The notes below the pieces were generated by a model. It ran no database searches and was not told the origin of the DNA. It worked only from the letters and a program-made list of their open reading frames with translations. Shown piece by piece: positions 1 to 64,000 of a stretch of 64,000 nucleotides of DNA. The stretch is taken from NCBI GenBank assembly GCA_015222205.1, contig JADFUW010000011.1, positions 511 through 64,510 of the forward strand, in the 5' to 3' direction. Each line of letters starts with the position of its first letter. The stretch's first letter is position 1. The position numbers and the translations under genes are program-made. The stretch is from Chloroflexota bacterium (GTDB lineage: Bacteria > Chloroflexota > Dehalococcoidia > Dehalococcoidales > UBA5760).

Positions 1-657
1 TTAAAGGGGGCTAAGCCACTAGAGCACCAGGCTCTTCTCCGAGAGCAAGAACTACTGACGAAGATTAAGGCTAATTTAGAGAAAGATGTACCCGTCCGGG
101 AGCTAAAACTAACCACCGATGAAACCAGAATTATTTCCCCCTACGGATTTCTCACTGCTAAGCCCCTGCTAATAGTAGTTAATATCGGAGAAGAGAAGCT
201 ACCTCAAGCAGAATCTTTGGAAACAGAGCTAAAGGCACACTACTCACGACCAAAATGCGGCCTCATTACCCTCTGTGGCAAGCTGGAAATGGAACTGGCT
301 CAATTAGACAATAGCGCCGCTGAAGAACTTCGCGCTGAGTTCGGTATTATAGAATCTGGACTTGACCGCACTATTAAACTATCCTACGAAGTATTAGGTC
401 TAATCTCATTCTTCAGTATAGCCTCGGGTGAAATCAGAGCCTGGTCGATTAAAAGTGGCACCACCGCCCTGAAAGCTGCCGGTAAGATTCACTCCGATAT
501 GGAAAGAGGTTTTATCCGAGCCGAGGTAGTCAGTTATGACGACCTGATAAAATGTGGTAGCCTATCTGAAGCTCGTAAGAAAGGGCTTCTCCGCCTAGAA
601 GGCAAGAACTACATAGTTCAGGACGGCGATATAATTACCTTCTTGTTTAATGTCTAA
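1..657 (+). CDS. ychF: Ribosome-binding ATPase YchF, C-terminal part (5' end lies outside the window)
   Basis: Frame 1 is open from base 1. The C-terminus ...IHSDMERGFIRAEVVSYDDL...NYIVQDGDIITFLFNV is the typical YchF/OLA1 C-terminal domain. Confidence 0.85.
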   Translation, partial: LKGAKPLEHQALLREQELLTKIKANLEKDVPVRELKLTTDETRIISPYGFLTAKPLLIVVNIGEEKLPQAESLETELKAHYSRPKCGLITLCGKLEMELAQLDNSAAEELRAEFGIIESGLDRTIKLSYEVLGLISFFSIASGEIRAWSIKSGTTALKAAGKIHSDMERGFIRAEVVSYDDLIKCGSLSEARKKGLLRLEGKNYIVQDGDIITFLFNV

Positions 658-738
658 AGTAGATATCCAGCCACCAAACAAAGGCACCGCAAAATAAGCC
701 ACCACAACGGTCTGTAATATATTGACAAAGTTAGGGCA

Positions 739-764
739 TTAATGCTAAACTATGTTAGCATTAA
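739..764 (+). promoter_or_regulatory. Perfect 10-bp inverted repeat (operator-like) overlapping a putative promoter
   Basis: TTAATGCTAA (739-748), 6 nt, TTAGCATTAA (755-764). It is embedded in TTGACA (722-727), 18 nt, TAAACT (746-751). Confidence 0.35.
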
Positions 765-1087
765 CATCTTTGGGGAGAAATTCACTCAAATTAAGCATGA
801 GTAACAAATTCGAACGAAATTACATAGTCAAGCATCAACAAATCAGGGACATGTTGATACAGCTGGCTAAAAACTCCAATAGTGCCTGTTTTCATGTGTC
901 CAAAATAGCCGCTGAGTTGGGCTGGGACCAAAGAACCGTCAGGGCTCACCTCAAAGTTATAGAGATTGACAAGGCTGGTGCCTTCCTTGACCCTGAGGAA
1001 AAGCAATTCTGTACCAAAGAAGGTCTCAAACTGCTAGCTGGCAAAATAGGACTGAAGGAGAAAGCTATTGAGGGACAAGAAGGTTAA
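752..1087 (+). CDS. Small winged-helix/HTH-like protein, possible regulator (start uncertain; alternative ATG at 797)
   Basis: 111-aa ORF directly upstream of the hydrogenase operon. The segment HVSKIAAELGWDQRTVRAHLKVIE looks like an HTH recognition unit. No family was recognised. Confidence 0.5.
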   Translation: MLALTSLGRNSLKLSMSNKFERNYIVKHQQIRDMLIQLAKNSNSACFHVSKIAAELGWDQRTVRAHLKVIEIDKAGAFLDPEEKQFCTKEGLKLLAGKIGLKEKAIEGQEG

Positions 1088-1132
1088 ATCCCAGCCGCTT
1101 AAAAAGTACTTAATTACCCAAAGGAGGTAAAT

Positions 1133-2119
1133 ATGGCTAAACCAAAGGTCGCTTTTTACTGGTGTGCTTCATGTGGTGGCTGTGAGGAGGCAGTGGTAGA
1201 CCTTAATGAAGATATTCTGAAAGTGGCGGATGCGGTGGATATTGTCTTATGGCCCGTAGCCCTGGATTTTAAGAGAAAGGATATTGAAGCCCTTAAAGAT
1301 GGTGAGATAGCAGTGAGCTTCATAAATGGGGCAGTAAGGCTGGAAGAGCAAGAAGAGATGGTAAAGCTCCTAAGGAAAAAATCTGGTCTGGTGGTTGCCT
1401 TCGGTGCCTGTGCTCATCTGGGCGGAATACCAGGGTTGGGAAATTTCTGTAGCCGGGAGACAATTTTTCAATGGGTCTATAAGGATTCCCCAAGCGTTGA
1501 CAACCCTCAGGGAGTTACCCCACAAGAGAAGACAGACATTGACAGTGGGGAGCTTACCCTACCGGAATTCTACGACACGGTGAAGTCATTAGACCAGGTC
1601 ATCCCGGTAGATTATTATCTTCCCGGATGCCCACCACCACCCGATTTAATAATGAAGGCCGTAAACGCTATACTAACGGGTCAATTACCAGAAAAAGGAG
1701 CCGTACTGGCTCCCAATATCGCCCTGTGTGATACCTGCCCCAGAAAAGATTCAAAACCAGAAAAATTATCCATAAAAGAAGTAAAAAGACCATGGGAAAT
1801 CAAAATTGACCCAGAGAAATGTTTCCTGGTACAAGGGCTATTTTGTTACGGCCCAGCCACCCGTAGCGGGTGCGGGGAAACATGCATTAACGCTAATATG
1901 CCGTGTCGGGGCTGTTTTGGCCCGTTAGACGGAATCGCCGACCAGGGTGCCAAAGCCCTGGCCATGTTTGTCTCTCTATTAGGGCTGGAAGACGAAGAAA
2001 AGATGACTGATAAAGAGGTCAAAGAATTAATCAATACCATTCCAGACCCGGCAGGAACGTTCTACCGATTCAGCCTGCCGTCCTCTCTTCTCAAAAGAAA
2101 GAGAATGGGGGTTAAGTAG
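1133..2119 (+). CDS. [NiFe] hydrogenase small subunit, MvhG/VhuG-like (group 3)
   Basis: N-terminus KVAFYWCASCGGCEEAVVDL and GACAHLGGIPGL match the Mvh/Vhu small-subunit cluster-binding pattern. A strong AGGAGG RBS precedes the start. Confidence 0.85.
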   Translation: MAKPKVAFYWCASCGGCEEAVVDLNEDILKVADAVDIVLWPVALDFKRKDIEALKDGEIAVSFINGAVRLEEQEEMVKLLRKKSGLVVAFGACAHLGGIPGLGNFCSRETIFQWVYKDSPSVDNPQGVTPQEKTDIDSGELTLPEFYDTVKSLDQVIPVDYYLPGCPPPPDLIMKAVNAILTGQLPEKGAVLAPNIALCDTCPRKDSKPEKLSIKEVKRPWEIKIDPEKCFLVQGLFCYGPATRSGCGETCINANMPCRGCFGPLDGIADQGAKALAMFVSLLGLEDEEKMTDKEVKELINTIPDPAGTFYRFSLPSSLLKRKRMGVK

Positions 2120-2129
2120 GAGGATTACA

Positions 2130-3590
2130 ATGAAAAAAATAACCATAGACCCGATAACCAGACTTGAAGGGCACGGTAAGATAGAGATATTCCTCAACGA
2201 TAAAGGTAACTGTGAGCGAGCCTGTCTTCAGATTCCAGAGCTTCGGGGCTTCGAGCAGTTCTCTGTGGGCAGACCAGCCGAGGAGATGCCCAGAATAACC
2301 ACTATGATCTGCGGAGTTTGTCCCACCGCTCACCACATGGCATCGGCCAAAGCCCTTGACGACCTATTTAAGGTCGAGCCTACCCCGGCAGCGAAGAAAA
2401 TAAGAGAACTTATGTACAACGCCTTCCAGGCAGAAGACCATATACTGCACTTCTACTTCCTGGGCGGGCCCGACTTTATCGTTGGCCCACAAGCACCCGC
2501 CGCGGAGAGAAATGTCCTGGGGGTTATTGCTAAGGCGGGGCTGGAAACTGGTGGCAAAGTCATACAGATGCGAAAAGGGATGAGAAATGTACTAAGAATA
2601 ATCGGGGGCAAGCCGATTATGCCTTCCTGTGCTCTACCCGGAGGGGTATCCAAGGGCATCAATGAGGAGGAACGACAGAAGATTCTTGAGGCGGGGGAAT
2701 ATGCAGTAGACTTCTGTCAGCTTTCCCTCCAGATTTTTGACGACATAGTGCTTAAAAATAAAGGCTATGTTGACCTCATCACCGGTGATGTCTACTCACA
2801 TAAGACATACTATATGGGAATGATAGACAAGAATAACAAGGTAAACTTCTACGATGGCCTTATAAGAGTTGTTGACCCTGACGGCAAAGAATTTGCCAAG
2901 TTTAAGGCTCAGGACTACCTCGACCACATCAGTGAGCATGTTGAGCCCTGGACCTATGTCAAGTTCTCCTACCTTAAGAAGCTAGGCTGGAAGGGATTTG
3001 TTGACGGTAAAGAGAGCGGTGTTTTCCGGGTAGCCCCTCTGGCTAGGCTGAATGCCTCAGACGGGATGGCAACCCCACTGGCTCAGGAAGCCTACGAGAA
3101 GATGTTTTCTGTATTGGGTGGCAAACCGGTTCACAGCACTCTAGCTTTCCACTGGGCACGGCTTGTGGAGGCACTTTACGCATCGGAAAGGGTGGTAGAG
3201 CTTGCCCGCGACCCGGAAATTATCTCACCTGATATTGTAAACCTGCCCACCAAGACCCCAAAAGAGGGCATAGGCGTAGTAGAGGCACCAAGGGGTACCC
3301 TAATTCATCACTACCAAACTGACGACAAGGGAATCCTCACTAAAGTTAACCTGATTGTCGCCACACAGAATAATTCGGCAGCTATTAATATGTCGGTGGA
3401 GAAGGCAGCTAAATCACTCATAAAGAACGGGCAGGTCCCTGATGGGATTCTCAACATGATTGAGATGGCATTCCGGGCCTATGACCCGTGTCATGCCTGT
3501 GCCACCCACTCACTCCCCGGAGGAATGCCGCTTGAGGTGAAAGTCTACGATAATAAAGGAGCCCTGGTAAAGAAGCTCAAAAGGGGCTAA
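2130..3590 (+). CDS. [NiFe] hydrogenase large subunit, MvhA/VhuA-like
   Basis: Contains the RLEGHG, MICGVCPTAHH and C-terminal DPCHACATH Ni-Fe ligand motifs. A 26-aa tail follows the final His, as expected for a protease-processed subunit. Confidence 0.9.
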   Translation: MKKITIDPITRLEGHGKIEIFLNDKGNCERACLQIPELRGFEQFSVGRPAEEMPRITTMICGVCPTAHHMASAKALDDLFKVEPTPAAKKIRELMYNAFQAEDHILHFYFLGGPDFIVGPQAPAAERNVLGVIAKAGLETGGKVIQMRKGMRNVLRIIGGKPIMPSCALPGGVSKGINEEERQKILEAGEYAVDFCQLSLQIFDDIVLKNKGYVDLITGDVYSHKTYYMGMIDKNNKVNFYDGLIRVVDPDGKEFAKFKAQDYLDHISEHVEPWTYVKFSYLKKLGWKGFVDGKESGVFRVAPLARLNASDGMATPLAQEAYEKMFSVLGGKPVHSTLAFHWARLVEALYASERVVELARDPEIISPDIVNLPTKTPKEGIGVVEAPRGTLIHHYQTDDKGILTKVNLIVATQNNSAAINMSVEKAAKSLIKNGQVPDGILNMIEMAFRAYDPCHACATHSLPGGMPLEVKVYDNKGALVKKLKRG

Positions 3591-3641
3591 CAAGAAAAGC
3601 CAAAGAGAACCCTAAATTAAAAGGTGAATTAGGAGGGTAAG

Positions 3642-5459
3642 ATGGCCAAGGACGTTTCTAAGGAGGCAAAGGCTCAGGTTGAGGAGGTAATTTGCCAAGC
3701 CAGCGGCAAAGTATACCTATCTCCCTGCCAGATAGCATGCCCTCTGGGACTAGATATTCAGCGCAGTCATGCCATGATTTCCTTATTGCCTTTGGACCCC
3801 CAAGAGGCAGCAAATCAGATAATTGACATAGGTAACGAAATCTACGAGAAGAGCCCCCTGTTCCCGCTACTATGTGGCTATATTTGTGGGCTTTGTGAGA
3901 AGGAGTGTAATTATAAGGACCAGACCGGAGCCGTAAGGCGAAGAATGCTGATAAGGCTCATTGCCAACGAATATGTTAAGTATCTTGAGACGGCACCGGT
4001 GCTCCCGACCCCGACCAAGGAAAAGGTAGCTGTCATTGGGGGTGGACCGGGGGGATTAATGTGTGCCTATGAATTAAGTAAAAAAGGCTACCGTGTTACT
4101 ATCCTGGAAAGAAACCCCAAGCTAGGCGGCGCCATGCGTCTTATCCCGGCATATCGTCTTCCCCAGGCTATCATTGATTCGGTTGTAAATAACTTAGTCA
4201 GGATTGCCCATATCGAGGTCAAGCTTGGTGTCCAAACAGGTGATAATGACCAAACGCTAGAAGACCTTAAGAACGAAGGCTACAAGGCAATATTCATCGC
4301 TGCCGGTACTCCTTCTCCTCGCCCCCTCACTTTTGAACGAGAACTGGTAGCCGCCGCCGGAGTAGAGGGAATTATGTTCGGGTTAAACCTCCTCTACGAG
4401 GTACTTCAGGGAAATGTTCCTCTATACCTTTATCAAGGCAGGAAGGTGACAGTAATTGGCGGGGGCAACGTCGCCTTTGATGTTGCCCGGACTGCCCGAA
4501 GGTTAGGCGGAGATGTCACCCTTGTCTGTTTAGAGAGCGAGGATAAATCCTCTAAGGATGGCATACCCGCTGATGTAGAAGAGATAGAAGGTGCTACTGA
4601 AGAAGGAATAAAAATAATCTACTCAAGGGGTGTGGAGGAGATAATCAGCAAGGGCGGAAAGTTCAGTAGAATAAAGTGTCCCCGGTGCACCTCGGTCTTT
4701 GATGACAATGGTAGATTTAATCCTAAATGTGACCCCAGTGACGTGATATACGTTGATGGTGATGTGCTACTGGTAACAATAGGGCAAGGTCCGGAGCACA
4801 CCCTATACCAGCAGGAAGGCTTGCTGAATGAGATGGGTAGACTGGATATTGACCCCATTACTCTCATGAGCAAACTTAAAGAAGGAATCTTTATCGGTGG
4901 TGACGTAAGAAGGGTAGGCTTTGCCTCGGAAGCAATGAGGGACGGAGCCACTGCCGCCGAGTCTATCGACCGCTACATTAAAGGTAAGGACATGAAGGCA
5001 GGCAGAGAGGCCAGAGAGTACGAAACTGCCTCCATCCCACAGCGTATTAAGTACAAGCTTCAGCCAGAACTTAAATGGACTCCGGCCAAAGAGAGGCTTA
5101 ATTTTGAGCCGTTTGAAAAAGCATACACCCTGGCAGAAGTGGTAGACGAGGCAAGAAGGTGTCTCTGTTGCGGCCCATGTAAGAGCTGTAAAGGATGCGT
5201 CGTTCTAGGGCTTCAGACTGAAATACCAGAAATCGAGGTTAACGAGGATTTATGCAGCGGCTGTGGAGTTTGTGTCGGCGTATGTCCCTATGAAGCCTCT
5301 ACCCTAGAGACATCCGAAAAAGGAATAAAATCAGCAATTGATGAGCTTAAATGTAAGCGGTGTGGTGTGTGCGTTAGCGCTTGTCCATCTGGTGCTAGGA
5401 CCATTAAAGATGCACTAGCCAAAACTATAGCCGATACCTATGCGGCGTTATCAATATAA
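3642..5459 (+). CDS. GltD/NfnB-like FAD/NAD(P)-binding iron-sulfur oxidoreductase with C-terminal 2x[4Fe-4S] domain
   Basis: N-terminal Cys clusters (CQIACP..., CGYICGLCEKEC). Two Rossmann motifs (VIGGGPGG and VIGGGNVAFD). C-terminal CSGCGVCVGVCP and CKRCGVCVSACP. Confidence 0.75.
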   Translation: MAKDVSKEAKAQVEEVICQASGKVYLSPCQIACPLGLDIQRSHAMISLLPLDPQEAANQIIDIGNEIYEKSPLFPLLCGYICGLCEKECNYKDQTGAVRRRMLIRLIANEYVKYLETAPVLPTPTKEKVAVIGGGPGGLMCAYELSKKGYRVTILERNPKLGGAMRLIPAYRLPQAIIDSVVNNLVRIAHIEVKLGVQTGDNDQTLEDLKNEGYKAIFIAAGTPSPRPLTFERELVAAAGVEGIMFGLNLLYEVLQGNVPLYLYQGRKVTVIGGGNVAFDVARTARRLGGDVTLVCLESEDKSSKDGIPADVEEIEGATEEGIKIIYSRGVEEIISKGGKFSRIKCPRCTSVFDDNGRFNPKCDPSDVIYVDGDVLLVTIGQGPEHTLYQQEGLLNEMGRLDIDPITLMSKLKEGIFIGGDVRRVGFASEAMRDGATAAESIDRYIKGKDMKAGREAREYETASIPQRIKYKLQPELKWTPAKERLNFEPFEKAYTLAEVVDEARRCLCCGPCKSCKGCVVLGLQTEIPEIEVNEDLCSGCGVCVGVCPYEASTLETSEKGIKSAIDELKCKRCGVCVSACPSGARTIKDALAKTIADTYAALSI

Positions 5460-5475
5460 TGTAAGGAGATAAGAC

Positions 5476-5697
5476 ATGCGAGAAAAAGTAGAGACAGCTC
5501 TAGCCCAGATAAGACCGGCCTTACAGGCCGATGGGGGCGATGTTGAGCTGGTAGACGTGACTGACGAAGGCGTGGTAAAACTAAAACTAAAGGGGGCCTG
5601 CAGCGGTTGCCCCATGTCAGCTATGACCCTGAAACACGGCATTGAGCGACTACTAAAACAGCATATACCTGAGGTCAAAGAGGTCGTTGCTGTTTAA
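5476..5697 (+). CDS. Nfu/NifU C-terminal-domain Fe-S cluster carrier
   Basis: 73 aa. IRPALQADGGDVELVDV...GACSGCPMS is the classic Nfu CxxC domain. Confidence 0.8.
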   Translation: MREKVETALAQIRPALQADGGDVELVDVTDEGVVKLKLKGACSGCPMSAMTLKHGIERLLKQHIPEVKEVVAV

Positions 5698-5763
5698 AAG
5701 GGACCCTCAAGAGGTATTTGCCTGATAATTCAGAGGAGATAAAGACTAGGAATGGAATAAGAT

Positions 5764-6177
5764 ATGGTAGATGAACAAGTCCAGGTAGAGCTATTAAATA
5801 AATCTGGATATTCAGATAGAGCGATAAACTATTTTATAAATAAAGTAAATGTCGGTGAGATAGAAAGCCCCAGTGCCTCTTTTTCCTATACCGGCCCCTG
5901 TGGTGACACAATGCAGGTTCAATTAAAAATTGATAGTGGCCGAATCACCGAAGCTAGGTTTCAAGCCATAGGCTGTGCTGGCTCCTATAGTGCCGGCTCG
6001 GCTCTTATGAAAATAATAAAGGGGAAAACCCTAGAGCAGGCTGAAGAAATTAGTGAGGAGCAAATTCTGGACCACCTGGGCAACATCCCACCTCAGAAAA
6101 TACACTGTGTTTGTTTAGCCAAGAGGACTTTAGAGCAGACGATTAAGCAATACAAGAGGGTAAGGGGCAAAGGGTGA
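5764..6177 (+). CDS. IscU/NifU N-terminal-like Fe-S scaffold protein
   Basis: Three scaffold Cys in the expected contexts: GPCGD, AIGCAGS and KIHCVCLA. Confidence 0.7.
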   Translation: MVDEQVQVELLNKSGYSDRAINYFINKVNVGEIESPSASFSYTGPCGDTMQVQLKIDSGRITEARFQAIGCAGSYSAGSALMKIIKGKTLEQAEEISEEQILDHLGNIPPQKIHCVCLAKRTLEQTIKQYKRVRGKG

Positions 6178-6623
6178 ACACGCTCATCTTAGGCATCGGC
6201 AATCCGATTCTCAGCGACGATGGGGTGGGCATCAAAATTGCCCAGAAGCTTGAGGAGCAGAAACCCGGCTTAGATGTAGAACAAACAAATGAAGCCGCCA
6301 TCGCCCTCCTCGACCTTATTACCGGCTATGACAAGCTCATCATCATCGATTCAATAAAAACCAAACAGGGCAAGCCGGGGAAGCTATATAAGCTTAAGCT
6401 GGAAGATTTTAGACCAAACCTAGACTTTTCTTCGTCTCACGGCATGGATATTGCCACTGCCTTTGAAGTGGGGCAAGGCCTAGGATGCAGCATGCCCCAG
6501 TGCGTCAGCATATATGCCGTAGAGATAAAGGATAATTCAACCTTGTCCGAACAGTGTACCGAAGAGGTAGCAGAAAATATACCCTTCATGGTAAAACAAA
6601 TAATAGATGAGGAGAAGCTATGA
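6174..6623 (+). CDS. Hydrogenase maturation endopeptidase (HycI/HybD/FrhD family)
   Basis: ILGIGNPILSDDGVGIKIA and ...SSHGMD motifs. The GTG start overlaps the upstream stop. Confidence 0.8.
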   Translation: MNTLILGIGNPILSDDGVGIKIAQKLEEQKPGLDVEQTNEAAIALLDLITGYDKLIIIDSIKTKQGKPGKLYKLKLEDFRPNLDFSSSHGMDIATAFEVGQGLGCSMPQCVSIYAVEIKDNSTLSEQCTEEVAENIPFMVKQIIDEEKL

Positions 6624-7027
6624 ATAATTTCAAACCTAACGTTGTGATATTTCGCTGTAACTTCTGCTCGCCCATAGGGGCAGAGCATGCCATGGCTTCG
6701 AAATTAAAGGACAATTCCCGCCTAAAACTAATCGGAATCACCTGCACCGGCAGGATAGACCCAACCTTTGTTCTTGATGCCTTTGCTAAGGGTGCCGACG
6801 GCGTGCTGATAGCCGGATGTTCCCCGGGAGACTGCCACTATATCAGTGGTAACTATAAGGCAGGGCGAAATGTAATGCTACTTAAGAAGACACTCTCCCA
6901 ACTCGGTATAGAATCAGAGAGGTTGAGGGCAGAATGGCTGGCCACATCTGAGACACCAAAGTTCCTGTCGTCGTTAAATGAATTCGTTAATGAAGTAATC
7001 AAGCTTGGTCCCCTGACAGCAAGCTAG
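6620..7027 (+). CDS. MvhD-like (methyl-viologen-reducing hydrogenase delta / FlpD) [2Fe-2S] protein
   Basis: VVIFRCNFCS...ITCTGRIDPTFVLDAFAKGADGVLIAGCSPGDCHY is the MvhD signature. Confidence 0.8.
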   Translation: MNNFKPNVVIFRCNFCSPIGAEHAMASKLKDNSRLKLIGITCTGRIDPTFVLDAFAKGADGVLIAGCSPGDCHYISGNYKAGRNVMLLKKTLSQLGIESERLRAEWLATSETPKFLSSLNEFVNEVIKLGPLTAS

Positions 7028-7043
7028 AGAAGGCAAAGATAAA

Positions 7044-8213
7044 ATGACTGAGCCAGCCACCCAAGAGGTAGCAGCCCTTAGGCAAAACGAGGATTACTGC
7101 AGCAGTTGCTCTATCTGTTCCTCCCTCTGCCCCTATGAGGCACTCAAGAAGGATGTAGAAACGGGCAGGATAACCCTGGATATTACCAAATGCCAGGTAT
7201 GTGGACTCTGCTACTCCAACTGTCCGGCTAGCGCCATTGATATTCTCTATTACGACCTAGATTCTTTAATTAAGTATCTGGAGAGGGCAAAGCAGGAATA
7301 TGCCTCCGATACCCTAGTTATTATGTGCCGAGGCAGTGCCCCCGATACCGCCGGGGTAGAAGAGATATTCGGGGTATCAAAATTCATCCCGCTACTGGTC
7401 CCCTGTGTAGGCCGTATTCCAGATGAAATATATCTTAACGCCCTACTTATGGGGATAGGGAAAATAAACGTCCTCGCCTGCGATGAAGACTACTGCCGAT
7501 TTGACAGGGGTAGCTCAGTCACCGCACGCAAGATAATCGCCTTAAATCTTTTGCTAGGGCAGTTTGGCTATGAACAAGAAGTTATAACCCTAAAGCGACA
7601 CAGCCTGAAAGTAAAAGCTGACGCCAACCTGTGTATTGCCTGCGGTAACTGTGTCTTTTACTGCCCTTATGACGCCGCTAGGCTAGAAAGTCCCGGGGGG
7701 ATTAACTTTGACCTAGCCGCCTGCCGCGGTTGCGGCCTGTGCGTTGCTATGTGCCCCGCCGTAGCCCTGGAGCTAGAGAACTGGGAGAAAGACCGTATTT
7801 CAGCCTTAATTACCCGATTAGCCCCAGAAATGAAGCCCCCCAAGATTCTGGTATTTCGCTGTCAGTGGGCTACTTTTCCCCTACTGGACGAGGAACCATC
7901 ACCCAATGTTCGTTTTATAGACTTACCTTGTGCTGCCAGGGTTGATAACTTCCATATCCTAGAAGCTTTTCAGAAAGGCATTAATGGTGTTTTAATCGCC
8001 GCCTGCTCAGAAGAAGATTGCAAACAGAATCGGGCAAGCGGGAAGACACAGCACTCAATGACAGCACTGAGTAAAAGACTGAGCCAAATAGGCTTTCAGG
8101 AGAGACTTCACTTCTGTTCTGTATCTCCAAGATACCCTGAGGAGCTAGACAAGGAACTAGAACAGTTCAGCCAAACGATAAAAGCCATTGGATTAAAAGA
8201 GAGCAATTTATGA
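7044..8213 (+). CDS. Tandem [2x4Fe-4S ferredoxin + MvhD-like domain] x2 fusion protein
   Basis: CSSCSICSSLCP/CQVCGLCYSNCP followed by VIMCRGS...PCVGRIPDE...VLACDEDYCRF. Then CIACGNCVFYCP/CRGCGLCVAMCP followed by ILVFRCQW...LPCAARVD...LIAACSEEDCKQ. Confidence 0.7.
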   Translation: MTEPATQEVAALRQNEDYCSSCSICSSLCPYEALKKDVETGRITLDITKCQVCGLCYSNCPASAIDILYYDLDSLIKYLERAKQEYASDTLVIMCRGSAPDTAGVEEIFGVSKFIPLLVPCVGRIPDEIYLNALLMGIGKINVLACDEDYCRFDRGSSVTARKIIALNLLLGQFGYEQEVITLKRHSLKVKADANLCIACGNCVFYCPYDAARLESPGGINFDLAACRGCGLCVAMCPAVALELENWEKDRISALITRLAPEMKPPKILVFRCQWATFPLLDEEPSPNVRFIDLPCAARVDNFHILEAFQKGINGVLIAACSEEDCKQNRASGKTQHSMTALSKRLSQIGFQERLHFCSVSPRYPEELDKELEQFSQTIKAIGLKESNL

Positions 8214-8226
8214 AAGTGAGCAATGT

Positions 8227-8868
8227 ATGATAGTAACAACGCCAAAACCCCTGGATGAGATTTTAGATTATATCGCTCAATATACTAATATCCTGATAGT
8301 CGGTTGCGATGGCTGTACCCAGCCGCCGCGAGGCCTGAGAGAGGCTAAGACCCTGGGTCAACTACTTGAGCTGGCGGGAAAGCTGAGAAATAAAGACTTT
8401 AACTTCAAGGTAACTACAGCAGCCAAGCAATGCGATAACTATCTGGCAGCTTCTATGCTTAAGCCCCAAATAAATGATGCCGAGGCGGTGCTCTCTCTAG
8501 CCTGCGGCATAGGAGTACAAACCCTGGCCGAGGTTTTCCCTGATGTGCCTATCTTTCCAGCCCAGAACACCCATTTTATGGGGGCAGAGGATAGAGAGGG
8601 CGGTATTTTGGAAGAAAGATGCGCCGGCTGTGGCGATTGCCTTCTCGCAGCTACGGGTGGTATTTGTCCGATTGCCCGATGCAGCAAGGGACTACTTAAT
8701 GGTGCCTGTGGAGGGAGTAAAGAGGGTAAATGCGAGCTCAATCCAGAAAGAGACTGTGCCTGGTGTCTTATCTATGAGAATCTAAAAAAACAGGATAAAC
8801 TACAGCTACTTAAGGAATTCCACCCACCCCGGGATTACCAGCTAAGTGGTTGGAGGGTCACTACATAA
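8227..8868 (+). CDS. MetV-like protein (methylene-THF reductase C-terminal-domain family, Cys-rich)
   Basis: C-terminal half CAGCGDCLL...GICPIARCSKGLLNGACGGSKEGKCE...CAWC resembles the MTHFR_C/MetV zinc-ribbon-like motif (C-P-K-x-L-x-N-G-P-C-G-G). Confidence 0.55.
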   Translation: MIVTTPKPLDEILDYIAQYTNILIVGCDGCTQPPRGLREAKTLGQLLELAGKLRNKDFNFKVTTAAKQCDNYLAASMLKPQINDAEAVLSLACGIGVQTLAEVFPDVPIFPAQNTHFMGAEDREGGILEERCAGCGDCLLAATGGICPIARCSKGLLNGACGGSKEGKCELNPERDCAWCLIYENLKKQDKLQLLKEFHPPRDYQLSGWRVTT

Positions 8869-8891
8869 TAAACTCGGGGTAAGGGTAAGTA

Positions 8892-11195
8892 GTGTTGTTA
8901 AGAGCAAAAAAACTAGCCAAGATAAAGGTGCACGGGGTAGTGCAGGGGGTTGGCTTCCGTCCTTTTATTTACCGACTGGCCTGTGAACACAACTTAGGAG
9001 GCTGGGTGCGTAACACCTCGGGAAACGTGGCTATCGAGGTAGAGGGAGATGAAGCAACCCTTAAGAACTTCCTTAATGACCTTGAAGCTAAAACTCCCCC
9101 TATGGCTCATATTGAAAAGGTCAAAGCCACCTTCCATCCCCCGAAGGGTTATAGCCAATTTGAAATCCTGGCAAGCCAGAGTCAGAAGGGTAAGTACCAG
9201 CTAGTCTCACCCGATATTGCCACCTGTGAAGACTGTAAAGGGGAAATCTTCTGCCCTACTGACCGCCGCCACCGCTACCCCTTCACCAACTGCACTAACT
9301 GTGGCCCCCGATTTACTATCATAGCGGACATCCCTTATGACCGTCCCAAGACAACTATGCGCCAGTTTCAAATGTGCCCCGAGTGCCAGCGAGAATACGA
9401 TGACCCCTTAGACCGTCGCTTTCATGCCCAGCCTAATGCCTGCCCTAAATGCGGCCCCAGCCTAGAGATAGTTAATAGCGAGGGTAACCCCGTTCAGGGC
9501 GATGATGTCGTTGAGATAGCCAGTGCTCTATTAAAAGCAGGGAAAATCTTAGCAATCAGGGGACTGGGTGGATTTCAACTCGCCTGTGATGCCACCAACG
9601 AAAAGGCGATAAACCAGCTGAGGGAACGAAAGAAGCGTCCCGCCAAGCCATTAGCCGTCATGGTAGCCACAATAGGAGATGTGGAAAGGCACTGCCTGGT
9701 ATCAGCCGAAGAAAGAAAACTCCTTGAGTCTCCCAAGTGCCCGATTGTCCTACTGAGGTGGCAGCATAACTCATCTAATATCTCTACAGCAGTAGCCCCA
9801 AAGCTAAAGTATCTCGGGGTGATGCTCCCCTATACCCCTTTACACCACCTTCTCTTACGGGAGACTGACCTGCCCCTGGTCATGACCAGTGGTAACCTTA
9901 GTGAGGAGCCTATTGCTAAGGATAACGATGAGGCCTTAAGAAGACTCAAGGGAATTGCCGATTATTTCCTGCTTCACAACCGGGATATCTACGCCCGCTA
10001 TGATGACAGTGTTTTTATAGTAGAAGATGATATGCCTCAGCCAGTAAGGCGAGCACGGGGCTATGCTCCCTACCCTATTTTTCTTCCCTTTAAATCAAGG
10101 CAAATCCTTGCCTGCGGTGCCGAGGAGAAGAATACCTTTTGTCTGACCAAAGATAAGCATGCTTTCTTAAGCCAGCACATCGGTGATATGGAGAACGAGG
10201 AGACCCTAGAGCACTTTGAAAATACTATTAAGCTCTACGAGAGGCTATTTCGTATTAAACCCGAAATCGTGGCTCATGATATGCACCCGGAATACCTGGC
10301 AACAAAATATGCCCGGCAAATCAGCTCGGAGCGTGAGCTAAATCTGGTGCCAGTTCAGCATCATCATGCCCATATCGTAAGCTGCCTGGTAGAGAATAAG
10401 GTCAAAGGGCCAGTTATCGGGGTAGCCTTTGACGGTACAGGATACGGCACCGATGGCACTATCTGGGGAGGGGAATTCCTGCTGGCTGACTATCATAGCT
10501 TCCAGAGGCTAGGACATCTGGAATATGTGCCCCTGCCGGGAAGCACTGCCGCCATAAAGAAGCCCTATCGCATGGCCTTAAGCTATCTGTACACACTTCT
10601 AGGGGACGACTTCTCGCTAGCAGGTCTCCCCTTAAGCAGGCTCAATCCTGGTGAGGTTGAGATAGTACAAAAACAGCTAAAGCAAGGCATAAATTCCCCA
10701 CCGACTTCAAGCGCCGGGCGACTTTTTGATGCCGTTTCCGCCATGGCTGGGGTGAGGGGGGAAATAGATTATGAAGCTCAGGCAGCCATTGAGCTTGAGA
10801 TGCTGGCTCCCGATGCATTAGATAAGCGTGAGATAAAGGCTTATCCTTTCTCCATTATTGGAGACCAAGGGGTAAAGGTGGTAAAATTAGAGGAGCTAAT
10901 CTCATCGGTATCACGGGATGTTAGAAATCAGGCTCCTACGTCCATAATATCACTCAAGTTTCACCATGCAATGGCTCAGATAATCGCCGAGATGTGTAAA
11001 ACCATCGCTGAAGAAACAGGCATAAATGAGGTGGCGCTAAGTGGCGGCGTCTTCCAAAACCGCTTACTCCTGAAGTTAGCCATCTCAGCATTACGAAAAG
11101 AAGGGCTAAGTGTGCTTACTCACCATTTAGTGCCCTGTAACGACGGCGGCATCTCCCTGGGTCAAGCCGTGATTGCGAACTTCGCTGGGAGTTAG
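8892..11195 (+). CDS. hypF: Carbamoyltransferase HypF
   Basis: 767 aa. Acylphosphatase N-terminus (VHGVVQGVGFRPFIY), two zinc-finger CxxC pairs, and YrdC and Kae1-like regions. Confidence 0.95.
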   Translation: MLLRAKKLAKIKVHGVVQGVGFRPFIYRLACEHNLGGWVRNTSGNVAIEVEGDEATLKNFLNDLEAKTPPMAHIEKVKATFHPPKGYSQFEILASQSQKGKYQLVSPDIATCEDCKGEIFCPTDRRHRYPFTNCTNCGPRFTIIADIPYDRPKTTMRQFQMCPECQREYDDPLDRRFHAQPNACPKCGPSLEIVNSEGNPVQGDDVVEIASALLKAGKILAIRGLGGFQLACDATNEKAINQLRERKKRPAKPLAVMVATIGDVERHCLVSAEERKLLESPKCPIVLLRWQHNSSNISTAVAPKLKYLGVMLPYTPLHHLLLRETDLPLVMTSGNLSEEPIAKDNDEALRRLKGIADYFLLHNRDIYARYDDSVFIVEDDMPQPVRRARGYAPYPIFLPFKSRQILACGAEEKNTFCLTKDKHAFLSQHIGDMENEETLEHFENTIKLYERLFRIKPEIVAHDMHPEYLATKYARQISSERELNLVPVQHHHAHIVSCLVENKVKGPVIGVAFDGTGYGTDGTIWGGEFLLADYHSFQRLGHLEYVPLPGSTAAIKKPYRMALSYLYTLLGDDFSLAGLPLSRLNPGEVEIVQKQLKQGINSPPTSSAGRLFDAVSAMAGVRGEIDYEAQAAIELEMLAPDALDKREIKAYPFSIIGDQGVKVVKLEELISSVSRDVRNQAPTSIISLKFHHAMAQIIAEMCKTIAEETGINEVALSGGVFQNRLLLKLAISALRKEGLSVLTHHLVPCNDGGISLGQAVIANFAGS

Positions 11196-11197
11196 AT

Positions 11198-11428
11198 GTG
11201 TGTTTAGCCATTCCGGTACTTATTAAGTCCATAGAGGATAAAGAAGCTGAGGTAGAAATAGGCGGTATAACCCGCCGCATCAGCCTGCAGCTCACGCCGG
11301 AGGCTAAGGTGGGTGACTATGCCATAATCCACACCGGCTATGCCATAAATATCCTAGACCAAGAAGGAGCCGAGGAAACCCTGAAGCTCCTGGAGGAAAT
11401 AGCCGAGACGGCCGAGGAGGGGGAATGA
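11198..11428 (+). CDS. hypC: Hydrogenase assembly chaperone HypC
   Basis: Invariant MCLAIP N-terminus (GTG start), 76 aa. Confidence 0.9.
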   Translation: MCLAIPVLIKSIEDKEAEVEIGGITRRISLQLTPEAKVGDYAIIHTGYAINILDQEGAEETLKLLEEIAETAEEGE

Positions 11429-12519
11429 GGTTTATTACTGAATTTCGGCGCCCTGAGTTAGCCGAGGGACTAATCTCACAAATCCACCACAAGTCCAAAA
11501 CTGCGGTGCGTTTAATGGAGTTCTGTGGTGGTCATACCGTGACCATCTTTAGATACGGCATCCGCCAGGCTCTACCCAAAACCCTGGAGATGGTCTCCGG
11601 ACCGGGTTGTCCCGTTTGTGTGACCGCCAATGCTGACCTGGATAAAGCCATCGCCCTATCCCAAATCCCGGATGTAATCATCACCACCTTTGGCGATATG
11701 CTCAAGGTTCCAGGTAGCTACTCCAGTCTACAAGAAGCTAAGGCTAGCGGCGCTGATGTACGTGTAGTTTACTCCACTATGGATGCCCTCAAGATAGCCG
11801 AGGAAAACCCTGATAAGTCGGTAGTCTTTCTCGGTATTGGTTTTGAGACCACGGCTCCAACCATCGCCGCATCTATCCTCATGGCTCAGGACAAAGGGAT
11901 ACAAAATTATCATGTTCTCTCCCTGCACAAGCTCTGCCCGCCGGCAATCCGAGCCATTCTTGACTGCGGTGAGGTCAGGCTTCAGGGACTTATCTGCCCC
12001 GGACATGTAAGTGTTATTATCGGCTCCCATCCCTGGGAATCCGTTGCCCGTGACTATAATATTCCCTGTGTCATCTCCGGCTTTGAACCCCTGGACATAC
12101 TGCAGTGCATCAGCATGCTGGTAGCTCAGGTTGAAAAGGGAGAGTCTAGGGTTGAGATTGCCTACCGACGGGGAGTGCACCCCGAAGGGAACCGAGAAGC
12201 ACTCAAAATTATGGAGCAAGTATTTGAGCCCTGCCCGGCTCAATGGCGGGGCATGGGTGAGATTCCCGGTAGTGGCCTAAAGTTAAGGGGGAAATACCGG
12301 CACTTTGATGCTGAGCTTGTCTTTAGTATTGTCCCGGAACCTGCCTGTGAACCCGAAGGTTGCATCTGTGGCGACATCCTGCGGGGGGTTAAGACGCCCA
12401 CTGATTGCCTTCTCTTTGGTAAAGTCTGCACACCAGAGCATCCGGTGGGACCATGCATGGTCTCCTCAGAGGGTAGTTGCTCTGCCTATTACCTTTATGG
12501 AGGTAGTTTTGGAGAATAG
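11425..12519 (+). CDS. hypD: Hydrogenase maturation factor HypD
   Basis: FCGGHT, GPGCPVCV and C-terminal Cys-rich motifs. Overlaps the hypC stop. Confidence 0.95.
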   Translation: MRFITEFRRPELAEGLISQIHHKSKTAVRLMEFCGGHTVTIFRYGIRQALPKTLEMVSGPGCPVCVTANADLDKAIALSQIPDVIITTFGDMLKVPGSYSSLQEAKASGADVRVVYSTMDALKIAEENPDKSVVFLGIGFETTAPTIAASILMAQDKGIQNYHVLSLHKLCPPAIRAILDCGEVRLQGLICPGHVSVIIGSHPWESVARDYNIPCVISGFEPLDILQCISMLVAQVEKGESRVEIAYRRGVHPEGNREALKIMEQVFEPCPAQWRGMGEIPGSGLKLRGKYRHFDAELVFSIVPEPACEPEGCICGDILRGVKTPTDCLLFGKVCTPEHPVGPCMVSSEGSCSAYYLYGGSFGE

Positions 12520-13513
12520 AATACTGCTCACCCACGGCAGTGGCGGCAAGCTAGCCCACGAACTGGTAGAGAAAAGCTTTGTTAAAGCTTTAGCCAATCC
12601 TCTACTTGCCAAACTGGATGATTCAGCCGTTTTTGACCTAAGTGGTAAGCTAGCCTTCACCACTGACAGTCATGTAGTAAGCCCTATCTTCTACCCCGGT
12701 GGCGATATTGGAAAGCTGGCTGTCTGCGGCACAGTAAATGATTTAGCTATGTCGGGGGCTAAACCCCTCTACTTAAGCCTTGCCTTCATCATTGAGGAAG
12801 GACTCCTCCAGGACGAACTGGATAAAATCGTGAATTCCATTCAGAAGGCAACCAAAGAAGCCGAGGTGGAAATCGTTACCGGAGATACCAAAGTTGTTAA
12901 TCGAGGTAGTGCCGATAAGCTCTTTATCAACACGGCTGGTGTCGGCATAATACCACAAGGGGTCAATATCTCCGGAAGCAATGCCAGACCGGGAGATAAG
13001 GTAATTCTAAGCGGGACTATTGGTGAACACGGCATTGCAGTACTCAGCCAGCGGCAGGGGTTAAGCTTCTCCACCCAGCTTGAGAGCGATTTGGCCCCGC
13101 TGGGAAGCTTAGTAGCAGATATGCTGGCTGTTAGCCACAATATTCATTGTCTAAGAGACCCCACCCGAGGCGGGTTAGCCACTATCTTAAACGAACTAGC
13201 GGAGCAGTCAAAGGTAAGCATAAGGATTAATGAGGAAAAAATACCAGTACGCGAAGAGGTTTTAGCTGCCTGTGAGATGCTGGGCCTTGACCCTCTGTAT
13301 ATCGCCAACGAAGGTAAGTTAGTCGCTATAGTGCCCGCTCTAGATGCCACCAAGGTTCTCAAGGCAATGCGAGGCAACCATTACGGGAAAAGTGCCGCTG
13401 TCATCGGCGAAGTCAGGGCAGAAAACCCCGGCCGGGTGATAATGAAAACCAGTCTGGGAACCTCCCGAATAATTGACATGCTGGTCGGCGACCCGCTGCC
13501 AAGAATTTGTTGA
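12497..13513 (+). CDS. hypE: Carbamoyl dehydratase HypE
   Basis: I chose the ATG at 12497 (MEVVLENRILLTHGSGGK...). The C-terminus is PRIC. The track's upstream extension from 12305 lies entirely inside hypD. Confidence 0.9.
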   Translation: MEVVLENRILLTHGSGGKLAHELVEKSFVKALANPLLAKLDDSAVFDLSGKLAFTTDSHVVSPIFYPGGDIGKLAVCGTVNDLAMSGAKPLYLSLAFIIEEGLLQDELDKIVNSIQKATKEAEVEIVTGDTKVVNRGSADKLFINTAGVGIIPQGVNISGSNARPGDKVILSGTIGEHGIAVLSQRQGLSFSTQLESDLAPLGSLVADMLAVSHNIHCLRDPTRGGLATILNELAEQSKVSIRINEEKIPVREEVLAACEMLGLDPLYIANEGKLVAIVPALDATKVLKAMRGNHYGKSAAVIGEVRAENPGRVIMKTSLGTSRIIDMLVGDPLPRIC

Positions 13514-13549
13514 ACCAACTTCAAGTTATTAGTAGAGGCAAACTTATAG

Positions 13550-13891
13550 ATGCATGAACTAGCCATCACTCAAAGTATGCTTGATATTGTTCTGGAGCAA
13601 GCCGAAAAGGCAAGAGCCAAGAAGGTTAGCAACATAAACCTGACTGTCGGGGAGCTATCCGGGTTTGTTGAAGAGTGCGTACAGTTCTACTTCGGCTTCC
13701 TCGCCAAAGAGACTCTTGCTGAAGGGGCTACCCTGTCTTTTACCTCGGTTCCAGCAAGAGCCCGGTGTCAGGATTGCCACAAGACTTTTAAGCTTAAAGA
13801 GTTTGACTGGACTTGCCCCCACTGCGGGGGTAACAATATAGAGATTACCGCCGGTAAGGAACTCTTTGTAGAAAGCATTGAGGTAGAATAA
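13550..13891 (+). CDS. hypA: Nickel insertion protein HypA
   Basis: MHELAITQSML N-terminus and CxxC...CPHCG zinc site. Confidence 0.9.
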   Translation: MHELAITQSMLDIVLEQAEKARAKKVSNINLTVGELSGFVEECVQFYFGFLAKETLAEGATLSFTSVPARARCQDCHKTFKLKEFDWTCPHCGGNNIEITAGKELFVESIEVE

Positions 13892-13955
13892 GTAACAAGA
13901 AATTCACTACAGCAATCCGGTAATAAAGTCCCTGCAAAATATTGAGGTGGCATAA

Positions 13956-14615
13956 ATGGAAATAAAGGTTCTCAAGAACATTCTTAGCGTTAACGAGCAG
14001 ATAGCCCAGAAAAACCGGGGGCTGCTGGACAAAAACAACATATTCACCATAAACATCATGTCCTCGCCCGGCGCCGGTAAAACAAGCCTTATCTTACAGA
14101 CCATAAAGAGGCTGAAAGATAAGACCAGAATTGGTGTTATTGAAGGAGATGTCAGCTCAAGCGTAGATGCAGAAACGGTAGGCAAAGAGGGGGTACCAGT
14201 CATCCAGATAAACACCGGCGGCGGCTGTCACCTTGATGCTAATATGGTAAATAATGCCCTGAGTAACCTGCCCCTGCCGGACATTGACCTGCTCTTTATC
14301 GAAAATGTAGGCAATCTAATCTGCCCTGCCAGTTTTGCTCTTGGTGACCATAAAAGGGTCATCGTGTCAAGCATTCCCGAGGGACATGATAAACCACTCA
14401 AATATCCACTAATGTTCCATGAAGCCAATATCGTACTGTTAAATAAAATTGACCTTCTGCCATACGTAGCATTTGACATGAAGGCTTTCTCTCAGGCAAT
14501 CAGAAACATAAACGAGAAACTAGAAATTATCCCAATTTCCTGTACCACCGGCCAGGGAATTGAAACCTGGGTCTCCTGGCTTGTAGCCCAAATGAGAAAG
14601 AAAAACAGTACTTAG
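13956..14615 (+). CDS. hypB: Nickel-dependent GTPase HypB
   Basis: P-loop SSPGAGKTSL, ENVGNLICP and NKIDL GTPase motifs. Confidence 0.9.
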   Translation: MEIKVLKNILSVNEQIAQKNRGLLDKNNIFTINIMSSPGAGKTSLILQTIKRLKDKTRIGVIEGDVSSSVDAETVGKEGVPVIQINTGGGCHLDANMVNNALSNLPLPDIDLLFIENVGNLICPASFALGDHKRVIVSSIPEGHDKPLKYPLMFHEANIVLLNKIDLLPYVAFDMKAFSQAIRNINEKLEIIPISCTTGQGIETWVSWLVAQMRKKNST

Positions 14616-14670
14616 TCCACCCCAAATTCTTGGCTGGGGAATTTTATTAATTTAGTTCCTTTAATAGCTT

Positions 14671-15357
14671 ATGGAAGTGTTGAATAGCATCCCGGTTAGA
14701 CTAAACTCCAAAGAAGTATTAAAGCAGTTGCACATGCGCAAAACAAATACGGATATTGAAAAAAGTGTCCAAGAATTAATTGAGATTACTCGCCCTATAG
14801 CCAAACCTAAAGCCGTCTATGAAGTTTGCTATGTTAGTAATAGAAATTGGGACTCTCTAGATATTGGTGGCATCAGGTTTACCAGCCGTGTTCTCAGAAT
14901 TAATTTGGATAAAATAGAAAGGGTTTTTCCATACATTGCCACATGCGGCCGGGAATTAGACGAAGTAGCTGTCCCATCCCACGAACTTGTGAAATCATAC
15001 TGTCTGGACATAATTAAAGAAATGCTTTTATATTCAGCTAGGAGCTATCTTGAAGATTACCTGACCAGAAATTATGGGCTTGGACAGATATCAGAAATGG
15101 AACCAGGCTCTTTAGAGTCTTGGCCAATAACACAGCAAAAAGAGCTGTTTTCGATCTTTGGTAATGTTGAGGATTTAATTGGGGTGAAGCTAACTGAGCA
15201 TTTTCTAATGATTCCAGTGAAATCTGTATCTGGAATATACTTCCCAACTGAGATTAAGTTTGAGAGTTGTCAGCTATGCTCCAGGGAAAGATGTAGTGGT
15301 AGAAAAGCACCATACGACCCAGGTTTAGCCGAAAAATACAGGGAGGGTAGAAGGTAA
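14671..15357 (+). CDS. Methionine-synthase activation-domain-like protein (Met_synt_B12-like); tentative
   Basis: 228 aa. The overall pattern (IPV.LNSKEVLKQLHM..., FTSRVLRINLDKIERVFPYIATCG, C-terminal CQLCSRERCSGR) resembles stand-alone 'vitamin B12-dependent methionine synthase activation region' proteins of anaerobes. This rests on recollection only. Confidence 0.4.
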   Translation: MEVLNSIPVRLNSKEVLKQLHMRKTNTDIEKSVQELIEITRPIAKPKAVYEVCYVSNRNWDSLDIGGIRFTSRVLRINLDKIERVFPYIATCGRELDEVAVPSHELVKSYCLDIIKEMLLYSARSYLEDYLTRNYGLGQISEMEPGSLESWPITQQKELFSIFGNVEDLIGVKLTEHFLMIPVKSVSGIYFPTEIKFESCQLCSRERCSGRKAPYDPGLAEKYREGRR

Positions 15358-15403
15358 AATTGTTCTATCCGTTCCTGCCCAAAACGCTTGCCTGCCCTAA
15401 GAA

Positions 15404-15444
15404 TGGCTCCCCGAGTAGGACTCGAGATTATAACCTAGCGGTTA
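15404..15444 (-). repeat. 41-nt fragment matching the 3' end (CCA to anticodon stem) of tRNA-Asn at 35554-35594
   Basis: 37/41 identical, same orientation. The first 22 nt and last 12 nt are identical, with 4 mismatches in the T-arm. It cannot fold into a complete tRNA. Confidence 0.8.
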
Positions 15445-15547
15445 CAGGCTCATTCGGACAGAGTGAGCGCTATTAGAGCTATTGTTGACTACCCCAGTGC
15501 AAGGAATTTGATGGCGCCACCAAAGATAGGTACTAGCGGGTACCAGC

Positions 15548-16999
15548 TCAGCTGCTTTTCTTACTCATGTGCCAGCGCAGGTCAGGCTGTCTAACAGCTC
15601 TGACATCGTCTAGACGCCTAACAGGTGTGTTGTGAGGAGCGGTGTGCAGGATCTCAGGGTTTTCCGTTGCCTCTCTGGCGATTTCTTTCATAGCATTAAC
15701 ATAGGCATCCAGTGTCCCTTTGCTCTCCGTTTCCGTAGGTTCAGTCATGAGGGCTTCGCTAACTATCAGAGGGAAATAAACGGTTGGGGGATGAAGACCA
15801 TAATCAAGCAAGCGTTTGGCGATGTCTAGTGTAGAAACACCCTTTGCCTTTTGTCGTTTCCCTGAAAATACTACTTCGTGCATACAAGTACGGTCATAGG
15901 GCAGGTAATAATATGCCTTTAGCTTCTCTTTAAGGTAGTTAGCATTTAGAACGGCGTTCTCACTGGCCTCCTTTAGTCCCTCCGCACCTAGGGAGCGTAT
16001 ATAGGCATAGGCCTTAACCATTACGCCAAAGTTTCCGTAAAAGTTCCCTACCCTTCCAATAGACTTAGCCGGTGAGATAAACATATGCTTTTTATTATCT
16101 TTAGTCACCAAGGGCGATGGCAGGAAATCAGTCAAATTTTTCTTAGCACAGACAGGACCTGAGCCAGGCCCGCCACCTCCATGGGGGGTGCTGAAGGTTT
16201 TATGGAGATTTAACTGGACGTAGTCATACCCCAACTCTCCAATCTTTACCCGTCCCAAGAAAGCATTCAGGTTGGCCCCGTCCCCCCCCAGGAGACCACC
16301 CCGGTCATGAACCAATTGACTAATCTCAATTATTTGAGGGTCAAATAAGCCTAGAGTAGTGGGCATGGTCAGTATTAATGCGGCCACCTCCTCATTCATC
16401 ATAGATTCAAGGCTCTTTAAATCTAGGTTACCTTCATTATCAGAAGGCACGGTGTCTACCTTAAACCCACACATGACAGCACTGGCCGGGTTTGTTCCAT
16501 GAGAGGAGTCTGTTAATAATATCTTCTTTCGAGCTTTATCCCCTCGGTCTTGATGGTATGCCTTTACCATTAGCAGGCCAGTTAGCTCACCATGTGCCCC
16601 TGCCATAGGGACTAAGCTAGTGCCACTCATGCCTGTAATCTCGGCTAGATACTCCTGCAACTCGCACATAAGTTGCAGTGCTCCCTGGGCAGACTCTTCT
16701 GACTGGTAGGGGTGAATTGAGGTAAAACCAGACAGGCTGGCAATATCCTCATGACACTTGGGGTTATATTTCATGGTGCAGCTGCCGAGAGGGTAGAACC
16801 CTGTGTCCACCCCGTAGTTGAATTTACTGAGGGCAGTGAAGTACCTTACGAGCTCAGTCTCACTTACCTCAGGCAACTCGAGCTCCCGGCGGAGTAGCCC
16901 CTTAGGAGGCAACTCAGCCGGGGGTACGTCTAAATGTGGGAGACTGCACCCAATCTTACCGGGCCGGCTAATATCGGGAAGTAGGTAATTGCGACTCAT
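15548..16999 (-). CDS. gcvPB: Glycine dehydrogenase (decarboxylating) subunit 2
   Basis: 483 aa. PLP-Lys context NLHKTFSTPHGGGGPG is typical of GcvPB. Confidence 0.95.
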   Translation of the reverse strand: MSRNYLLPDISRPGKIGCSLPHLDVPPAELPPKGLLRRELELPEVSETELVRYFTALSKFNYGVDTGFYPLGSCTMKYNPKCHEDIASLSGFTSIHPYQSEESAQGALQLMCELQEYLAEITGMSGTSLVPMAGAHGELTGLLMVKAYHQDRGDKARKKILLTDSSHGTNPASAVMCGFKVDTVPSDNEGNLDLKSLESMMNEEVAALILTMPTTLGLFDPQIIEISQLVHDRGGLLGGDGANLNAFLGRVKIGELGYDYVQLNLHKTFSTPHGGGGPGSGPVCAKKNLTDFLPSPLVTKDNKKHMFISPAKSIGRVGNFYGNFGVMVKAYAYIRSLGAEGLKEASENAVLNANYLKEKLKAYYYLPYDRTCMHEVVFSGKRQKAKGVSTLDIAKRLLDYGLHPPTVYFPLIVSEALMTEPTETESKGTLDAYVNAMKEIAREATENPEILHTAPHNTPVRRLDDVRAVRQPDLRWHMSKKSS

Positions 17000-17011
17000 C
17001 TTTTAATTCCT

Positions 17012-18313
17012 CTATAGTGTGCCTAGAATTTCTACTAACCTGTCTATCTGTTGTTTTGTGTTTACCTCGGTGACACAGAATAACATACTGTTATCTATCA
17101 GATGGCTTATGTCTAAACCACCGACTATGCTCTCATGGAAAAGTGCTTTGTTAATCTGATGAGGTGCTATTGGACAACGAATGACAAACTCCTTAAAGAA
17201 GGGCTGCTGAAAAGCCAAGGAATATCCTTTAAGTTTGCTTATTTCTTCAGCAGCATAGTGAGCCTTGTGGTAGCACAATTCAGCGACCTGCCTAAGTCCT
17301 CTCTTACCCAAGGTGCCTAGGTAAACTGCCACTGCCAGGGCCATCAAGGCTTCACTGGTGCAGATATTAGATGTTGCCCGCTCTCTTCGGATATATTGCT
17401 CACGGGTCACTATAGTCATCACATATCCTGGCTTACCATTAACATCTACCGTCTTACCTACAAGCCTGCCTGGCATCTGGCGTACATATTCCTGCCGGCA
17501 GGTAAAGATACCTAAGTAGGGGCCACCAAAACTTGTCGGGATACCCAATGGCTGCCCCTCAGCGACGGCAATATCAGCCCCGTAATCCCCCGGCGGTTTA
17601 AACATACCTAAAGAAATAGGGTCAACTATAACAATGAGTAAGGCTCCAGCATCGTGGGCTTTTTGAACATATGGTTCTATCCCTTCAAAATGGCCAAAGA
17701 AATTGGGCTGTTGAACTATCAAACAGGCACAGTCTGAAGACAAATTTGAGTTCGACTCTATCGTTTCTAGGGTGAGATTCCTATTTCTAACATAAGTATC
17801 TATCACCTCGCGATATGTTGGATTTACCGTATTTAGTACAGCCGCCTTGCCCCGTTTGGTTATTATACATGCCATTATGGCTGCCTCAGCAGTGGCAGTA
17901 CTACCATCGTACATCCCAGCGTTGCTCACCTCCATACCGGTGAGTTGGCAGACTAGCGACTGGTACTCATAGGTAGCCTGCAGTGTACCCTGGCTAGCCT
18001 CTGCTTGATACGGGGTATAAGCAGTATAGAATTCGCTGCGACCGGTGATATGACCAACTACACTGGGAATAAAGTGCCTGTAGCAGCCAGCACCTAGAAA
18101 ACAAGCATAATTATCAAGATTAGCATTAAGGTTGGCTAGCCGGGAGAGCTCCTCTTTAAGCTCAAATTCAGATAGGGGTGTCGGTAGTTTAAGGCGGGCA
18201 TGACGGAATCTTTCCGGTATATCATGGAATAGTTCTTCAACAGAGCTGACGCCAATCTCTTGCAACATAGCGTTGCGTTCAGCATCAGTATTTGGTAAGT
18301 AGGGTGATGGCAT
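17012..18313 (-). CDS. gcvPA: Glycine dehydrogenase (decarboxylating) subunit 1
   Basis: 433 aa. FLGAGCYRHFIPSVV and TAYTPYQAEASQGTLQ motifs. Confidence 0.95.
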   Translation of the reverse strand: MPSPYLPNTDAERNAMLQEIGVSSVEELFHDIPERFRHARLKLPTPLSEFELKEELSRLANLNANLDNYACFLGAGCYRHFIPSVVGHITGRSEFYTAYTPYQAEASQGTLQATYEYQSLVCQLTGMEVSNAGMYDGSTATAEAAIMACIITKRGKAAVLNTVNPTYREVIDTYVRNRNLTLETIESNSNLSSDCACLIVQQPNFFGHFEGIEPYVQKAHDAGALLIVIVDPISLGMFKPPGDYGADIAVAEGQPLGIPTSFGGPYLGIFTCRQEYVRQMPGRLVGKTVDVNGKPGYVMTIVTREQYIRRERATSNICTSEALMALAVAVYLGTLGKRGLRQVAELCYHKAHYAAEEISKLKGYSLAFQQPFFKEFVIRCPIAPHQINKALFHESIVGGLDISHLIDNSMLFCVTEVNTKQQIDRLVEILGTL

Positions 18314-18332
18314 TTATATTGCTATCTCCATT

Positions 18333-18734
18333 CTATTCTGAGTCTTCTTTGGCTAACTCGGTTACAAATTTATCATACTCATCGCCATTCATTAAATTAT
18401 CAAGCTCCGAAGGTTTGCTCAGTTTTAATCTAACGAGCCAACCATCTCCATAAGGCTCCTGGTTCAACAACATAGGCTCATCAATAGCAGCTTGGTTGAC
18501 TTCTAACACCTCACCACTAGCCGGGGTGAAAAGGTCTACAACTGCTTTCACCGATTCTATCTCACCTATCTTGCCAAACTGTTCTACTTGGGTGCCTGGG
18601 GCTGGCAGGTCAAGAAATACTATGTCTCCCAAATGAGACTGGGCATAATCGGCAATCCCTATTTTCCCCTTATCCCCTGCCTCAAGGCAAATCCATTCAT
18701 GTTCTTTTGTATACTTATATTCTTTTGGGTTCAT
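18333..18734 (-). CDS. gcvH: Glycine cleavage system H protein
   Basis: Lipoyl-Lys context EIESVKAV; YTKEHEW N-terminus. Confidence 0.95.
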   Translation of the reverse strand: MNPKEYKYTKEHEWICLEAGDKGKIGIADYAQSHLGDIVFLDLPAPGTQVEQFGKIGEIESVKAVVDLFTPASGEVLEVNQAAIDEPMLLNQEPYGDGWLVRLKLSKPSELDNLMNGDEYDKFVTELAKEDSE

Positions 18735-18873
18735 TTCACACTCCTCCTTTGTAGAATTGCTGGTTAACTATCTAAGCCACTGCCGGTTTCTGGTGAATCA
18801 CTATCTTGATATCAGTACCAATGGTTTCAACTCACCAAAACACAGCTAGGTCAATGTTAAGGCTTTCTCGCCC

Positions 18874-18911
18874 AAATAAAAAGGGCAACCAACATTAACC
18901 CGATTGCCCTT
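18874..18911 (-). terminator. Intrinsic terminator forming the expression platform of the glycine riboswitch
   Basis: The minus strand reads AGGGCAATCGGGTTAATGTTGGTTGCCCTTTTTATTT. Its 5' arm overlaps the 3' side of aptamer-2 P1 (CAAGGG). Confidence 0.65.
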
Positions 18912-19099
18912 GTTCTTTTACCTGAGAGATTTCCCACCACCAACTAGCAGAATTACCCCTTCGGTGCCCCCATCTAGGGGTCTCTCCAAGAGTTTTACAT
19001 ACGGTAGTCCTTTTGCCTGAGAGTTTCAAGACCCAGCATCAAAGGCTATGTCTTTTTCCCCTTCGGCTCCCTCTATATAATACAGGGCCTCTCCTACCG
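18907..19099 (-). promoter_or_regulatory. Tandem glycine riboswitch (two aptamers)
   Basis: Minus-strand aptamer 1: CGGTAGGAGAG...GGGAGCCGAAGGGGAAAA...CTCTCAGGCAAAAGGACTACCG. Aptamer 2: CTTGGAGAGACCCC...GGCACCGAAGGGGTAAT...TCTCTCAGGTAAAAGAACAAG. It lies directly 5' of gcvH. Confidence 0.9.
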
Positions 19100-19106
19100 T
19101 TGTTTG

Positions 19107-19135
19107 ACGATAGCATATCTTGCCGTAACTGTCAA
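19107..19135 (-). promoter_or_regulatory. Putative sigma70-type promoter of the riboswitch-gcvH-PA-PB transcript
   Basis: Minus strand TTGACA (19135-19130), 17 nt, TATCGT (19112-19107). The predicted start falls about at the first aptamer base. Confidence 0.5.
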
Positions 19136-19367
19136 GCCTATGTACTCGCCCATGTGATTAATGGCACATGGACTCCTTGTTCAGGCTTCGTGGTAACATT
19201 ATATTGCGGCGGCTGCCCTTTGCAAGCTGGACACTGTGTGAGAATAGATATCTAGTGTAGTAGCAACGCCGTTGTGACCAAGGCACTCTTGAACCACTCG
19301 CGGGTAGATTCTTACCTTAACTAGAATTGTGGTATGATACTCTAAATATGATAATCTTAGTAAAGAG

Positions 19368-20063
19368 ATGTTTTGTACTATTTATCAGCTCGGGCAGGTA
19401 GAATATGATAGAGCCTATTACCTGCAGGCAAAATTGCTGTGCCAGCGAATCAACGGCGAGATAAAGGACACCCTTCTGCTCTTGGAGCATCCGCCTACCA
19501 TCACCATAGGTAAATCAGGTAAATTAGAGAATATTCTTGCTTCCCAATCACAGCTAGCCGAAAAGGGTATTCCGGTATTCTTTGTGGATAGGGGGGGAGA
19601 TGCTACTTACCATGGCCCTGGCCAGCTAATTGGCTATCCTATTTTTGGTCTACGAGGCAGAGACCTCCATCAGTACGTTCGCGATCTTGAGGAGGTAGTC
19701 ATAAGAACGCTAAACGACTTTGGTATAAAAGCCGGCAGAGATAAGACCCATCCCGGGGTTTGGGTAGGAAATGAGGAAATCGCTGCCATCGGCCTTAGAA
19801 TTAGAAGATGGGTAAGCATGCACGGATTTGCCCTCAATGTAAACACGGATCTAGAGCCATTCTCACTCATACACCCGTGTGGCTTCTCCGATAGAAGAGC
19901 TACATCTATTTCGCACCTTCTTTCTCAGGACGTATTGATGGCAGCAGCAACAGAAAGGCTATTAGCCCATTTTGTGGAGGTTTTCAACGCCCAAATAGAA
20001 TGGGGCACAAACATGCTGGTAAGGAGCTATATTTATGAAGACCAGATTGCCACCCTGGTTTAA
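19368..20063 (+). CDS. lipB: Octanoyltransferase LipB
   Basis: LLLLEHPPTITIGKSG, DRGGDATYHGPGQL and PCG motifs. Confidence 0.9.
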   Translation: MFCTIYQLGQVEYDRAYYLQAKLLCQRINGEIKDTLLLLEHPPTITIGKSGKLENILASQSQLAEKGIPVFFVDRGGDATYHGPGQLIGYPIFGLRGRDLHQYVRDLEEVVIRTLNDFGIKAGRDKTHPGVWVGNEEIAAIGLRIRRWVSMHGFALNVNTDLEPFSLIHPCGFSDRRATSISHLLSQDVLMAAATERLLAHFVEVFNAQIEWGTNMLVRSYIYEDQIATLV

Positions 20064-20895
20064 GCAGAAGCTTTTAGATCCCCAGGTTATGCTGACCATG
20101 GAAGGGCTTTTAGATAGATTAAGCCTGCACACTATTTGCCAAAGTGCCCTCTGCCCAAATATAGGGGAGTGTTTTTCACGAAAGACAGCAACATTCCTAA
20201 TTCTGGGAGACGTTTGCACCAGGCACTGTAGATTTTGTGCGGTGAAGAAGGGACAGCCGCTCCCGGTGGATGAAAAAGAACCACAACACCTGCTTAAAGC
20301 AGTAGAAACGCTGAATTTACGCTATGTTGTCATAACCTCGGTCACTAGAGACGACCTTGCTGATGGTGGTGCTTCTCAATTTGTCAGGGCAATTAATATA
20401 CTTCGTGAAAAAAGGAAAGGCATCCTAGTAGAGGTTCTCATTCCAGATTTTCTCGGTTCTGTTGAGGCACTCAGAGCGGTAGTACAAGCCTGCCCCCAAA
20501 TTATAAACCATAATGTAGAGACTGTCCCCCGCCTTTACCCCGAGGTAAGGCCGGAAGCAGATTACAGGCGCTCTTTAAGAACCTTCCCTACGGTGAAAGA
20601 CCTAAATCCAGAAATAATTACTAAGTCTGGGTTAATGCTAGGTCTAGGAGAAACAAAGGAGGAAGTAGTAAGGGTTATGAAAGACCTGAGGGAAGCCGAC
20701 TGTGAGTTGCTTACCCTTGGTCAGTACCTACAGCCCTCTTCCAAGCACCACCCGATAGCTCGATATGTTTCTCCTGGGGAGTTTTCTGAGTTTAAAGACA
20801 TAGGTAAAGACCTGGGATTTGCTGAGGTCGCCTCGGCGCCTTTGGTAAGAAGTTCCTTTAAAGCCGCAGAACTCTATACTAAAGCCAAATCATAA
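20035..20895 (+). CDS. lipA: Lipoyl synthase LipA
   Basis: Radical-SAM CTRHCRFC plus N-terminal CQSALCPNIGEC auxiliary-cluster motif. Overlaps the lipB end. Confidence 0.95.
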   Translation: MKTRLPPWFKQKLLDPQVMLTMEGLLDRLSLHTICQSALCPNIGECFSRKTATFLILGDVCTRHCRFCAVKKGQPLPVDEKEPQHLLKAVETLNLRYVVITSVTRDDLADGGASQFVRAINILREKRKGILVEVLIPDFLGSVEALRAVVQACPQIINHNVETVPRLYPEVRPEADYRRSLRTFPTVKDLNPEIITKSGLMLGLGETKEEVVRVMKDLREADCELLTLGQYLQPSSKHHPIARYVSPGEFSEFKDIGKDLGFAEVASAPLVRSSFKAAELYTKAKS

Positions 20896-21169
20896 CTCAT
20901 CCTCATCGCAGTTATCTCAACTCCTAGTCTTCTCAGTAATAAAGCCGTCGTCCAGAAGGTCCTTTATTAAAGTCATGCTACGAAAGTATACCCCCAAAGA
21001 TACTAATGGGGGATTTGCCAAACAGCCAACCTAGATTATAGTATTACCCGAATAGTATTAGAAAAGACCGAGGCAAGCGTATTAAATAAAACTAATCTAA
21101 CCTTGAAACAGGAGAGGGTAAAAGACCCTATTGGTATCACCTTGATATTGAACCATTAGGTCCCCCCTA

Positions 21170-21198
21170 TTGACAAAAGGCGATTAATATACTATAAA
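21170..21198 (+). promoter_or_regulatory. Putative strong sigma70-type promoter for the sensor kinase operon
   Basis: TTGACA (21170-21175), 17 nt, TATAAA (21193-21198). Only about 13 nt would separate the predicted start from the ATG at 21218. Confidence 0.45.
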
Positions 21199-21217
21199 AT
21201 AGCCAGTTAGATATATT

Positions 21218-23941
21218 ATGCACGATCACCGGATGTGGGAAATGAAAATTGTCACTAAAACTAAGAAACAACTTATTGAAGAGGTAATCGCTCTACACCG
21301 ACTCGTGGCAGAGCTTGAGGGGTTAGAAGCCGAGCATAACCGGGCAGAGGAAGTCTCACCATCAGAAAAGGAGAGGTTGCTAGCCCTTATGGAGGCATTA
21401 GCTAAGGTAGGAATTGGCGTTGATATTGTTGGGATTGATTACAAAGTGCTGTTTCAAAATGAGGCTTTAAAACGAAGGTTTGGTGACTTAACCGGAAAAC
21501 TATGTTATGAAGGTTATATGGGGTTAAAAAAACCTTGTGATTTTTGCCCTATGATAAAAGCAATTGGCAGTAAAAAGTCAGAGCAGGTTGAATTAACCGG
21601 TGTTGACGGAAGAGATTATGAACTGTTGGCAAATCCACTTGTAAATCTGGACGGGACTGTTGATAAAGTAGTTGAAGTCGTCGTAGACATCACCGAGCAC
21701 AGGCGGATAGAGGAGATACTAAAAGGGTCGGAGGAAAAATTACATCTCATGTTTGAATCTCTGGCTGAGGGAATTACGGTTACTGACCTGGATGCGAACA
21801 TTGTGCAGGTGAATGAAGCTGTAGTTCACATGCACGGCTATAATAATGAGAGAGAACTCATTGGACAAAGCATTCTTAAGCTTATCACCGATAAAGACCA
21901 CGCTAGGGCTATGGAGAACCTAAAAAAGATACTGGTGGAGGGGAGGTGCAACGGAAGGACTGAATACAGGCTTACCAGAAGGGATGGCAGCGAATTTCCT
22001 GCCGAGTTAAGCGCCTCTGTGTTCAAGGATATCTCTGGTAAGCCTATAGGATTTATCACTATTGTTACTGACATCACCGAGCGGAAGCAGGCAGAGGAGA
22101 CCCTAAGGGAGAGCGAGAAACGCTACCATCTTCTCGCCGAGAACGCGGCAGATGTTATTTGGACCGTAGATATGAATATGCAGCTCACCTACATCAGTCC
22201 TTCTGTTGCCCGCCTGCTAGGCTACAGCGTTGAGGAAGCCACAGCCAAAAAAATGGAAGAGGTCTTTACCCATGCCTCGTTTGAGGTTGCCATGAAGGCT
22301 CTCGCTGAGGAACTGGCCATAGAAAACATGGAGCAGAAGGAACTGGCTAGGTCACGGACGCTAGAGCTCGAGTTGAATCGCAAGGATAGTTCCACAGTCC
22401 CTGTCGAGGTCAAGTATAGTTTCCTACGTGCGCCTGATGGACGGCCTGTTGAGATTTTGGCAATAGCCAGAGACATCACCGAGCGCAAGCGGGTGGAGGA
22501 ACAAACTAAACAGCTCCAAAAATATCTCCAGCTTCAAGTTGACCGAATGCCTATCGGATTGATTGTCTGGGATACAGAGTTTCGCGTGCAAAGTTGGAAC
22601 CCCGCTGCTGAGAGGATTTTTGGCTTCACGGCAGAAGAAGCATCAAGGAAACATCCGCATGACCTAATTGTGCCAAAAGAGGCTCAACCTCATGTGGAAA
22701 ATATTTGGCGTCGACTGCTTAAAGGGGACACGACAGCACATAGCATAAACGAGAATACGACCAAAGATAATCGCACTATCATCTGTGAGTGGTCAAACAC
22801 ACCACTCAAAAACGACGATGGCACAGTGGTGGGTGTTCTTTCAATGGTTCAGGACATCACTGAGCGCAAACGGGCAGAGGAGGCGCTAAAGCGAGCCGCT
22901 GAGGAATGGAGGGCAACCATCGACTCCATTACGGATTTAGTTTCCATTCATAGTAGTAACTTCAAGCTGGTTAGGGTAAATAAGGCTTACGCTGATGCCT
23001 GTAAGATGAAACCGAAAGAGCTTATTGGCAAAACCTGCTATGAAGTGCTACACGGAAGAAAAGAATGCATGCCGGATTGCCCGCATAGGAAAACATTGGA
23101 GACCAAAAAGCCGGTTACGGCGGAAATCTTTGAACCTCGCTTGGGGAGTTATCTTGAGGTGACTACATCACCTATATTCAATGAGAAGGGCGATGTTGTA
23201 GCTTCGGTTCACGTTGCTAGAGATATTACCGACCGCAAGCGGATAGATGAGCAACTCATAATCACCGACCGGCTGGCTTCAGTTGGCGAGCTGGCATCGG
23301 GTATTGCCCATGAGCTTAACAATCCGTTAACCAGTGTTATTGGATTCTCCCAGCTACTCTTGGATAAAGATATCCCTGATGAGATCAAAGAAGATGTAAA
23401 CATCATATTTAATGAAGCTCGACGTTCTGCCGCAGTAGTGAAGAACCTGCTCACCTTCGCCCGGAAGCACACCCCGGTAAAGCAGCCGGTAAATATAAAT
23501 AGCATTATAGAAAAGGTGCTGGAACTGCGTGCCTACGAGCAAAAGGTAAGCAACATCCAGGTCAATACCCGGTTTGCCCCTGACCTGCCGGAAGTCATGG
23601 GTGACTATTTCCAGTTGCAGCAGGTCTTCCTCAATATCACTATCAATGCCGAGTATTTTATGATTGAGGCACATAATAGAGGCACTCTAACTATCACCAC
23701 GGAAAAGGTAGGGGATATTGTCAGGGCTTCCTTTGCTGATGATGGTCCCGGAATTGCTCCAGAGAACCTGGGACACCTGTTCGACCCTTTCTTCACCACC
23801 AAGGAGGTAGGCAAAGGGACCGGGCTGGGACTTAGCATCTGCCACGGGATAATTACTGAACACGGTGGCAGGATATATGCTGAAAGCGAATTGGGCAGAG
23901 GTGCCACCTTCATCATGGAACTACCTATCAGTGACCGTTGA
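21218..23941 (+). CDS. Multi-PAS sensor histidine kinase (five PAS-like modules, HisKA, HATPase)
   Basis: Five modules each end in a DIT(E/D)(H/R)(R/K)R..E linker. H-box GIAHELNNPLT. N, G1 and G2 boxes (DDGPGI, GTGLGLSI). N-terminal coiled coil. Confidence 0.9.
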   Translation: MHDHRMWEMKIVTKTKKQLIEEVIALHRLVAELEGLEAEHNRAEEVSPSEKERLLALMEALAKVGIGVDIVGIDYKVLFQNEALKRRFGDLTGKLCYEGYMGLKKPCDFCPMIKAIGSKKSEQVELTGVDGRDYELLANPLVNLDGTVDKVVEVVVDITEHRRIEEILKGSEEKLHLMFESLAEGITVTDLDANIVQVNEAVVHMHGYNNERELIGQSILKLITDKDHARAMENLKKILVEGRCNGRTEYRLTRRDGSEFPAELSASVFKDISGKPIGFITIVTDITERKQAEETLRESEKRYHLLAENAADVIWTVDMNMQLTYISPSVARLLGYSVEEATAKKMEEVFTHASFEVAMKALAEELAIENMEQKELARSRTLELELNRKDSSTVPVEVKYSFLRAPDGRPVEILAIARDITERKRVEEQTKQLQKYLQLQVDRMPIGLIVWDTEFRVQSWNPAAERIFGFTAEEASRKHPHDLIVPKEAQPHVENIWRRLLKGDTTAHSINENTTKDNRTIICEWSNTPLKNDDGTVVGVLSMVQDITERKRAEEALKRAAEEWRATIDSITDLVSIHSSNFKLVRVNKAYADACKMKPKELIGKTCYEVLHGRKECMPDCPHRKTLETKKPVTAEIFEPRLGSYLEVTTSPIFNEKGDVVASVHVARDITDRKRIDEQLIITDRLASVGELASGIAHELNNPLTSVIGFSQLLLDKDIPDEIKEDVNIIFNEARRSAAVVKNLLTFARKHTPVKQPVNINSIIEKVLELRAYEQKVSNIQVNTRFAPDLPEVMGDYFQLQQVFLNITINAEYFMIEAHNRGTLTITTEKVGDIVRASFADDGPGIAPENLGHLFDPFFTTKEVGKGTGLGLSICHGIITEHGGRIYAESELGRGATFIMELPISDR

Positions 23942-23959
23942 TGGGAAAAGAGCCGTCAA

Positions 23960-24355
23960 GTGGAAAAGTCTAATACCGGCGCCAAGAGAATCCTAGTAGT
24001 TGAAGACGAACCGGCAATTTGTCAGGTATGTCGGAGAGCCCTCACCAGCGAAGGGTTTGAGGTAGATATTGCTACTAATGGAAGGGTGGCTGAGGACATG
24101 TTGAGAGGAAAAGACTACGATGTTTGTCTAATTGACACTAGAACGCCGGTAATGAGCGGCAAGCAACTCTATCAATCTATCATTGAGAAGCATCCCAGGC
24201 TAGCCAGCAGGGTAATATTCACCACTGGTGATATGATGGAGGGAAATACCCGTCGTTCTCTCGAGCAAAGTAGCCGACCATATCTACCCAAACCGTTCAA
24301 TCCTGACGAGCTAAAAACGATAGTTAAAGAAACCTTGGGGCAGATAGAAAAATGA
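23960..24355 (+). CDS. Single-domain response regulator (REC)
   Basis: ILVVEDEP...D...T..PKPF receiver pattern, 131 aa, GTG start. Confidence 0.85.
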   Translation: MEKSNTGAKRILVVEDEPAICQVCRRALTSEGFEVDIATNGRVAEDMLRGKDYDVCLIDTRTPVMSGKQLYQSIIEKHPRLASRVIFTTGDMMEGNTRRSLEQSSRPYLPKPFNPDELKTIVKETLGQIEK

Positions 24356-25368
24356 CTACCCAACGAGAAGGAATACTAATTGTTGACGATGAAGAAGGAG
24401 TGAGGAGGCTTCTTAAGCGGAAGCTATTAAGCCAGGGCTACCGTTGTGAGGAAGCCAGTAGTGCTTACCAAGCTCTGGATGAACTACGAAACAAAGCAAT
24501 AGGATTGGTGATTCTAGATATCAAGATGCCGGGTAAATCAGGGGTCCAACTACTACCCGAAATAAGAGCCAGTTATCCCGATACGGTGGTGATTATGGCT
24601 ACTGCTATCACCGATACCAGTACTGCTATCTATTGTATGAAGCTGGGAGCCTATGATTATATAACCAAGCCATTTAACCTGGATGAGGTTGTCCTGAGTG
24701 TAGATAAGGCTCTAGAGAAAAGAAGGCTGGAGCTTGAGAATAGGGATTACCAACGGCACCTAGAGCAAAAGGTTGAAGAGCAGTCCCGGAAAATCCGAGC
24801 CTCATTTCTCAACGCGATAACTTCTTTGGCTTATGCCCTAGAAGCCAAGGATAAGTACACCAGCGGCCATTCGCAACGAGTGGCTGAGATATCCGTAGCT
24901 ATAGCTAGAGACCTGGGCTTACCACAGGACAGCATCAATAAGATAGAGCTTGCCGGGCAAGTCCATGATATTGGCAAGATAGGGGTAAGAGAATCGATAC
25001 TACATAAATTAGGTAAACTCAGTGCTGAGGAATTTCAACATATAAAATACCATTGTGAAGTAGGGGAGCGTATCTTGACCCCCATTGTGGAAGACGAGGA
25101 AATCTTAAAGATTGTCAGACACCACCACGAACGCTACGACGGCAAGGGTTATCCTGATGGGTTGTTTGGAGAAGCCATACCGTTGGGTGCCAGAATTCTA
25201 GCAGTGGCTGACAGCTACGATGCTATGACATCTGAGCGTCCCTATCGGCGGGCAATGAGCGCTGAAACAGCCTGCGCTGAGATAGAGCATGGTAAGAGTA
25301 CCCAGTTTGACCCCGAAGTAGCCGATGTCTTCCTCAGGGCTCAAAGATTAGTCAGTTCGGTTGTCTGA
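24352..25368 (+). CDS. Response regulator with HD-GYP domain (putative c-di-GMP phosphodiesterase)
   Basis: REC N-terminus (ILIVDDEE, DIKMPG, KPF), then HDIGKIGV and HHERYDGKGYPDG. Confidence 0.85.
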   Translation: MTTQREGILIVDDEEGVRRLLKRKLLSQGYRCEEASSAYQALDELRNKAIGLVILDIKMPGKSGVQLLPEIRASYPDTVVIMATAITDTSTAIYCMKLGAYDYITKPFNLDEVVLSVDKALEKRRLELENRDYQRHLEQKVEEQSRKIRASFLNAITSLAYALEAKDKYTSGHSQRVAEISVAIARDLGLPQDSINKIELAGQVHDIGKIGVRESILHKLGKLSAEEFQHIKYHCEVGERILTPIVEDEEILKIVRHHHERYDGKGYPDGLFGEAIPLGARILAVADSYDAMTSERPYRRAMSAETACAEIEHGKSTQFDPEVADVFLRAQRLVSSVV

Positions 25369-25632
25369 TGTCAGCATCAGTAAAGGGAGGAATCTTCGGA
25401 ATACCTAGTGTCATGCGGCTCAGCAGTCAAGATGATTTGTAAACCCTAGACCAGGATATTGACTAACCTGACAAGAAGGGATATAGTTACCCGGAAAGAA
25501 GCTTTCCAGAAAGATTAAAATTAAATAAGTTACTTCAACCTCAAATTAGGTATGTATATTCTAGGAGGCCCTGTACTACGGTAGTTTGTTACCATTTAGT
25601 GCTAGGCATAAGGCTAACGAAGGAAGTATTAA

Positions 25633-26007
25633 ATGGGCAATAAGAAAATACTCATCGCTGATGATGAACCGAATGTTTGCTCACTGGTAAGTAGCATGCT
25701 GGGCAAAGACTATACTGTTCTCAAGGCAAGTAACGGGGAGGAAGCAATAAACGTTGCTCGCAGCCAGAAGCCACACCTTATTCTGATGGATATTATGATG
25801 CCAAAGGTGGACGGTTACACTGCTTGCTCCACAATTAAAACCGACCAGTCAACTAAAATGATTCCCATCATCATGATTACTGGCGTCGGCCATGAACTCA
25901 ACAAAAAACTCGCCAACGAGATAGGTGCTGATGGATATGTAACCAAGCCATTCACTTTACAGGACTTGCTGGATACGATTGGCCAATTCGTGAGATACCC
26001 CAAGTGA
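25633..26007 (+). CDS. Single-domain response regulator (REC)
   Basis: ILIADDEP, LILMDIMMPKVDG and TKPF motifs, 124 aa. Confidence 0.85.
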   Translation: MGNKKILIADDEPNVCSLVSSMLGKDYTVLKASNGEEAINVARSQKPHLILMDIMMPKVDGYTACSTIKTDQSTKMIPIIMITGVGHELNKKLANEIGADGYVTKPFTLQDLLDTIGQFVRYPK

Positions 26008-26085
26008 GGTTCTAGCCTTGCCGGCATTATTATTACGGTTATGAAGTTTTGCCCGCTTAACTAAGCAGATTATTACCTAGCTTTG

Positions 26086-26161
26086 TGGAGCGGGAGACGG
26101 GACTCGAACCCGCGACAACCTGCTTGGAAGGCAGGAACTCTACCAACTGAGTTACTCCCGC
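26086..26161 (-). tRNA. tRNA-Gly (anticodon TCC), CCA encoded
   Basis: Minus strand GCGGGAGTAACTCAGTTGGTAGAGTTCCTGCCTTCCAAGCAGGTTGTCGCGGGTTCGAGTCCCGTCTCCCGCTCCA folds as a cloverleaf. A TTGACA-18 nt-TACAAT promoter lies at 26203-26174. Confidence 0.9.
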
Positions 26162-26452
26162 AAGACCGTGCCTATTGTAGCCTCAAAAAACATCTGTTGT
26201 CAAAAGAGACGCCTGCTTTATCAAAAACTGAATCACCACAGATAAAAACCTCCCCACTATTATAACCCGCAGTCATCGCCAGGCATGCTTCTTAGTGAGG
26301 AGGTTACCAGTAGGTCTTTAAGACCAGCTAATATAACATTCGATGTGGAATTTCATTGAGTATAACTTAGCTAGGAGGAGTGAGGTGGAACTAAACACTC
26401 CTTTCGGCCTAATTGCCACTAAAAAAGAAGAGGGTTCGAGAACTGTCCAAGC

Positions 26453-26526
26453 TGGCTGCCGAGCCTGGATTCGAACCAGGGCTAGAGGATCCAAAGTCCT
26501 CCGTGCTACCACTACACAACTCGGCA
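26453..26526 (-). tRNA. tRNA-Gln (anticodon TTG), CCA encoded
   Basis: Minus strand TGCCGAGTTGTGTAGTGGTAGCACGGAGGACTTTGGATCCTC...CTCGGCAGCCA. The U1:A72 pair is typical of tRNA-Gln. Confidence 0.9.
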
Positions 26527-26562
26527 TCTTATATGACTAATTATAGCCCCCGCCAAGTCACA

Positions 26563-26651
26563 TGGTGCCGAAGGTCGGACTCGAACCGACACGGAGATTG
26601 CTCTCCAACAGTTTTTGAGACTGCCGCGTCTACCTCTTCCGCCACTTCGGC
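26563..26651 (-). tRNA. tRNA-Leu (anticodon CAA), long variable arm, CCA encoded
   Basis: Minus strand GCCGAAGTGGCGGAAGAGGTAGACGCGGCAGTCTCAAAAACTGT...GTCGGTTCGAGTCCGACCTTCGGCACCA. Confidence 0.9.
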
Positions 26652-26654
26652 ATA

Positions 26655-26726
26655 AGCGTAAGACGAGATTCGAACTTGCGACCTCTTCCTTGGCAGGAAA
26701 GCATTCTCCTGCTGAACTACCTCCGC
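26655..26726 (-). tRNA. tRNA-Gly (anticodon GCC), no encoded CCA, with helix mismatches (possibly degenerate)
   Basis: Minus strand GCGGAGGTAGTTCAGCAGGAGAATGCTTTCCTGCCAAGGAAGAGGTCGCAAGTTCGAATCTCGTCTTACGCT. It has G4-A69 and A51-C63 mismatches and sits 3 nt from tRNA-Leu(CAA). Confidence 0.6.
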
Positions 26727-26807
26727 ATCTTTAAACCACGCCTGAGCCTCCCTCTATCCCCCTGTGCTCTCGCTCTCAGACGCAGTTATCATCTTAGGAA
26801 ATTTCTT

Positions 26808-26894
26808 TGGTGCCGGGGGGGAGATTTGAACTCCCACGAGCCTAAGCTCACTAGCCCCTCAAGCTAGCGCGTCTGCCAATTCCGCCACCTCGGC
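26808..26894 (-). tRNA. tRNA-Leu (anticodon GAG), CCA encoded
   Basis: Minus strand GCCGAGGTGGCGGAATTGGCAGACGCGCTAGCTTGAGGGGCTAG...GGGAGTTCAAATCTCCCCCCCGGCACCA. One A5-C68 mismatch. Confidence 0.85.
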
Positions 26895-26901
26895 TCAATT
26901 C

Positions 26902-26978
26902 TGGCAGGAGTGGGAGGACTCGAACCCCCGACCGGCGGTTTTGGAGACCGCTGCTCTTCCAAACTGAGCTACACTCCT
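26902..26978 (-). tRNA. tRNA-Trp (anticodon CCA), CCA encoded
   Basis: Minus strand AGGAGTGTAGCTCAGTTTGGAAGAGCAGCGGTCTCCAAAACCGCCGGTCGGGGGTTCGAGTCCTCCCACTCCTGCCA. Confidence 0.9.
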
Positions 26979-27047
26979 ACCTCAAAACCTATTTTACCAC
27001 AACTCGGCCCAAAACTTAACGAAAGGTCTAAAAGAATAGAGACACCA

Positions 27048-28253
27048 TTAATCTAGCGGGCGCTCTTTAAGTGGTTTAATATCTATCTCTGAGTCAACAC
27101 TAGGTAGAGGGGCTACTGGCTCCGTCAGCATGAATTCCCCACCCAGTATCCACTCCTTTAGGGTAGTGGCAATTTCCACAGCTCGTGAGTAGCTAGACAG
27201 GGAAGCTGTCGGCACCTCCCTACCCTGAACTACTATTTTCCCGCTCTTTAGCTCGCCATAGCTGACCTCGCCTAGCACTTCTGGCTTCAGTGAGGGGTAT
27301 GCCTCGGAATAATCCACCACAGGAGCAAAAATCTCATTATCACCTACTGCAGTATAGCATAAGATTTCCTCAGAGAGCACCGGGATGGGTATGCCAATAC
27401 CCACTGTTAGGGTGCAACCATACCCCAGCATGCTGGTTCCCACCAGCCATCGTGGCGTCATCTGCTTCAAATTGCCGATTACGGCAATGCTACCTGCCCC
27501 CTCCCTCGGCACCCCGTTATCAGAGCGGCGCACATTGGGATTATGCTGGGTACCAGGCCAAGCAATAAAACCGATACCACCACCCAAGAATATCTTGGTG
27601 CCGATGCCAATAGTCTTATAATACGGGTCGTTGAGCAATGGTGAGAGCTGTCCGGCACTGCAAAAGTTAGCATTACCCAAATCAGGTCTCAATATCCCCA
27701 TATAGGTATAAATCGTCCTATCCGACAGGTTCACGGCTACATTATAGTTCTGATAAGCATTCCTGATATTGAACAGCACGGCATCATTAAGGTCATTAAT
27801 ATTTATCCAGGTCTCAAGCTTTTTCCTGGGGTAGCAATCCGTGCCGTAAGCAGTAGCCACCAGCCTAATATCCTTACCGGCAACGAGCTCCTCAATGACA
27901 TGCCCGCCACCGTAGTTGAACTCACCAGGATAGATTTTATTTCTGGGGTCATCATCAGGAAGAGCGTTAGACCCGATAAATAAGTCCACGGCAGCAAACC
28001 CGGCATAAGCCGGAACATCATTGAGATAGGCTCTACCACCCCCCAGCTTCATCTTTGGCTTAGTGTGCCCAATATTAAAATAGGCACCCGAGGAGCACAT
28101 AGGACTAAAGGTGCCGGTAGTAACTACATCTATCTCCTGTGCCGTCTTTTTAGCCCCCTGCTGCTTAACAATATCTATTATCTCTTCAGCAGTAACGACT
28201 ACCGCCCTGCCCTCTTTTATCTTCTCGTTTATTTCCGCTATTGTCTTTGCCAT
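27048..28253 (-). CDS. COG1900/DUF39 homocysteine biosynthesis protein (L-aspartate-semialdehyde sulfurtransferase family)
   Basis: 401 aa. DVVTTGTFSPMCSSGAYFN, YGGGHVIEELV, NAYQNYNVAVN and NDPYYKTIGIGTKIFLGGGIGF blocks are characteristic of the methanogen-type family. No CBS or ferredoxin domain is fused. Confidence 0.75.
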   Translation of the reverse strand: MAKTIAEINEKIKEGRAVVVTAEEIIDIVKQQGAKKTAQEIDVVTTGTFSPMCSSGAYFNIGHTKPKMKLGGGRAYLNDVPAYAGFAAVDLFIGSNALPDDDPRNKIYPGEFNYGGGHVIEELVAGKDIRLVATAYGTDCYPRKKLETWININDLNDAVLFNIRNAYQNYNVAVNLSDRTIYTYMGILRPDLGNANFCSAGQLSPLLNDPYYKTIGIGTKIFLGGGIGFIAWPGTQHNPNVRRSDNGVPREGAGSIAVIGNLKQMTPRWLVGTSMLGYGCTLTVGIGIPIPVLSEEILCYTAVGDNEIFAPVVDYSEAYPSLKPEVLGEVSYGELKSGKIVVQGREVPTASLSSYSRAVEIATTLKEWILGGEFMLTEPVAPLPSVDSEIDIKPLKERPLD

Positions 28254-28261
28254 ACCTAAAG

Positions 28262-28290
28262 ATAATAATGTTAACGACGAGACTTGTCAA
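28262..28290 (-). promoter_or_regulatory. Putative promoter placing the COG1900 mRNA start at or next to its ATG (leaderless-like)
   Basis: Minus strand TTGACA (28290-28285), 17 nt, TATTAT (28267-28262), then only 8 nt (CTTTAGGT) before the ATG at 28253. No Shine-Dalgarno sequence. Confidence 0.35.
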
Positions 28291-28448
28291 TCCAGATTAT
28301 CTCAGTAAACCCAAAAACCGAAAAACATAAGACGCCATACTAGGACCATTCAAATAATATGCTCCCCCTGCGGAGTAACAGAGCTTAAGTTAGGCTAACA
28401 AACGCATGCCATTGACCCTAACTTAAAAATTTGAATGAGTACAGGGTA

Positions 28449-28477
28449 TTGACAAGGCTTATTTTATCTGTTAAAAT
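28449..28477 (+). promoter_or_regulatory. Putative sigma70-type promoter of the surface-protein/ECF operon
   Basis: TTGACA (28449-28454), 17 nt, TAAAAT (28472-28477). About 130-nt leader ending in AAGGAGG before the ATG at 28610. Confidence 0.5.
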
Positions 28478-28609
28478 CAGGTAAGCTAGACTATAATAAA
28501 GTGCACTGAATTATCTGTCAAGATAACCTCATAAGAAATATAGGAGGTAATACAGGACCTGAGCTAATTAAAAAGATAGCAAGTCGATTAAGGAGGTAAC
28601 ATCAGAGCA

Positions 28610-30568
28610 ATGAAGGCAAGATTTAATACTATTGCTGTTAGTCTAGTGGCTGCTTGTGCCCTATTACTGGCGCCAGTGCTTAGCACACCAGTACTGGCAG
28701 ATTCCTATCCCTTCCAGACAACTGACCCTGAGGTGATTGACGCCTTGGATTATCTCTACAGTGAGCAGGATACTGACGGTGCTATCGGTGGTTTTGGTGC
28801 TTCAGCCTGGGTGGTAATAGCCATTGCTGCAGCTGGTGAAGACCCCCATGACTGGAAGGTAGACGATAACCCGTCTATTATCGATTACTTAGCAACTAAT
28901 GCTAGCGATGCTGACTCAGCAACGGATTATGCTCGGATGCTGTTAGCGATTGTAGCTGCTAGCGAAGACCCGAATGACTTTGGCGGCCGGGATTTTGTTT
29001 CCCTTCTGGAGTCAACCTATGACGGCTCGCAGATTGGTGATGACACCCTTCTGAACGATGATTTCTGGGGAGTTATGGGGCTAATCGCCAGCGGTGAGAG
29101 CCCAAGCTCGGATATTATTAGCAACTGTGTAGCCTTTATCCTGAGTAACCAGAACGGCGATGGTGGCTGGAGTTGGGGTGTAGGCGCCGGCAGCGATGTT
29201 GATGATACGGCTGCTGCCGTAATGGCTCTAATCGCCGCTGGCGAGCCTCCGAGTTCTACGGCGGTAACTGACGCCCTGGCTTATATTAAGTCAACCCAGA
29301 TGGCAAGCGGTGGTTTTGAGTCCTGGGGGTCAACCAATGCTGATACCGATTCCTGGGGTATTGATGCTATAGTTGCTGCCGAACAAGACCCCACTGACAC
29401 CGCCTGGGCATCTGGAAGCGGCAATGACTCGATTGATGACCTGCTGACCTTCCGACAGCCGGACGGCTCGTTTTACTGGCAGATTGATAACCCGGGGATG
29501 AGCATACACAAGACAACGGCCTGTGCTATAACCGCTTTATTGGGCAAACCCTTTCCCATAGCAGTCCTGACCCCAGAGGGGGTGACTATTGGTGTCAGGG
29601 TTGAAGGGCAGGGTGAAACTGTCTGGGACGGGAGCGTCACCGTTACCGAGTCTCAGATTACAGCGACCAATAGTGGCACAACCTATCACCTTGAAGACCC
29701 CACCGCCCTTGGGGCTCTAGATGAAGCCTCCCAGGCTGGAGACTTCTCTTACGAAACGACCGACGAATACGGTTCTTTATATGTAACCTCAATAAACGGT
29801 GAGGAACCTGAGGGAATGAGTGGCTGGCTGTACCGGGTAGATTACTTGAGTCCTATGGTAGGTGCGGCTGACTTTATCCTAGATGAGACGACACCTCCCG
29901 ACCCACCACACCATGAAGTCCTCTTTTACTATGGCGAGTGGGGCGAGCCACCACTTAAAATAGAGGTGGATAAAACCGAGGTGGATGTGGACGAGTCATT
30001 CACTGCTACGGTAACCTACTACGATGATGCTACCCAGGCATGGTCTCCCCTTGATAAGGCGACAGTCCATGCTGACCAGAACTATACTACCGGGGCCAAT
30101 GGAACAGTAGATATCACCGTAGATACAGATATGACTCTCAATATCTACGCCGAGAAGGATGGCTTCATTCGCAGCAATAGGATTACCGTCACGGTAGGCA
30201 CCGGCACTGGTGGCGCTAGTGAAGTGGGCCTTACGGCTGATATCATGCCAGCGATAAGCTTCACCGTTGACCCCAGCAGCATAGACTTCGGCGAGCTAGG
30301 TCCCCGGGACACCAGCGACCTGCACACGATAAGCATAACCAATACCGGTACTTGGGCACTGCTAATCTCCTGTACCGTGAGTGACGATGCTAACGACCTT
30401 TACGCCGATGGCCTTAAGCTGGACGAGGAAATGTGGGACTTGTTTAACGCCAGTATTGCCAGGGATAACTCCCAAGATACCGATGTCACGCTAACCGTTC
30501 CGGAAAACTATTCTGGGGTGGGTGAACAGGGCGGGGCAATAATCTTCTGGGCATCGGAGGCACCCTAA
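28610..30568 (+). CDS. Secreted multidomain protein: alpha/alpha-toroid (prenyltransferase-like) repeats + DUF4430-like domain + two Ig-like domains
   Basis: Signal peptide ...PVLSTPVLA/DS. Six roughly 45-aa repeats (e.g. NQNGDGGWSW...DDTAAAVMALIAAGEPPSS). DUF4430-like YVTSINGEEPEGMSGWLYRVDY...AADFIL. C-terminal beta-rich modules. Confidence 0.8.
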   Translation: MKARFNTIAVSLVAACALLLAPVLSTPVLADSYPFQTTDPEVIDALDYLYSEQDTDGAIGGFGASAWVVIAIAAAGEDPHDWKVDDNPSIIDYLATNASDADSATDYARMLLAIVAASEDPNDFGGRDFVSLLESTYDGSQIGDDTLLNDDFWGVMGLIASGESPSSDIISNCVAFILSNQNGDGGWSWGVGAGSDVDDTAAAVMALIAAGEPPSSTAVTDALAYIKSTQMASGGFESWGSTNADTDSWGIDAIVAAEQDPTDTAWASGSGNDSIDDLLTFRQPDGSFYWQIDNPGMSIHKTTACAITALLGKPFPIAVLTPEGVTIGVRVEGQGETVWDGSVTVTESQITATNSGTTYHLEDPTALGALDEASQAGDFSYETTDEYGSLYVTSINGEEPEGMSGWLYRVDYLSPMVGAADFILDETTPPDPPHHEVLFYYGEWGEPPLKIEVDKTEVDVDESFTATVTYYDDATQAWSPLDKATVHADQNYTTGANGTVDITVDTDMTLNIYAEKDGFIRSNRITVTVGTGTGGASEVGLTADIMPAISFTVDPSSIDFGELGPRDTSDLHTISITNTGTWALLISCTVSDDANDLYADGLKLDEEMWDLFNASIARDNSQDTDVTLTVPENYSGVGEQGGAIIFWASEAP

Positions 30569-30594
30569 CACCAATCTAAAAGAAATCCTTTATC

Positions 30595-30619
30595 GGGGAG
30601 GGGTATCCTACCCCTCCCC
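30595..30619 (+). terminator. Strong 11-bp hairpin between the surface-protein gene and the next gene (attenuator or partial terminator; no clean T-tract)
   Basis: GGGGAGGGGTA tcc TACCCCTCCCC, a perfect stem, 27 nt after the stop at 30568. Confidence 0.4.
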
Positions 30620-30648
30620 AAGCAAACCTGAAGCTAAGGGAGGCTGTT

Positions 30649-31185
30649 TTGTTAAACAAGGTAGCCAGCGTGTTTTTGTTACTTATAGCGTTCTCAGTAT
30701 TGTTTCCCAGCCAGGTGCTGGCACTGGGGGTAGGAGTAGCTCCACACAAGCTAGAATTAGAAGCCTACCCATTAGGTTCAACGACAAGCCAGATTAATGT
30801 CCTTAACACCTCAACTGAAGAGGGCCTATACCAGGTATACGCTGAGGGAGAAGGCAAGGACTGGTTCAGTATTACCCCCGAGGAATTTGTGCTCAAACCC
30901 GATAGTAGCCAGGTGGTAGAAGTAGCCATATCACCACCGCTGACTGCCCATGGTGATTATAATGCCTCTATCTGTGTTGTTTCTCTTGTGCCTGCCTCAG
31001 AACTCAAGGTCGGCTGTGGCGTAAAGGTGCCAGTGCACATCGTGATAGTACCACCGCCGCCAATAGGCAGGGTAGCCGAGATTATGCAAGGGGCATCATT
31101 ACTATGGATAATTATCGCCGTAGCCGCAGCCGTAGTTATCGGGGTTGTCATCTGGAGAAGACGAAGAAGGGCTTATGAGACATAG
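30649..31185 (+). CDS. Small surface protein: signal peptide, Ig-like domain, C-terminal TM anchor with RRRRR stop-transfer
   Basis: TTG start after GGGAGG. N-terminal hydrophobic segment ...SQVLA. C-terminal LLWIIIAVAAAVVIGVVIWRRRRR. Confidence 0.65.
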   Translation: MLNKVASVFLLLIAFSVLFPSQVLALGVGVAPHKLELEAYPLGSTTSQINVLNTSTEEGLYQVYAEGEGKDWFSITPEEFVLKPDSSQVVEVAISPPLTAHGDYNASICVVSLVPASELKVGCGVKVPVHIVIVPPPPIGRVAEIMQGASLLWIIIAVAAAVVIGVVIWRRRRRAYET

Positions 31186-32158
31186 AAAGCTAGCCAGTCT
31201 TATTGGAATAGGGGTCCTGACAGCTTTACTATGCAGTTGTACAGCCAGTACATCATTACTGACAAACGAGGGTAGTCTACCCCCTGCTGACCATAGCTCA
31301 TCGGCTAAGGTAGTGGTAACCAGTGACTTCGGCAAAGAGATATTTATCGAGGAAACAATAGTTATTAGCGAGAATACTACCGCCTTAGACGCTTTACAGC
31401 AGGTCGCTGGGGTTGAAACCAAGTATGGGGGAGGTTTTGTTAGCGCCATCAACAGCATTGGCTCTGAATATGAGGGGGCTAACCAGCAGAAAAAGGACTG
31501 GTTTTTCTATATCAATGGTATGTCAACCAACATCGGTGCCGGCCAGTATATTCTTCAGGATGGCGACATTGAGCACTGGGACTTCAGGGGGTGGGGCTTC
31601 CGCCAGTTTGTGCCGGCGATAATCGGCGACTTCCCAGAGCCATTTCTCCACGGCTATGGGGGGGTGGTCTATCCCACCATAATTATCCATCAAGACGGCT
31701 GGGAAGAAGATGCCCAGCGCATAGCTGATAAATTAAGCCAGCTTGGCGTAGAGAGCATCTATACCAGGGGTATCAACGAGCTATCAACGGATGAGAAGAG
31801 CTCCTGTAACCTCATCCTGTTAGGTGAAAGTAACTTCCAGCCTATAGAGGAGATAAACCAGCCCTGGAACCGACTCGGTTTTTACTGCTACTTTGAGGAT
31901 AGTTGTCTTCAGGTCTTTGACTCGGTGGGAGAATCAGCCGCTGAGTATGAAGGCAAGGCAGGTGTTATCCAGGCAACCCAGAGCCCCTGGAACCCAAAGG
32001 GCATCGGGGTGTGCGAAAATGTGGTCTGGATGGTGTCTGGTTTAGATAAGGCCGGGATAAAAGCTGCCGTGAATACTCTGGTTAATCACGATAACGATTT
32101 TCAATATACCGGTGCCATAGTAATAGCCAGCGGAGATACAGTCAGGGTGCCCCAGTGA
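31175..32158 (+). CDS. Membrane-anchored or lipoprotein-like DUF4430-domain protein
   Basis: I chose the start MRHRKLASLIGIGVLTALLCSC. The DUF4430-like core is TALDALQQVAG...GGGFVSAINSIG...KKDWFFYINGMSTNIGAGQYILQDGDIEHWDF. The roughly 190-aa C-terminal domain is unrecognised. Confidence 0.7.
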   Translation: MRHRKLASLIGIGVLTALLCSCTASTSLLTNEGSLPPADHSSSAKVVVTSDFGKEIFIEETIVISENTTALDALQQVAGVETKYGGGFVSAINSIGSEYEGANQQKKDWFFYINGMSTNIGAGQYILQDGDIEHWDFRGWGFRQFVPAIIGDFPEPFLHGYGGVVYPTIIIHQDGWEEDAQRIADKLSQLGVESIYTRGINELSTDEKSSCNLILLGESNFQPIEEINQPWNRLGFYCYFEDSCLQVFDSVGESAAEYEGKAGVIQATQSPWNPKGIGVCENVVWMVSGLDKAGIKAAVNTLVNHDNDFQYTGAIVIASGDTVRVPQ

Positions 32159-33081
32159 TAAGCCTTAGATACCGGAATAAAGGAACTCCTGTCCACAAGC
32201 TCAACCCCTTCTGCAAACTGGCCTGGGCTGGTAGCATACTGGTTCTAGCCCTAATCCTTGATAATCCGCTTTTTCTCCTCGTATTATTTCTATCAACGCT
32301 GCCGGTAATAAAAGCGGCTAGGGTATGGAAGGAGTGGCTCTCTACCATGAAATTCACCCTCTTTCTGTGCCTGGCAATTATACTGATAAACGCTCTGGTA
32401 AGCTCTCACGGCAGCCACGTTCTACTGGAAGCCCCTTTTCGCATCCCGATAATGGGCGCCCCGGTAATAACCCTGGAGGCTATAGTTTATGGAGTAGCCA
32501 TGTCACTGAGGTTACTGGCAATAATCTCCGCCTTTGCCATACTCACCTTCACAGTTCATCCTGATGACATGATGCTGGCCATGATAAGGATGAAGCTACC
32601 CTATAAATCGGTGCTGGTAACCTCACTCTCCACCAGGTTTATTCCCACCCTGTTTGATGATATAGAGCGTATTACCGATGTCCAGAGGTCAAGGGGAGTG
32701 GAGCTTGACAAGGGAAGACTAACCCACAGAATCAGGGGCCGCTCGTCCATTGTGACTGCCCTCTTATCTAATTCCCTAGACAGGGCGGTTCAGGTTGCCG
32801 AGGCAATGGAATCAAGGGCATTTGGTACCGGCAGGAATCGAACCTTCTACAAGGACATAAGGTTCAGCCTGATTGATGTGACCACACTGGTGTTTGCCCT
32901 CCTCCCCTGTGCCCTGGGTATCTTTATGGCGGTCTCCAAGTATGGACAGTATCAATACTACCCCACTTTAGGTGGGATTGGTCTTAGCGGTATAGAGTGG
33001 TTCTTATTGGCACTAATGGTGTCTATCTTATCTGTCATATTACTACTAGCCCATGTAAAGCAGAGGGTTGACCTTGATTAG
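32155..33081 (+). CDS. ecfT: ECF transporter transmembrane (T) component, CbiQ/EcfT family
   Basis: Polytopic membrane protein with the coupling-helix region STRFIPTLFDDIERITDVQRSRG, typical of EcfT. Confidence 0.8.
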   Translation: MISLRYRNKGTPVHKLNPFCKLAWAGSILVLALILDNPLFLLVLFLSTLPVIKAARVWKEWLSTMKFTLFLCLAIILINALVSSHGSHVLLEAPFRIPIMGAPVITLEAIVYGVAMSLRLLAIISAFAILTFTVHPDDMMLAMIRMKLPYKSVLVTSLSTRFIPTLFDDIERITDVQRSRGVELDKGRLTHRIRGRSSIVTALLSNSLDRAVQVAEAMESRAFGTGRNRTFYKDIRFSLIDVTTLVFALLPCALGIFMAVSKYGQYQYYPTLGGIGLSGIEWFLLALMVSILSVILLLAHVKQRVDLD

Positions 33082-34747
33082 GATAGAAGGCTTAACGTTT
33101 TACTACAGTGGTGCTACGCAGCCGTCCCTACAGGATATAAACCTAGAAGTTAACGGCGGGGAGTTTGTCCTGGTGACCGGCCCCTCTGGCGGTGGTAAGT
33201 CAAGCCTGTGCCGCTGTCTTAATGGCCTCATACCCCATTTCTACGGGGGAAAGATAGCCGGCCGGGTAGAGGTAGGAGGGCTGGATACACTCAAGCACTC
33301 AACCAGGGAACTCGCTACCAGGGTGGGTATGGTATTCCAGGACCCCGAAAACCAGCTGGTTAGCCTGGATGTAGAGCGGGAGATTGCTTTCGGCCTGGAG
33401 AATCTTGCCTTCCCCAAGGAGCTTATCGCCAAGCGGATTGAGGAATCACTGGATACACTTGGTATCTCTGATCTCCGTTATCGGCATCTCCACGAGCTTT
33501 CCGGTGGGGAGAAGCAAAAGGTTGCTATCGCCTCAGTCCTGGCACTTCATCCCAGTATTCTGATACTGGATGAGCCAACCTCAGAGCTTGACCCCAAGGG
33601 CGCTGAGGAGGTGCTTTCCGTAGTAACACGGCTGAATGATGAGCTGGGTCTTACTGTGATATTAGTAGAGCACCGGCTGGACAGGGTGCTCCAGTATGCT
33701 GACCGCCTAATAGCCTTCAACCAGGGAAGGATTACCGTTGATGGTAAGGTCAGGGATATCATGGGTAGTTGCTACCAAGAGCTTTTACAGATGGGGGTTG
33801 GCGTGCCCCCGATGATTCGGCTGGTTCAGGGACTAAGAGACAGGGGTATCAGCATAGACGGGACACCGCTTACGGTTAAAGAGGGGCGAGCTATGCTCGA
33901 TAAGGCCCTCCACGGAGTTTCAGGACAGTTCACTCGCTCCAGTGAGGGTAATAACAGCAAGCCGCTGGTGGAAACAACAAGGCTCTGGTATGCCTATCCC
34001 GATGGACTCACCGCCCTGAAGGATATCAGTCTCAGCATAGGTGCCGGAGAATTTGTAGCTATTATCGGGAGGAACGCCTCAGGGAAAACGACACTGGTCA
34101 AGCACTTTAACCACCTCCTGACGCCCACTAAGGGGAGGGTCAAGATAGATGGCATTGATACCCGGGGAGCCACTATCGCCGAACTGGCTAAGAAGGTTGG
34201 CTTTGTCTTTCAGAACCCGAATGACCATCTTTTCGCTGATACTGTTAACGACGAAATTACCTTTACCCTGAAGAACCTGGGGTTTGATAGCAGCGAGATA
34301 GAATCACGCACCAGCGAGGTGCTGGCGAAGTTTAATCTTATAGAGTATAGAAATCATTATCCCCGCTCACTGAGCGGTGGGGAAAAGCAACGGGTTGCCC
34401 TCGCCTCAGTCCTTGCCTTAAATCCCAAGATTCTGATTCTGGATGAGCCGACCCGGGGAATGGAATACCGGCTTAAGAGTGAGCTGATGTGCTTCCTGGA
34501 AGAATACCGGCAGCAGGGCAACACCGTGATTCTGGTGAGCCATGACGTAGAGATGGTGGCTGAGTATGCTGACCGGGTGATACTGCTGAGTGAGGGAAAA
34601 ATTGTGGTTGATGGGGAAAAACATGATGTGTTGTCTCAGGCACTCCTGTTCTCCCCGCAGATAAACCGCCTGGCTCAAGCCTTTACCGGATACGGCGTCC
34701 CCAATAATATATTGACGGTTGATGAAGTGCTGGGTATGTTATCATGA
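33068..34747 (+). CDS. ecfA: Fused duplicated ECF ATPase (EcfA-EcfA')
   Basis: Two complete ABC cassettes: GPSGGGKSS / LSGGEKQKVAIA / ILILDEP, and GRNASGKTT / LSGGEKQRVALA / ILILDEP. Confidence 0.9.
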   Translation: MTLIRIEGLTFYYSGATQPSLQDINLEVNGGEFVLVTGPSGGGKSSLCRCLNGLIPHFYGGKIAGRVEVGGLDTLKHSTRELATRVGMVFQDPENQLVSLDVEREIAFGLENLAFPKELIAKRIEESLDTLGISDLRYRHLHELSGGEKQKVAIASVLALHPSILILDEPTSELDPKGAEEVLSVVTRLNDELGLTVILVEHRLDRVLQYADRLIAFNQGRITVDGKVRDIMGSCYQELLQMGVGVPPMIRLVQGLRDRGISIDGTPLTVKEGRAMLDKALHGVSGQFTRSSEGNNSKPLVETTRLWYAYPDGLTALKDISLSIGAGEFVAIIGRNASGKTTLVKHFNHLLTPTKGRVKIDGIDTRGATIAELAKKVGFVFQNPNDHLFADTVNDEITFTLKNLGFDSSEIESRTSEVLAKFNLIEYRNHYPRSLSGGEKQRVALASVLALNPKILILDEPTRGMEYRLKSELMCFLEEYRQQGNTVILVSHDVEMVAEYADRVILLSEGKIVVDGEKHDVLSQALLFSPQINRLAQAFTGYGVPNNILTVDEVLGMLS

Positions 34748-35484
34748 AACGGAGATACATCTTTCTTACCCTTATTTTGGCTCTGGGCATAGCTAGCTTT
34801 ATGGCATCGGTGTTTAGTCCATCCCCACTTGATATCCTGTCAAACTGGGGGTTGGTATCAACCATACTGGTCAGCTTAGCTATCACTGCCTTCTTCTTTG
34901 AGTTTGAAGAGGCAGCAGTAAGCTCCAAGGAAATAGCCCTGGTGGGAATGCTAGGAACCGTAGCCACCGTGATAAGAATTCCCTTTGCTGCCATACCCAG
35001 CGTGCAACCATGCACCGCCCTGATAATCTGCTCCGGATATGTCTTCGGACCGGTGGCTGGCTTCATGGTTGGTGCCATAACGGCTCTTGTCTCCAACTTT
35101 TTCCTCGGGCAGGGCCCCTGGACAATATATCAGATGTTTGCCTGGGGAATGGCTGGCATCAGTGCCGCTTATCTTAAGCGGTTCAATCTGAGTACAAGGG
35201 GGCTTATCGCTTTCGGCATTATCTGGGGCTATGCTTTTGGCGCCATAATGAATACATGGTTCTGGGCCTCTTTTATCTATCCACTGACACTAAAAACCTT
35301 TATCGTCGCCCAGCTCAATAGTGTGTGGTTTGATACTGCCCATGCCGTGGGCACTGCTGTCTTACTAGGGCTGTTTGGCAAGAAAACTATAGCTATTCTA
35401 GAGAGGTTCAAAGAAAAGTTCCAGTGGGGGACACTCAAGACTGATTTGCCACCCACCCTGCATGTTTTTGCCTCGGACACCTAG
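34744..35484 (+). CDS. Putative ECF substrate-capture (S) component, six-TM membrane protein
   Basis: 246 aa and highly hydrophobic. It is the last gene of the ECF module and its start overlaps the ecfA stop. The substrate family was not recognised. Confidence 0.6.
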   Translation: MKRRYIFLTLILALGIASFMASVFSPSPLDILSNWGLVSTILVSLAITAFFFEFEEAAVSSKEIALVGMLGTVATVIRIPFAAIPSVQPCTALIICSGYVFGPVAGFMVGAITALVSNFFLGQGPWTIYQMFAWGMAGISAAYLKRFNLSTRGLIAFGIIWGYAFGAIMNTWFWASFIYPLTLKTFIVAQLNSVWFDTAHAVGTAVLLGLFGKKTIAILERFKEKFQWGTLKTDLPPTLHVFASDT

Positions 35485-35553
35485 CCTGTCCATTTGCCGT
35501 AGATGCCAGATACAGTCAATTTCACACTCATCTGTAACCGGAGTGGCTTTCAC

Positions 35554-35629
35554 TGGCTCCCCGAGTAGGACTCGAACCTACAACCTAGCGGTTAACAGCC
35601 GCCCACTCTACCAATTGAGCTATCGGGGA
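35554..35629 (-). tRNA. tRNA-Asn (anticodon GTT), CCA encoded
   Basis: Minus strand TCCCCGATAGCTCAATTGGTAGAGTGGGCGGCTGTTAACCGCTAGGTTGTAGGTTCGAGTCCTACTCGGGGAGCCA. Confidence 0.9.
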
Positions 35630-35947
35630 ATAAAGTGGCTAACTACACAGAAACCATATCGAACTTCTTGCGACCCGACTTGGTCTCCAAACTACCCCAA
35701 AAGTTAAGACCATGGCCATGCCAACCGCAGCTATTATACCAATAAATACATGAGACGACAACAGAGTGAGCTGGTTCATACGATTAATGACACTTAGCCT
35801 CTTTTCTTTGATGATACTTTTGCTGTTCCAAAAACATGGCTTCTGTCCCTGGAGGGCACTATTTTTTCTCCAAAGACAGACTGAAAGGAACAGGCATAAT
35901 CGGAGCACAGACCCTCTTTATCGCAAAAAGGCTCTCTACATCTCTTG

Positions 35948-36310
35948 CTAAGCCTTCTTAGCGGTTTTTACCTCATATGAGGTGAAAATAAAATTCAGGT
36001 CATTTTGCAAAGCATCAATCTTTTGCCGTGGGAAAAGCTTCTCATCTATATCAAATATTACCCTTGTCTCACCCTCGGCTGAGCCCACGATATGTACCCT
36101 GAGACACTCTCCTTTACCCTTGTCCCCCTCACCCTGAAGCCTAAAAGTCAGTGTGCCCCGAGAAATAAATGACGATGTATCGCCCGGCAAAGAGTATGTT
36201 TCTAGTTTTGTCTCTTCTACAACCATCCCCTTCTGCTTTAGAGTAAAGTCTTTTACCTCATCATAAAGTAACTCCGGGTTTATATTCTGGTATGTTTTTC
36301 TAATCTGCAT
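35948..36310 (-). CDS. Hypothetical protein (120 aa, soluble, no recognised family)
   Basis: Clean ORF preceded by GGAGG-like AGGAGGTTAAAGAG and flanked by intergenic regions. Confidence 0.55.
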   Translation of the reverse strand: MQIRKTYQNINPELLYDEVKDFTLKQKGMVVEETKLETYSLPGDTSSFISRGTLTFRLQGEGDKGKGECLRVHIVGSAEGETRVIFDIDEKLFPRQKIDALQNDLNFIFTSYEVKTAKKA

Positions 36311-36498
36311 CTCTGGCTCTTTAACCTCCTAATTTGATGCCCACAGTTATCTATCTGAAGTATATAATAAACCTAACAGCGCAATTTGTCACTCTCGTTA
36401 AGGGAAGAAAATATTAGACTCAGGTCATCATAATCTCGCTATTTGCCGAATACTAAAGGGTATGCTATACTATTTCACAGCTAGAAAGGGGTTTAAGT

Positions 36499-37284
36499 TT
36501 GGCAGATACAGTTACTATTAAGCAACTTTTAGAGTCTGGCGCCCACTTTGGACACCAGACAAGTCGGTGGCACCCTCGTATGAAGAGGTACATCTTTACC
36601 AAGCGTAACGGCATTCATATTATTGACCTAGAGCAAACGGTCAGCATGTTGGGCAATGCCTGCAACTTTATTAAGCAGGTGGTAGCTGATGGTGGCAATA
36701 TCCTTTTTGTTGGCACTAAAAGGCAGGCTCAGGAGACCATAGAAGAAGAGACTAGACGCTGTGACATGTATTATGTCAACCAACGCTGGCTTGGAGGAGT
36801 GCTAACCAATTTTAGCACTATCCAAAACCGTATAGACTATCTGGTTCGCCTGGAAGACCAGCAGGCTAAGGGTGAGTTTAGCCGCCTGCCTAAGAAGGAG
36901 GCTTTGAAGTTAGAGAAGGAAATTATACGCCTCAACCGCCTGATAGGCGGTTTCAAAGAGATGACTAGCCTGCCGGCGGCTCTGTTCATCGTTGACGTCA
37001 TTAAGGAAAGACTGGCTTTAGCTGAAGCTAAACGTGTAGGAATTCCAGTTGCCGCCATAGCTGATACCAATTGTGACCCTACTGATATCAACTACCCTAT
37101 CCCAGCTAATGATGATGCCATTAAATCCATCAAGCTAATATGTAGTAGAATTGCCGATGCCGTTATAGAGGGCAAGGCCGGAGAGGCAGCAATTCTGACA
37201 CCGGAGGTACCGGAAGAGGCTACGGAGAGGTTTGACACAGCAGAAATTACCGAGCCTGTTATTTTAACCCCTGACGATGAGTAA
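36499..37284 (+). CDS. rpsB: 30S ribosomal protein S2
   Basis: [24 protein letters not shown]; TTG start. Confidence 0.95.
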
Positions 37285-37299
37285 AAGAAGGAGAATGAG

Positions 37300-38540
<1,241 letters not shown>

Positions 38541-38544
38541 AACG

Positions 38545-39102
38545 ATGATCGACAAGCTCTTACAAAACACTGAAGGCAAGATGCGAACCTGTATTGGGGT
38601 TTTGCAGAGCGAACTAGATACTATTCGCACTGGGCATGCTACGCCGGCACTGGTAGAACATATCAAAGTAGAGTATGCTGGCGTTCCCACCCCGCTCAAT
38701 CAAATAGCTGGTATTTCGGCATCTGGAGCTAGATTACTCGTCATCCAACCCTGGGACAAAGGCGGCCTGCACAACATCGAGAAAGCTATCCTAATGTCTG
38801 ACCTCAGAGTAACCCCCACCAGTGACGGGAATGTAATCCGAATAAATATTCCGCCCCTCAGTGAGGAGCGGCGTCAGGAGTTGGTTAAGGCAGTGCACGG
38901 TAGAGTAGAGAAAGAAAGGGTTGTCATACGCAACCTAAGACGCGAAACTATGGATGAACTAAGAAGACTAGAGAAGAGCAAGGATATATCACAGGATGAG
39001 CTTAAGCACGCCCTAGGCCAGTTACAAAAGCTCACCGATAAATTCATAGTTAATGCTGACCAAGTAGGACAAGATAAAGAGACAGAGCTCAGGAAAGTCT
39101 AA
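38545..39102 (+). CDS. frr: Ribosome recycling factor
   Basis: 185 aa. LDTIRTGHATPALVEHIKVEYAG, IPPLSEERRQELVK. Confidence 0.95.
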   Translation: MIDKLLQNTEGKMRTCIGVLQSELDTIRTGHATPALVEHIKVEYAGVPTPLNQIAGISASGARLLVIQPWDKGGLHNIEKAILMSDLRVTPTSDGNVIRINIPPLSEERRQELVKAVHGRVEKERVVIRNLRRETMDELRRLEKSKDISQDELKHALGQLQKLTDKFIVNADQVGQDKETELRKV

Positions 39103-39144
39103 GCTAGGCTAAAGGAACTTTACTAATTATTGACTATAACTAAT

Positions 39145-39867
39145 ATGGAATCTGCTTCGCAAGCCGCTGGAGAAAATGCCTTATTACCCAACCATATAGC
39201 CGTTATTATGGATGGCAATGGTAGATGGGCAGAATGTCATGGGTTACCCCGGTTTGAGGGACACATAGCTGGCGTAGAGAGTGCCCGCTCTACGATTAGA
39301 TACCTCAATAACAAATATCACATAAAGTATCTAACATTATATGGCTTCTCTACCGAGAACTGGAATCGCCCTCCCGATGAGGTCAGCGGTATACTCCATC
39401 TCTTTGAAGAGGTAATAGACGAAGAGGTCTCCGAATTTCATAAAGAGAAGGTTAAGCTTCGCCACCTTGGCCATCTCGAAGAACTCCCACAAAGCCTCCA
39501 GCAAACCATAAGCAAGGCCCTTGAACTAACCAAGAACAATACCGGGTTGACCCTTGGCTTTGCTTTCAACTATGGGGGGCGTACCGAGATTTTGGATGCC
39601 GTACGCCACATCATCACTGAAGGCATACCATCCCAAAATATAGACGAAGAATTATTTAACAATCATCTTTATACTGCCGGCATGCCTGATGTTGACCTGC
39701 TCATTCGCACCGGTGGCGAATTCCGTATAAGTAATTTTTTAATATGGCAATCAGCCTATAGCGAATACTATTTTACCGATGTTCTATGGCCTGACTTTAA
39801 TGAAAAAGTGATTGACAAAGCGCTACTATCTTATCGTCAGAGACAAAGGCGCTTCGGTGGATTATAA
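39145..39867 (+). CDS. uppS: Undecaprenyl-diphosphate synthase (start uncertain; alternative TTG at 39130)
   Basis: HIAVIMDGNGRWA, FSTENWNRP, IRTGGEFRISNFLIWQ. Confidence 0.9.
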   Translation: MESASQAAGENALLPNHIAVIMDGNGRWAECHGLPRFEGHIAGVESARSTIRYLNNKYHIKYLTLYGFSTENWNRPPDEVSGILHLFEEVIDEEVSEFHKEKVKLRHLGHLEELPQSLQQTISKALELTKNNTGLTLGFAFNYGGRTEILDAVRHIITEGIPSQNIDEELFNNHLYTAGMPDVDLLIRTGGEFRISNFLIWQSAYSEYYFTDVLWPDFNEKVIDKALLSYRQRQRRFGGL

Positions 39868-40034
39868 CCAAGAGACTGCTTAGTAACCCGACCCTCTCTG
39901 GCAGCCGAGGGGATTTTCTAACTCCCGGAGAATCCACTTCAGCCCTCCGATAAGAGGAGCAATTTCCCTAGCCGGCTGTGCTCCCTAAGACTCACTTGAT
40001 TATGCTCCCAAGCAGGAGGTTTAATATAAACCGT

Positions 40035-40877
40035 ATGCTCAAGAAAAGAACTATAACTTCACTCTGGTATGTCTCTCTCCTGGTGGTAGTTGTCTGGTTT
40101 GGTGGCAAGCCAGGGCTTACGACTTTAATAGTTATCTTCGGGGTTCTGGCTGCCCTTGAATTCTACCGGATGGTGGCTACTGCAAAAGTGCCACCGCTTA
40201 CCTACTTTGGGCTGGTTTGGACGGCGTTCTTCATCCTTAGTCGTAATTCAGAGCTCCTGTCACTCCTCGAAGTTCACTTTAATCCTGATTTACTTACGCC
40301 ACTGCTGCTAACCTCAGCCTTAGTCCTGTCCCTAATCGGCATCCTAGCGCGCCGACAAAAAGAAGGGGCTTTTACCAGCTGGGCGTGGACAATGGCTGGC
40401 ATCCTCTATATAGGGTGGCTGCTGAGCCACATGGTAGCGCTGAGGGGCTTGCCTGACAGCGATATAGTCGGCAGAAATTTGGTGTTCTTTGTTTTGTTTG
40501 TTACCTGGGTTTCCGATACCACTGCCTTCTTTATCGGCAGGAGATTTGGCCAACACAAACTGGTACCTAGCATCAGCCCCGGCAAGACCTGGGAGGGAGC
40601 TATCGGCGGGATATGTGGGGCTATCGCAGTGAGCACATTATTTTTTGCCCCCACCCCCTTCCAGCTACCTCTTGTCTACTGGCAGGCAATACTCCTAAGC
40701 GCGCTAGCCAGTATTCTAGGGCAGGTTGGCGACCTAGTAGAATCCCTGCTCAAACGCAACATGGGGGTCAAAGACTCAGGCTGGCTGATGCCGGGGCATG
40801 GCGGCATCCTAGACCGAATCGACAGCCTTGTCTTTGCTGGCACAGTAGTATACTATTACGCTATATGGGCAGTATGA
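40035..40877 (+). CDS. cdsA: Phosphatidate cytidylyltransferase (start uncertain; the track start is 39978)
   Basis: Polytopic. C-terminal signature SLLKRNMGVKDSGWLMPGHGGILDRIDS. Confidence 0.85.
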   Translation: MLKKRTITSLWYVSLLVVVVWFGGKPGLTTLIVIFGVLAALEFYRMVATAKVPPLTYFGLVWTAFFILSRNSELLSLLEVHFNPDLLTPLLLTSALVLSLIGILARRQKEGAFTSWAWTMAGILYIGWLLSHMVALRGLPDSDIVGRNLVFFVLFVTWVSDTTAFFIGRRFGQHKLVPSISPGKTWEGAIGGICGAIAVSTLFFAPTPFQLPLVYWQAILLSALASILGQVGDLVESLLKRNMGVKDSGWLMPGHGGILDRIDSLVFAGTVVYYYAIWAV

Positions 40878-42013
40878 TTACTAAACTGGCTGTCCTAGGT
40901 TCAACCGGCTCTATAGGTCAGCAGACACTTGAGGTAGTCCGTGCCTTTCCCCACCGTTTCCGCATAGTTGGGTTAGCCGCCGGAAAGAACCTTGACCTGC
41001 TAGCCAAACAAGTAAGCGAGTTTAAACCAAGATTTGTTTACTCGCAGGACAGGGAGGCATATACCCACCAAAATGCAGAGTGTGAATTCCTGTCGCTGGA
41101 GGAGCTTGCCAGCCACCCTCAGGTAGACACTGTGGTGATAGCCTCCTCAGGAAAATCAGGGCTGTTGCCAGTGATAGCAGCCGTAAAATCCGGTAAGAAT
41201 GTTGCCTTAGCCAACAAAGAATCGCTGGTTACCGCCGGCAAGATTATCACCAAAGAGGCCAAGCTAAATAAAGCTAAGATTCTGCCTATTGATAGCGAGC
41301 ATAGCGCTATCTGGCAGTGCCTTAAGGGCGAGACACAAAAGGCCGCCCAGCTCGTCCTAACAGCATCAGGGGGTCCCTTCCTCCGTTTCTCACCAGCCCG
41401 GCTAGACAAGGTTACCGTTAAGCAAGCGCTCAGGCACCCCTCATGGCAGATGGGACAGAAAGTAACCATTGACTCAGCTACCCTGATGAATAAAGGGCTT
41501 GAGGTCATTGAAGCCCACTGGCTGTTTGGCATACCCTTTAATAATATCAGGGTTCTAATCCACCCCCAGAGCATTATCCACTCCTTAGTAGAGTTTATAG
41601 ACGGCTCAGTCAAAGCTCAGTTAAGTTACCCTGATATGCGCCTGCCCATCCAATATGCCCTGTCTTACCCCGAACGCCTGCCCAACCCCGAGCTGCCACG
41701 ACTTAACTGGGACAGACTAGGCAGTCTAACCTTTGAGCCACCAGACCTTGATAAATTTCCCTGCCTCAAGCTAGCTATTGAAGCCGGGAAGAAGGGAGGA
41801 ACCTACCCGGCAGTGCTTTGTGCTGCCGATGAGATAGCTGTCAAGCTGTTCCTGTCCCAGCGTATTAAATTTAATGATATTGCCCGTCTTGTCGAGCAGG
41901 TACTAGGGCAACATCAAGCTATAACCCACCCCACCCTGGAAGAGATTATAGCAGCTGATGCCTGGGCAGGAGAAAAGGCCTATCAGCTTATTACCGGAGA
42001 TAGTCCATGCTAG
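40874..42013 (+). CDS. dxr: 1-deoxy-D-xylulose-5-phosphate reductoisomerase
   Basis: I chose the start MITKLAVLGSTGSIGQQTL (ATGA overlap with the cdsA stop). The track's extension from 40613 runs through cdsA in another frame. Confidence 0.95.
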   Translation: MITKLAVLGSTGSIGQQTLEVVRAFPHRFRIVGLAAGKNLDLLAKQVSEFKPRFVYSQDREAYTHQNAECEFLSLEELASHPQVDTVVIASSGKSGLLPVIAAVKSGKNVALANKESLVTAGKIITKEAKLNKAKILPIDSEHSAIWQCLKGETQKAAQLVLTASGGPFLRFSPARLDKVTVKQALRHPSWQMGQKVTIDSATLMNKGLEVIEAHWLFGIPFNNIRVLIHPQSIIHSLVEFIDGSVKAQLSYPDMRLPIQYALSYPERLPNPELPRLNWDRLGSLTFEPPDLDKFPCLKLAIEAGKKGGTYPAVLCAADEIAVKLFLSQRIKFNDIARLVEQVLGQHQAITHPTLEEIIAADAWAGEKAYQLITGDSPC

Positions 42014-43065
42014 CTACCATAGGAATTTTTATTGGCATTCTGGTCGGGCTTATCCTAGCCCACGAGTTCGGGCACTTTATTACCGCCAAAGCCTTCAGGG
42101 TAAAAGTCACCGAATTTGGCGTTGGGTTTCCCCCACGGATATTGGGCAGAAAGCGGGGAGAAACATTGTATTCGCTCAATGCGATACCCCTGGGGGGGTT
42201 TACCAAAATGGCAGGCGAAGAAGACCCCGACATACCCCGCAGCTTAGCCAGCAAGCCCACTGGCATCAGGCTCCTGGTGCTAAGCGCCGGCTCACTGATG
42301 AATTTTCTCGCCCCCCTTCTCCTCTTCTTGATTGCCTTTATGGTTCCCCATAACATAGTAATGGGAAAAGTCGTGGTAGAAGAAGTAGCTCCTAATTCAC
42401 CGGCAGCCGTGGCTGGTATCGAAGCTGGAGATACACTCCTCAGCGTAAATGAGAAGCCGGTAAGCAATACTGGCGATCTGTATCGCTATATTCAGATTAA
42501 CCTGGGCAAAGAGACTAACATAGGCATAAAACATAGTGACTTAATCATAGAGAATGTTAGTCTGGTACCAAGGTGGAGACCTCCTGAGGGCCAGGCGGCA
42601 ATTGGTGTTAGCGTTAAGACAATAGACGCTGTCATCGTTCGTCAGAGTGAGCCCCCCTGGAGAGCTGCTCCCTTAGCCGTATCGGCATGCGTAGAAAACT
42701 TCGTTCTCTTTAAGAACGGAATACTCAGTATACTTACCGGGGCAACGCCTCCTCAAGTTGTCGGGCCGGTGGGTATTGCTCAAATCACAGGGGAGGTAGC
42801 TAGAGCCGGGCTTAGCCCACTACTGGAGTTTGCCGCCTTCCTCAGCATAAACCTGGGCCTAATAAATCTTTTTCCCCTCCCCGCTCTAGATGGCGGCAGA
42901 ATTGTATTCATCCTCCTAGAGACAGCCCGCCGGGGTAAACGTGTGTTACCAAAGACACAAGGACTGATACACCTCATCGGCCTTGCCGTGCTCATAGGGG
43001 CGATGATAGCAATTACCTATAATGACATTATCCGCATTTTGAGTGGAGGTAGCTTGATACCATGA
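42007..43065 (+). CDS. rseP: Site-2 (M50) zinc metalloprotease RseP/RasP family with PDZ domain
   Basis: HEFGHFITAK zinc motif, central PDZ-like segment, C-terminal NLFPLPALDGG. Confidence 0.9.
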   Translation: MLATIGIFIGILVGLILAHEFGHFITAKAFRVKVTEFGVGFPPRILGRKRGETLYSLNAIPLGGFTKMAGEEDPDIPRSLASKPTGIRLLVLSAGSLMNFLAPLLLFLIAFMVPHNIVMGKVVVEEVAPNSPAAVAGIEAGDTLLSVNEKPVSNTGDLYRYIQINLGKETNIGIKHSDLIIENVSLVPRWRPPEGQAAIGVSVKTIDAVIVRQSEPPWRAAPLAVSACVENFVLFKNGILSILTGATPPQVVGPVGIAQITGEVARAGLSPLLEFAAFLSINLGLINLFPLPALDGGRIVFILLETARRGKRVLPKTQGLIHLIGLAVLIGAMIAITYNDIIRILSGGSLIP

Positions 43066-44108
43066 ATCCAAGGCGAGTCAGCAAATCTATCCAGATTGGT
43101 AATGTAACCATTGGCGGCAATGCCCCTATCGTGGTGCAGTCAATGACTAAAACTGATACCCGAGATATTATGTCAACCACTGCCCAAATCAGGGAGCTTG
43201 CCAATTATGGCTGCGAGCTGGTACGGGTGGCAGTACCTGATGCTGAAGCCACTCAGGCAATAAAAGCAATTAAAAAAGACATCTCCCTACCCATAATCGC
43301 TGATATTCACTTTGATTACCGGCTGGCACTGGCGGCACTGGAAGCGGGGGCTGACGGGCTGCGTTTAAACCCGGGCAATATAGGCAAGCCAGAGAAGGTT
43401 TCTACTATAGCTAGAGCCGCTAAAGAGAGAGGTGTCCCTATCCGCATTGGAGTTAATGCCGGCAGTCTGCCCAAGGCGGAAAACCCAAATTCATCCCCTG
43501 CTCAACAAATGGTAGACGCTGCCCTTAAGCAGGTAAGTTTACTGGAGAGCCTTGATTTTGACCTGATTAAGGTTTCCCTCAAGGCTTTCGATGTCCCGAC
43601 GACTATTGAAGCCTATAAAGACATAGCTAAAAGAATACCCTATCCCCTGCATATCGGCATTACTGAAGCCGGTACACCCAGAACGGGCATTATCCGAAGC
43701 ACGGTAGGCATCAGCACCCTCCTCTACATGGGCATCGGGGATACTATCCGGGTCTCCCTAACGGCTCACCCCAGGGAAGAGGTAATCGCTGCCTATGAAA
43801 TCCTAAAAAGCCTGAACCTGCGCCAGCACGGCCCGATACTGGTCAGCTGCCCCTCCTGTGGGCGTGCCGAGGTTGACATCATAAGATTAGCTGAAGAGGT
43901 AGCAAAAGGGCTTACAAAGATTAACAAGCCGATAAAGGTCGCCGTTATGGGCTGTGTGGTAAACGGCCCCGGCGAAGCTAAAGACGCCGATATCGGCATC
44001 GCCTGCGGCAAAGGTACCGCCGTCCTCTTCAAGAAGGGCAAGAAGATTAAAACTATAGAAGAGAAGGATTTTGTAAGGGTGCTGATGAGAGAGGTGGAGA
44101 GGTTCTAA
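43062..44108 (+). CDS. ispG: 4-hydroxy-3-methylbut-2-enyl-diphosphate synthase (flavodoxin/ferredoxin)
   Basis: VQSMTKTDT, ADIHFDYRLA, SCPSCGR, MGCVVNGPGE. Confidence 0.95.
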   Translation: MNPRRVSKSIQIGNVTIGGNAPIVVQSMTKTDTRDIMSTTAQIRELANYGCELVRVAVPDAEATQAIKAIKKDISLPIIADIHFDYRLALAALEAGADGLRLNPGNIGKPEKVSTIARAAKERGVPIRIGVNAGSLPKAENPNSSPAQQMVDAALKQVSLLESLDFDLIKVSLKAFDVPTTIEAYKDIAKRIPYPLHIGITEAGTPRTGIIRSTVGISTLLYMGIGDTIRVSLTAHPREEVIAAYEILKSLNLRQHGPILVSCPSCGRAEVDIIRLAEEVAKGLTKINKPIKVAVMGCVVNGPGEAKDADIGIACGKGTAVLFKKGKKIKTIEEKDFVRVLMREVERF

Positions 44109-44137
44109 CTATAAGAGCTAAAAGAGAGGAGGTTCTA

Positions 44138-44410
44138 GTGGGTAAGAGTAAAAATGTAACTATAGAAGTGCCTACCGCAACGGCTGAAGCAAAAGCTCTC
44201 CCGCCTAAAATAATTACCATTAAGAACTTCTTGCGGTGGAATTGGAAATATATTGGCCTAACATGGGCATCGACAGTAGCAATTGCGTTGATTGGAAGTT
44301 TCTTGCCGTGGCTACTAAGCCCGAAATTCAGCATAGCGCTTTCTATAGTCCCCTTCTTCTTAGGTATTCGAGCGATTACAAAGCACACAATAACGGAAAT
44401 AACTAATTAG
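44138..44410 (+). CDS. Small hypothetical membrane protein (two predicted TM segments)
   Basis: 90-aa ORF, GTG start after GAGAGGAGG. Hydrophobic WASTVAIALIGSFLPWLL and ALSIVPFFLGI. Confidence 0.45.
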   Translation: MGKSKNVTIEVPTATAEAKALPPKIITIKNFLRWNWKYIGLTWASTVAIALIGSFLPWLLSPKFSIALSIVPFFLGIRAITKHTITEITN

Positions 44411-44493
44411 TGAAGGGGAAGTTTGAAGGGGCGAAGCCCATTCACCAACCACCTTATCACCGCCAGCGCTAAAGGTTCGGGAGCTGTTATGAG

Positions 44494-44578
44494 TGGTGGG
44501 GAAGGTGGGACTCGAACCCACACGCCCTAAGACACGCGGTCCTAAGCCGCGCCCGTCTACCAGTTCCGGCACTCCCCC
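44494..44578 (-). tRNA. tRNA-Leu (anticodon TAG), CCA encoded
   Basis: Minus strand GGGGGAGTGCCGGAACTGGTAGACGGGCGCGGCTTAGGACCGCG...GTGGGTTCGAGTCCCACCTTCCCCACCA. Confidence 0.85.
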
Positions 44579-44722
44579 ATAAAGCTAACTCAGGCGTGGA
44601 TTACCAGCCAGAAAAAGTTAACCAATTTGCTATCTTTGATAAGGCTTCATTAGTAAGCAGAACTACCAGCCACTGCCATTATATAAAGGCGATGTGGCCT
44701 ATACTATTTAAATCTAACTGCT

Positions 44723-44902
44723 TTACTCCGAAGCCAGCTTTCCCCCGCTTGCCCAGTTATGCTTTGGGTTATCCTTGATAATGATATGCACTTGGTCTGA
44801 AGGAACGCCCATTTTCGTTATCACTGAGGTTATGCCCTCCACCAGTTGCTTCTTTTGCTCCACAGTGCGTCCTTCCCACATTTCCACAACGACTATCGGC
44901 AT
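44723..44902 (-). CDS. 4-oxalocrotonate tautomerase family protein (59 aa; absent from the supplied ORF track)
   Basis: My own translation: MPIVVVEMWEGRTVEQKKQLVEGITSVITKMGVPSDQVHIIIKDNPKHNWASGGKLASE. Catalytic Pro2, a GGAGGAG RBS 3 nt upstream and a TAA stop at 44725-44723. Confidence 0.8.
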   Translation of the reverse strand: MPIVVVEMWEGRTVEQKKQLVEGITSVITKMGVPSDQVHIIIKDNPKHNWASGGKLASE

Positions 44903-44970
44903 GGCTCCTCCATCTCTTATTAATCAATTAATCAAGACAACCTATCAGCACTCATACCCTTGTCTCAGGG

Positions 44971-45390
44971 CTATTCAAATTCCTTCCTGCCTAATGCCAC
45001 AAATATAAGAGCCAGCAGTGCCAATATCCCTGCAATGGGAAGGGTCAAGATATTACCAGCCAGCGCCAGGCCCCACTTTCGCCTCTTAATAGAGTAGATG
45101 CCACCGGCTAAGGCTATTATCCCAAAAGCAAGGACTACGATACCGACTACCAGCATAATAGTTGACGACACGCCAACTATCTCCGTTATTTTTGATGGCA
45201 TATCACCCATTCCAGGTCCCCACATGCCACCCCATTCACCCATAAAATCACTCCAATCGAGACCACCCAAGGTGCCCATAAATCTACCGACACCCATCAC
45301 CACAATACCGACACCGATACCTATAACCCCGGAAATCATCTCCAGAATACCCGCCGTTGTTGGCTTCCATGTTGTCTCCATCAGATTCAC
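44971..45390 (-). CDS. Small integral membrane protein, paralog A (unknown family)
   Basis: 139 aa. MNLMETTWKPTTAGILEMISGVIGIG... with a Gly/Met/Trp-rich loop. RBS GGAGGTGAATCTGATG. Confidence 0.65.
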   Translation of the reverse strand: MNLMETTWKPTTAGILEMISGVIGIGVGIVVMGVGRFMGTLGGLDWSDFMGEWGGMWGPGMGDMPSKITEIVGVSSTIMLVVGIVVLAFGIIALAGGIYSIKRRKWGLALAGNILTLPIAGILALLALIFVALGRKEFE

Positions 45391-45483
45391 CTCCTAAGTA
45401 ATTTGATAGCCGAGCTGCCTGTCGCCATAATTTATATCATTATTCACATTATTTTGGAACCCCCTAAAACCTTACTCATCCAA

Positions 45484-45837
45484 TTATTTACCCCCGGCTT
45501 CAACCCCAGAGCATGATACAAATTCCTGGTCTGCCAGAGCGATAAATATAATAGCTAGCGTGCCTAAAATCGGCATGCAGGGAATAGCAGAGATGGCACC
45601 GATAACCGCCATCACCCAGACCCTTCTTCTCAAGGCAAAAATACCGCCAGTGAAGGCTACTATCCCAAGAATAATGGTGGGCACACCAAGCGGCTCAAAC
45701 CCCAGTATTCCTCCAGAATCACTCACAAAATCACCCATAAGAACGATAATAGCTCCGCCACCGATACCTATAATACCGGCAATTATGCTCATGATGCCGG
45801 CTGTTACCGGTTTCCACACCCTCGGCATTAGATTCAC
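45484..45837 (-). CDS. Small integral membrane protein, paralog B (unknown family)
   Basis: 117 aa. MNLMPRVWKPVTAGIMSIIAGIIGIG.... Same topology as paralog A and the same RBS context (GGGGGTGAATCTAATG). Confidence 0.65.
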   Translation of the reverse strand: MNLMPRVWKPVTAGIMSIIAGIIGIGGGAIIVLMGDFVSDSGGILGFEPLGVPTIILGIVAFTGGIFALRRRVWVMAVIGAISAIPCMPILGTLAIIFIALADQEFVSCSGVEAGGK

Positions 45838-46163
45838 CCCCTAAATACGATAAACCGACTTAATTTACAAAGTGTCTCATTTTAGCCCTAAATCCAGGAC
45901 TTTTCAACCCCCCTTATTTACTTCCATAAATAACAACGACCATCCCTATATAAAAATCACCCTCTTTTGAGAGTAACCCCATAAAATACAGAAATCAAAT
46001 TGGTAAGCAGTGTGGGGCTTACTCAAATGAACGCCACTGTGGTATAATACAATCCATCAAGGTGCCCTGATTAAGCACTCAAATATAGCGTGAAGTTCTA
46101 CTAATGAGCTGGCACAAGCACAGCTTTTATGAGGATTTGCACAAAACGTTGTAGGGGGGTCGC

Positions 46164-47357
46164 ATGTCTAAAAAGTCTGCAGTCGAACGGTTAGCCGAGC
46201 TTAATCCTGAAACCGAAATATGGTGGGACTCTTCGCCACTAATATACTCTAACTGGAAGAGGAAAATGCTCGATAAGGCAGCTCCCGAGGAATACACTCG
46301 CCTGGAGGAGCAATTAACCCGCTTATTCAACGAAGATGACCCTGCCAGCAGTCTAGTTCGCGGTGTGACCACTAACCCATCGCTATCACTCCAGGCAATT
46401 GAAGGGCGTCCCGACATCTGGATTCCCTGGGTCGACCAGTTAATTAAAGATAACCCTTATGCCGGTGTGGAAGTCCTGTTCTGGAAAACCTACCTTGAGG
46501 TCGTGCGTCGTGGCTCCGAGATGGTAAAGCCTATCTGGGAGGCATCAGACCACAAACTGGGATACCTCTCAGGGCAGGTTGACCCACGCAGTGTTTTCAA
46601 TGAAGAGCTCATGTTCAAGCAAGCCCTTGAACTCGCTGCCCAGAACCCAAACGTTATGGTTAAATGCCCTGGCAGCGCCGAGGGGATTCGCCTGCTTCGT
46701 CGCTTGACAGCAATGGGCATGGCTACTAATTGCACCCTAGCCTTTATTCTACCCCAGTTCGTGACCGTGATGGACGCAGTTCACTCAGGGCTAGTGGAAG
46801 CCAAGACCAATAATATTAATATGTACCGCTGGCGGTCGGTCATTACCCATATGTCCGCCCGCTACGAAGAGCGTGAGGCATTTGATGAGAGCGCTGCTGA
46901 AGTCGGTGTCAAACTGACCCTGGAAGATAAGCGCTGGGCAAGTATCGCCATTTTTCGTAAGGCATATAAAGTAGCTAAACGCCGTGGTTACCCAGGCAAG
47001 ATGCTCTTCTGCTCTATGCGTCGCGGTCCTATCGTTGACGGTGTTGAGCACATCTGGCACCTAGAGCAAGTAGCTGGTGGTAGCATAGTCTTTACTTGTC
47101 CTCCCGGCTTTCTGACCCAAGTGTGGGAGCTTAATAGCAACCTGGATTTCAAGCCAACCATTGAAGATGAGATTCCGCCCCAGGTTCTGGAAAAGTTGCT
47201 GCGGGTACCATACTTTGCCGAAGCCTATGAGGAAGAGATGGACCCCGCCAGGTATGGCACCCTTGCGCCCACAGTTTTCACAACTCAGCAGTTCTCCCAA
47301 GCAACCGAAAAGACGGTAGAATTTGTTCGCCGGCGCATTGCCACCGTACGTGGCTAG
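46164..47357 (+). CDS. Transaldolase-family protein (long form, 397 aa)
   Basis: IWWDSS, GVTTNPSLS and VMVKCPGSAEGI (Schiff-base Lys context) resemble class I transaldolases. Confidence 0.65.
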   Translation: MSKKSAVERLAELNPETEIWWDSSPLIYSNWKRKMLDKAAPEEYTRLEEQLTRLFNEDDPASSLVRGVTTNPSLSLQAIEGRPDIWIPWVDQLIKDNPYAGVEVLFWKTYLEVVRRGSEMVKPIWEASDHKLGYLSGQVDPRSVFNEELMFKQALELAAQNPNVMVKCPGSAEGIRLLRRLTAMGMATNCTLAFILPQFVTVMDAVHSGLVEAKTNNINMYRWRSVITHMSARYEEREAFDESAAEVGVKLTLEDKRWASIAIFRKAYKVAKRRGYPGKMLFCSMRRGPIVDGVEHIWHLEQVAGGSIVFTCPPGFLTQVWELNSNLDFKPTIEDEIPPQVLEKLLRVPYFAEAYEEEMDPARYGTLAPTVFTTQQFSQATEKTVEFVRRRIATVRG

Positions 47358-47418
47358 TCACCAGCGTAAGCCTAATTAACACATATGGTCACATAGTCAA
47401 AATAGAAAGGAGCAAGGT

Positions 47419-48066
47419 ATGCAGGAGCTGTCAATGGATGCTGTTGAGCTAGCGGTTAAGACGGTGGCAGACGTAGCCATTGCCAACGAAAAGTACTTTT
47501 CAGAACTGGATAGTGCCGCCGGAGACGCCGACTTCGGTGTTTCACTGGCCACCGGCTTTCGTGCTGTCATCAGTCAATGGGATGCAATAGACCGTTCTTC
47601 TATCGGTCTCTTTCTAATGAAAGTTGGTGTCATAATCACCAGTAACGTTGGTGGCTGCTCAGGACCAATTTGGGGTACCGCCTTCATGAGGGCAGGCACA
47701 ATGTCGAAGGACAAGACCTCGCTTATGCTCACTGACCTTGTAACCATGCTCCGTGCTGCTATCAAGGGTATCATGGCACGCGGCGGGGCTCAGCTAGGCG
47801 ACAAGACATTACTGGATGCCCTAGCTCCAGCCACGGACAAGCTTGAGGAATGGAGCCAAAAAGACACTCAGGACATTCTGGGTGCCCTTCAGGCAGCGAC
47901 CGGGATAGCGACTGAGACAATAGAGTCCACCCGCGGTTGGATTGCCAAACGAGGCCGCCAAGCCTTTACTGGTGAGCGCAGCATAGGTACCCTAGACCCA
48001 GGCGTTGTGGCTGTAGCCATCATGCTGCAGGCAGTTACCAAAGCCCTAAAGGATGCCTACGAATGA
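47419..48066 (+). CDS. dhaL: Dihydroxyacetone kinase subunit L (ADP-binding, Dak2 domain)
   Basis: LDSAAGDADFG, GGCSGPIWGTAF, GDKTLLDAL. Confidence 0.85.
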   Translation: MQELSMDAVELAVKTVADVAIANEKYFSELDSAAGDADFGVSLATGFRAVISQWDAIDRSSIGLFLMKVGVIITSNVGGCSGPIWGTAFMRAGTMSKDKTSLMLTDLVTMLRAAIKGIMARGGAQLGDKTLLDALAPATDKLEEWSQKDTQDILGALQAATGIATETIESTRGWIAKRGRQAFTGERSIGTLDPGVVAVAIMLQAVTKALKDAYE

Positions 48067-48148
48067 GAACCAGTAACAAAAGGGGTTCTTCAAGGGTTTA
48101 GATTTCAAAAAATTAATTTTTGGTCTTACCAATAAAGGAGGAAACATC

Positions 48149-49144
48149 ATGAAGAAATTTGTCAATGAGCCGAGCAATTTCGTCCACGAGATAATGGAGG
48201 GACTAGTTCTAGCCAATCCAGATAAGCTCAAGTATGTCCCTGATTACAACATCATCTACCGCGCCGATATGCCCAGGGATGATAAGGTCTCCATCATCCA
48301 GGGTTCCGGGAGCGGCCACGAACCAGCGCATATCATGCTTGTGGGACAGGGAATGCTTGATGCTGCTTGCCCAGGTAATGTCTTTGCCGCACCACCCATG
48401 GAATACTGCTACGAGTGTACCAAGCTCATGAACTCCAAGAAGGGCGTCCTTCACTTGATAAACAACTACCAGGGTGACCGTATGGTCTGGGATATGGCTC
48501 ATGAGATGGCAGAGGCCGACGGGATTAAGGTTGGTGTGGTTATTATTGACGATGATGTCGCCGTTCAGGATAGCACACACACGGTAGGCCGACGTGGCGT
48601 AGCCGGCAACTTCTTTGTCATCAAGGCTTGTGCTGCCGCCGCAGAACAAGGAGCTAGCCTTGAGGAACTGGTCGCCCTAGGTAACAGGGTCAACAGTGTC
48701 GTCCGCACCATGGGGGTAGCACTAACCTCCTGCACGCCACCAGCCAAGGGAGAGCCAATCTTTGATATTGCTGATGACGAGATAGAAATGGGCATCGGTA
48801 TCCACGGTGAACCGGGACGACGCCGTGCTAAGCTACAAGCCGCTGATGCTATCGTTGATGAAGTATTCCAGGCAGTCGCTAGCGACCTACCCTTCAAGAG
48901 GGGTGACCAGGTCAGCCTGATGATTAATGGCATGGGGGGCACCCCAATTAGTGAGCTCTACTTGCTATACCGCAAGGCAGCGCTGAACTGCAAAAACAGT
49001 GGCCTTGAAGTAGTTCGCAGCTATGTTGGCAATTACTGTACTTCTCTGGAGATGGCCGGCTTCTCGCTAACACTAATCCGCCTTGATGACAATCTCAAGC
49101 GTTTACTGGCTGCCCCAGCTGAGATTCCAATACGCGTCTTCTAA
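48149..49144 (+). CDS. dhaK: Dihydroxyacetone kinase subunit K (Dak1 domain)
   Basis: KKFVNEP, SGSGHEPAH, NYQGDRMVWDMA, IGIHGEPG. Confidence 0.9.
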   Translation: MKKFVNEPSNFVHEIMEGLVLANPDKLKYVPDYNIIYRADMPRDDKVSIIQGSGSGHEPAHIMLVGQGMLDAACPGNVFAAPPMEYCYECTKLMNSKKGVLHLINNYQGDRMVWDMAHEMAEADGIKVGVVIIDDDVAVQDSTHTVGRRGVAGNFFVIKACAAAAEQGASLEELVALGNRVNSVVRTMGVALTSCTPPAKGEPIFDIADDEIEMGIGIHGEPGRRRAKLQAADAIVDEVFQAVASDLPFKRGDQVSLMINGMGGTPISELYLLYRKAALNCKNSGLEVVRSYVGNYCTSLEMAGFSLTLIRLDDNLKRLLAAPAEIPIRVF

Positions 49145-49171
49145 TCCGCACATTACAGTTTTGCAAAGCAG

Positions 49172-49214
49172 GGAGGTTGCAACCGTAGATGAGATTGCAA
49201 CCTCCTCTTATTTT
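49172..49214 (+). terminator. Rho-independent terminator after dhaK (possibly bidirectional)
   Basis: GGAGGTTGCAA(12-nt loop)TTGCAACCTCC followed by TCTTATTTT. Confidence 0.7.
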
Positions 49215-49256
49215 GCTTATAGATTGGGTAAATAGCCCGGCTAGTGGGGGTGGGTC

Positions 49257-49333
49257 TGGTCGGGGTGAGAGGACTTGAACCTCCGACCTCAGCGTCCCAA
49301 ACGCTGCGCGCTAGCCAACTGCGCCACACCCCG
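49257..49333 (-). tRNA. tRNA-Pro (anticodon TGG), CCA encoded
   Basis: Minus strand CGGGGTGTGGCGCAGTTGGCTAGCGCGCAGCGTTTGGGACGCTGAGGTCGGAGGTTCAAGTCCTCTCACCCCGACCA. Confidence 0.9.
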
Positions 49334-49393
49334 CTAACAAGAATAAATATAACAAAGTGCCTGTTCAGGGTCAAGCCAATGGCTAGCTAGATT

Positions 49394-50128
49394 TCAGTCT
49401 CTACAGTCGGGGCAGATGTCAAACTCTTCTGGGGCCAAGCCGGCCTTCTTGGCTATGTAGTCAAGTTGCTTCTCCGGCGCCCAGTATTTACCACATTTAC
49501 TGCACTTCTTTAGTTTAAACTCTATCTTCTGCATCCTAGGATTAGGCATAGTTATAGTTCTGGTATCTCCGATATCCTCTAACCCTATAGCATCCACCGG
49601 ACAGATATAAGCACAGGAACCACAACCAATACAGGCATCCGGAGCCTCATAAAATGGGGAAGCCACCTGTCTATTAGTACCTCGATTGACCAAGCTGATG
49701 GCGCTAACACCGACAACTTCTTCACATGCCCTAACACATAAGCCACAAAGAATGCATTTCTTATCTTCCAGCCTGAAGGGTGTTTTATCAACACCCAGCT
49801 TACTGGCTAAATCCTGTACCGCCGCCAAGTCAGGGCATCTAGCTAGCAATAACTCCATTATAGTTCTGCGGTCATTCACCACCCTCTCGGTGTTAGTTTC
49901 CACAACAAGTCCCTCTTCTACCGGATAGAGACAAGAAGCTACCAATCTCCTTCGCCCCCGACGGGTAATCTCCACCATACACAGACGACAGGCACCATAT
50001 GGAGCCACTTCCTCATGATAGCACAGAGCCGGTATATAGATACCGTTATCTCTAGCTACCTCCAGTATTACTTTCCCCTCTTCAGCCTGGACATCTCGTC
50101 CGTCAATGGTTAATGTCAGCATCTTCAT
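49394..50128 (-). CDS. [2Fe-2S] + 2x[4Fe-4S] ferredoxin module homologous to the N-terminus of NuoG/HydA, without a catalytic domain
   Basis: 2Fe-2S pattern LCYHEEVAPYGACRLCMVE...ASC. CILCGLCVRACE and CIGCGSCAYICP. C-terminal CSKCG...CPDC ribbon. Only 244 aa. Confidence 0.75.
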   Translation of the reverse strand: MKMLTLTIDGRDVQAEEGKVILEVARDNGIYIPALCYHEEVAPYGACRLCMVEITRRGRRRLVASCLYPVEEGLVVETNTERVVNDRRTIMELLLARCPDLAAVQDLASKLGVDKTPFRLEDKKCILCGLCVRACEEVVGVSAISLVNRGTNRQVASPFYEAPDACIGCGSCAYICPVDAIGLEDIGDTRTITMPNPRMQKIEFKLKKCSKCGKYWAPEKQLDYIAKKAGLAPEEFDICPDCRD

Positions 50129-50134
50129 TTACCT

Positions 50135-51997
50135 TTATTCTACTTTTATGGCACCAAGCTTACATACATCATAGCAAGCACCACACTTGATGCACTTTTC
50201 CTGGTCTAAGACAACCGGCTCCTTTTTCCCTCTGGCCGTTATGGCTCCCGAGGGACAAGCCTTGACACAGAGTCCACATCCTGGACACTTCTCCTCGATA
50301 ATCTGATAGGTAATTAACTCCTTGCAGATGCCAGCCGGACACCTTTTCTCCTTAATATGGGCTTCATACTCATCCCGGAAATAGCGGATAGTAGTCAACA
50401 CTGGATTGGGGGCTGTAGCCCCTAGAGCACACAGTGAGCTGTCAATCAACACCGTCGAAAGGCGTTCCAATAGCTCAATATCCCCATCCTTTCCCCTACC
50501 CTCGGTGATGTCAGTTAGTATTTCCCGCATCCTTTTCAAGCCCTCACGGCAGGGAACACATTTACCGCATGACTCTCCCTCAAGAAAGCCAATGAAGTAC
50601 TTGGCAATATCCACCATGCAATTGCCCTCGTCCATTACAATCATCCCGCCCGAACCCATCATTGAGCCAGCCTCGGTTAGCTCATCAAAATCTACGGGTA
50701 AATCAAGTAAACTCTCGGGGATGACCCCCCCGGAGGGACCACCCGTCTGAACCCCCTTGAATTTCTTACCGTCAAGAATACCGCCACCGATATCATAAAT
50801 AATCTCCCTCAAGGTTATCCCCATCGGTACCTCCACCAAACCAGTATTGTTAACCTTGCCCACCAGAGAGAAAATCTTAGTTCCCTTGCTATTTTCGGTA
50901 CCTGTTTGGGTAAACCAATCAGCACCTTGATTTATTATTAGCGGGACATTAGCCCAGGTCTCTACATTATTCAGGGCGGTAGGTTTATCCCACAAACCCC
51001 GTTCAGTAGTATGGATATACTTTGCCCTCGGCTCGCCCGGTTTACCTTCCAGTGAAGCCATCAGCGCCGATGATTCACCACAGACAAAAGCCCCACCCCC
51101 CCTGTTTATCTTAATACTGAAGTCAAATCCAGAGCCCAGGATATTATTACCCAGAAGCCCATACTCCTCAGCCTGCTTAATAGCCAGCTGAACATTCTTT
51201 ACCGCCAGTGGATACTCATGGCGAACATAGATATAACCCTCATGGCCACCTATAGCATAGGCCCCGATTATCATCCCCTCCATAACACTATGCGGGTTGC
51301 CTTCCACCACACTTCTATCCATATAGGCACCCGGGTCACCTTCATCGGCATTACAGATAACATACCGCACGCCATCCGAGGATGCAGCATTCCGACAGGA
51401 TTCCCACTTGATACCGGTGGGGAAACCACCGCCACCACGCCCCCGCAAACCAGATTTCTTGACTTCATCGATTACCGCCTCAGGTGACATTTCAAAGAGC
51501 GCCTTACTCAATGCCGAGTAACCACCAACCGCTAAATAGTCCTCGATTAGGGTAGGGTCAATATAACCGTTATTACCAAAGACGAACCGCTTCTGTCTTT
51601 TATAGAATGGCACGTCAGGCTCATAGATTATTTTCTCGCCGGTATTGGGGTCAGTGTAGAGCAATCTATCAATGATATTATCCTTTAGAATGGTCTGCGA
51701 GACTATCTCAGGGATATCATCTACCCTTACCCGTTGATAGAAAATGTTCCTCGGCCTAATAACTACTAACGGTCCCCGTTCACAGAAGCCGTGGCAGCCG
51801 GTAGTCCTTACATCTACCTTGGAATCTAATCCCCGCTGCTTAACCTCTTCCCTAAAAGCACTAGCTACTTTTTCACACCCATAGGCATGACATCCGGTGC
51901 CGCTGCATATCGTTATGCACGGCTTATTAGGGTCTCGCTGGCTAGTTATTGTTTCTCTTATAGCCTCTAATTCAATAGGAGAGCTTAACCTCTTCAA
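50135..51997 (-). CDS. NuoF/HydB/HndC-like NAD(P)H-binding FMN iron-sulfur flavoprotein
   Basis: N-terminal thioredoxin-like 2Fe-2S (CSGTGCH...[11 protein letters not shown]), [30 protein letters not shown]-terminal [23 protein letters not shown]. Confidence 0.9.
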
Positions 51998-52017
51998 TAG
52001 CTACTCCTTCCCCATAA

Positions 52018-52488
52018 CTAAGTATAATTCTCCAACACACCTTTAACCTTCTCGGTCTTCATTTGCCCGAAGTATTCCCCATCAACTATTACCACCGGAC
52101 CTAAGGCACAAGCCCCAACGCAGTTAACCGTTTCCAGGGTAAATTCAAGGTCTTTGGTGGTTTCACCAGCCTTAATATCCAGGTCTCGCTCCATCGCCTC
52201 CAGAACCCGCACCGCTCCCCTAACATGGCAGGCTGTACCCAGGCACACATTAATTAAGTGGCGCCCCCGGGGCGTCAAACTCAACGCCTTGAAGAAAGTA
52301 GCGGCACTATAGACCCGACTCAATGGAACATCTAAGCCCTGGCTCACCTGCTCCAGGGTTTCCCGAGGCAAATAATTATACTCCGCCTGAATATCCTGCA
52401 AGATGGATACCAACATACCCTTATCACGCTGATAGTTATCTAGTACTGACACCACCCTTTTTTCTAACTGTTTAGCTTCTGGCTGCAT
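52018..52488 (-). CDS. NuoE/HydC/HndA-like [2Fe-2S] subunit
   Basis: LVSILQDIQ..., CLGTACHVRGA, VNCVGACALGPVV. Its ATG overlaps the porB 3' end by 25 nt, preceded by AAGGAGAAGG. Confidence 0.9.
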   Translation of the reverse strand: MQPEAKQLEKRVVSVLDNYQRDKGMLVSILQDIQAEYNYLPRETLEQVSQGLDVPLSRVYSAATFFKALSLTPRGRHLINVCLGTACHVRGAVRVLEAMERDLDIKAGETTKDLEFTLETVNCVGACALGPVVIVDGEYFGQMKTEKVKGVLENYT

Positions 52489-53405
52489 GCTACCTTCTCC
52501 TTGAGTCTAGCATAATCCACATTCACCCTATTCTGAATCTCCAGCACCTTTTCCTCAGACAGATGACGAAATCTACCCTGCAACTTCAGATAATCCCGAA
52601 CCGGTCTTAGCTGGGGCACATCAATAGTTAATTTATATTTACCATTCTCAATCTCATATAGCGGGAATATCCCCGTCTCCACCGCCAGACGACCTATCCT
52701 GACGGTTAAATCAGGGGCACATCGCCAACCAGTAGGGCAAACCGACAGGATATGAATATAAGCTGGACCAGGGGTAGATACACCCTTCTCCACCTTAGCC
52801 ATTAAATCAAAAGGATAGCTTGGACAGGCAGTAGCCACATAGGGTATATCATGGGCAGCGGCAATAGCCGGCATATTCTTCTTCCAGGTAACCTGCCCGA
52901 TGCTCAGTTTACCCGCCGGAGCCGTGGTCGTCGAGGCGCCATAAGGAGTAGCTGAAGACCTTTGTATCCCGGTATTCATATAGGCTTCATTATCAAAGCA
53001 GATATAGAGAAAATCATGCCCTCTTTCTAAGGCTCCAGATAGCGCCTGAAGCCCAATATCACTGGTACCGCCATCACCCGCCATGGCGACTACCCTTATC
53101 TCTTTAGCCGGGCGCTTACCCTTTCTCACCATGGCTTTTAAACCAGCCTCCACACCCGACGCGGTGGCAGCAGCATTCTCAAACAGGGTATGAATCCAAG
53201 GTAAACGCCAGGAAGTATAGGGAATTGGTGTAGCAATCACCTCCATACAACCGGTAGCGTTAACTATTATCGCATCCCGACCCAGTGCCTTACAGGCCTG
53301 TCTTACCGCCAAAGCCTCGCCACAACCAACACACGCCCGGTGACCGGGAGCGAAGCTCTCCCTCTTAGCTATTAATTTGGGGACAAAAACAGCGTATTTT
53401 TCCAT
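52464..53405 (-). CDS. porB: Pyruvate/2-oxoacid:ferredoxin oxidoreductase beta subunit (TPP-binding)
   Basis: GHRACVGCGEA, GDGGTSDIGLQALS, TGWR. Confidence 0.9.
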   Translation of the reverse strand: MEKYAVFVPKLIAKRESFAPGHRACVGCGEALAVRQACKALGRDAIIVNATGCMEVIATPIPYTSWRLPWIHTLFENAAATASGVEAGLKAMVRKGKRPAKEIRVVAMAGDGGTSDIGLQALSGALERGHDFLYICFDNEAYMNTGIQRSSATPYGASTTTAPAGKLSIGQVTWKKNMPAIAAAHDIPYVATACPSYPFDLMAKVEKGVSTPGPAYIHILSVCPTGWRCAPDLTVRIGRLAVETGIFPLYEIENGKYKLTIDVPQLRPVRDYLKLQGRFRHLSEEKVLEIQNRVNVDYARLKEKVACSQKLNS

Positions 53406-54583
53406 TATTCCCTCACCCCAAACATCTCAAATTCCTGCTCGCTTCCCGCCTGTGAAATCTCAATACCCCGATTAATTATCTCCCTAAAGCCAGATGGAGA
53501 AATAACCCTGCCCCCCAAACCACCAACAAAGCCGATAACCTTTGGCCTCTTGTCTAAACCATATAAGGCTGACCTAATCTCAGAGGCGACCGGCCCCCCT
53601 GGTCCACCAAAGGAAAGGGCCCTATCCAGCACAAGGAGAGTATCAGCATCCTTAACCGCCTGGCGGAGTTCAGCAAAAGGAAATGGTCGCCATAAGCAGA
53701 GCTTTATCAGCCCCACCTCCTTACCCTCTTCCCGCATAGAATCCACAGCAGACATCGCCGTCTCGCTGAAACTACCCATAGCCAGCAGAATTACCTTAGC
53801 CCCTTCACAACGGTAGCTTTCTACCGGGGAGTAGTAGCGCCCGAAGATATCACCAAACTCCTTCCAAGCCTGAAGAATCACCTCTTTAGCCGCAGTCAAA
53901 TTTACCTGCTGCGCTTTTTTTGTCTCGGTATATATATTAGGTGGGGCAAGACCACCCATAGTTATCGGCCTGTCGGGGTCTAATGGCAAAGGGTACTCAT
54001 GTGGAGGCAGGAATTTATCAACCTCGCTCGACTCCAGGATATATATAGGTTCAATCACATGCGTCAGTTGAAATCCATCCAGATGAATCATTACCGGAAG
54101 TAAAACACGCCGGTCCTCGGCAATGCGAAAGGCACAGAGCACATTATCAAAGGTTTCCTGACCGTTAGCGGCGAATATTTGAATCCAGCCGGTGTCACGG
54201 ACAGCCATCACATCAGAGTGGTCACCCCAGATACTTATCGGTGCTGACAAAGCCCGGTCAGCCACGGCCATAACTATGGGTAGCCGCATAAATGAAGCCA
54301 CATATAATACCTCGTGCATCAGCTCTAATCCTTGCCCGGCAGTAGCCGTAAATGTTCTCGCTCCAACAGCAGACGCTCCCAAGCAAGCACTCATCGCCGA
54401 ATGCTCAGATTCAACCGGAATATAAGAAGCATCCAGCTCACCGTTAGCTACCAGCTCAGAAATATCCTCCACGATGTGGGTTTGTGGGGTAATGGGGTAA
54501 GCCGATACTACATCCACATTAGCCAGTTTGACGGCTATGGCAATAGAGCGGGAAACCTCTATCCCTACCCTTTGTGTCATCAT
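53405..54583 (-). CDS. porA: Pyruvate/2-oxoacid:ferredoxin oxidoreductase alpha subunit
   Basis: I chose the start MMTQRVGIEV (ATGA overlap with the porD stop). AYPITPQT and SEHSAMSAC motifs. Confidence 0.9.
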   Translation of the reverse strand: MMTQRVGIEVSRSIAIAVKLANVDVVSAYPITPQTHIVEDISELVANGELDASYIPVESEHSAMSACLGASAVGARTFTATAGQGLELMHEVLYVASFMRLPIVMAVADRALSAPISIWGDHSDVMAVRDTGWIQIFAANGQETFDNVLCAFRIAEDRRVLLPVMIHLDGFQLTHVIEPIYILESSEVDKFLPPHEYPLPLDPDRPITMGGLAPPNIYTETKKAQQVNLTAAKEVILQAWKEFGDIFGRYYSPVESYRCEGAKVILLAMGSFSETAMSAVDSMREEGKEVGLIKLCLWRPFPFAELRQAVKDADTLLVLDRALSFGGPGGPVASEIRSALYGLDKRPKVIGFVGGLGGRVISPSGFREIINRGIEISQAGSEQEFEMFGVRE

Positions 54584-54870
54584 TCCTCCTCTACCATAGT
54601 GATAGCCTTTGTCCAGCACTCGCGGGCACAGATACCACATCCCTTGCAGTAAAATAGATTGGCTTCAAAAAAACCCTCTTCGTTCGGCTCAATACATCCC
54701 TCAGGACAAAAAATGGCACAAAGACCACACTTTATGCACCTACTATGCTCATGGACAGGCCTTTGTGTCCGCCAGTCCCCGGTTTGATACTGACTGGCAT
54801 TTCCGGGCTCGGTCATTACGGCACCAATCTCAAGGTCCTTCCAGGTTAGTTCGCCCCCTGGTTTAGTCAA
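54580..54870 (-). CDS. porD: Pyruvate/2-oxoacid:ferredoxin oxidoreductase delta subunit (2x[4Fe-4S])
   Basis: CIKCGLCAIFCPEG and CKGCGICARECW, 96 aa. Confidence 0.9.
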   Translation of the reverse strand: MTKPGGELTWKDLEIGAVMTEPGNASQYQTGDWRTQRPVHEHSRCIKCGLCAIFCPEGCIEPNEEGFFEANLFYCKGCGICARECWTKAITMVEEE

Positions 54871-55445
54871 CTTTCCTGCCCCCCTACTGTAGTTTCCTTA
54901 TACGCCTTTTGCATGGCACTAATATTCCTGTCTGCCAAACGACCAAACCGATGCCTCAGCGGTTCAAGTAAGGACTCTAATTTAGTAACCTCCCTGGCTT
55001 TTAGCAGAGCTCCAATCATAGAGGTATTAACAATTGGCACCCCAAGTAACTCCCGAGCAATCTTAGTAGCGTCAACTGTCGCCAGTGCACAGTTAAGACT
55101 AAATTCCTCTCTAACTTCCCTTGCTTCCTTTGGTGTATTAATCACCAGAATCCCATTACTTTTAAGTCCAGAAGCAACATCAACAACACGCAGTAAACCG
55201 GGGTCAAGCACGACTACTATGTCAGGTTCATCAATTTCAGCCCTTACCCAGATAGGTTTATTGCTATCTATCCTGACAAAGGCTACGACTGGGGCTCCCC
55301 TCCTTTCCGCACCAAAAGCAGGGAAGGCTTGAGCATACTTGTTCTCATTTATCGCCGCTTGGGCTAACAGTTCAGCAGAGGTAACCGCTCCTTGACCACC
55401 ACGACCATGCCACCTAATCTCAACAAGCCCTGCCGTATCTATCAC
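54867..55445 (-). CDS. porG: Pyruvate/2-oxoacid:ferredoxin oxidoreductase gamma subunit
   Basis: EIRWHGRGGQGAVT...FGAERRGAP. GTG start after GGGAGG. Confidence 0.9.
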   Translation of the reverse strand: MIDTAGLVEIRWHGRGGQGAVTSAELLAQAAINENKYAQAFPAFGAERRGAPVVAFVRIDSNKPIWVRAEIDEPDIVVVLDPGLLRVVDVASGLKSNGILVINTPKEAREVREEFSLNCALATVDATKIARELLGVPIVNTSMIGALLKAREVTKLESLLEPLRHRFGRLADRNISAMQKAYKETTVGGQES

Positions 55446-55473
55446 TAAAGACCTCCCAAATTACCATAAAAAA

Positions 55474-55546
55474 CGCCCCTGGAGCGACTTGAACGCTCGC
55501 ACCCAGCTCCGGAGGCTGGCGCTCTATCCACCTGAGCTACAGGGGC
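55474..55546 (-). tRNA. tRNA-Arg (anticodon CCG), CCA not encoded
   Basis: Minus strand GCCCCTGTAGCTCAGGTGGATAGAGCGCCAGCCTCCGGAGCTGGGTGCGAGCGTTCAAGTCGCTCCAGGGGCG followed by TTTTTT. It lies 28 nt upstream of porG. Confidence 0.9.
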
Positions 55547-55552
55547 TGTCTC

Positions 55553-55655
55553 TATATTAACGCTTCTATACGTAACTCGGCAAGGGGTTATCCTTATACT
55601 AACACTTCTGGACGTGACTCGACAAGGGGTTATCCTTATATTAACACCGAACACG
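55553..55655 (-). repeat. About 2.5 tandem copies of a 42-nt unit, each carrying a -35/-10-like pair
   Basis: Copies at 55553-55594, 55595-55636 and a partial copy from 55637. Minus-strand unit: GTGTTA(A/G)TATAAGGATAACCCCTTG(C/T)CGAGT(T/C)ACGT..AGAA. The proximal TTGCCG-18 nt-TAATAT ends 7 nt before the tRNA-Arg 5' end. Confidence 0.8.
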
Positions 55656-55702
55656 TGATTCAGAAAACTGCCCAATCAGCTACCTAACGAAGAGGGCTAA
55701 AC

Positions 55703-56134
55703 CTACAGCTTAGGCAGAAATAGATACTGTGTTGTTGTTCTAAGCCGTTTCCTTACTACAGCTAGCTGCGGTTTATATATCTTAATCCTCTCTTGCCTTG
55801 GAGTTATAGGCATATCAAGAATCTTAGCCATAACCTTCTCCTCCACCTCTCCGGGGCATTTTACCACCATTTCATCCTGCCCGACACTTACCTCTATAAG
55901 TATCGGCAGCAGTAACGCCTTTTGCTCATCGGTGTCTATCAAGCTGGCAAGATACTTCAGCTCTTTACGGCTGAACAGATGAGTGCTGCCGTCCCCACAC
56001 ACGACACAAGGATATTCCTCGCCCAGTAAATCCGATAGTGGTTTTTGCTTACCGGGCAGATGGGCATTCACTACCCTGAGTTCGCCCTTTAGGCTTTCCT
56101 GAAGCAATCTTTCGTAGGGTAACTCGCTAGCCAT
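55703..56134 (-). CDS. UPF0216/DUF61-family protein (family otherwise typical of Archaea); start at ATG 56134 (track gives TTG 56152)
   Basis: NAHLPGKQKPLSDLLGEEYPCVVCGDGSTHLFSRKELKYLASL...LLLPILIEV...PGEVEEKVMAKIL...VVRKRLRTTTQYLF matches my recollection of Pyrococcus/Methanocaldococcus UPF0216 proteins. Confidence 0.6.
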   Translation of the reverse strand: MASELPYERLLQESLKGELRVVNAHLPGKQKPLSDLLGEEYPCVVCGDGSTHLFSRKELKYLASLIDTDEQKALLLPILIEVSVGQDEMVVKCPGEVEEKVMAKILDMPITPRQERIKIYKPQLAVVRKRLRTTTQYLFLPKL

Positions 56135-56138
56135 CTTT

Positions 56139-56774
56139 TCATCTCTGCTCAAGCAGTACTTTTACCCGTTTTAATCGTGACTTCTCTTCTCTATCCCGTT
56201 CCTCAAACTTCATATACAGGTATTTTATCGTCGTCTGCAGTCCGGGGATTACCAGATACTCCAGGGCATTGAGTATCCTCTTTGTCCTGTTTATTTCCCT
56301 GCCCAGCAGTTCCAGGCTCCTCTGGAGTTCAGCCAGCTCAACAATAGCCTCCAGGCACTTCTCGGATAGCCCGGCCGTCTGGTCTAACCACGAAGATGTA
56401 TCCGTCAGGCTATATCCCCTTACCCCTGGCTCGGCTTCCCTTAACTCAAAAGCAGGAATTCTTACCCCGCCTACATTTCTCAAGCCGGCGACGATGCCTA
56501 AATCCCTCTCGGTGGCTATTAGTTCCTTCTCCAGGGCTATGTAGCCGTGATACCCAGCAGCAATGGATAATACTTTATAGGTCTGGGAGAAATCATCCAG
56601 CAGTTTCTGCTTAGCCTCTACCGTCTGCCTAGCTATCTGCAAGAATTCCAGGATCAGTATTGACACCCTGTCCTTTATTATCTTCTGTATTCTAGTAGCT
56701 AAGCTAAGCCGCCGCCTGAGCTTTATCAGTTCAATCTTGGTTGGTCTGGTTACTCTAATAACCTGCCGCGACAT
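56139..56774 (-). CDS. atpD: A/V-type ATP synthase subunit D
   Basis: RPTKIELIKLRRRLSLATR... coiled-coil central-stalk protein, 211 aa. Confidence 0.9.
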   Translation of the reverse strand: MSRQVIRVTRPTKIELIKLRRRLSLATRIQKIIKDRVSILILEFLQIARQTVEAKQKLLDDFSQTYKVLSIAAGYHGYIALEKELIATERDLGIVAGLRNVGGVRIPAFELREAEPGVRGYSLTDTSSWLDQTAGLSEKCLEAIVELAELQRSLELLGREINRTKRILNALEYLVIPGLQTTIKYLYMKFEERDREEKSRLKRVKVLLEQR

Positions 56775-56824
56775 TTCTCTACCTTTAAGCCTTCTTCAAA
56801 TATACTTGGCCAGTTAATCTCTAA

Positions 56825-58228
56825 TTAACTCTTCTCCGAGTACTTGGGGAGATACTTTTTAATTAGCGCCTCACTGATTAGTTTCAGGTCCTCCTCAGGT
56901 AAGGCTGAGAATAGCTCCCAACCGATGTCTAAGGTCTTCTCCACCTTTCTTTTCTCAAGCTCGCCCTGCGATATAAATTCCCTTTCAAATCTATCAGCAT
57001 TTGTCAGGTATACTTTGTCCCTCTCGCCCAATGCCTCAGCCCCGATAATAGTTGATATTTCCCTAAGGTTACAACCCTCAGCATAGGCAGCATAGAGCTG
57101 CATGAAGACATTGTTGTGGTCATCCCTGGTTTTGTCCGGCCCAATACCCTCTTTCATCATTCGGGAAAGTGACAGAAAAACATCTATTGGCGGGTATATC
57201 CCCTTTCTTTCCAGCTCCCGGGAAAGAACAACCTGACCCTCTGTTATGTAGCCGGTCAGGTCAGGTATCGGATGTGTGATGTCATCATCAGGCATGGTCA
57301 GGATGGGCATGATAGTCATAGAACCCTCTTGTCCCAGAATTCGTCCCGCCCGCTCATACATTGTCGCCAGGTCAGTATACATATACCCCGGATAGCCTCT
57401 TCGCGATGGTATCTCCTCCCGCATTGCCGAGAGTTCACGAAGAGCCTCACAATAATTGGTCATGTCGGTAAGGATAACTAACACGTGCATGCCTTGCTTC
57501 CAGGCCAAGTACTCACCCGCCGTCAGGGCTAACCTGGGTGTTGATATTCGCTCGATAACCGGGTCGGAGGCGGTGTTGATAAAGGCTACGGTTCTCCCCC
57601 GGGCGCCGGTCTGCTCCAGACCCTTCATAAAAAAGGCGGCATCGTCGTAGCTAATCCCAATAGCGGCAAACACAATGGCAAACTGCTCTTCTTTCCCCTT
57701 AACTGAAGCCTGCCTGATTATCTGCGCCGCAATTCGGTTGTGAGGTAGTCCAGAGCCACTGAATATGGGTAGTTTCTGCCCCCTGACCAGGGCATTCAGT
57801 CCGTCTATCGCCGAGATACCAGTTTCAATAAATTCAGCGGGAGGCTCACGACCAGCCGGATTGATGAGTCCGCCACTAACATCCAGATAATCTTCCGGGA
57901 TTACCGATGGACCCCCATCTATCGGCTCGCCCATCCCGTTGAATATCCTGCCCATGATGTCCCTGGATACCGCTAACTTCAGGGTCTCACCCTTGCACCT
58001 CACCCTGCTGCCGACCAGGTCTACTTCGCTAACCCCGCCAAACACCTGAACTATAGTTAGTTCCTTACTGATGTCTATTGCCTGGCCGCGCTTCACCTCG
58101 CCATTAGAGAGCCAAACATCGACTATCTCGCCATATTTTATATCGGGTATGCTTTGGGCAACCAGCAAAGAACCTTTAGTTCGGCTAATGGCTTGCGTTT
58201 CTTTTATATAGAGTGAAGATGAACTCAT
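56825..58228 (-). CDS. atpB: A/V-type ATP synthase subunit B
   Basis: I chose the start [10 protein letters not shown] (ATGA overlap with the atpA stop). [39 protein letters not shown]. Confidence 0.95.
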
Positions 58229-59976
58229 AAGGCGCCTCCTCTCTGGGTAACCAAGCCCGTTTCCATCTCCGACCACAACTCTTTAATCCTCTCGGGAGCA
58301 GCATCATTGGGTATATCCTTCATTCTGGATATTCGCGGCACTATTGGAGATGAGCGGATATCGGCCACCGTTACTCCTGAATCCAACATCTTCTGAGCCA
58401 ACTCATAAAACCTGATTATTGTCTTGAGCATCAGCTGTGATTTGGCAGGCAGGCAGTAGGTATCAACATCATGGTAGGCACTCTGCATCAGAAAATCTTC
58501 GCGTATCATCCTGGTTACCAAAAGTACCAGCTTGTCCCCTTCGGGGAGGGCCTCAGGACCTACCAGTCTGACAATCTCCTCCAGCTCAGCCTCTTGTTGA
58601 AGAAGCTTCAAGGCAGTAGCTCGGGTATCATCCCATTCCGGACTGACTTCAGACCACCAGTCTCTAACCCCATCAACATAAAGGCTATAACTGGTGAGCC
58701 AATTTATGGCCGGAAAATGCCTTTTGTTAGCCAGCGCCGTATCCAGGGCATAAAAGGCGTCTACGATTCGGAGTGTATTTTGAGTTACCGGCTCACTAAA
58801 ATCAGCCCCCGGAGGGCTGACTGCCCCGGCTAATGTTACTGAACCCTGTCTCTGCGGCCTACCCAGACACTCCACCAACCCCGCCCTCTCGTAAAACGAA
58901 GAAAGCCGTGAGCCCAGATAAGCAGGAAAACCCTCCTCACCGGGTATCTCTTCCAGCCGGCCACCAATCTCCCTCATAGCTTCCGCCCACCTTGAGGTTG
59001 AGTCAGCCACCAACATAACATCGTAACCCATATCCCGGAAGTATTCCGCCAGGGTAATGCCAACAAAGATGCTGGCTTCACGAGCCACCACCGGCATATT
59101 GGAGGTATTGGCGATAAATATCTCTTTCTCCTGTAGTAACTGGCCGGAGGTTGGTTCTTTGAGCCTTCTAAAGCTATAAAGCACATCAGCCATCTCATTG
59201 CCTCTCTCGCCACAGCCAACATAAATGTTTAGCTGTGTCTGAGCCCATCGGGCAAGCTGCTGCAGTGCCACCGTCTTTCCGGTACCAAAGCCACCGGGTA
59301 TAGCCGCTTTACCGCCAAGGGCTAGTGGAAACATATAGTCTAGAATTCTCATGCCGGTAACCAGCAATCTTGAGGGGGCAAACCTCTGCTTATAGGGCCT
59401 GGGCTTTCTCACCGGCCATTTCTGCATCATAGTAAGCCCTTTTACTTCGCCGTTGTCCTCTAAGCGGGCTACCGGTTCCTCAACAGTATACTCGCCGCCA
59501 TATATCTCCTTTATCACGCCCTTCATACCCATCGGCACCATTACCCGGTGCTCAACAAGGTGGGTCTCGGGCACAGTACCTATTATGTCACCTTCACTAA
59601 CCCTGTCTCCAACCTTAGCCGTAGGTGTGAATGACCATTTTTTGTCACGCGGTAGTGAAAATGCTTTAGCCCCCCGTGTCAGAAATGAGCCCTTCTCCAT
59701 CAAAACAGTCAGGGATTTCTGCAGCCCGTCATAGATGGAACCAACAACCCCGGGACCTAACTCGGCAGTTAGAATCGCCCCTGTCCCTCTAATCGTCTCC
59801 CCGACTTTCAGCTCCAGGGTATCCTCATGCGCCTGGATTATCGCCTTATCCTCCTCCAGACCTATTACCTCACCGACCAGACCCTCACTGCCTATCTCAA
59901 CAATCTCATAAACCTTAGCCCCTCTCATATCCTCGCCGATAACGACCGGACCTGAGATGCGCCATATTTTTCCCAT
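58225..59976 (-). CDS. atpA: A/V-type ATP synthase catalytic subunit A
   Basis: Walker [33 protein letters not shown], plus the A-subunit-specific insert. Confidence 0.95.
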
Positions 59977-60000
59977 ATCTTGCCACCTCCGTAAGCACTC

Positions 60001-60354
60001 TTAGATTTCTATATCAAAGCCGATAAATTTCCTGATATAAGCCTTGTAATACTGAGAAACATCATCGTAGCGCGTGCCATACTTTGATGGCACCTCAATG
60101 ATTATCGGGGGCGAAGCCCTCTTCTCTTTAACTTGAGCTACCAAATCTTCAATATATCTCATATAGTCTTCTAATATCACTATTATGCCGATGTCCGGCT
60201 CATCTATTACCTCGGTTAGCGCCTGCCTGACCTCTCCACTGATGTCATGGTCGCCCGTTATCATACGGTAGCAATGCACACCGGCCAGCCTCAGTCCGTT
60301 GACCAAGTCTTCATCCCCGATAACAGCTATGTCCAAATGCTTGATATTTATCAT
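60001..60354 (-). CDS. atpF: A/V-type ATP synthase subunit F
   Basis: 117 aa. IAVIGDEDLVNGLRLAGV. Confidence 0.85.
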   Translation of the reverse strand: MINIKHLDIAVIGDEDLVNGLRLAGVHCYRMITGDHDISGEVRQALTEVIDEPDIGIIVILEDYMRYIEDLVAQVKEKRASPPIIIEVPSKYGTRYDDVSQYYKAYIRKFIGFDIEI

Positions 60355-61388
60355 GATGAGAACAGCAGATACCCCTCTATTTCGCTCACTGGTATCTTAT
60401 CAAATATGGCCTTTAGTACCAGCCTCAGGTTTTTTATTTCAACCTCCTTAATGATTAGATACCAGGCTATCACCAAAGGGGTCATTACCCTCGGCGACAA
60501 CATCTCCCTGAGTAACCGGAACCTGTGTTTGTCAATGACTTCCTCTACAACAATAATACTCTTCGTTCTATCATAACTAGCTACTACTTCCTCAGCTATA
60601 TCCCGATATTGAGTACCAGCTAATATGCTAGGGATATCGGCCAATTTATGTGATATCAAGTCTGTGGCCACTTTGTCAGGAATCATATACCCGCCACTGA
60701 TGATAAATTCTTCGGCTTGAGAGCCTGTGCCCTCAATGATAGCCCTACTTATAAGTTGTAAATTCGCCATATCCATGATTACGCCAGAGGCTTTAGCCAG
60801 TAATGAGCCATCATTAATATCTTTAGACAGGTTCAGTAAACCTTGATAATACTCCCGGTCTAATTTAGCCTCGGTCAGGAATTTTGCCTTTGCCTCTCCG
60901 GCGACATATTCCTCAAGGATAGAGGCACAGGCCCCTAAATTGCATTCAATCAGTATCTTTATAACATCGCCAACGTCTGCCGCATTGGAAAGCTCACCCA
61001 ACAATCCACGAGTGTGAATAATCCCCACCGGTATCATGTTAGCCTTCTTACCTGCTGAGATACCCTGTAAAGCAGCTTTGATATTTATGACATCATACTT
61101 CACTCGGTATGCGTTCAATATCTCATGCATGTCAGCCGGCATTAGCTTTAAGCATTCCAGCCACTCAAGACACTCACCAAAATACTGCCACAAATACTTA
61201 TCTGAATCATCAAAAGTTTTAATAGGCTCCTCTGCAAGGTATCTGCCTATATCAGTGTCTTTAACAATCTCCAATATATCCAGCACGGTGGATACCCTTG
61301 ATATCCTATTTATATGGTCAGAGGTTATAATTTTAGCCTCAGCCCCCTTTAGGTAGGCTGAGATAAAAGCACATTCCGCATCAGGCAA
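60351..61388 (-). CDS. atpC: A/V-type ATP synthase subunit C (V-type d homolog)
   Basis: 345-aa all-helical protein between E and F. YLKGAEAKIIT... and ...IKNLRLVLKA patterns. Confidence 0.8.
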   Translation of the reverse strand: MPDAECAFISAYLKGAEAKIITSDHINRISRVSTVLDILEIVKDTDIGRYLAEEPIKTFDDSDKYLWQYFGECLEWLECLKLMPADMHEILNAYRVKYDVINIKAALQGISAGKKANMIPVGIIHTRGLLGELSNAADVGDVIKILIECNLGACASILEEYVAGEAKAKFLTEAKLDREYYQGLLNLSKDINDGSLLAKASGVIMDMANLQLISRAIIEGTGSQAEEFIISGGYMIPDKVATDLISHKLADIPSILAGTQYRDIAEEVVASYDRTKSIIVVEEVIDKHRFRLLREMLSPRVMTPLVIAWYLIIKEVEIKNLRLVLKAIFDKIPVSEIEGYLLFSS

Positions 61389-61397
61389 AGCTAGCTC

Positions 61398-61988
61398 CTA
61401 TAAACCCTTAAAGAGTTCCCTACCTATTTCAGGTAGTAATCTGGGTAGTAACATTTCCAGCCTAGTCTCATAGGTATTATCTACTCTGATTCTTCCATTA
61501 ATATCCTCAACTATAACTCCTCCGGCGCAATCATACTCCTTGATTTCCACAATCTTACCAGTTAATCCCTTATCACCCTCCAGAAGCTTTGGTACCATGC
61601 TTACATCTTTAGGTGAAACATAAACCCGTCCCTCACTAATACCAAGTGTAGCCGCAGCTTCCTTAATCAGACCCATAAGCAAGTTTTTATCACTTGAAGT
61701 TTCTAACAACCTCTTTTTTACACTGCCGATTAGCTCATCAATTACATCAGCCTTAGCCCGCGATAACTCCTGGCGTGCTTTCACTAAAGCCTGAGCCTCT
61801 ATTCGGGCAGCCTCTTCCCTGGTTTGCTGAAGAATCTTACCCTTCTCCTCTTCCAACCTGGCTACCCGCTGTTTTTTAGCCTGCTCAACTTCTTTCCCAG
61901 CCTTATCCTCAGCCTGCTTTATTATAGTTTCTGCCTCGGCCCTTACTTTATCTAAAACAGCTTCGCTTATTTTCTCCATTCCTATCAT
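61398..61988 (-). CDS. atpE: A/V-type ATP synthase subunit E (peripheral stalk)
   Basis: 196 aa. Long charged N-terminal helix (AEAETIIKQAEDKAGKEVEQAKKQ) and a globular C-terminus. Confidence 0.85.
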   Translation of the reverse strand: MIGMEKISEAVLDKVRAEAETIIKQAEDKAGKEVEQAKKQRVARLEEEKGKILQQTREEAARIEAQALVKARQELSRAKADVIDELIGSVKKRLLETSSDKNLLMGLIKEAAATLGISEGRVYVSPKDVSMVPKLLEGDKGLTGKIVEIKEYDCAGGVIVEDINGRIRVDNTYETRLEMLLPRLLPEIGRELFKGL

Positions 61989-62001
61989 AAGATACCCCTC
62001 A

Positions 62002-62472
62002 TTACATAAGTCCTAGCATGCTTAGTGCCATTATAGTAAACACTAGTCCCAGAACACCTATGAGTTCAACAAACACCGCTAGCATCATGGAGTTGGTTAA
62101 TATCGCCCCTTTTGTCTTGGGCAAGAGCGAGATACCTGAAGCACACACGGAACCCTGGTAGGCTCCCGACCAAAGTTCGGCAGAGGCAGCAATAATCCCG
62201 CAGGCAAACACAGCAAAACCGCCGCCGCCTTCTGGGGGCAAATTAGGAACTACTGACGTTATAATCAGTATCAATATGATGAGCCCATAAAAGGTTTGTG
62301 TCATTGGTAAAGATGACAATACAATGACATTTCTAAGTTGCCCTGGTGCCTCAACCAGTGTAGCCACTCCATTGGAGGCAGCTCTAGCAATTCCTATCGC
62401 TGAGCCAGCTAAACCACCAGCTAAAGCTATGGCTCCTCCTAGAACTGCCAGAGATTCCGGACTGATTATCAT
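62002..62472 (-). CDS. atpK: A/V-type ATP synthase proteolipid subunit K, copy 1 (double hairpin, 4 TM)
   Basis: 156 aa, colinear with Enterococcus hirae NtpK. SLPMTQTFYG, AYQGSVCASG, AVFVELIGVLG. Confidence 0.9.
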   Translation of the reverse strand: MIISPESLAVLGGAIALAGGLAGSAIGIARAASNGVATLVEAPGQLRNVIVLSSLPMTQTFYGLIILILIITSVVPNLPPEGGGGFAVFACGIIAASAELWSGAYQGSVCASGISLLPKTKGAILTNSMMLAVFVELIGVLGLVFTIMALSMLGLM

Positions 62473-62554
62473 CCTGCTATTCCCCCTTTTCTTAGATTTT
62501 CTAAAATCATGCTACTTATTAAAAATAGTTGCTCTGGTTTCACCAAGCCCTAGC

Positions 62555-63025
62555 TCACATAAGAGATAGCATGCTTAGTGCCATTATAGTAAATACCAAC
62601 CCGAGTACACTGATAAGTTCAACAAACACCGCCAGCATTATGGAGTTGGTTAATATCCGCCCCCTTGTCTTGGGTAAAAAGGCAATACCTGAAGCACATA
62701 CATTTCCCTTCCATGCCCCTGAGATAGCAAATGCTAAGGCGGCAACAACACTGCAAGCAAGCACAGCAAAACCACTGCCACCCTCTGAGGGCAAATTAGG
62801 AACTACTGATGTTAAAATCAGTACCAATACTATAAGCCCATAGAAGGTTTGCGACATTGGTATAGATGCTAATATTATTATATTCCTGAGCTGCCTGGAA
62901 TCCTGAGATAGTATAGCTGTCCCGGCTGAAGCAGCAATGGAGATGCCAATTGCTGAGCCAGTTACCCCACCAGCTAGCGCTATCCCCCCCCCAAGAGTAG
63001 CTATAGATGCCGGGTCAGTTAGCAT
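62555..63025 (-). CDS. atpK: A/V-type ATP synthase proteolipid subunit K, copy 2 (paralog)
   Basis: 156 aa. SIPMSQTFYG, AWKGNVCASG, AVFVELISVLG. The C-terminal third is nearly identical to copy 1. Confidence 0.9.
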   Translation of the reverse strand: MLTDPASIATLGGGIALAGGVTGSAIGISIAASAGTAILSQDSRQLRNIIILASIPMSQTFYGLIVLVLILTSVVPNLPSEGGSGFAVLACSVVAALAFAISGAWKGNVCASGIAFLPKTRGRILTNSIMLAVFVELISVLGLVFTIMALSMLSLM

Positions 63026-63041
63026 CCTTCTACACCCCTTC

Positions 63042-64000
63042 TCAAGATTTTACCCCGGTAACTACAGGTACGCGAGCCCTCAACCGAAATGGACTGTACT
63101 CCCTGCCACCACCTTCATAGAACTTAAACAGGAACTCAACAAAGCATAGTCTAAGGGAATGTATAAAGCAAGCTAGAGCAGCAAGAAGCATGTTAACAAA
63201 ATGACCAAAAATTAGGATGGCAACGGCTATAATACCACCAGCGACAGCACCAAAGAGAGGGAGGCTAGGTAACCACTGCGCCATCATATTAAAGACTGAC
63301 GCTAGATAAAATGTGGCTAAACCCACCCCAGCTAATCTGCAATATGACATAATATCGCCCAAAAGCCCGGTTAGGTCAAAAATCCAAAAGATGCCCCCCA
63401 AAAAAACACCCTTCTGCATTATGGAAGAAGCAACGACTAACACTATACCCGCCAGTAAAATATATCCCATAATAGAATATATTTGTGCGTTTAACAGTGG
63501 AATATCAACACGGAGTATGCTATGAATAATGACAGGTATCCCACAAATTTGGAGGGCGAATATCCCGATTTTGTTAGGCACTACCCCCTTTTGCCTCTCC
63601 TTTATTCCCCTAATGAGTGCCAACACATGACCTATGTTTACATGAATCAAACCTATGAGTAACGAGAACAATATGAATAACATGGGGTTCCCAAGTACTC
63701 TTTCAACCCCTGAGGAAAGCGCTAAACTCTCAATTCCAAAGAATTCATAAAAATTCCCCAAATAGGTCCCAGTAAGTAAGCCACTAACTAAACCAACACT
63801 GCTACTTATGTAAAGTATCCTCTGAAATAACCTAAAGCCTTCAGATTCCGGATCATCAACAAGTCTAGACAGGAAAAATCTCGTGCCCAGTATAATACCC
63901 GCAGCATAAACTACATCAGACAGCATAAGACCAAAGAAAAAGGCAAATGAGTAAGCTATTATAGGTGTGGGGTCCCATTCTCTATATCTGGGGATAGCAA
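63042..64000 (-). CDS. atpI: A/V-type ATP synthase subunit I (a-subunit homolog), C-terminal part; the gene continues beyond the window
   Basis: The frame stays open upstream of the track's Met to base 64000 (...IPRYREWDPTPIIAYSFAFFFGLMLSDVVYAAG...). Polytopic C-terminal half with conserved LRL..VEF. Confidence 0.9.
   Translation of the reverse strand, partial: AIPRYREWDPTPIIAYSFAFFFGLMLSDVVYAAGIILGTRFFLSRLVDDPESEGFRLFQRILYISSSVGLVSGLLTGTYLGNFYEFFGIESLALSSGVERVLGNPMLFILFSLLIGLIHVNIGHVLALIRGIKERQKGVVPNKIGIFALQICGIPVIIHSILRVDIPLLNAQIYSIMGYILLAGIVLVVASSIMQKGVFLGGIFWIFDLTGLLGDIMSYCRLAGVGLATFYLASVFNMMAQWLPSLPLFGAVAGGIIAVAILIFGHFVNMLLAALACFIHSLRLCFVEFLFKFYEGGGREYSPFRLRARVPVVTGVKS

Follow-up and report, generated by a model that had tools for sequence, protein, structure and literature searches.

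A probable operon for a modular Mvh/Vhu-type [NiFe]-hydrogenase with a GltD/NfnB-like flavoprotein and a MetV homologue in a Dehalococcoidales bacterium

Which partners exchange electrons with an Mvh-type [NiFe]-hydrogenase whose operon carries no Hdr gene? This question is raised by a gene string on the plus strand of a 64-kb stretch of Dehalococcoidales DNA (64,000 nucleotides), the whole of which we refer to as the window. All genes listed in the original prediction (hydrogenase small and large subunits, a GltD-type flavoprotein, MvhD, a 389-aa protein and a MetV-like protein) are present, each at its place on the plus strand. The list had, however, passed over three genes between the flavoprotein and MvhD (5476-6623; Nfu, IscU/NifU-N, protease), and the cluster had been closed at 8868, whereas hypFCDEAB continue to 14615. 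The features are as follows.

752..1087, plus strand: 111-aa small protein upstream of the hydrogenase, a tentative part and candidate regulator (weak DUF3489 match, 19 bits, below cut-off)
1133..2119, plus strand: HydS, [NiFe]-hydrogenase small subunit (MvhG/VhuG-like), 328 aa (PF01058, 86 bits; best NCBIfam match VhuG, 214 bits)
2130..3590, plus strand: HydL, [NiFe]-hydrogenase large subunit (MvhA/VhuA-like, group 3c-type), 486 aa (PF00374; best NCBIfam match VhuA)
3642..5459, plus strand: GltD605, 605-aa iron-sulfur flavoprotein of NfnB/GltD/DsrL architecture (Pfam; NCBIfam PRK12771, 308 bits; PDB matches)
5476..5697, plus strand: Nfu-type (NifU C-terminal domain) Fe-S cluster carrier (PF01106, 109 bits)
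5764..6177, plus strand: IscU/NifU-N type Fe-S scaffold (PF01592, 101 bits)
6174..6623, plus strand: hydrogenase maturation endopeptidase (PF01750; TIGR00072, 99 bits, above cut-off)
6620..7027, plus strand: free MvhD, [2Fe-2S] connector subunit (PF02662, 139 bits)
7044..8213, plus strand: 389-aa tandem protein, 2x[2x[4Fe-4S] ferredoxin + MvhD] (Pfam: four Fer4 and two FlpD, PF02662, stretches)
8227..8868, plus strand: MetV homologue, Fe-S subunit of MetFV-type methylene-tetrahydrofolate reductases (PF12225 over 1-95 of 95 positions, 118 bits)
8892-11195, plus strand: hypF, [NiFe] maturation
11198-11428, plus strand: hypC, [NiFe] maturation
11425-12519, plus strand: hypD, [NiFe] maturation
about 12497-13513, plus strand: hypE, [NiFe] maturation
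13550-13891, plus strand: hypA, [NiFe] maturation
13956-14615, plus strand: hypB, [NiFe] maturation

The hyp genes were assigned from their ORFs and translations and from Pfam matches of the L082/L083 orthologues. Consecutive genes within 1133-8868 are separated by -4 to +66 nt, a spacing that fits a single operon. The same string runs on through the six hyp genes, whose intergenic distances range from -23 to +64 nt, and the segment 1133-14615 most likely constitutes a single operon that encodes a modular, soluble [NiFe]-hydrogenase of Mvh/Vhu type. A promoter/terminator scan adds little to this, its top sigma-70-like site (722-751) scoring no better than chance. Homologues of the 111-aa protein lie just 5' of hydS in L005, L011 and L020 and near the hydrogenase in L046 and L052. 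The hypFCDEAB order is kept in relatives, and almost every relative with the hydrogenase has an Nfu gene 3' of hydL or gltD605; the IscU/NifU-N gene occurs in a few only (L015, L020, L091). Elsewhere in the window (49394-52488), a NuoE/NuoF-like set adjoins 2-oxoacid:ferredoxin oxidoreductase genes.

The signatures RLEGHG, CGVCPTAHH and DPCHACATH can be read directly in the HydL translation, the last of them followed by a C-terminal extension for proteolytic maturation, and hydS lies 5' of hydL in all hydrogenase-bearing relatives. HydL scores 413 bits with VhuA of NCBIfam and 111-145 bits with sulfhydrogenase alpha; among solved structures, 7t2r_D (398 bits) is followed by MvhA (5odc_F, 389 bits), HoxH (5xf9_D, 323 bits) and SHI alpha (97 bits). 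The 97-145 bits that HydL obtains with 3b subunits from NCBIfam and PDB, values far below those for VhuA and MvhA, speak against group 3b. These scores support an Mvh/Vhu-type rather than a 3b enzyme, as originally predicted; at the level of the subgroup, the call is drawn from gene context and NCBIfam and not from a tree, because the Bfu-type large subunit of NiFe-HydABCSL from Acetomicrobium mobile (PDB 7T2R/7T30), the best-scoring solved one, scores as high as MvhA. The NuoEFG-like HydABC partners of the latter enzyme are absent from the operon.

In the flavoprotein GltD605, a 2x[4Fe-4S] domain at the N-terminus precedes the domains for FAD and NAD(P) binding; then come a linker with the motif CxxCGPCxxCxxC and a 2x[4Fe-4S] ferredoxin domain that shares homology with the one at the C-terminus of HdrA. 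Pfam recovers Pyr_redox_2, a weak Fer4_20 match and the C-terminal 2x[4Fe-4S] domain. It is identical to the NCBI entry 'FAD-dependent oxidoreductase [Chloroflexi bacterium]' (P0121), and nineteen Cys residues and E298 are invariant in its orthologues from Dehalococcoidia and Syntrophales. Its domain order (2x[4Fe-4S], FAD with embedded NAD(P) domain, a linker of ~80-100 aa, 2x[4Fe-4S] ferredoxin) is identical to that of DsrL, an NAD(P)H:acceptor oxidoreductase of dissimilatory sulfur metabolism whose C-terminal ferredoxin domain docks on its partner (PMC7596348). However, membership in the DsrL group includes the presence of dsrAB in the organism (PMC7596348), whereas the window has no dsr genes and the genomic partner of GltD605 is an Mvh-type hydrogenase instead of DsrAB.

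Among solved structures, GltD605 is closest to two NADP(H) domains that do not bifurcate, that of NfnA from Nfn-Bfu (9n5u_A, 226 bits) and that of StnC (8oh5_C, 187 bits), followed by NfnB (4ylf_B, 176 bits; 5jca_L, 166 bits). The matches to NfnAB/NfnSL (4YLF, 5JCA), Nfn-Bfu NfnA (9N5U) and StnC (8OH5) reach 145-226 bits over residues about 4-455 and take in the N-terminal two-cluster, FAD and nucleotide-binding domains. GltD605 differs from them by its extra Cys5 motif, its C-terminal ferredoxin domain and its nucleotide site, in which GxGxxA is kept and the NADPH-binding motif YRR (PMC7596348) is replaced by an invariant L-E-x-E-D/N-K. The latter exchange counts for the reading favored below; judged from the sequence, NAD(H) is more likely than NADPH to be the pyridine nucleotide used.

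Among the 163 related loci that we compared, the set of GltD605, MvhD and hydrogenase is retained across two phyla (Chloroflexota; Syntrophales/Deltaproteobacteria) and in two different gene orders, and we therefore regard GltD605 as a genuine hydrogenase partner. Dehalococcoidia-like orthologues, with 65-80% identity, stand beside mvhD-mvhG-mvhA in the order hydS-hydL-gltD; the order hydS-hydL-gltD605-(nfu)-protease-mvhD is found in L003, L005, L008, L010, L023, L024, L040, L058, L075, L081-L083, L086, L094, L104 and L133, and hydL and gltD605 overlap by 4 nt in L083. The other order, gltD605-mvhD-hydS-hydL-protease, is that of about 17 loci (L145-L163) from Syntrophales/Deltaproteobacteria MAGs, with 52-56% identity. 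The expectation that the flavoprotein would be conserved beside the hydrogenase in relatives was thereby borne out. When 22 GltD605 loci with enough flank are considered, hydL lies within 4.5 kb in 11 and hypF is adjacent in 7 more. That GltD605 stands in place of Hdr, as had been proposed, holds for the window, where tblastn detects no homologue of Hdr, Etf, MetF, NfnA or FdhA in any part of the 64 kb; it is not a general rule, because GltD605 coexists with HdrA in some lineages, both being encoded in one operon in L117.

The genes downstream of the flavoprotein bring in three MvhD domains and MetV. Free MvhD aligns end to end (1-132) with MvhD of PDB 5ODC (130 bits) and tracks the hydrogenase, which is present in 14 of the 15 loci with free MvhD just upstream. 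In the tandem protein, all 24 Cys residues are invariant (20 homologues), and its top four Foldseek matches are MvhD chains; residues 185-387 match positions 567-776 of NCBIfam HdrA2, and each of its units has its homologue in the ferredoxin+MvhD part at the C-terminus of HdrA2. Free MvhD is absent from nine hydrogenase-positive loci, which leaves the tandem protein as their sole connector of MvhD type. The metV gene lies directly 3' of the tandem-protein gene in 60 of 60 loci, and the two thus form an obligate pair. Twelve Cys residues of the MetV homologue are invariant (30 diverse homologues); it is 58% identical to the MetV half of MetV-MetF fusions, and a 541-aa fusion of this kind is its best-scoring and sole full-length match with at least 50% identity.

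In relatives, the pair also stands with genes of the folate-dependent Wood-Ljungdahl pathway: metF lies directly upstream of it (L033, L047), or a MetV-MetF fusion directly follows the tandem protein (L068, L072, L076). CdhABCD and a CooC-like gene immediately precede the pair in L044; L047 has CdhC, CdhD and CooC-like ORF clusters in common with L044, with ~1.6 kb including metF before the pair. The tandem protein and MetV look like an input arm through which electrons enter a methylene-tetrahydrofolate reductase of MetFV type. The HdrABC-MvhD-MetFV enzyme of Moorella thermoacetica (Mock et al. 2014, as cited in PMC5736913 and PMC6085437) resembles this arrangement in joining MvhD-type [2Fe-2S] modules with MetV, and relatives of the pair adjoin or are fused with MetF or stand behind CODH/ACS genes. 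In contrast to the Moorella system, the operon lacks HdrABC and an adjacent MetF and encodes a [NiFe]-hydrogenase with an NfnB-like flavoprotein instead; of its three MvhD domains, two are fused to ferredoxin domains.

These proteins do not make up one fixed subunit set: in pair relatives with at least 6.5 kb upstream, the hydrogenase is found in 23 of 36 and GltD605 in only 7 of 36, the GltD605 slot being otherwise occupied by EtfAB and a CCG protein, by SufCB, or by nothing. Conversely, the pair is absent from the GltD605-hydrogenase loci L083, L086, L088, L094, L098 and L133 and from all Syntrophales-type loci. The modules may consequently work independently.

We consider it somewhat probable that a soluble Mvh-type hydrogenase with GltD605 links H2, NAD(H) and, via MetV, a MetF encoded elsewhere in the genome. 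A first module would consist of the MvhA/MvhG-like catalytic pair, MvhD and GltD605, the latter taking the position that HdrA holds in methanogens. Within the complex that these subunits presumably form, electrons would pass from the NiFe site through the [4Fe-4S] clusters of the small subunit to the [2Fe-2S] cluster of MvhD, and onward via the HdrA-like C-terminal ferredoxin domain of GltD605 and its further clusters to FAD and the pyridine nucleotide, resulting in reversible H2:NAD(P)+ coupling. The tandem protein and MetV would form a second module, the self-contained input arm described above, embedded in the hydrogenase operon in this Dehalococcoidales lineage; electrons from H2 (and/or NADH) may flow along its Fe-S cluster chain to MetV and on to MetF. 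Fusions of GltD605 with [Fd-MvhD], followed by MetV (L073, L095, L102, L126, L047), tie the first module to the second and mimic the HdrA2 architecture. Against this reading stand the low share of GltD605 among pair relatives (7 of 36), the loci devoid of the pair, at least 14 loci that carry the pair between lexA/tldD and thrS and have none of the hydrogenase genes within 10 kb, the equally high score of HydL with the large subunit of 7T2R, and the lack of a MetF gene in the 64-kb window and in most related loci.

Flavin-based bifurcation at the FAD of GltD605 is possible, and a bifurcating or confurcating enzyme, a non-Hdr analogue of MvhADG-HdrABC as originally predicted, is a reading to which we give a limited chance. 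It could operate as 2 H2 + Fd(ox) + methylene-THF (or NAD+) -> Fd(red) + methyl-THF (or NADH), or NAD(P)H oxidation could drive H2 evolution and methylene-THF reduction. Three potential redox ports (NiFe site, pyridine-nucleotide site, MetV) are encoded in one operon, GltD605 belongs to the family of bifurcating NfnB, homology to parts of HdrA/HdrA2 is found both in its C-terminal ferredoxin domain and in the [Fd-MvhD] units, and the order gltD605-mvhD-mvhG-mvhA mirrors hdrA-mvhDGA. In Bathyarchaeia, the tandem protein adjoins NfnA-like and NfnB-like genes, and the [2Fe-2S] cluster of MvhD could replace that of NfnA. However, the domains of Nfn-Bfu and Stn to which GltD605 is closest among solved structures serve simply as entry points for NADP(H), the protein has the architecture of DsrL, described as an NAD(P)H:acceptor oxidoreductase (PMC7596348), and type D hydrogenase-positive relatives (12 loci) have no flavoprotein in the operon at all. 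Moreover, unlike in NfnAB, no NfnA/PyrK-like partner is found in the 64-kb window (tblastn for NfnA), the genomic partner of GltD605 being the hydrogenase.

It is unlikely that one transcript carries two unrelated systems, a self-sufficient HydSL-MvhD-GltD605 and a pair serving a separate enzyme (MetF or other), with no electron exchange between them. The former would be a bidirectional NAD(H)-linked hydrogenase, functionally like [NiFe] 3b/3d or [FeFe] group A2 enzymes, which likewise combine a soluble hydrogenase with an NAD(P) module of GltD or diaphorase type. The 'glutamate-synthase-linked' group A2 is a recognised class (HydDB; PMC5037454), each module is found without the other, and the pair has a conserved position of its own, lexA / pair / thrS-infC-rplT, in at least 14 genomes. 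The catalytic subunit here is, in contrast to group A2, [NiFe] Mvh-type, and the HyhBG and HoxEFU partners of 3b/3d enzymes are absent. Separate systems are difficult to reconcile with the placement of the pair inside the hydrogenase operon, between the hydrogenase-specific protease/mvhD genes and hypF, in at least 21 loci, with the nine loci in which the tandem protein is the sole MvhD, and with the recurrent GltD605-[Fd-MvhD] fusions.

Compared with MvhADG-HdrABC of methanogens (F420-non-reducing hydrogenase/heterodisulfide reductase; PDB 5ODC, 9SW2), the homologous parts are MvhA, MvhG, full-length MvhD, and the ferredoxin domains that GltD605 and the tandem protein share with the C-terminus of HdrA; the gene order of the orthologues is parallel as well. 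The operon, however, lacks the thioredoxin-reductase-type FAD domain of HdrA, and the window has no HdrB/HdrC (no CCG domains), so that a heterodisulfide site is missing; the flavoprotein belongs to the NfnB/GltD family and has a pyridine-nucleotide domain, and two extra MvhD domains and MetV are added. A canonical Mvh-Hdr enzyme with hdrABC elsewhere in the genome, and GltD605 and MetV as accessory or incidental neighbors, is highly improbable: no heterodisulfide source is known in these bacteria, the 64 kb hold no Hdr gene (tblastn), and the retention of GltD605 beside mvh genes across two phyla is unexpected for an incidental neighbor. In its favor are Dehalococcoidia loci in which an HdrA-like gene, a CCG-domain protein, mvhD, hydS and hydL adjoin the pair (L046, L052, L054), L117-type loci with an HdrA carrying a GltD insertion (PMC12054007) upstream of gltD605-mvhDGA, and group 3c genes reported beside Hdr/Etf genes in Dehalococcoidia (bioRxiv 10.1101/2021.08.23.457424).

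We found no published description of an Mvh hydrogenase combined with an NfnB-like flavoprotein and MetV, in line with the initial impression that this subunit combination matches no characterised complex. The Mvh-GltD605-MetV arrangement is uncharacterised, and it is fairly widespread.

The genes for the small (HydS, MvhG-like) and large (HydL, MvhA-like) hydrogenase subunits open an uninterrupted gene string on the plus strand (1133-14615), whose gaps range from -4 to +66 nt as far as position 8868 and from -23 to +64 nt downstream of it. The assignment of each gene is backed by Pfam and NCBIfam:

1133-2119, plus strand: hydS, 328 aa
2130-3590, plus strand: hydL, 486 aa
3642-5459, plus strand: GltD/NfnB-type iron-sulfur flavoprotein, here GltD605, 605 aa
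5476-5697, plus strand: Nfu-type protein, 73 aa
5764-6177, plus strand: IscU-type scaffold, 137 aa
6174-6623, plus strand: hydrogenase maturation protease, 149 aa
6620-7027, plus strand: MvhD, 135 aa
7044-8213, plus strand: tandem protein with two ferredoxin-MvhD units, 2x[Fd-MvhD], 389 aa
8227-8868, plus strand: MetV homologue, 213 aa
8892-14615, plus strand: hypF, hypC, hypD, hypE, hypA and hypB

The genes listed in the original prediction, which had been made from the sequence alone, are all present, but the Nfu, IscU, protease and hyp genes had been overlooked. Its claim that Hdr is missing was borne out by tblastn, which found no HdrA, HdrB or HdrC homologue within the 64-kb window; queries from related loci for HdrA-like, CCG-domain, EtfA/B, MetF, NfnA-like and FdhA proteins were likewise without a match there, and the HdrA-like and CCG queries rule out an Hdr system hidden elsewhere in the window. 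A scan for promoters and terminators was uninformative (14 promoter-like sites against 18 expected; 19 terminator-like sites against 17 expected). The best sigma-70-like site of the region (722-751) precedes a 111-aa open reading frame (752-1087, plus strand) with a weak DUF3489 match, which may encode a regulator; homologues of it stand directly 5' of hydS in L005, L011 and L020, and L046 and L052 have one in the vicinity of the hydrogenase (L-numbers denote the related loci that we compared). Directly 3' of hypB lies a 228-aa open reading frame (14671-15357, plus strand) that matches the Met_synt_B12 activation domain at 28 bits (Pfam cut-off 25 bits) and has a conserved counterpart 3' of the hyp genes in both L003 and L005.

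The family scores, together with the full-length alignment of the free MvhD with the MvhD of 5ODC (130 bits; PF02662, 139 bits), point to an Mvh/Vhu-like hydrogenase that is clearly not of group 3b. HydL scores 413 bits with the NCBIfam model VhuA, as compared to 145 bits for ShyA, 139 bits for FrhA and 111 bits for the group 3b HydA, all of them below the equivalog cut-offs, and the best family of HydS is VhuG (214 bits, also below its cut-off). Among PDB sequences, HydL is closest to the Bfu-type NiFe chain 7t2r_D (398 bits) and to MvhA of two methanogens (389 and 385 bits), followed by the NAD-reducing HoxH (323 bits) and sulfhydrogenase I (97 bits). A group 3b enzyme with its standard partners is thus rejected, since the 3b models reach 111-145 bits against 413 for VhuA and HyhB/HyhG-like genes are not present; the Mvh-type assignment originally proposed is the likely one. 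The motifs on which it had been founded (RLEGHG, CGVCPTAHH and DPCHACATH) can all be read in the HydL translation, which ends in a 25-residue tail. Like group 3c enzymes, HydL possesses the NiFe-ligand CxxC motifs and a cleavable C-terminal extension, with a maturation protease encoded at 6174-6623, and the hydrogenase genes are accompanied by one for an MvhD [2Fe-2S] subunit; the HdrABC association usual for this group is missing from the 64-kb window. Our provisional label "group 3c-type" is based on these family scores together with the MvhD subunit. In annotation, group 3c hydrogenases usually carry the label "heterodisulfide-reductase-linked", also where the bacterium does not produce a heterodisulfide.

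In place of Hdr, the operon encodes GltD605, a protein identical to an NCBI entry named "FAD-dependent oxidoreductase [Chloroflexi bacterium]" (P0121). It comprises an N-terminal domain for two [4Fe-4S] clusters (C29, C33, C78, C82, C85 and C89), an FAD GxGxxG motif, a second nucleotide motif GxGxxA (G273-A278), a CxxCGPCxxCxxC motif (C507-C519), and a 2x[4Fe-4S] ferredoxin domain at the C-terminus (C538-C581), where HdrA has a matching one. Our profile search of the PDB ranks first a chain named NfnA (9N5U; 226 bits), matched in its GltD-like NADP(H) domain, followed by 9BOV, by 8OH5 chain C (187 bits), which, going by the title of PMC10482914, is presumably the StnC subunit of Stn, by NfnB of Thermotoga (4YLF; 176 bits) and NfnL of Pyrococcus (5JCA; 166 bits), and finally by GltD and dihydropyrimidine dehydrogenase. 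GltD605 shares with NfnB the N-terminal two-[4Fe-4S] domain and the FAD and embedded NAD(P) domains, and its cluster-ligating cysteines and nucleotide-motif residues do not vary even in orthologues with as little as 53% identity. Unlike in NfnAB, however, there is no gene in the window for an NfnA partner (PyrK-like, with [2Fe-2S] and FAD); such a gene accompanies the tandem protein in the Bathyarchaeia loci L069, L071, L074, L077 and L079.

A second difference concerns the pyridine nucleotide. The V-Y-R-R stretch of NfnA/NfnB, whose YRR binds the NADPH 2'-phosphate in NfnB, reads V-C-L-E-S-E-D-K in GltD605, and L297, E298, E300 and K302 are invariant in eight orthologues from two phyla. As the replacement of the YRR motif in DsrL-1 goes along with the use of NAD(H) (PMC7596348), we infer from the sequence that GltD605 prefers NAD(H). 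DsrL, an NAD(P)H:acceptor oxidoreductase, has the same overall domain order as GltD605 (PMC7596348), but the locus partner here is a hydrogenase, and no DsrAB-like product was detected among the window ORFs scanned.

Is the combination of GltD605 with a hydrogenase a peculiarity of this one contig? GltD605 has 2354 homologues at E <= 1e-30, and a metagenome scan provided 80 loci, onto which the window proteins were mapped as for the tandem-protein loci described below. One arrangement, hydS-hydL-gltD605-(nfu)-protease-mvhD (59-80% identity), occurs both with the tandem protein and MetV (for instance in L081, L082 and L104) and without them (L083, with a 4-nt overlap of hydL and gltD605, and L086, L088, L094, L098 and L133). 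The other, gltD605-mvhD-hydS-hydL-protease (52-56% identity), was found in about 17 loci, which exact look-up assigned to MAGs of Syntrophales and "Deltaproteobacteria". Half of the loci with enough flanking sequence on both sides (11 of 22) have hydL within 4.5 kb of GltD605, and in seven more hypF is adjacent, with a nitroreductase gene preceding gltD605 and hypCDE nearby. On the basis of these two arrangements and the flank counts, GltD605 is therefore conserved beside Mvh-type hydrogenase genes across two phyla, and its linkage to the hydrogenase, as originally predicted, is retained in relatives in two gene orders.

The lineage with adjacent nitroreductase, gltD605 and hypF genes is represented by L100, L101, L103, L106-L111, L118, L119, L124, L125, L127, L130 and L132, and in it hypCDE lie nearby on the other strand. 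Its loci contain no hydrogenase structural genes within about 4 kb, and several have genes for acyl-CoA dehydrogenase and EtfAB upstream. Furthermore, an HdrA of 1114 aa into which a GltD-like domain is inserted, a type described in PMC12054007, is encoded directly upstream of gltD605-mvhD-hydS-hydL-protease in L117 (5884-9228) and also in L099, L120, L122 and L131. In these loci, two different GltD-type modules share one Mvh operon, and GltD605 can therefore coexist with Hdr.

In each half of the tandem protein, an MvhD domain comes after a di-cluster ferredoxin, and the second half corresponds to HdrA2 model positions 567-776, the ferredoxin and MvhD tail of HdrA2. All 16 ferredoxin and all eight MvhD cysteines are invariant in 20 homologues, and an AlphaFold model of moderate confidence (pLDDT 66) yielded four significant PDB matches, all of them MvhD chains. 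The downstream MetV homologue matches PF12225 over all 95 model positions (1-95; 118 bits), and 12 of its cysteines (C27, C30, C69, C93, C132, C135, C138, C147, C152, C161, C169 and C177) recur without exception in 30 homologues with 33-48% identity. No solved structure in the PDB is related to it by sequence, nor did its confident AF2 model (pLDDT 89.9) have a structural match in the PDB at E <= 0.001. The similar cysteine spacing of its N-terminal domain might suggest a fourth MvhD-like module, but the hhalign probability is 6.9% and MvhD is outside the top 50 structural matches of the model; in this model, the domain has a generic alpha/beta fold of Rossmann-like type. MetV domains are also fused to a histidine kinase (HisKA and HATPase_c), a Rieske domain and a di-cluster ferredoxin (P0329, P0298 and P0305, individual protein representatives), and the MetV module is hence reused outside MetF contexts.

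A scan for the tandem protein with one genome per GTDB species recovered 264 loci, the nearest of them in Dehalococcoidales MAGs. In the 80 loci that we retrieved and compared, the window proteins were mapped, all ORFs were clustered, and recurrent neighbors were identified with Pfam. In all 60 loci with enough sequence, MetV comes after the tandem protein at a distance of no more than 200 bp, so that the two are referred to as the pair in the following. Where at least 6.5 kb of upstream sequence is available, hydS-hydL are present on the same strand in 23 of 36 pair loci, and GltD605 in seven. The slot between hydL and the protease has four different contents in the hydrogenase-positive loci: GltD605; EtfB, ferredoxin-EtfA and a 658-aa Fer4/CCG (HdrD-like) protein (L030-L032, L035); SufC and SufBD (L009, L013, L067); or nothing. 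One hydrogenase locus, L133, harbors both GltD605 and the EtfB/ferredoxin-EtfA/658-aa Fer4/CCG set. Of the 23 hydrogenase-positive loci, 14 also have a free MvhD; in the remaining nine, the operon encodes no MvhD-type protein apart from the tandem protein. The pair stands alone in at least 14 genomes, located between lexA/tldD-pmbA (on the opposite strand) and thrS-infC-rplT. As the same lexA/tldD genes are found upstream of hydS in L012, L017, L028, L040 and L045, the hydrogenase and hyp genes have either been inserted around the pair or have been lost.

The two parts of the operon are also physically joined in nature. In L073 (8447-10633), residues 1 to about 535 of GltD605 run in frame into the second [Fd-MvhD] unit, which is 68% identical to that of the window, and MetV follows. 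An assembly artefact is unlikely, since the same fusion recurs in L095, L102 and L126, in other samples and with a gene order unlike that of the window. A more distant fusion (36% identity; L047, 15371-17494) adjoins genes for MetV and MetF. These fusion proteins of 708-729 aa, each followed by MetV, parallel HdrA2 in their architecture, but with an NfnB-like domain in place of the FAD domain of HdrA.

Several loci connect the pair with MetF and the Wood-Ljungdahl pathway, although no MetF gene is located beside, or fused to, MetV within the 64-kb window. In two Dehalococcoidia loci (L033 and L047), metF (PF02219) immediately precedes the pair, and in three further loci, one from Acidiferrales and two from Bathyarchaeia (L068, L072 and L076), the gene right after that of the tandem protein encodes a MetV-MetF fusion of 539-542 aa; P0276, P0318 and P0332 are further fusions of this kind. 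The MetV of the window is 58% identical to the MetV half of the fusion from L068/L072/L076, and its best match among 1.8 billion representatives, searched exhaustively, is a 541-aa MetV-MetF fusion. In L044, the pair is immediately preceded by cdhA, cdhB, cdhC and cdhD together with nuoE/F-like and cooC-like genes. The cdhC, cdhD, nuoE/F-like and cooC-like ORF clusters are also present in L047, with about 1.6 kb including metF before the pair, and in L072 the cdh genes are 3.5 kb away. In L158, gltD605-mvhDGA is directly preceded by fdhA, a GltD paralogue of 35% identity, metV and metF. In Bathyarchaeia other than those with the MetV-MetF fusion, the tandem protein is found between a thioredoxin-reductase-like gene and NfnA-like and NfnB-like genes. 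Of the parts of the Moorella-type HdrABC-MvhD-MetFV complex, only MvhD-type and MetV genes are present in the window. The occurrence of metV in the loci compared contradicts, and corrects, its published confinement to one marine Chloroflexi clade (PMC5736913).

NuoE/F-like genes akin to those inside the cdh clusters of L044 and L047 occur elsewhere in the window, in a tight cluster on the minus strand (49394-55445) that encodes the gamma, alpha and beta subunits of a 2-oxoacid:ferredoxin oxidoreductase (OFOR), a NuoE-like [2Fe-2S] protein, a 620-aa NuoF/HydB-like FMN protein and a 244-aa Fer2_4 + 2x[4Fe-4S] protein, the latter corresponding to the N-terminal part of NuoG/HydA without its catalytic domain. 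By its gene content, this cluster resembles an OFOR combined with a Bfu-type NAD(P)H module. The window further contains gcvPB, gcvPA and gcvH-like ORFs (15548-19106, minus strand), preceded by a glycine riboswitch (18995-19106) and followed by lipoate ligase and radical-SAM (lipoyl synthase-like) genes (19368-20895), V/A-type ATPase subunits A and B (56825-59976, minus strand), and a cluster of seven tRNA genes adjoining a homocysteine-biosynthesis (PF01837) gene (26089-26978 and 27048-28253, both minus strand).

In its simplest reading, the first module of the operon (HydSL, MvhD and GltD605) would constitute an NAD(H)-linked Mvh-type hydrogenase in which MvhD passes electrons to the HdrA-like ferredoxin domain of GltD605, as it does to HdrA in methanogens. 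The second module, the pair, would most simply be the electron-input arm of a MetFV-type methylene-THF reductase, with a MetF that would be encoded outside the 64-kb window as the candidate end-point. The embedding of the pair between protease/mvhD and hypF, the nine operons without any other MvhD and the existence of GltD605-[Fd-MvhD] fusions argue that the two modules exchange electrons, so that H2 and/or NADH would reduce MetV, and hence MetF, in this lineage. The bifurcating flavin module envisaged at the outset is possible, given three redox ports, a flavoprotein of the NfnB family and HdrA-like parts; the nearest solved relatives and the DsrL-like architecture of GltD605 point to a plain NAD(P)H entry site as at least as likely. 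The most far-reaching proposal, which we consider rather unlikely, is an H2-driven methylene-THF reductase supercomplex, in which electrons would flow from HydSL via MvhD and the tandem protein to MetV-MetF, the NfnB-like FAD/NAD(H) subunit would act as HdrA does, and the strongly exergonic reduction of methylene-THF by H2 would be coupled, through bifurcation or confurcation, to the turnover of NAD(H), ferredoxin or H2. The physiological donor and the energy coupling of MetFV-type reductases are still debated in acetogens (PMC8760232, PMC5736913), and such a supercomplex, if real, would be a non-Hdr, H2-linked answer to both questions.

The original prediction did not recognize this subunit combination as a characterized complex, and in agreement with it, neither a GltD/NfnB-like protein as partner of Mvh hydrogenases nor the pair of tandem MvhD protein and MetV turned up in our search of the full-text literature. 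The nearest published cases are HdrA with an inserted GltD/NfnB domain in archaea (PMC12054007, PMC9012536), group 3c hydrogenases beside Hdr/Etf in Chloroflexi (10.1101/2021.08.23.457424), HdrABC-MvhD-MetVF in marine Chloroflexi and Moorella (PMC5736913), and GltD-linked [FeFe] group A2 hydrogenases (PMC5037454). The novelty is consequently a conserved, uncharacterized combination of building blocks that are themselves known. It provides group 3c hydrogenases with a conserved alternative partner, an NfnB/DsrL-like putative NAD(H) flavoprotein, in Chloroflexota and in MAGs of Syntrophales and Deltaproteobacteria. Should the link to MetF hold true, it would offer a concrete and testable candidate route by which electrons from H2 or NADH reach MetFV-type reductases, and it would change how the hydrogen metabolism of the abundant subsurface Dehalococcoidia is modeled.

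Follow-up and report, generated by a model that had tools for sequence, protein, structure and literature searches.

A conserved operon of uncultured Dehalococcoidia combines transcobalamin-like surface proteins with a CbrT-like ECF transporter and probably serves corrinoid uptake

We describe a six-gene, translationally coupled operon of an uncultured Dehalococcoidia bacterium (positions 28449–35484 of the window, i.e., the whole 64-kb stretch of DNA that was analysed), which in our judgement probably codes both for a dedicated (group-I-like) ECF importer that takes up corrinoids (cobamides and/or cobinamide) and for the surface capture proteins belonging to it. This assignment is supported by three independent lines of evidence: the homology of the S component to CbrT, the structural matches of the secreted protein P1 to transcobalamin and haptocorrin, and the cobalamin riboswitches present in homologous operons. 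The same three lines lend support to a first-pass annotation of this DNA, which had proposed a surface corrinoid-scavenging module handing its substrate to an ECF importer; those of its suggested checks that were carried out all favoured this reading.

Organisation and conservation of the operon

The seven features that the first-pass annotation placed behind one promoter, namely P1, a hairpin, P2, P3, EcfT, the fused EcfAA' and the S component, were all recovered at the coordinates given there, as was the promoter itself (Table 1). We regard the genes as a single operon because they overlap at the P2/P3, P3/EcfT, EcfT/EcfA and EcfA/S borders, the start of the S gene overlapping the ecfAA' stop by 4 nt.

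Table 1. Features of the operon, with coordinates in the window and the basis of each assignment
Feature	Coordinates	Strand	Basis
Sigma-70-type promoter, TTGACA-17-TAAAAT, TG-extended -10	28449..28477	+	Consensus scan 11/12
Dyad-symmetric element, 38 bp, AATCAGG...CTGAATT, candidate operator	28475..28512	.	Starts within -10 box
P1, secreted, 652 aa, signal peptide aa 1-30	28610..30568	+	ORF; Pfam; AF2; Foldseek
P1 alpha/alpha toroid, 12 helices (six hairpins), aa 40-311	28727..29542	+	DSSP of model
P1 DUF4430/SLBB beta domain with one helix, aa 325-442	29582..29935	+	PF14478; model
P1 two C-terminal Ig-like beta-sandwich modules, aa 448-529 and 551-650	29951..30559	+	Model secondary structure
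Intercistronic GC-rich hairpin, 11-bp stem, 3-nt loop	30595..30619	+	GGGGAGGGGTA-TCC-TACCCCTCCCC
P2, 178-aa Ig-like (ASH/PapD-like), signal peptide and C-terminal TM anchor	30649..31185	+	Pfam; hydropathy
P3, 327-aa lipoprotein	31175..32158	+	Homologue start; lipobox
P3 DUF4430 domain	31301-31591	+	PF14478 2.9e-12, 47.3 bits vs cut-off 23.8; aa 78-147 of long ORF
P3 unnamed alpha/beta domain	31622-32155	+	AF2 model, Foldseek
EcfT, T component	32155..33081	+	PF02361 CbiQ 1.5e-28, 100.4 bits vs cut-off 25
EcfA-EcfA' ATPase, fused, 559 aa	33068..34747	+	Two ABC_tran domains
S component, CbrT homologue, two-TM N-terminal extension	34744..35484	+	PF12822 1e-12, 48.9 bits vs cut-off 30.7

For a survey of gene neighbourhoods, 131 relatives were collected among species-representative genomes and 80 loci were kept, about three quarters of them from Chloroflexota/Dehalococcoidia as judged from record titles; metagenomic relatives amounted to hundreds of clusters. 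The operon is conserved across the Dehalococcoidia and near-universal among the loci recovered from this class, which is a new observation, the order P1-(P2)-P3-EcfT-EcfAA'-S being kept in essentially all Dehalococcoidia loci with sufficient upstream DNA. In Clostridia, the same survey showed the arrangement toroid-DUF4430-EcfT-EcfAA'::S. A functional link to the divergently transcribed homocysteine-biosynthesis gene HcyBio (27048-28253) was rejected, and we consider its adjacency incidental because it was a neighbour of the operon in none of the 80 related loci. The remaining content of the window comprises hydrogenase/hyp, glycine cleavage, PAS kinase, translation factor, MEP-pathway, oxoacid:ferredoxin oxidoreductase and V/A-ATPase genes, and a search across the 64 kb for corrinoid-dependent or corrinoid-salvage genes returned none.

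P1, a secreted protein resembling transcobalamin

Homologues of P1 (n = 523) come mostly from Dehalococcoidia. Pfam searches assigned SQHop_cyclase_C (PF13243; 3.7e-8, above the gathering score) and DUF4430 (PF14478; aa 365-426, 3.3e-6, 27.9 bits vs. a cut-off of 23.8) to P1; PF01122, the family of transcobalamin, intrinsic factor and haptocorrin, gave no match at E<=0.1, which rules out direct membership of P1 in that family by sequence. The AF2 model (pLDDT 88.2) contains six helical hairpins, a beta domain and two sandwiches, in agreement with the toroid, DUF4430 domain and two Ig-like modules of the first-pass annotation. The Ig-like modules gave a weak Pfam match to BatD and Foldseek matches to CEP192 SPD-2/ASH-type domains.

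When the model was compared to the PDB by Foldseek, ranks 1–13 were occupied by transcobalamin (human, rat and bovine) and haptocorrin with E values of 1.4e-12 to 5e-11, followed by the first terpene cyclase at rank 14. The alignments extend over 444–477 columns with targets of about 400 residues and span both domains, so the single chain of P1 does unite an alpha6/alpha6 barrel with a beta domain C-terminal to it, the two-domain carrier architecture that had been proposed for it. The global rmsd of this two-domain match is about 24 A at a pTM of 0.58, values at which the model does not fix the position of the domains relative to each other and hence the cleft between them. By sequence, the toroid is nearest to squalene-hopene cyclase and drimenyl-diphosphate synthase, nearer than to transcobalamin, with its profile retrieving SHC/terpene cyclases at 1e-16; it also shares 27% identity with the toroid-SLH proteins encoded in riboswitch-controlled Oscillospiraceae operons. 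The P1 profile matched the transcobalamin beta domain marginally, with E values from 0.18 (5no0_A) to 1.9. Judging from the model, P1 appears to be a structural homologue of the PF01122 carriers that lies outside their family by sequence and may share their way of working.

P2 and P3, the anchored partner proteins

P2 showed weak Pfam matches to Ig-like, ASH and PapD-like domains and ends with a TM segment (aa 150-168) followed by RRRRR. Homologues at the same position were found by tblastn in 14 loci, an Ig-like gene occupies the P2 position in L081 and L083, and one homologue (P0139) is a fusion of a P2-like protein with P3. Derivation of P2 as a copy of the P1 Ig modules was rejected, as no significant similarity was detected between them.

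Because the homologues of P3 comprise about 327 aa, its true start is most likely M11 (31175). A lipobox with Cys22 is invariant among these homologues, and P3 is therefore assigned as a lipoprotein and not as a signal-anchored protein. The DUF4430 domain of the membrane-tethered protein in the first-pass annotation was retained. DUF4430 matches above the gathering score thus occur in two secreted or surface proteins of the operon, P1 with its signal peptide and P3 with its lipobox. Neither the single P3 sequence nor its profile matched any PDB entry by sequence; in Foldseek searches with the AF2 model (pLDDT 81), the N-terminal domain resembled intrinsic factor, haptocorrin and the DUF4430 structure 3u7z, and the C-terminal domain resembled the flavodoxin-like domain of BcsB. 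The family of this C-terminal domain comprises just 192 clusters, and in seven of the ten distant members checked the domain comes after DUF4430. This unnamed alpha/beta domain and its coupling to DUF4430 are new observations.

The ECF transporter

The T component and the fused ATPase had been recognised in the first-pass annotation, and both proved correct with PF02361, TIGR04520 (aa 4-272; 487.9 bits, cut-off 315) and TIGR04521 (aa 314-554; 465.6 bits, cut-off 330) all matching above their cut-offs; EcfT also matched TIGR02454 below its cut-off. With a CbiQ/EcfT-family T component, EcfA and EcfA' domains and an S component in the same operon, the system has the composition of a dedicated (group I) ECF transporter.

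CbrT is the only significant solved relative of the S component. The single sequence matched CbrT (6fnp_A) with E=1.5e-10 and 31% identity over 168 aa, and the family profile matched it with E=4.1e-24 over residues 8-180 of 182, followed by RibU at 0.029 and FolT at 0.4, which places the protein with CbrT and not with a family of unrelated substrate. Of the six-TM S-like protein described before, the six-helix core was verified, but the count was incomplete: hydropathy indicates two additional hydrophobic segments in an N-terminal extension of about 60 aa beyond the CbrT-like core.

Promoter, riboswitches and transcript features

The ATG of P1 is located 132 nt downstream of the promoter, whose pattern TTGACA-17/18-TATAAT is invariant across 15 aligned Dehalococcoidia loci. 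The cobalamin riboswitch RF00174 was detected neither in the whole window at the Rfam gathering score nor in the leader region (28200-28700) at E<=10, as had been stated before for the leader of about 130 nt, and it was absent from 54 of the 58 scanned loci. Riboswitches control homologous operons of one Dehalococcoidia lineage and two Oscillospiraceae. In the Dehalococcoidia loci L069 (54.5 bits) and L072 (52.1 bits), RF00174 lies directly 5' of the P1 homologue, and terminator hairpins precede the start codon; these operons are orthologous to the one described here, with the same gene order and S components of 53–54% identity. In the Oscillospiraceae loci L045 and L073, it precedes a toroid-SLH gene.

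The regulation envisaged as non-canonical in the first-pass annotation fits with a conserved dyad overlapping the promoter. In an alignment of this element, Watson-Crick symmetry between the arms was present on average at 12.1 of 19 positions, compared to 3.6–6.7 with one arm slid, and the inner arms covary; the copy in the window is weaker (10/19). Across loci totalling about 1 Mb, occurrences of the motif are almost confined to the position just 5' of P1, and L047 contains a second copy 5' of a Peripla_BP_2 gene. Nineteen related loci carry a gene for a wHTH-DUF7839 regulator just 5' of the operon. The conserved dyad and, in relatives, the adjacent regulator gene seem to stand in for the riboswitch, which is new here, and a repressor bound to the 38-bp dyad, which covers the -10/+1 region, would probably control expression. 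The covarying inner arms had prompted a reading of the dyad as an RNA hairpin, which is disfavoured because its left arm lies within the -10 box and is untranscribed from that promoter; the inner stem alone may still form an RNA hairpin.

The hairpin after P1 consists of 11 perfect pairs without a U tract, and the 82-nt intergenic RNA (30569-30650) has an MFE of -30.4 kcal/mol (z=-2.75). Hairpins of the type GGGGAGG...CCTCCCC follow the P1 stop codon in eight related loci, making the conservation of this element another new observation. It probably protects the transcript or terminates it in part, which would yield the capture protein in excess over the membrane parts.

Discussion

In the proposed uptake route, P1 would sandwich the corrinoid between its toroid and its SLBB/DUF4430 beta domain while being kept at the cell surface by its Ig-like modules and/or the anchored P2. 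The lipoprotein P3, with a second DUF4430 domain and the alpha/beta domain, may act as an intermediate close to the membrane. Binding of the corrinoid within the membrane would fall to the CbrT-like S component, which would translocate it by toppling against EcfT, powered by the fused EcfAA'. No bacterial toroid/DUF4430 protein is known from experiment to bind or transport corrinoids.

Because such systems were already predicted in 2007, we consider the operon an added, well-supported example and not a novel type. In the article by Burroughs, Balaji, Iyer and Aravind (Biol Direct 2:4, 2007; PMC1796856), secreted toroid-SLBB operons with CbiO/CbiQ-like genes were predicted to scavenge B12 or its precursors; they share with the operon the alpha/alpha toroid plus SLBB (= DUF4430) arrangement, additional domains of the Ig fold, a second SLBB paralogue and the CbiO-/CbiQ-like genes. 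That study predates the recognition of ECF transporters and CbrT, and the part of the text accessible to us does not mention Dehalococcoidia, the alpha/beta partner domain of P3, the hairpin or the regulation. ECF-CbrT of Lactobacillus delbrueckii (PDB 6FNP), an experimentally proven carrier of vitamin B12 (cobalamin) and cobinamide (Santos 2018; PMC5997447), has a homologous S component and the same type of EcfT and two-ATPase energising module. However, CbrT belongs to the group II S components and uses a shared general ECF module, whereas a dedicated module is encoded alongside here, with fused ATPases, an extended S component and transcobalamin-like surface proteins, which the characterised ECF-CbrT complex lacks. 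The one genetically studied homologous operon, lsa1836-1840 of Lactobacillus sakei, connected with heme content by Verplaetse et al. (bioRxiv 10.1101/864751, 2019), likewise combines S, fused EcfAA', EcfT, a secreted transcobalamin-beta-like protein and a transcobalamin-alpha-like protein. Its alpha and beta parts are separate polypeptides, while they are fused in P1 and a further beta domain is present in P3, and it lacks an Ig-like anchored protein as well as a DUF4430-plus-alpha/beta lipoprotein. Transcobalamin, intrinsic factor and haptocorrin share the order of alpha6/alpha6 barrel and beta domain and are the best matches of P1 and the P3 N-domain, but they lack the two Ig-like modules, show no significant sequence match to P1 and deliver to an endocytic receptor, whereas delivery here would go to a membrane S component. 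A functional analogy exists to BtuG and BtuH, the surface B12-binding lipoproteins of Bacteroides, and to BtuF of BtuFCD, which also capture corrinoids with high affinity outside the cytoplasm to feed a transporter, although their folds and transporters (TonB-dependent BtuB; type II ABC BtuCD) are unrelated. A literature search combining Dehalococcoidia, ECF, cobalamin and transporter found no paper.

Several points weigh against corrinoids as substrates: the heme-linked L. sakei operon, the riboswitch-free leaders of the window and of most scanned loci, a toroid nearer to terpene cyclases by sequence, the lack of a PF01122 match, the geometry of the P1 model, and the absence of corrinoid genes from the window. 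The main rival substrate is heme or another non-corrin tetrapyrrole, which transcobalamin-like proteins would scavenge for an ECF transporter as proposed for Lsa1836-1840. The phenotypes of mutants and over-expressing strains linked the L. sakei operon, which has equivalent parts, to heme uptake, and the Peripla_BP_2 family encoded behind the second dyad of L047 includes heme and siderophores among its ligands besides B12. Nevertheless, we consider heme an unlikely substrate here: homologous operons of three lineages are governed by cobalamin riboswitches, the S component belongs to a specifically CbrT-like family, and the heme assignment of the L. sakei transcobalamin-like proteins themselves was based on docking.

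We give a low probability to the import of some other soluble metabolite or cofactor, a ligand for which the SLBB/toroid scaffold would have been co-opted in this lineage. B12-making archaea also carry such SLBB proteins, which may scavenge "a distinct metabolite" according to Burroughs et al. (2007), and most Dehalococcoidia operons have the dyad and transcription factor instead of a riboswitch; yet the CbrT homology is strong and the orthologous operons of L069 and L072 are riboswitch-controlled. Largely refuted, and in our view very improbable, is the view that P1 works outside the cell on isoprenoids of the envelope, as a terpenoid-binding or class-II-cyclase-like enzyme, and is linked to the ECF genes only incidentally. 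Besides the top sequence matches of the toroid to squalene-hopene cyclase and drimenyl-diphosphate synthase, this view could draw on the similarity of DVDDTA (aa 196-201) to the class II motif DxDDTA. We rejected a cyclase reading of DVDDTA because it is not kept in relatives: the wider family retains only D-x-D-x-T (DPDVT in L045, DPDIT in L073), without conserving the DxDD acid. Moreover, the P1 model shows a single toroid and not the two-barrel architecture of cyclases, transcobalamin outranks all cyclases structurally, and the linkage to the ECF genes is strict.

Starting from corrinoid import as the preferred function, a further-reaching joint proposal is that the wHTH-DUF7839 protein replaced the riboswitch as sensor in most Dehalococcoidia and that the DUF4430/flavodoxin-like module of P3 is a new corrinoid-binding unit, which we regard as tentative and rather doubtful. 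In that case, wHTH-DUF7839 would bind the dyad in response to corrinoid and represent a new class of B12-responsive transcription factors, and the relay from a secreted transcobalamin-like protein via a lipoprotein to a CbrT-like S component would be without a characterised counterpart.

Dehalococcoidia are commonly described as depending on the corrinoids of others for organohalide respiration and C1 metabolism, and the known uptake route is BtuFCD in Dehalococcoides. If the operon does encode a corrinoid importer, a large part of this uncultured class would use an ECF-CbrT-type system with transcobalamin-like surface proteins, which would be relevant to models of how cobamides are shared in subsurface and marine sediments. 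P1-type proteins would provide expressible, soluble bacterial homologues of transcobalamin, which could decide the question of B12 vs. heme from the L. sakei work and make testable the proposal of 2007 that the B12 carriers of animals derive from bacterial ones. The occurrence of riboswitches in some of these operons and of the dyad and transcription factor in others offers a concrete handle on the protein-based sensing of the same signal.

Organization and conservation of the operon

In the window, which comes from an uncultured Chloroflexota/Dehalococcoidia genome, the region 28449-35484 contains six ORFs, all in the same direction, behind a near-consensus promoter. They code for a secreted toroid protein with a DUF4430 domain (P1), an anchored Ig-like protein (P2), a second DUF4430 protein (P3), EcfT, a fused EcfAA' ATPase and an S component. 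Because starts and stops overlap or abut (overlaps of 11 nt for P2/P3, 4 nt for P3/EcfT, 14 nt for EcfT/EcfAA' and 4 nt for EcfAA'/S), we regard the genes as a single translationally coupled operon. A convergent tRNA gene 73 nt past the S gene marks its end.

Family searches of all six products agreed with the assignments of the first-pass annotation: P1 matched SQHop_cyclase_C and DUF4430, each past the gathering score, P2 gave weak Ig-like/ASH-type matches, P3 matched DUF4430 (E=2.9e-12), EcfT matched CbiQ (1.5e-28), the fused ATPase passed the cut-offs of both ECF ATPase equivalogs, and the S component matched PF12822. NCBI lists MAG proteins identical to P1, under the name 'DUF4430 domain-containing protein', and to S, under the name 'ECF transporter S component [Chloroflexi bacterium]'. 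The gene content and layout described in that annotation therefore hold as a whole, and its functional interpretation, extracellular corrinoid capture coupled to a dedicated ECF importer, is supported.

A genome scan with one genome per species yielded 131 relatives, and 80 loci were kept, about three quarters of them labelled Chloroflexota/Dehalococcoidia, about one fifth Clostridia and a few from other phyla. The gene neighbourhood, whose survey had been suggested as a check of the proposal, proved to be conserved: tblastn with the window proteins recovered the order P1-(P2)-P3-EcfT-EcfAA'-S in essentially all Dehalococcoidia loci with enough upstream DNA. The Clostridia show the arrangement toroid - DUF4430 - EcfT - EcfAA' fused to S. 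The divergently oriented HcyBio gene of the window was linked to the operon in none of the related loci by tblastn.

Positions of the operon components, regulatory elements and neighbouring features
Feature	Locus	Position	Remarks
Operon promoter	window	28449-28477	TTGACA-17-TAAAAT
Dyad	window	28475-28512	10/19 symmetric
Opposing promoter	window	28493-28521 (- strand)	TTGACA-17-TATTAT, 11/12
AGGAGG/GGGGG block	window	28541-28549	~60-70 nt 5' of P1 start
P1	window	28610-30568	652 aa
DVDDTA motif	window	29195-29212	P1 aa 196-201
Hairpin	window	30595-30619	3' of P1; 11-bp stem
P2	window	30649-31185	178 aa
P3	window	31175-32158	most likely start M11
EcfT	window	32155-33081	
EcfAA'	window	33068-34747	fused
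S component	window	34744-35484	
Convergent tRNA	window	35557-35629 (- strand)	
NiFe hydrogenase region	window	1133-13513	
Glycine-cleavage P-protein genes	window	17012-18313, 15548-16999	
Glycine riboswitch	window	18995-19106 (- strand)	63.6 bits
Six-tRNA cluster	window	26089-26978 (- strand)	
V/A-type ATPase genes	window	56825-63926	
wHTH-DUF7839 gene	L081	8823-9629	winged helix aa 12-58, DUF7839 aa 156-256
wHTH-DUF7839 gene	L083	9087-9869	winged helix aa 12-58, DUF7839 aa 156-256
wHTH-DUF7839 gene	L004, L007, L010, L021, L025, L026, L027, L032, L044, L046, L052, L053, L062, L063, L076, L077, L079		
DUF4430-only protein	L081	12588-12992	134 aa
Second promoter and dyad	L047	10408-10483	TTGACA-17-TATAAT
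T-box	L015	8580-8844	
Moco riboswitch	L016	9812-9932	
TPP riboswitch	L050	12796-12894	

The secreted carrier protein P1

An AlphaFold2 model of P1, calculated with 37 homologues as input (mean pLDDT 88.2), shows 12 helices forming six helical hairpins at aa 40-311 and, at aa 325-442, a beta domain that includes a single helix, followed by two beta-sandwich modules. When this model was searched against the PDB with Foldseek, ranks 1-13 were taken by human, rat and bovine transcobalamin and human haptocorrin (E 1.4e-12 to 5e-11), and class II cyclases including squalene-hopene cyclase appeared only from rank 14 onward (5e-8). Because the alignments cover 444-477 columns of chains of about 400 residues, both domains align in order, as expected from the two-domain carrier architecture first read from the sequence. 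With a global rmsd of about 24 Å and a pTM of 0.58, the model does not fix how the two domains are oriented to each other. By sequence, the toroid is nearer to terpene cyclases (profile E=1e-16), the transcobalamin beta domain matches the P1 profile only marginally (E=0.18), and the family search gave no PF01122 match in P1. As judged from the predicted structure, P1 is thus a structural homologue of the eukaryotic cobalamin carriers without sequence-level membership of their family.

P1 carries a DVDDTA motif identical to the DxDDTA signature of class II terpene cyclases. The motif is kept across the Dehalococcoidia family, but the Clostridial toroid proteins retain just DxDxT, which speaks against P1 acting as a catalytic class-II-like cyclase; the residues may line the ligand cavity.

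The 963-993 aa P1 homologues of three loci (L069, L072 and L040) contain the toroid, but DUF4430 was not found in them, and the beta domain is provided by P3 only. In this they resemble the Lactobacillus sakei operon Lsa1836-1840, where alpha and beta proteins are likewise separate.

The P1 gene is followed by a hairpin whose GC-rich stem is perfectly paired and which lacks a U tract. Its position is kept in at least eight other loci, where GGGGAGG...CCTCCCC stems with differing middles follow the P1 stop codon. It probably terminates part of the transcripts or stabilises their 3' ends, which would raise the yield of P1 over that of the membrane components.

The lipoprotein P3 and its partner domain

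P3 had been described as a membrane-tethered DUF4430 protein. The DUF4430 assignment stands, and the start and tether were corrected: the homologues are about 327 aa long, which makes M11 the most likely start, and Cys22 within the lipobox L-[CAS]-[GSA]-C is kept in all of 37 sequences, which marks P3 as a lipoprotein. In a structure search with the model (pLDDT 81.3), its DUF4430 domain matched intrinsic factor, haptocorrin, transcobalamin and the DUF4430 crystal structure 3u7z. The alpha/beta domain of about 180 aa was best matched by flavodoxin-like domains in BcsB, a cellulose-synthase subunit (about 190 columns with an rmsd of 4-5 Å, at E about 1e-4). An exhaustive search found this C-terminal domain in only 192 clusters among 1.84 billion representatives. 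DUF4430 lies directly N-terminal to it in seven of ten distant members checked, some of them S-layer/CARDB surface proteins of about 900 aa, and was not detected in the other three. This distribution indicates that the alpha/beta domain is an unnamed partner domain dedicated to DUF4430. Two variants were seen: a metagenomic P3 homologue of 516 aa (P0139) has a P2-like Ig domain fused to P3, and in L081 the P3 slot is occupied by a protein without the alpha/beta domain.

The S component, cobalamin riboswitches and the likely cargo

The six-helix core proposed for the S component was recovered, but an N-terminal extension of about 60 aa adds two hydrophobic segments. Among all PDB sequences, its sole significant match was 6FNP chain A (E=1.5e-10), with the runner-up S component at E=0.85. 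This chain belongs to ECF-CbrT of L. delbrueckii, for which transport of cobalamin and cobinamide has been demonstrated (PMC5997447); CbrT had been predicted in 2009, and its validation followed in 2018. The two proteins are 31% identical over 168 residues and have the motifs IPxVQPxT, SNxxLGxGxWT, FDxxHA and RFxxxxxW in common. A profile of 19 family members from Dehalococcoidia and Clostridia, built without CbrT, matched CbrT at 4.1e-24 (residues 8-180 of 182) vs. 0.029 for RibU and 0.4 for FolT. Clustering with a family of unrelated substrate, which had been named as evidence against corrinoid import, was thus not observed; the opposite was seen.

Rfam scans of 58 loci detected the cobalamin riboswitch RF00174 in four. 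It lies directly 5' of the P1 homologue in the sister Dehalococcoidia genomes L069 and L072 (54.5 and 52.1 bits), with two terminator hairpins between riboswitch and start codon, and directly 5' of a toroid-SLH gene in the Oscillospiraceae loci L045 and L073, heading the whole operon in L045. From these elements, homologous operons are predicted to be B12-regulated in three independent lineages (L069/L072, L045 and L073). RF00174 was absent from the other 54 loci scanned and from the window, as already noted for the operon leader in the first-pass annotation. The T-box, Moco riboswitch and TPP riboswitch just 3' of the ECF operons of L015, L016 and L050, in that order, are those of adjacent genes and have no relation to the operon.

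Burroughs et al. 2007 (PMC1796856) describe bacterial secreted alpha/alpha toroids fused to a transcobalamin-like SLBB domain, often with Ig domains and a second SLBB paralogue in the operon, next to genes resembling CbiO and CbiQ. Such proteins are found in bacteria without B12 synthesis and were proposed to scavenge B12 or its precursors, and animal transcobalamin was proposed to have been acquired from such bacteria. Together with CbrT and the L. sakei operon reported in 2019 (S, fused AA', T, beta-like and alpha-like proteins; bioRxiv 10.1101/864751), this places the window system as a further case of a known, largely in-silico-defined type, so that the concept is not novel. The papers searched gave no mention of such a system in the phylum of the window. 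Three aspects deserve attention, namely that DUF4430 has a conserved partner domain, that riboswitch and dyad with transcription factor alternate, and that the system is widespread among Dehalococcoidia. We consider corrinoid capture and ECF import the likely function of the window operon. The main rival, a cargo of heme or another tetrapyrrole, can point to the L. sakei operon of like composition, for which heme was proposed; next to the CbrT match of the S component, we judge it rather improbable.

Promoter dyad and candidate regulator

Sequences 5' of P1 from the window and 15 other loci were aligned. Fifteen of the 16 have an invariant TTGACA-17/18-TATAAT promoter, and the -10 box of the window is TAAAAT. 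A 38-bp dyad with outer arms AATCAAG/CTTGATT begins within the -10 box, and its inner arms covary (e.g., TGGAT..ATCCA vs. CTTGT..ACAAG). Watson-Crick symmetry averages 12.1 of 19 positions vs. 3.6-6.7 with one arm slid, and in about 1 Mb of related-locus DNA the motif occurs almost exclusively at the P1 promoter. In 19 loci, a gene for a wHTH (MarR/ArsR-like) protein of about 260 aa with a DUF7839 domain lies immediately 5' of the P1 homologue and is codirectional with it. It was not found within the 64-kb window and is absent from the riboswitch-bearing loci, including L069/L072. The encoded protein may regulate the operon, and on the simplest reading of these sequences the dyad would be its operator, in place of a riboswitch.

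In L047, a second promoter with a dyad copy about 2 kb 3' of the ECF operon precedes genes for a Peripla_BP_2 protein (BtuF/FhuD/heme-binding family) and two surface proteins. This suggests a small regulon and fits tetrapyrrole/metal-chelate uptake, without discriminating between B12 and heme.

The window leader also contains a near-consensus promoter facing that of the operon, with its -10 box overlapping the dyad centre; a matching TTGACA was not seen in the aligned loci. The second Shine-Dalgarno-like block recurs in the aligned leaders of L004, L021, L046, L053, L054 and L077, in some loci followed by a mini-ORF of 3-5 codons, and could represent a leader peptide or a ribosome stand-by site.

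Other features of the window

The glycine riboswitch lies 5' of two glycine-cleavage P-protein genes, an ordinary arrangement, and the six-tRNA cluster is flanked by a response-regulator gene and HcyBio. The left part of the window codes for a NiFe hydrogenase with Mvh-delta/Hdr-like partners and hypF/hypD/hypE maturation genes, and the right part for V/A-type ATPase subunits, which fits anaerobic hydrogen-metabolising Dehalococcoidia.

Follow-up and report, generated by a model that had tools for sequence, protein, structure and literature searches.

A probable Por-Bfu cluster in an uncultured Dehalococcoidales lineage: a pyruvate:ferredoxin oxidoreductase operon coupled to a bifurcating-type flavoprotein core

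The closest described system is 'Por-Bfu' of Dehalococcoides mccartyi 195 (Schut et al. 2022), a predicted enzyme (BfuABCDEFG; BfuB clade 45, also 35 and 44), for which two flanking tRNAs and even co-expression have been described (PMC9304861). The Zn finger of Por-Bfu BfuA has also been remarked on before (PMC12318220); purification, assay or enzymology of Por-Bfu was not found in the literature searched. The characterised relative is the bifurcating aldehyde oxidoreductase Wor-Bfu (WorABCSL) from Acetomicrobium mobile (PDB 9mqx, PMC12318220). The cluster dealt with here lies in a window of 64,000 nucleotides, by which the whole stretch of analysed DNA is meant, and would probably encode a Por-Bfu, that is, an archaeal-type PorABDG PFOR joined to BfuABC as a core for flavin-based electron bifurcation. 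The same hypothesis has been published for Por-Bfu (PMC9304861); the reading is correct, but the enzyme class, although uncharacterised, has been published and is not new.

Seven genes with verified ORFs follow one another on the minus strand from 55445 to 49394, in the order porG-porD-porA-porB-NuoE-like-NuoF-like-HydA-N-like, with a tRNA-Arg(CCG) on one side and a tRNA-Pro(UGG) on the other:

55553..55647, minus strand: 42-nt unit repeated in tandem, 2.3 copies, directly upstream of tRNA-Arg (Tandem Repeats Finder)
55474..55546, minus strand: tRNA-Arg(CCG) (ARAGORN; Rfam 61 bits)
54867..55445, minus strand: porG (PorC, gamma subunit), 192 aa; GTG start behind GGGAGG
54580..54870, minus strand: porD (delta subunit, 2x[4Fe-4S]), 96 aa; TTG start on the porG stop
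53405..54583, minus strand: porA (alpha subunit), 392 aa; ATG start behind GGAGGA
52464..53405, minus strand: porB (beta subunit, TPP and [4Fe-4S]), 313 aa; Pfam TPP_enzyme_C
52018..52488, minus strand: bfuC (NuoE/HydC-like [2Fe-2S] subunit), 156 aa; start behind AAGGAGAAGG
50135..51997, minus strand: bfuB (NuoF/HydB-like flavoprotein), 620 aa; Pfam and PDB matches
49394..50128, minus strand: bfuA (HydA-N/WorA-like adaptor), 244 aa; Pfam Fer2_4 and 2x[4Fe-4S]
49257..49333, minus strand: tRNA-Pro(UGG), 60 nt past the bfuA stop (ARAGORN, Rfam)
49173..49206, minus strand: 13-bp GC-rich hairpin after tRNA-Pro, facing the convergent dhaK

Within the seven-gene unit, neighbouring genes either overlap or are separated by at most 20 nt. 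The overlaps are TTGA (porG/porD), ATGA (porD/porA), TAATG (porA/porB) and 25 nt at porB/bfuC, where AAGGAGAAGG precedes the bfuC start; gaps of 20 nt and 6 nt follow at bfuC/bfuB and bfuB/bfuA, respectively. Non-ATG starts are used by bfuB (TTG), porG (GTG) and porD (TTG), while the true start of porA is the ATG at 54583, the mechanical ORF start being 54640. The junction sequences agree with the original prediction, in which the por genes overlapped at their stop and start codons and the NuoE-like gene began 25 nt inside porB. Neither the consensus scan nor Rfam revealed an internal promoter, terminator or RNA element within the unit, the passage from porB to the NuoE-like gene included, and in 11 co-linear relatives porB and bfuC overlap or lie no more than 36 nt apart.

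Transcription of the whole unit appears to run from a promoter upstream of tRNA-Arg to a point after tRNA-Pro. The probable promoter region is the tandem repeat, each copy of which, on reading of the sequence, bears sigma-70-like hexamers (TTGyCG-18 nt-TAATAT/TAGTAT); the consensus promoter scan gave no flag on the minus strand there, and orthologous loci possess a sigma-70-like promoter upstream of tRNA-Arg. Since the 3' end of tRNA-Arg(CCG) is only 28 nt away from the porG start codon, this tRNA is probably co-transcribed, forming the 5' leader of the operon. It is found about 20-40 nt ahead of porG in 11 Dehalococcoidia loci, and most Dehalococcoidia loci keep tRNA-Pro in the same place, too. 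The hairpin (RNA fold -32.2 kcal/mol, z = -4.4 versus shuffles; weak T tail) would be the probable terminator of the transcription unit.

Concerning the catalytic portion, PorG matches Pfam POR (2.8e-41) and NCBIfam NF006321 (pyruvate ferredoxin oxidoreductase gamma; 225 bits, cutoff 225), and PorB matches NF008819 (pyruvate synthase PorB; 422 bits, cutoff 405). PorA contains POR_N (3.3e-73) and PFOR_II (1.4e-26), its top NCBIfam match being PorA_Arch with 484 bits, under the cutoff of 550. PorD contains Fer4 families and scores 110 bits with PorD_Arch (cutoff 120) and 102 bits with the subfamily TIGR02179 (cutoff 60). With PorA and PorD under their equivalog cutoffs, pyruvate is a likely, albeit not proven, substrate of the Por module.

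BfuC is a 2Fe-2S_thioredx protein (Pfam, 2.1e-47); its top PDB matches are 8a6t_C, 7t2r_C, 9mqx_C and 9n5u_C, each the C subunit of a bifurcating enzyme. The Pfam layout of BfuB comprises an N-terminal thioredoxin-like 2Fe-2S domain, Complex1_51K, SLBB, NADH_4Fe-4S and, C-terminally, 2x Fer4, which bears out the earlier description of a 620-aa NuoF-like protein with 2Fe-2S, FMN/NADH and two extra 4Fe-4S sites. Its predicted sites are an N-terminal [2Fe-2S], FMN/NADH, a [4Fe-4S], the Bfu-specific His/Cys3 and a C-terminal 2x[4Fe-4S]; its best PDB match is 7t2r_B (2e-245), with 9mqx_B at 1e-241. Extra N- and C-terminal Fe-S domains, His/Cys3 and a Phe in the FMN motif are described as separating bifurcating from non-bifurcating NuoF homologues (PMC9304861). 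In BfuB, C460, H547, C553 and C558 together with two motifs conform to that description, and the FMN motif has Phe, not Tyr; every sequence signature of the bifurcating Bfu family is present.

These signatures speak against a non-bifurcating NAD+-dependent pyruvate oxidoreductase, in which all electrons would flow via BfuA/BfuB to NAD+ and ferredoxin would not be obligatory. A functional parallel would be the NADH-dependent phenylglyoxylate dehydrogenase PadEFGHI; NAD-linked OFORs do have a precedent, the route from -500 mV to -280/-320 mV would be thermodynamically easy, and the Por subunits show secondary NCBIfam matches to PadE/F/G/I. These matches, however, are far under cutoff (163/300, 317/700 and 241/700 bits), a PadH-type subunit is absent from the operon (NCBIfam), and in the characterised Wor-Bfu neither acceptor is reduced alone (PMC9304861). 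Such an enzyme is deemed rather improbable.

BfuA contains a [2Fe-2S] cluster (A1), two [4Fe-4S] clusters (A2, A4) and a C-terminal Zn finger of the motif CxxC...CxxC. All 16 of its ligand Cys for clusters and Zn are invariant in 65 homologues, whereas Cys98 is not conserved. WorA (9mqx_A) is matched over the full length (7e-46), Zn finger included; the alignment with HydA1 (8a6t_A) is interrupted by a segment of about 40 residues that holds the His-ligated [4Fe-4S] and that BfuA does not possess. Hence, the original equation of the 244-aa protein with the N-terminus of HydA/NuoG stands as regards the missing catalytic domain but has to be amended for the lack of that segment and the additional Zn finger. 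Taken together, all three Bfu subunits find their best PDB matches in demonstrated bifurcators, namely WorABC (9mqx), NiFe-HydABC (7t2r) and HydABC (8a6t).

It is highly improbable that the trio is instead the missing NADH-oxidising N-module (NuoEFG) of an 11-subunit complex I encoded elsewhere and adjoins por only accidentally. Earlier Chloroflexi genome papers did describe 'NuoEF(G)' operons that stand alone and have no clear role (PMC3971608, PMC5736913), but BfuA is devoid of both the His-ligated cluster and the entire C-terminal domain of NuoG, and BfuB misses the NuoF equivalog cutoff (483 versus 559 bits) and carries the Bfu-type extra domains. No nuo membrane genes were detected among the 39 window ORFs that were family-searched (7 of the operon, 2 neighbours, 20 others), and the por linkage is kept across phyla.

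Eleven other genomes from two phyla (7 Dehalococcoidia, 4 Desulfobacterota) share the identical seven-gene order, an agreement far beyond chance. A search for por-nuoEF adjacency found the linkage in Dehalococcoidia, Desulfobacterota and other lineages, also in permuted orders, i.e., porDAB-bfuCBA-porG (L023, L024) and porGDA-bfuCBA-porB (L025), so that in some loci por genes flank the trio on both sides. The concern that the trio might accompany a hydrogenase or FDH in relatives does not apply to this clade. Of 63 loci in which bfuA is preceded by 5.5 kb or more of sequence, 18 contain POR; by a separate count, 29 loci contain a complete OFOR set of the VorB type. The VorB type is a second 2-oxoacid oxidoreductase lineage, tied to a sister clade of the trio in 29 genomes. 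In the neighbour-joining tree of BfuB, VorB-linked sequences form one clade and POR-linked sequences two groups, a Desulfobacterota-type and a Dehalococcoidia group; a cluster of Dehalococcoidia sequences lacking a partner is nested next to the Dehalococcoidia group. Among the genome matches, BfuA identity was highest at 82% (on a 3-kb contig), with 69-72% on longer contigs.

At the orthologous locus in other Dehalococcoidia (L013, L015, L017, L019), a 646-aa protein with a GltD-like NAD(P)H module takes the place of BfuCB, and BfuA is kept beside POR even there. Side observations of this kind, such as the swap to an NADPH-type module, may be more novel than the cluster itself.

The por linkage would also be compatible with two separate, co-expressed enzymes, that is, an ordinary ferredoxin-dependent PFOR and a soluble BfuABC-like NADH:ferredoxin oxidoreductase recycling its ferredoxin, coupled metabolically rather than physically. 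Closely related stand-alone BfuCBA trios with a catalytic-domain-less BfuA exist in Dehalococcoidales (L006, L014, L008), in L006, for example, BfuB is 71% identical and the surroundings contain no partner gene; consequently, the genes of the trio need not lie with those of POR. Furthermore, PorD already supplies a ferredoxin-type exit route and could, in principle, pass electrons to free ferredoxin with no need for BfuA, and the replacement of BfuCB by the GltD-like module in other Dehalococcoidia implies that the pyridine-nucleotide part is exchangeable. On the other hand, the interleaved permuted gene orders and the translational overlap favour co-assembly, and a Bfu core with NAD(H) and ferredoxin alone would have no third redox couple for bifurcation. 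The persistence of BfuA, with its invariant Zn finger, beside POR where BfuCB is replaced fits a POR-bound adaptor, and in Wor-Bfu its homologue WorA docks physically into the catalytic module (PMC12318220). Two independent enzymes are, therefore, considered unlikely. PFOR as the catalytic partner of the trio, as originally proposed, is supported by the conserved por linkage, the interleaved orders, the tie of the VorB-type OFOR lineage to a sister trio clade and the Bfu signatures, and a physical PorABDG-BfuABC complex with bifurcating activity may be inferred.

In a Por-Bfu complex, if the Wor-Bfu and HydABC structures are taken as a guide, electrons would enter at the PorA/PorB TPP site and proceed via the [4Fe-4S] of PorB and the two [4Fe-4S] clusters of PorD to those of BfuA, which would act as an adaptor with its Zn finger as docking element. 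From there they would reach the BfuB/BfuC bifurcation site (FMN and nearby clusters), from which one branch would lead to NAD(H) and the other to ferredoxin via the C-terminal 2x[4Fe-4S] of BfuB. HydABC works with a stoichiometry of 2:1:2, by analogy with which the net reaction would be 2 pyruvate + 2 CoA + NAD+ + 2 Fd(ox) <-> 2 acetyl-CoA + 2 CO2 + NADH + 2 Fd(red). With an E0' of about -500 mV, the pyruvate couple can reduce NAD+ as well as ferredoxin directly, so that thermodynamics does not call for bifurcation when pyruvate is oxidised (PMC9304861). The window also holds Mvh/Hdr/MetF-type genes, which suggest a Wood-Ljungdahl lifestyle, and the physiological direction would, therefore, likely be pyruvate synthesis, where half of the electrons would come from NADH and reduced ferredoxin would be spared.

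Comparing the cluster with known systems, the BfuB/BfuC core is highly similar to that of HydABC ([FeFe]; 7p5h, 8a6t, 7q4v) and NiFe-HydABCSL (7t2r); unlike HydABC, the window has no H-cluster domain or His-ligated [4Fe-4S] segment in BfuA and no hydrogenase genes in the operon. PadEFGHI (NCBIfam NF045762-NF045766) is likewise a multi-subunit OFOR delivering electrons to NAD+, but through a PadH-type flavoprotein instead of a NuoEF-type Bfu core. Nfn-Bfu (NfnABC; PDB 9n5u) has the same BfuBC core; the GltD-type NADPH domain of NfnA, which resembles the 646-aa replacement of BfuCB, is absent from the window cluster, and the third substrate would be pyruvate/acetyl-CoA, not NADP(H). With Wor-Bfu (WorB versus BfuB 1e-241, WorC versus BfuC 8e-40), the cluster would share the principle that BfuABC receives a low-potential catalytic module as a separate unit. 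This module is a TPP-dependent POR in the window and tungstopterin WorL with polyferredoxin WorS in Wor-Bfu, and BfuA stops right after the Zn finger, without the nanowire-docking C-terminal helix of WorA. Finally, Por-Bfu of D. mccartyi 195 has the same seven genes in the same organism class and between-two-tRNAs position, a BfuA with the A1/A2/A4 clusters only, and 'Dm Por' alignment rows near-identical to the BfuB motifs (PMC9304861). The window represents a different, uncultured Dehalococcoidales lineage, in which the cluster, unlike that of D. mccartyi, neighbours A/V-type ATPase and Mvh/Hdr-type genes; mechanistically, nothing is different.

The Por-Bfu cluster consists of seven contiguous genes, porG-porD-porA-porB-bfuC-bfuB-bfuA, which form one operon between two tRNA genes, as in the Por-Bfu of Dehalococcoidia. 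The genes were located by ORF listing and translation, and the tRNAs that bracket them by a tRNA search and a permissive Rfam scan:

55474-55546, tRNA-Arg(CCG)
55445-54867, minus strand, porG, 192 aa
54870-54580, minus strand, porD, 96 aa
54583-53405, minus strand, porA, 392 aa counted from the ATG at 54583
53405-52464, minus strand, porB, 313 aa
52488-52018, minus strand, bfuC (NuoE-like), 156 aa
51997-50135, minus strand, bfuB (NuoF-like), 620 aa
50128-49394, minus strand, bfuA (2Fe-2S + 2x[4Fe-4S] protein), 244 aa
49257-49333, tRNA-Pro(UGG)

The mechanical ORF start of porA, at 54640, falls within porD. The junctions are tight throughout: porG and porD share a TTGA overlap, porD and porA an ATGA overlap, and porA and porB a TAATG overlap. 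The NuoE-like gene overlaps porB by 25 nt, with AAGGAGAAGG preceding its start, while gaps of 20 nt and 6 nt separate bfuC from bfuB and bfuB from bfuA, respectively. The seven-gene set with its named domains, the overlapping por stop and start codons, and the start of the NuoE-like gene 25 nt inside porB are all as originally described, according to ORF listing, Pfam, NCBIfam, and the reading of the junctions.

No credible promoter or terminator was found inside the unit when positions 49000-56500 were scanned for sigma-70 and terminator consensus sequences; this includes the boundary between porB and the NuoE-like gene, where an independent signal would have spoken for separate units. Promoter-like matches were fewer than in shuffled sequences, and terminator-like ones were weak and intragenic, with none at porB/bfuC. 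A "terminator" beside porG was rejected, as it corresponds to the T-arm and acceptor end of tRNA-Arg. The permissive Rfam scan revealed no riboswitch or leader in the operon, the two tRNAs being the sole matches. In every one of the Dehalococcoidia loci, the end of tRNA-Arg(CCG) precedes porG by about 20-40 nt, and the tRNA has a sigma-70-like promoter upstream of it, not between itself and porG. In the window, a T-run and the ribosome-binding site are all that lies in the 28 nt separating tRNA-Arg from the start of porG. Directly upstream of tRNA-Arg, at 55553-55647 (minus strand), a 42-nt unit is repeated in tandem, in 2.3 copies with 86% matches, and each copy bears -35/-10-like hexamers (TTGyCG-18 nt-TAATAT-like); these copies may constitute a duplicated promoter for tRNA-Arg and the operon. 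At the other end, a 13-bp hairpin (49173-49206, minus strand; -32 kcal/mol, z = -4.4) with a weak T tail is situated between tRNA-Pro and the convergent dhaK and is a probable bidirectional terminator. The simplest reading would be a single transcript that takes in tRNA-Arg, all seven genes, and tRNA-Pro.

Both neighborhoods of the unit deserve brief mention. A presumed A/V-type ATPase operon, read from translations, occupies 55703-63926 (minus strand) directly upstream of tRNA-Arg and on the same strand. Within it, two proteolipid genes of similar sequence, each for 156 aa, stand in tandem (62002-62472 and 62555-63025), and a Pfam-confirmed DUF61 protein (55703-56152) comes after a 211-aa ORF (56139-56774), the last gene of this presumed operon. 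From the other side, the end of the Por-Bfu unit is faced by convergent genes at 46164-49144 (plus strand), which encode a protein of the transaldolase family together with DhaL (Dak2) and DhaK (Dak1); for this lineage, a dihydroxyacetone kinase comes as a slight surprise.

The α, β, γ, and δ subunits of a pyruvate:ferredoxin oxidoreductase (POR) are all encoded, with the Pfam domains POR_N/PFOR_II, TPP_enzyme_C, POR, and 2x[4Fe-4S], a layout that fits the four-subunit PorABDG enzyme of the archaeal/Thermotoga type. The cutoffs of the pyruvate-specific NCBIfam equivalogs were taken as a proxy for substrate specificity. They are reached by PorB (422 bits, cutoff 405) and PorG (225 bits, cutoff 225), while PorA (484 bits, cutoff 550) and PorD (110 bits, cutoff 120) fall short; for every Por subunit the best NCBIfam match is a pyruvate model.

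The 620-aa BfuB was resolved by Pfam into 2Fe-2S_thioredx (21-101), Complex1_51K (179-352), SLBB, NADH_4Fe-4S (463-547), and two Fer4 domains (564-617), and both Pfam and NCBIfam bear out the domains originally read from its sequence. This corresponds to the Bfu architecture, that is, an N-terminal thioredoxin-like [2Fe-2S] domain, an FMN/NADH site, a [4Fe-4S] cluster, and a C-terminal 2x[4Fe-4S] ferredoxin domain (PMC9304861). The supplement of the same paper gives sequence criteria by which Bfu is separated from non-bifurcating NuoF homologues, and BfuB of the window agrees with all of them. A three-Cys/one-His site, C438/H525/C531/C536 in the numbering of Acetomicrobium mobile NiFe-BfuB, is present in all 1,558 Bfu sequences (PMC9304861, supplement); upon alignment to 7t2r_B, all four counterparts were found in the window protein (C460, H547, C553, and C558). 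The Bfu-type NADH motif ADEGDPGA[F/Y]MDR and FMN motif GAFVCGE, the latter with Phe versus Tyr in non-bifurcating homologues (PMC9304861, Suppl. Fig. 10), are likewise matched by the translation, with Phe rather than Tyr. In the PDB, BfuB is closest to B subunits of demonstrated bifurcating enzymes, namely A. mobile NiFe-HydB (7t2r_B, 2e-245) and WorB (9mqx_B, 1e-241), the latter, which it resembles in this comparison, being a member of clade 45, the clade of the Por-Bfu subtype (Type 2); HydB of 8a6t_B and 7q4v_B matched as well. BfuC, encoded alongside, is a NuoE-like [2Fe-2S] subunit (Pfam, 2.1e-47) with the C subunits HydC, WorC, and NfnC as best PDB matches.

BfuA carries the A1 [2Fe-2S] cluster and the A2 and A4 [4Fe-4S] clusters, lacks the His-ligated A3 cluster and a catalytic domain, and has a Zn finger without a C-terminal helix, the protein ending at CPDCRD. 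Against HydA1 (8a6t) it aligned in two pieces, with about 40 residues bearing the His-ligated [4Fe-4S] absent, while the alignment with WorA (9mqx_A, 247 aa) extends end to end (E = 7e-46), including the C-terminal CxxC...CxxC. As BfuA matches the solved WorA over its whole length, its predicted fold is settled. When 65 full-length homologues were aligned, every ligand cysteine proved invariant, with four in the [2Fe-2S], eight in the two [4Fe-4S], and four in the Zn-finger motif; Cys98 is not conserved. The original equation of the 244-aa protein with the N-terminus of HydA/NuoG therefore stands for the domains detected by Pfam and not for a plain copy, since the His-cluster segment is absent and a Zn finger is added.

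Several known enzymes were considered for the trio and rejected. A complex I N-module would require a BfuA with the His-ligated N5 cluster and the molybdopterin-like C-terminal domain, both of which the 244-aa protein lacks, and the best NuoF model scored 483 bits against a cutoff of 559, with BfuB having extra Fe-S domains. A bifurcating [FeFe]-hydrogenase HydABC would have an H-cluster catalytic domain in its A subunit, and there is no Fe_hyd_lg_C match; the match of BfuA to FeFe_hydrog_A6 (146 bits, cutoff 765) is confined to the N-terminus. A non-bifurcating, NAD+-dependent enzyme resembling PadEFGHI, the NADH-dependent phenylglyoxylate dehydrogenase, is improbable in view of the Bfu-specific features of the trio and of Pad scores below cutoff (PadE, PadF, PadG, and PadI with 163/300, 77/150, 317/700, and 241/700 bits, respectively); PadEFGHI itself was rejected on these scores, and a PadH-like flavoprotein gene was not found in the operon by NCBIfam.

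The linkage of por and bfu genes was followed by searching the BfuA-like protein against one genome per GTDB species, which yielded 80 loci, onto which the seven window proteins were mapped by tblastn. The closest loci come from Dehalococcoidales/Dehalococcoidia MAGs (BfuA identity 60-82%). The identical seven-gene order occurs in seven loci of Dehalococcoidia (L002-L005, L007, L009, and L010) and four of Desulfobacterota (L018 and L020-L022), and in all 11 co-linear loci porB and bfuC either overlap or are separated by ≤36 nt. Permuted orders are found in three other lineages, with porDAB-bfuCBA-porG in L023 and L024 and porGDA-bfuCBA-porB in L025; por genes thus flank the trio on both sides, and chance adjacency is hard to invoke. 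A fortuitous neighborhood of a trio normally located beside a hydrogenase or formate dehydrogenase gene in relatives, the objection anticipated at the outset, does not emerge from the mapped loci, and the por-nuoEF linkage recurs across Dehalococcoidia, Desulfobacterota, and the permuted lineages. In a neighbor-joining (NJ) tree of BfuB built from the locus sequences, the window protein groups with other POR-linked BfuB of Dehalococcoidia; POR-linked proteins form two groups in all, and a partner-less Dehalococcoidia cluster nests beside the Dehalococcoidia POR group.

A rival reading has POR and the trio as two separate enzymes coupled only through metabolism. Closely related stand-alone trios do exist, for instance in L006 after a Fur-family gene, and the nucleotide module is exchangeable, as seen in loci with a GltD-type variant; interleaved por/trio gene orders and the retention of BfuA beside POR argue the other way and make a two-enzyme arrangement unlikely, if somewhat less so than a Pad-like enzyme. 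The stand-alone trios were observed in Dehalococcoidales (L006 6549-10720, also L014 and L008), with 64% (BfuA) and 71% (BfuB) identity to the window proteins; that of L006 follows the gene for the Fur-family regulator, and no catalytic partner is encoded in its vicinity. Two Bfu-type trios within a few kb of the same contig were noted in L008, L034, L035, L040, and L051, with GltD-like genes also near the paired trios of L035, L040, and L051.

The gene set, its coupling, its conserved linkage, and its Bfu signatures are established. The latter three support in silico the original prediction of POR as the catalytic partner of the trio, so that the Por-Bfu interpretation, as far as sequences can tell, is well supported. 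Judged by the structures of Wor-Bfu and HydABC, the electron path would lead from the TPP site through the clusters of PorB and PorD into BfuA and from there to the flavin site of BfuB/BfuC, where the electrons would be split between NAD+ and ferredoxin. In reverse, electrons of NADH and reduced ferredoxin would be combined for the carboxylation of acetyl-CoA. At low pyruvate, the potential of the pyruvate couple can fall between those of NADH and ferredoxin (an estimate, not a computed value), which makes a confurcating pyruvate synthase that spares reduced ferredoxin plausible in this organism, with either direction being possible; the same role was put forward by Schut et al. (PMC9304861).

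The arrangement is subject to variation. In four Dehalococcoidia loci (L013, L015, L017, and L019), the tRNA-Arg/tRNA-Pro slot is occupied by porGDAB, a gene for a 646-aa protein (e.g., L015 8042-9982), and a gene for a BfuA-like protein (53-56% identity), without NuoE/NuoF-like genes. The same slot contains BfuCB in some Dehalococcoidia and a single GltD/NfnA-type, putative NAD(P)H protein in others. The genes of L052 (Syntrophales) follow the same porGDAB/646-aa/BfuA-like arrangement, the tRNA flanks being known for the other four loci; L011 was also grouped with this variant. In the 646-aa protein, NADH_4Fe-4S (the 4Fe-4S domain at the C-terminus of NuoF) is combined with Fer4_20 and with a Pyr_redox_2 domain of the GltD/NfnA type; in the PDB it is matched best by the GltD-type part of NfnA (9n5u_A) and that of 9bov_A. 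The NADH/bifurcation module BfuCB seems to have been exchanged in situ for an NAD(P)H module, with retention of the adaptor; a prior description of such a swap was not found in the literature searched.

A different 2-oxoacid oxidoreductase (OFOR) is found beside the same kind of trio in 29 loci of Zixibacteria, Ignavibacteria, Planctomycetota, Acidobacteriota, and others, the four named phyla not being listed for Por-Bfu in the 2022 paper (PMC9304861). Its α subunit is of the VorB type (NF005507, 520 bits, cutoff 399) and is accompanied by β, γ, and a small δ subunit. The nine-gene cluster, conserved in 29 genomes (within L029-L078; e.g., L049 4234-11178), comprises a 251-aa protein without family match, the small 2x[4Fe-4S] δ, the VorB-type α, β, and γ, then BfuC, BfuB, BfuA, and an Fe-S protein of 142 aa that is similar to the N-terminus of PadI. 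The VorB-linked BfuB proteins form one clade in the NJ tree. By its predicted proteins, the cluster represents a second lineage of OFOR, connected to a sister clade of BfuB. Together, the 646-aa swap and the VorB-type clusters suggest that OFOR-BfuA wiring extends beyond the 12 sequences of Por-Bfu known from the 2022 paper (PMC9304861) and is more modular than these. A joint reading, put forward tentatively and with doubt prevailing, would see in OFOR-BfuA a general modular wiring of 2-oxoacid oxidoreductases to pyridine nucleotides, with BfuA as dedicated OFOR-bound adaptor and an exchangeable nucleotide module, the window enzyme being an NADH + ferredoxin confurcating pyruvate synthase for acetyl-CoA-based carbon assimilation, co-transcribed with tRNA-Arg.

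The remainder of the window gives an impression of the organism. The stretch 1133-13513 (plus strand) encodes an Mvh-type [NiFe] hydrogenase with its small and large subunits, an HdrA-like flavoprotein that carries a 2x[4Fe-4S] tail, an Fe-S protein fused to MvhD, and a DUF5981 protein similar to the C-terminus of MetF; HypF, HypD, and HypE-like maturation genes come next. This set is suggestive of an Hdr/Mvh/MetF-type bifurcating complex of the Wood-Ljungdahl pathway. Further products are a glycine-cleavage P-protein, Dxr, RseP, IspG, transaldolase, and DhaK/DhaL, and six tRNA genes (Gly, Gln, Leu, Gly, Leu, and Trp) lie within 900 nt at 26086-26978 (minus strand). The organism looks like a hydrogen- and C1-oriented anaerobe and not like Dehalococcoides itself. 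Dehalococcoidia matter for bioremediation and occur in large numbers in sediments of the subsurface. If true, Por-Bfu would couple the acetyl-CoA/pyruvate node directly to NAD(H) and ferredoxin via flavin-based electron bifurcation, and models of carbon assimilation and redox balance would change for Dehalococcoidia and syntrophic Desulfobacterota.

The enzyme remains a worthwhile biochemical target, as the literature searched contained neither a biochemical characterization of Por-Bfu nor relevant biochemical or complexome evidence for a Por-NuoEF complex in Dehalococcoides. Older Chloroflexi genome papers mention only orphan "NuoEF" operons (PMC3971608, PMC5736913). The Bfu family of HydABC-like electron-bifurcating enzymes was defined by Schut et al. 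in 2022, who explicitly described "Por-Bfu (A-G)" as four POR subunits plus BfuABC (PMC9304861). With the cluster already published, the window adds one further member and not a discovery; interest in the finding itself is modest, and the modular variants are the more promising leads. In Por-Bfu, BfuA has the A1, A2, and A4 clusters only (PMC9304861) and, according to the 2025 Wor-Bfu structure paper, a Zn finger without the WorA C-terminal helix (PMC12318220), which is exactly the state of BfuA in the window. The Por-Bfu of D. mccartyi 195, "sandwiched between two tRNA genes" and with a similar expression level for all genes (PMC9304861), is the same system as that of the window, down to the flanking tRNAs.
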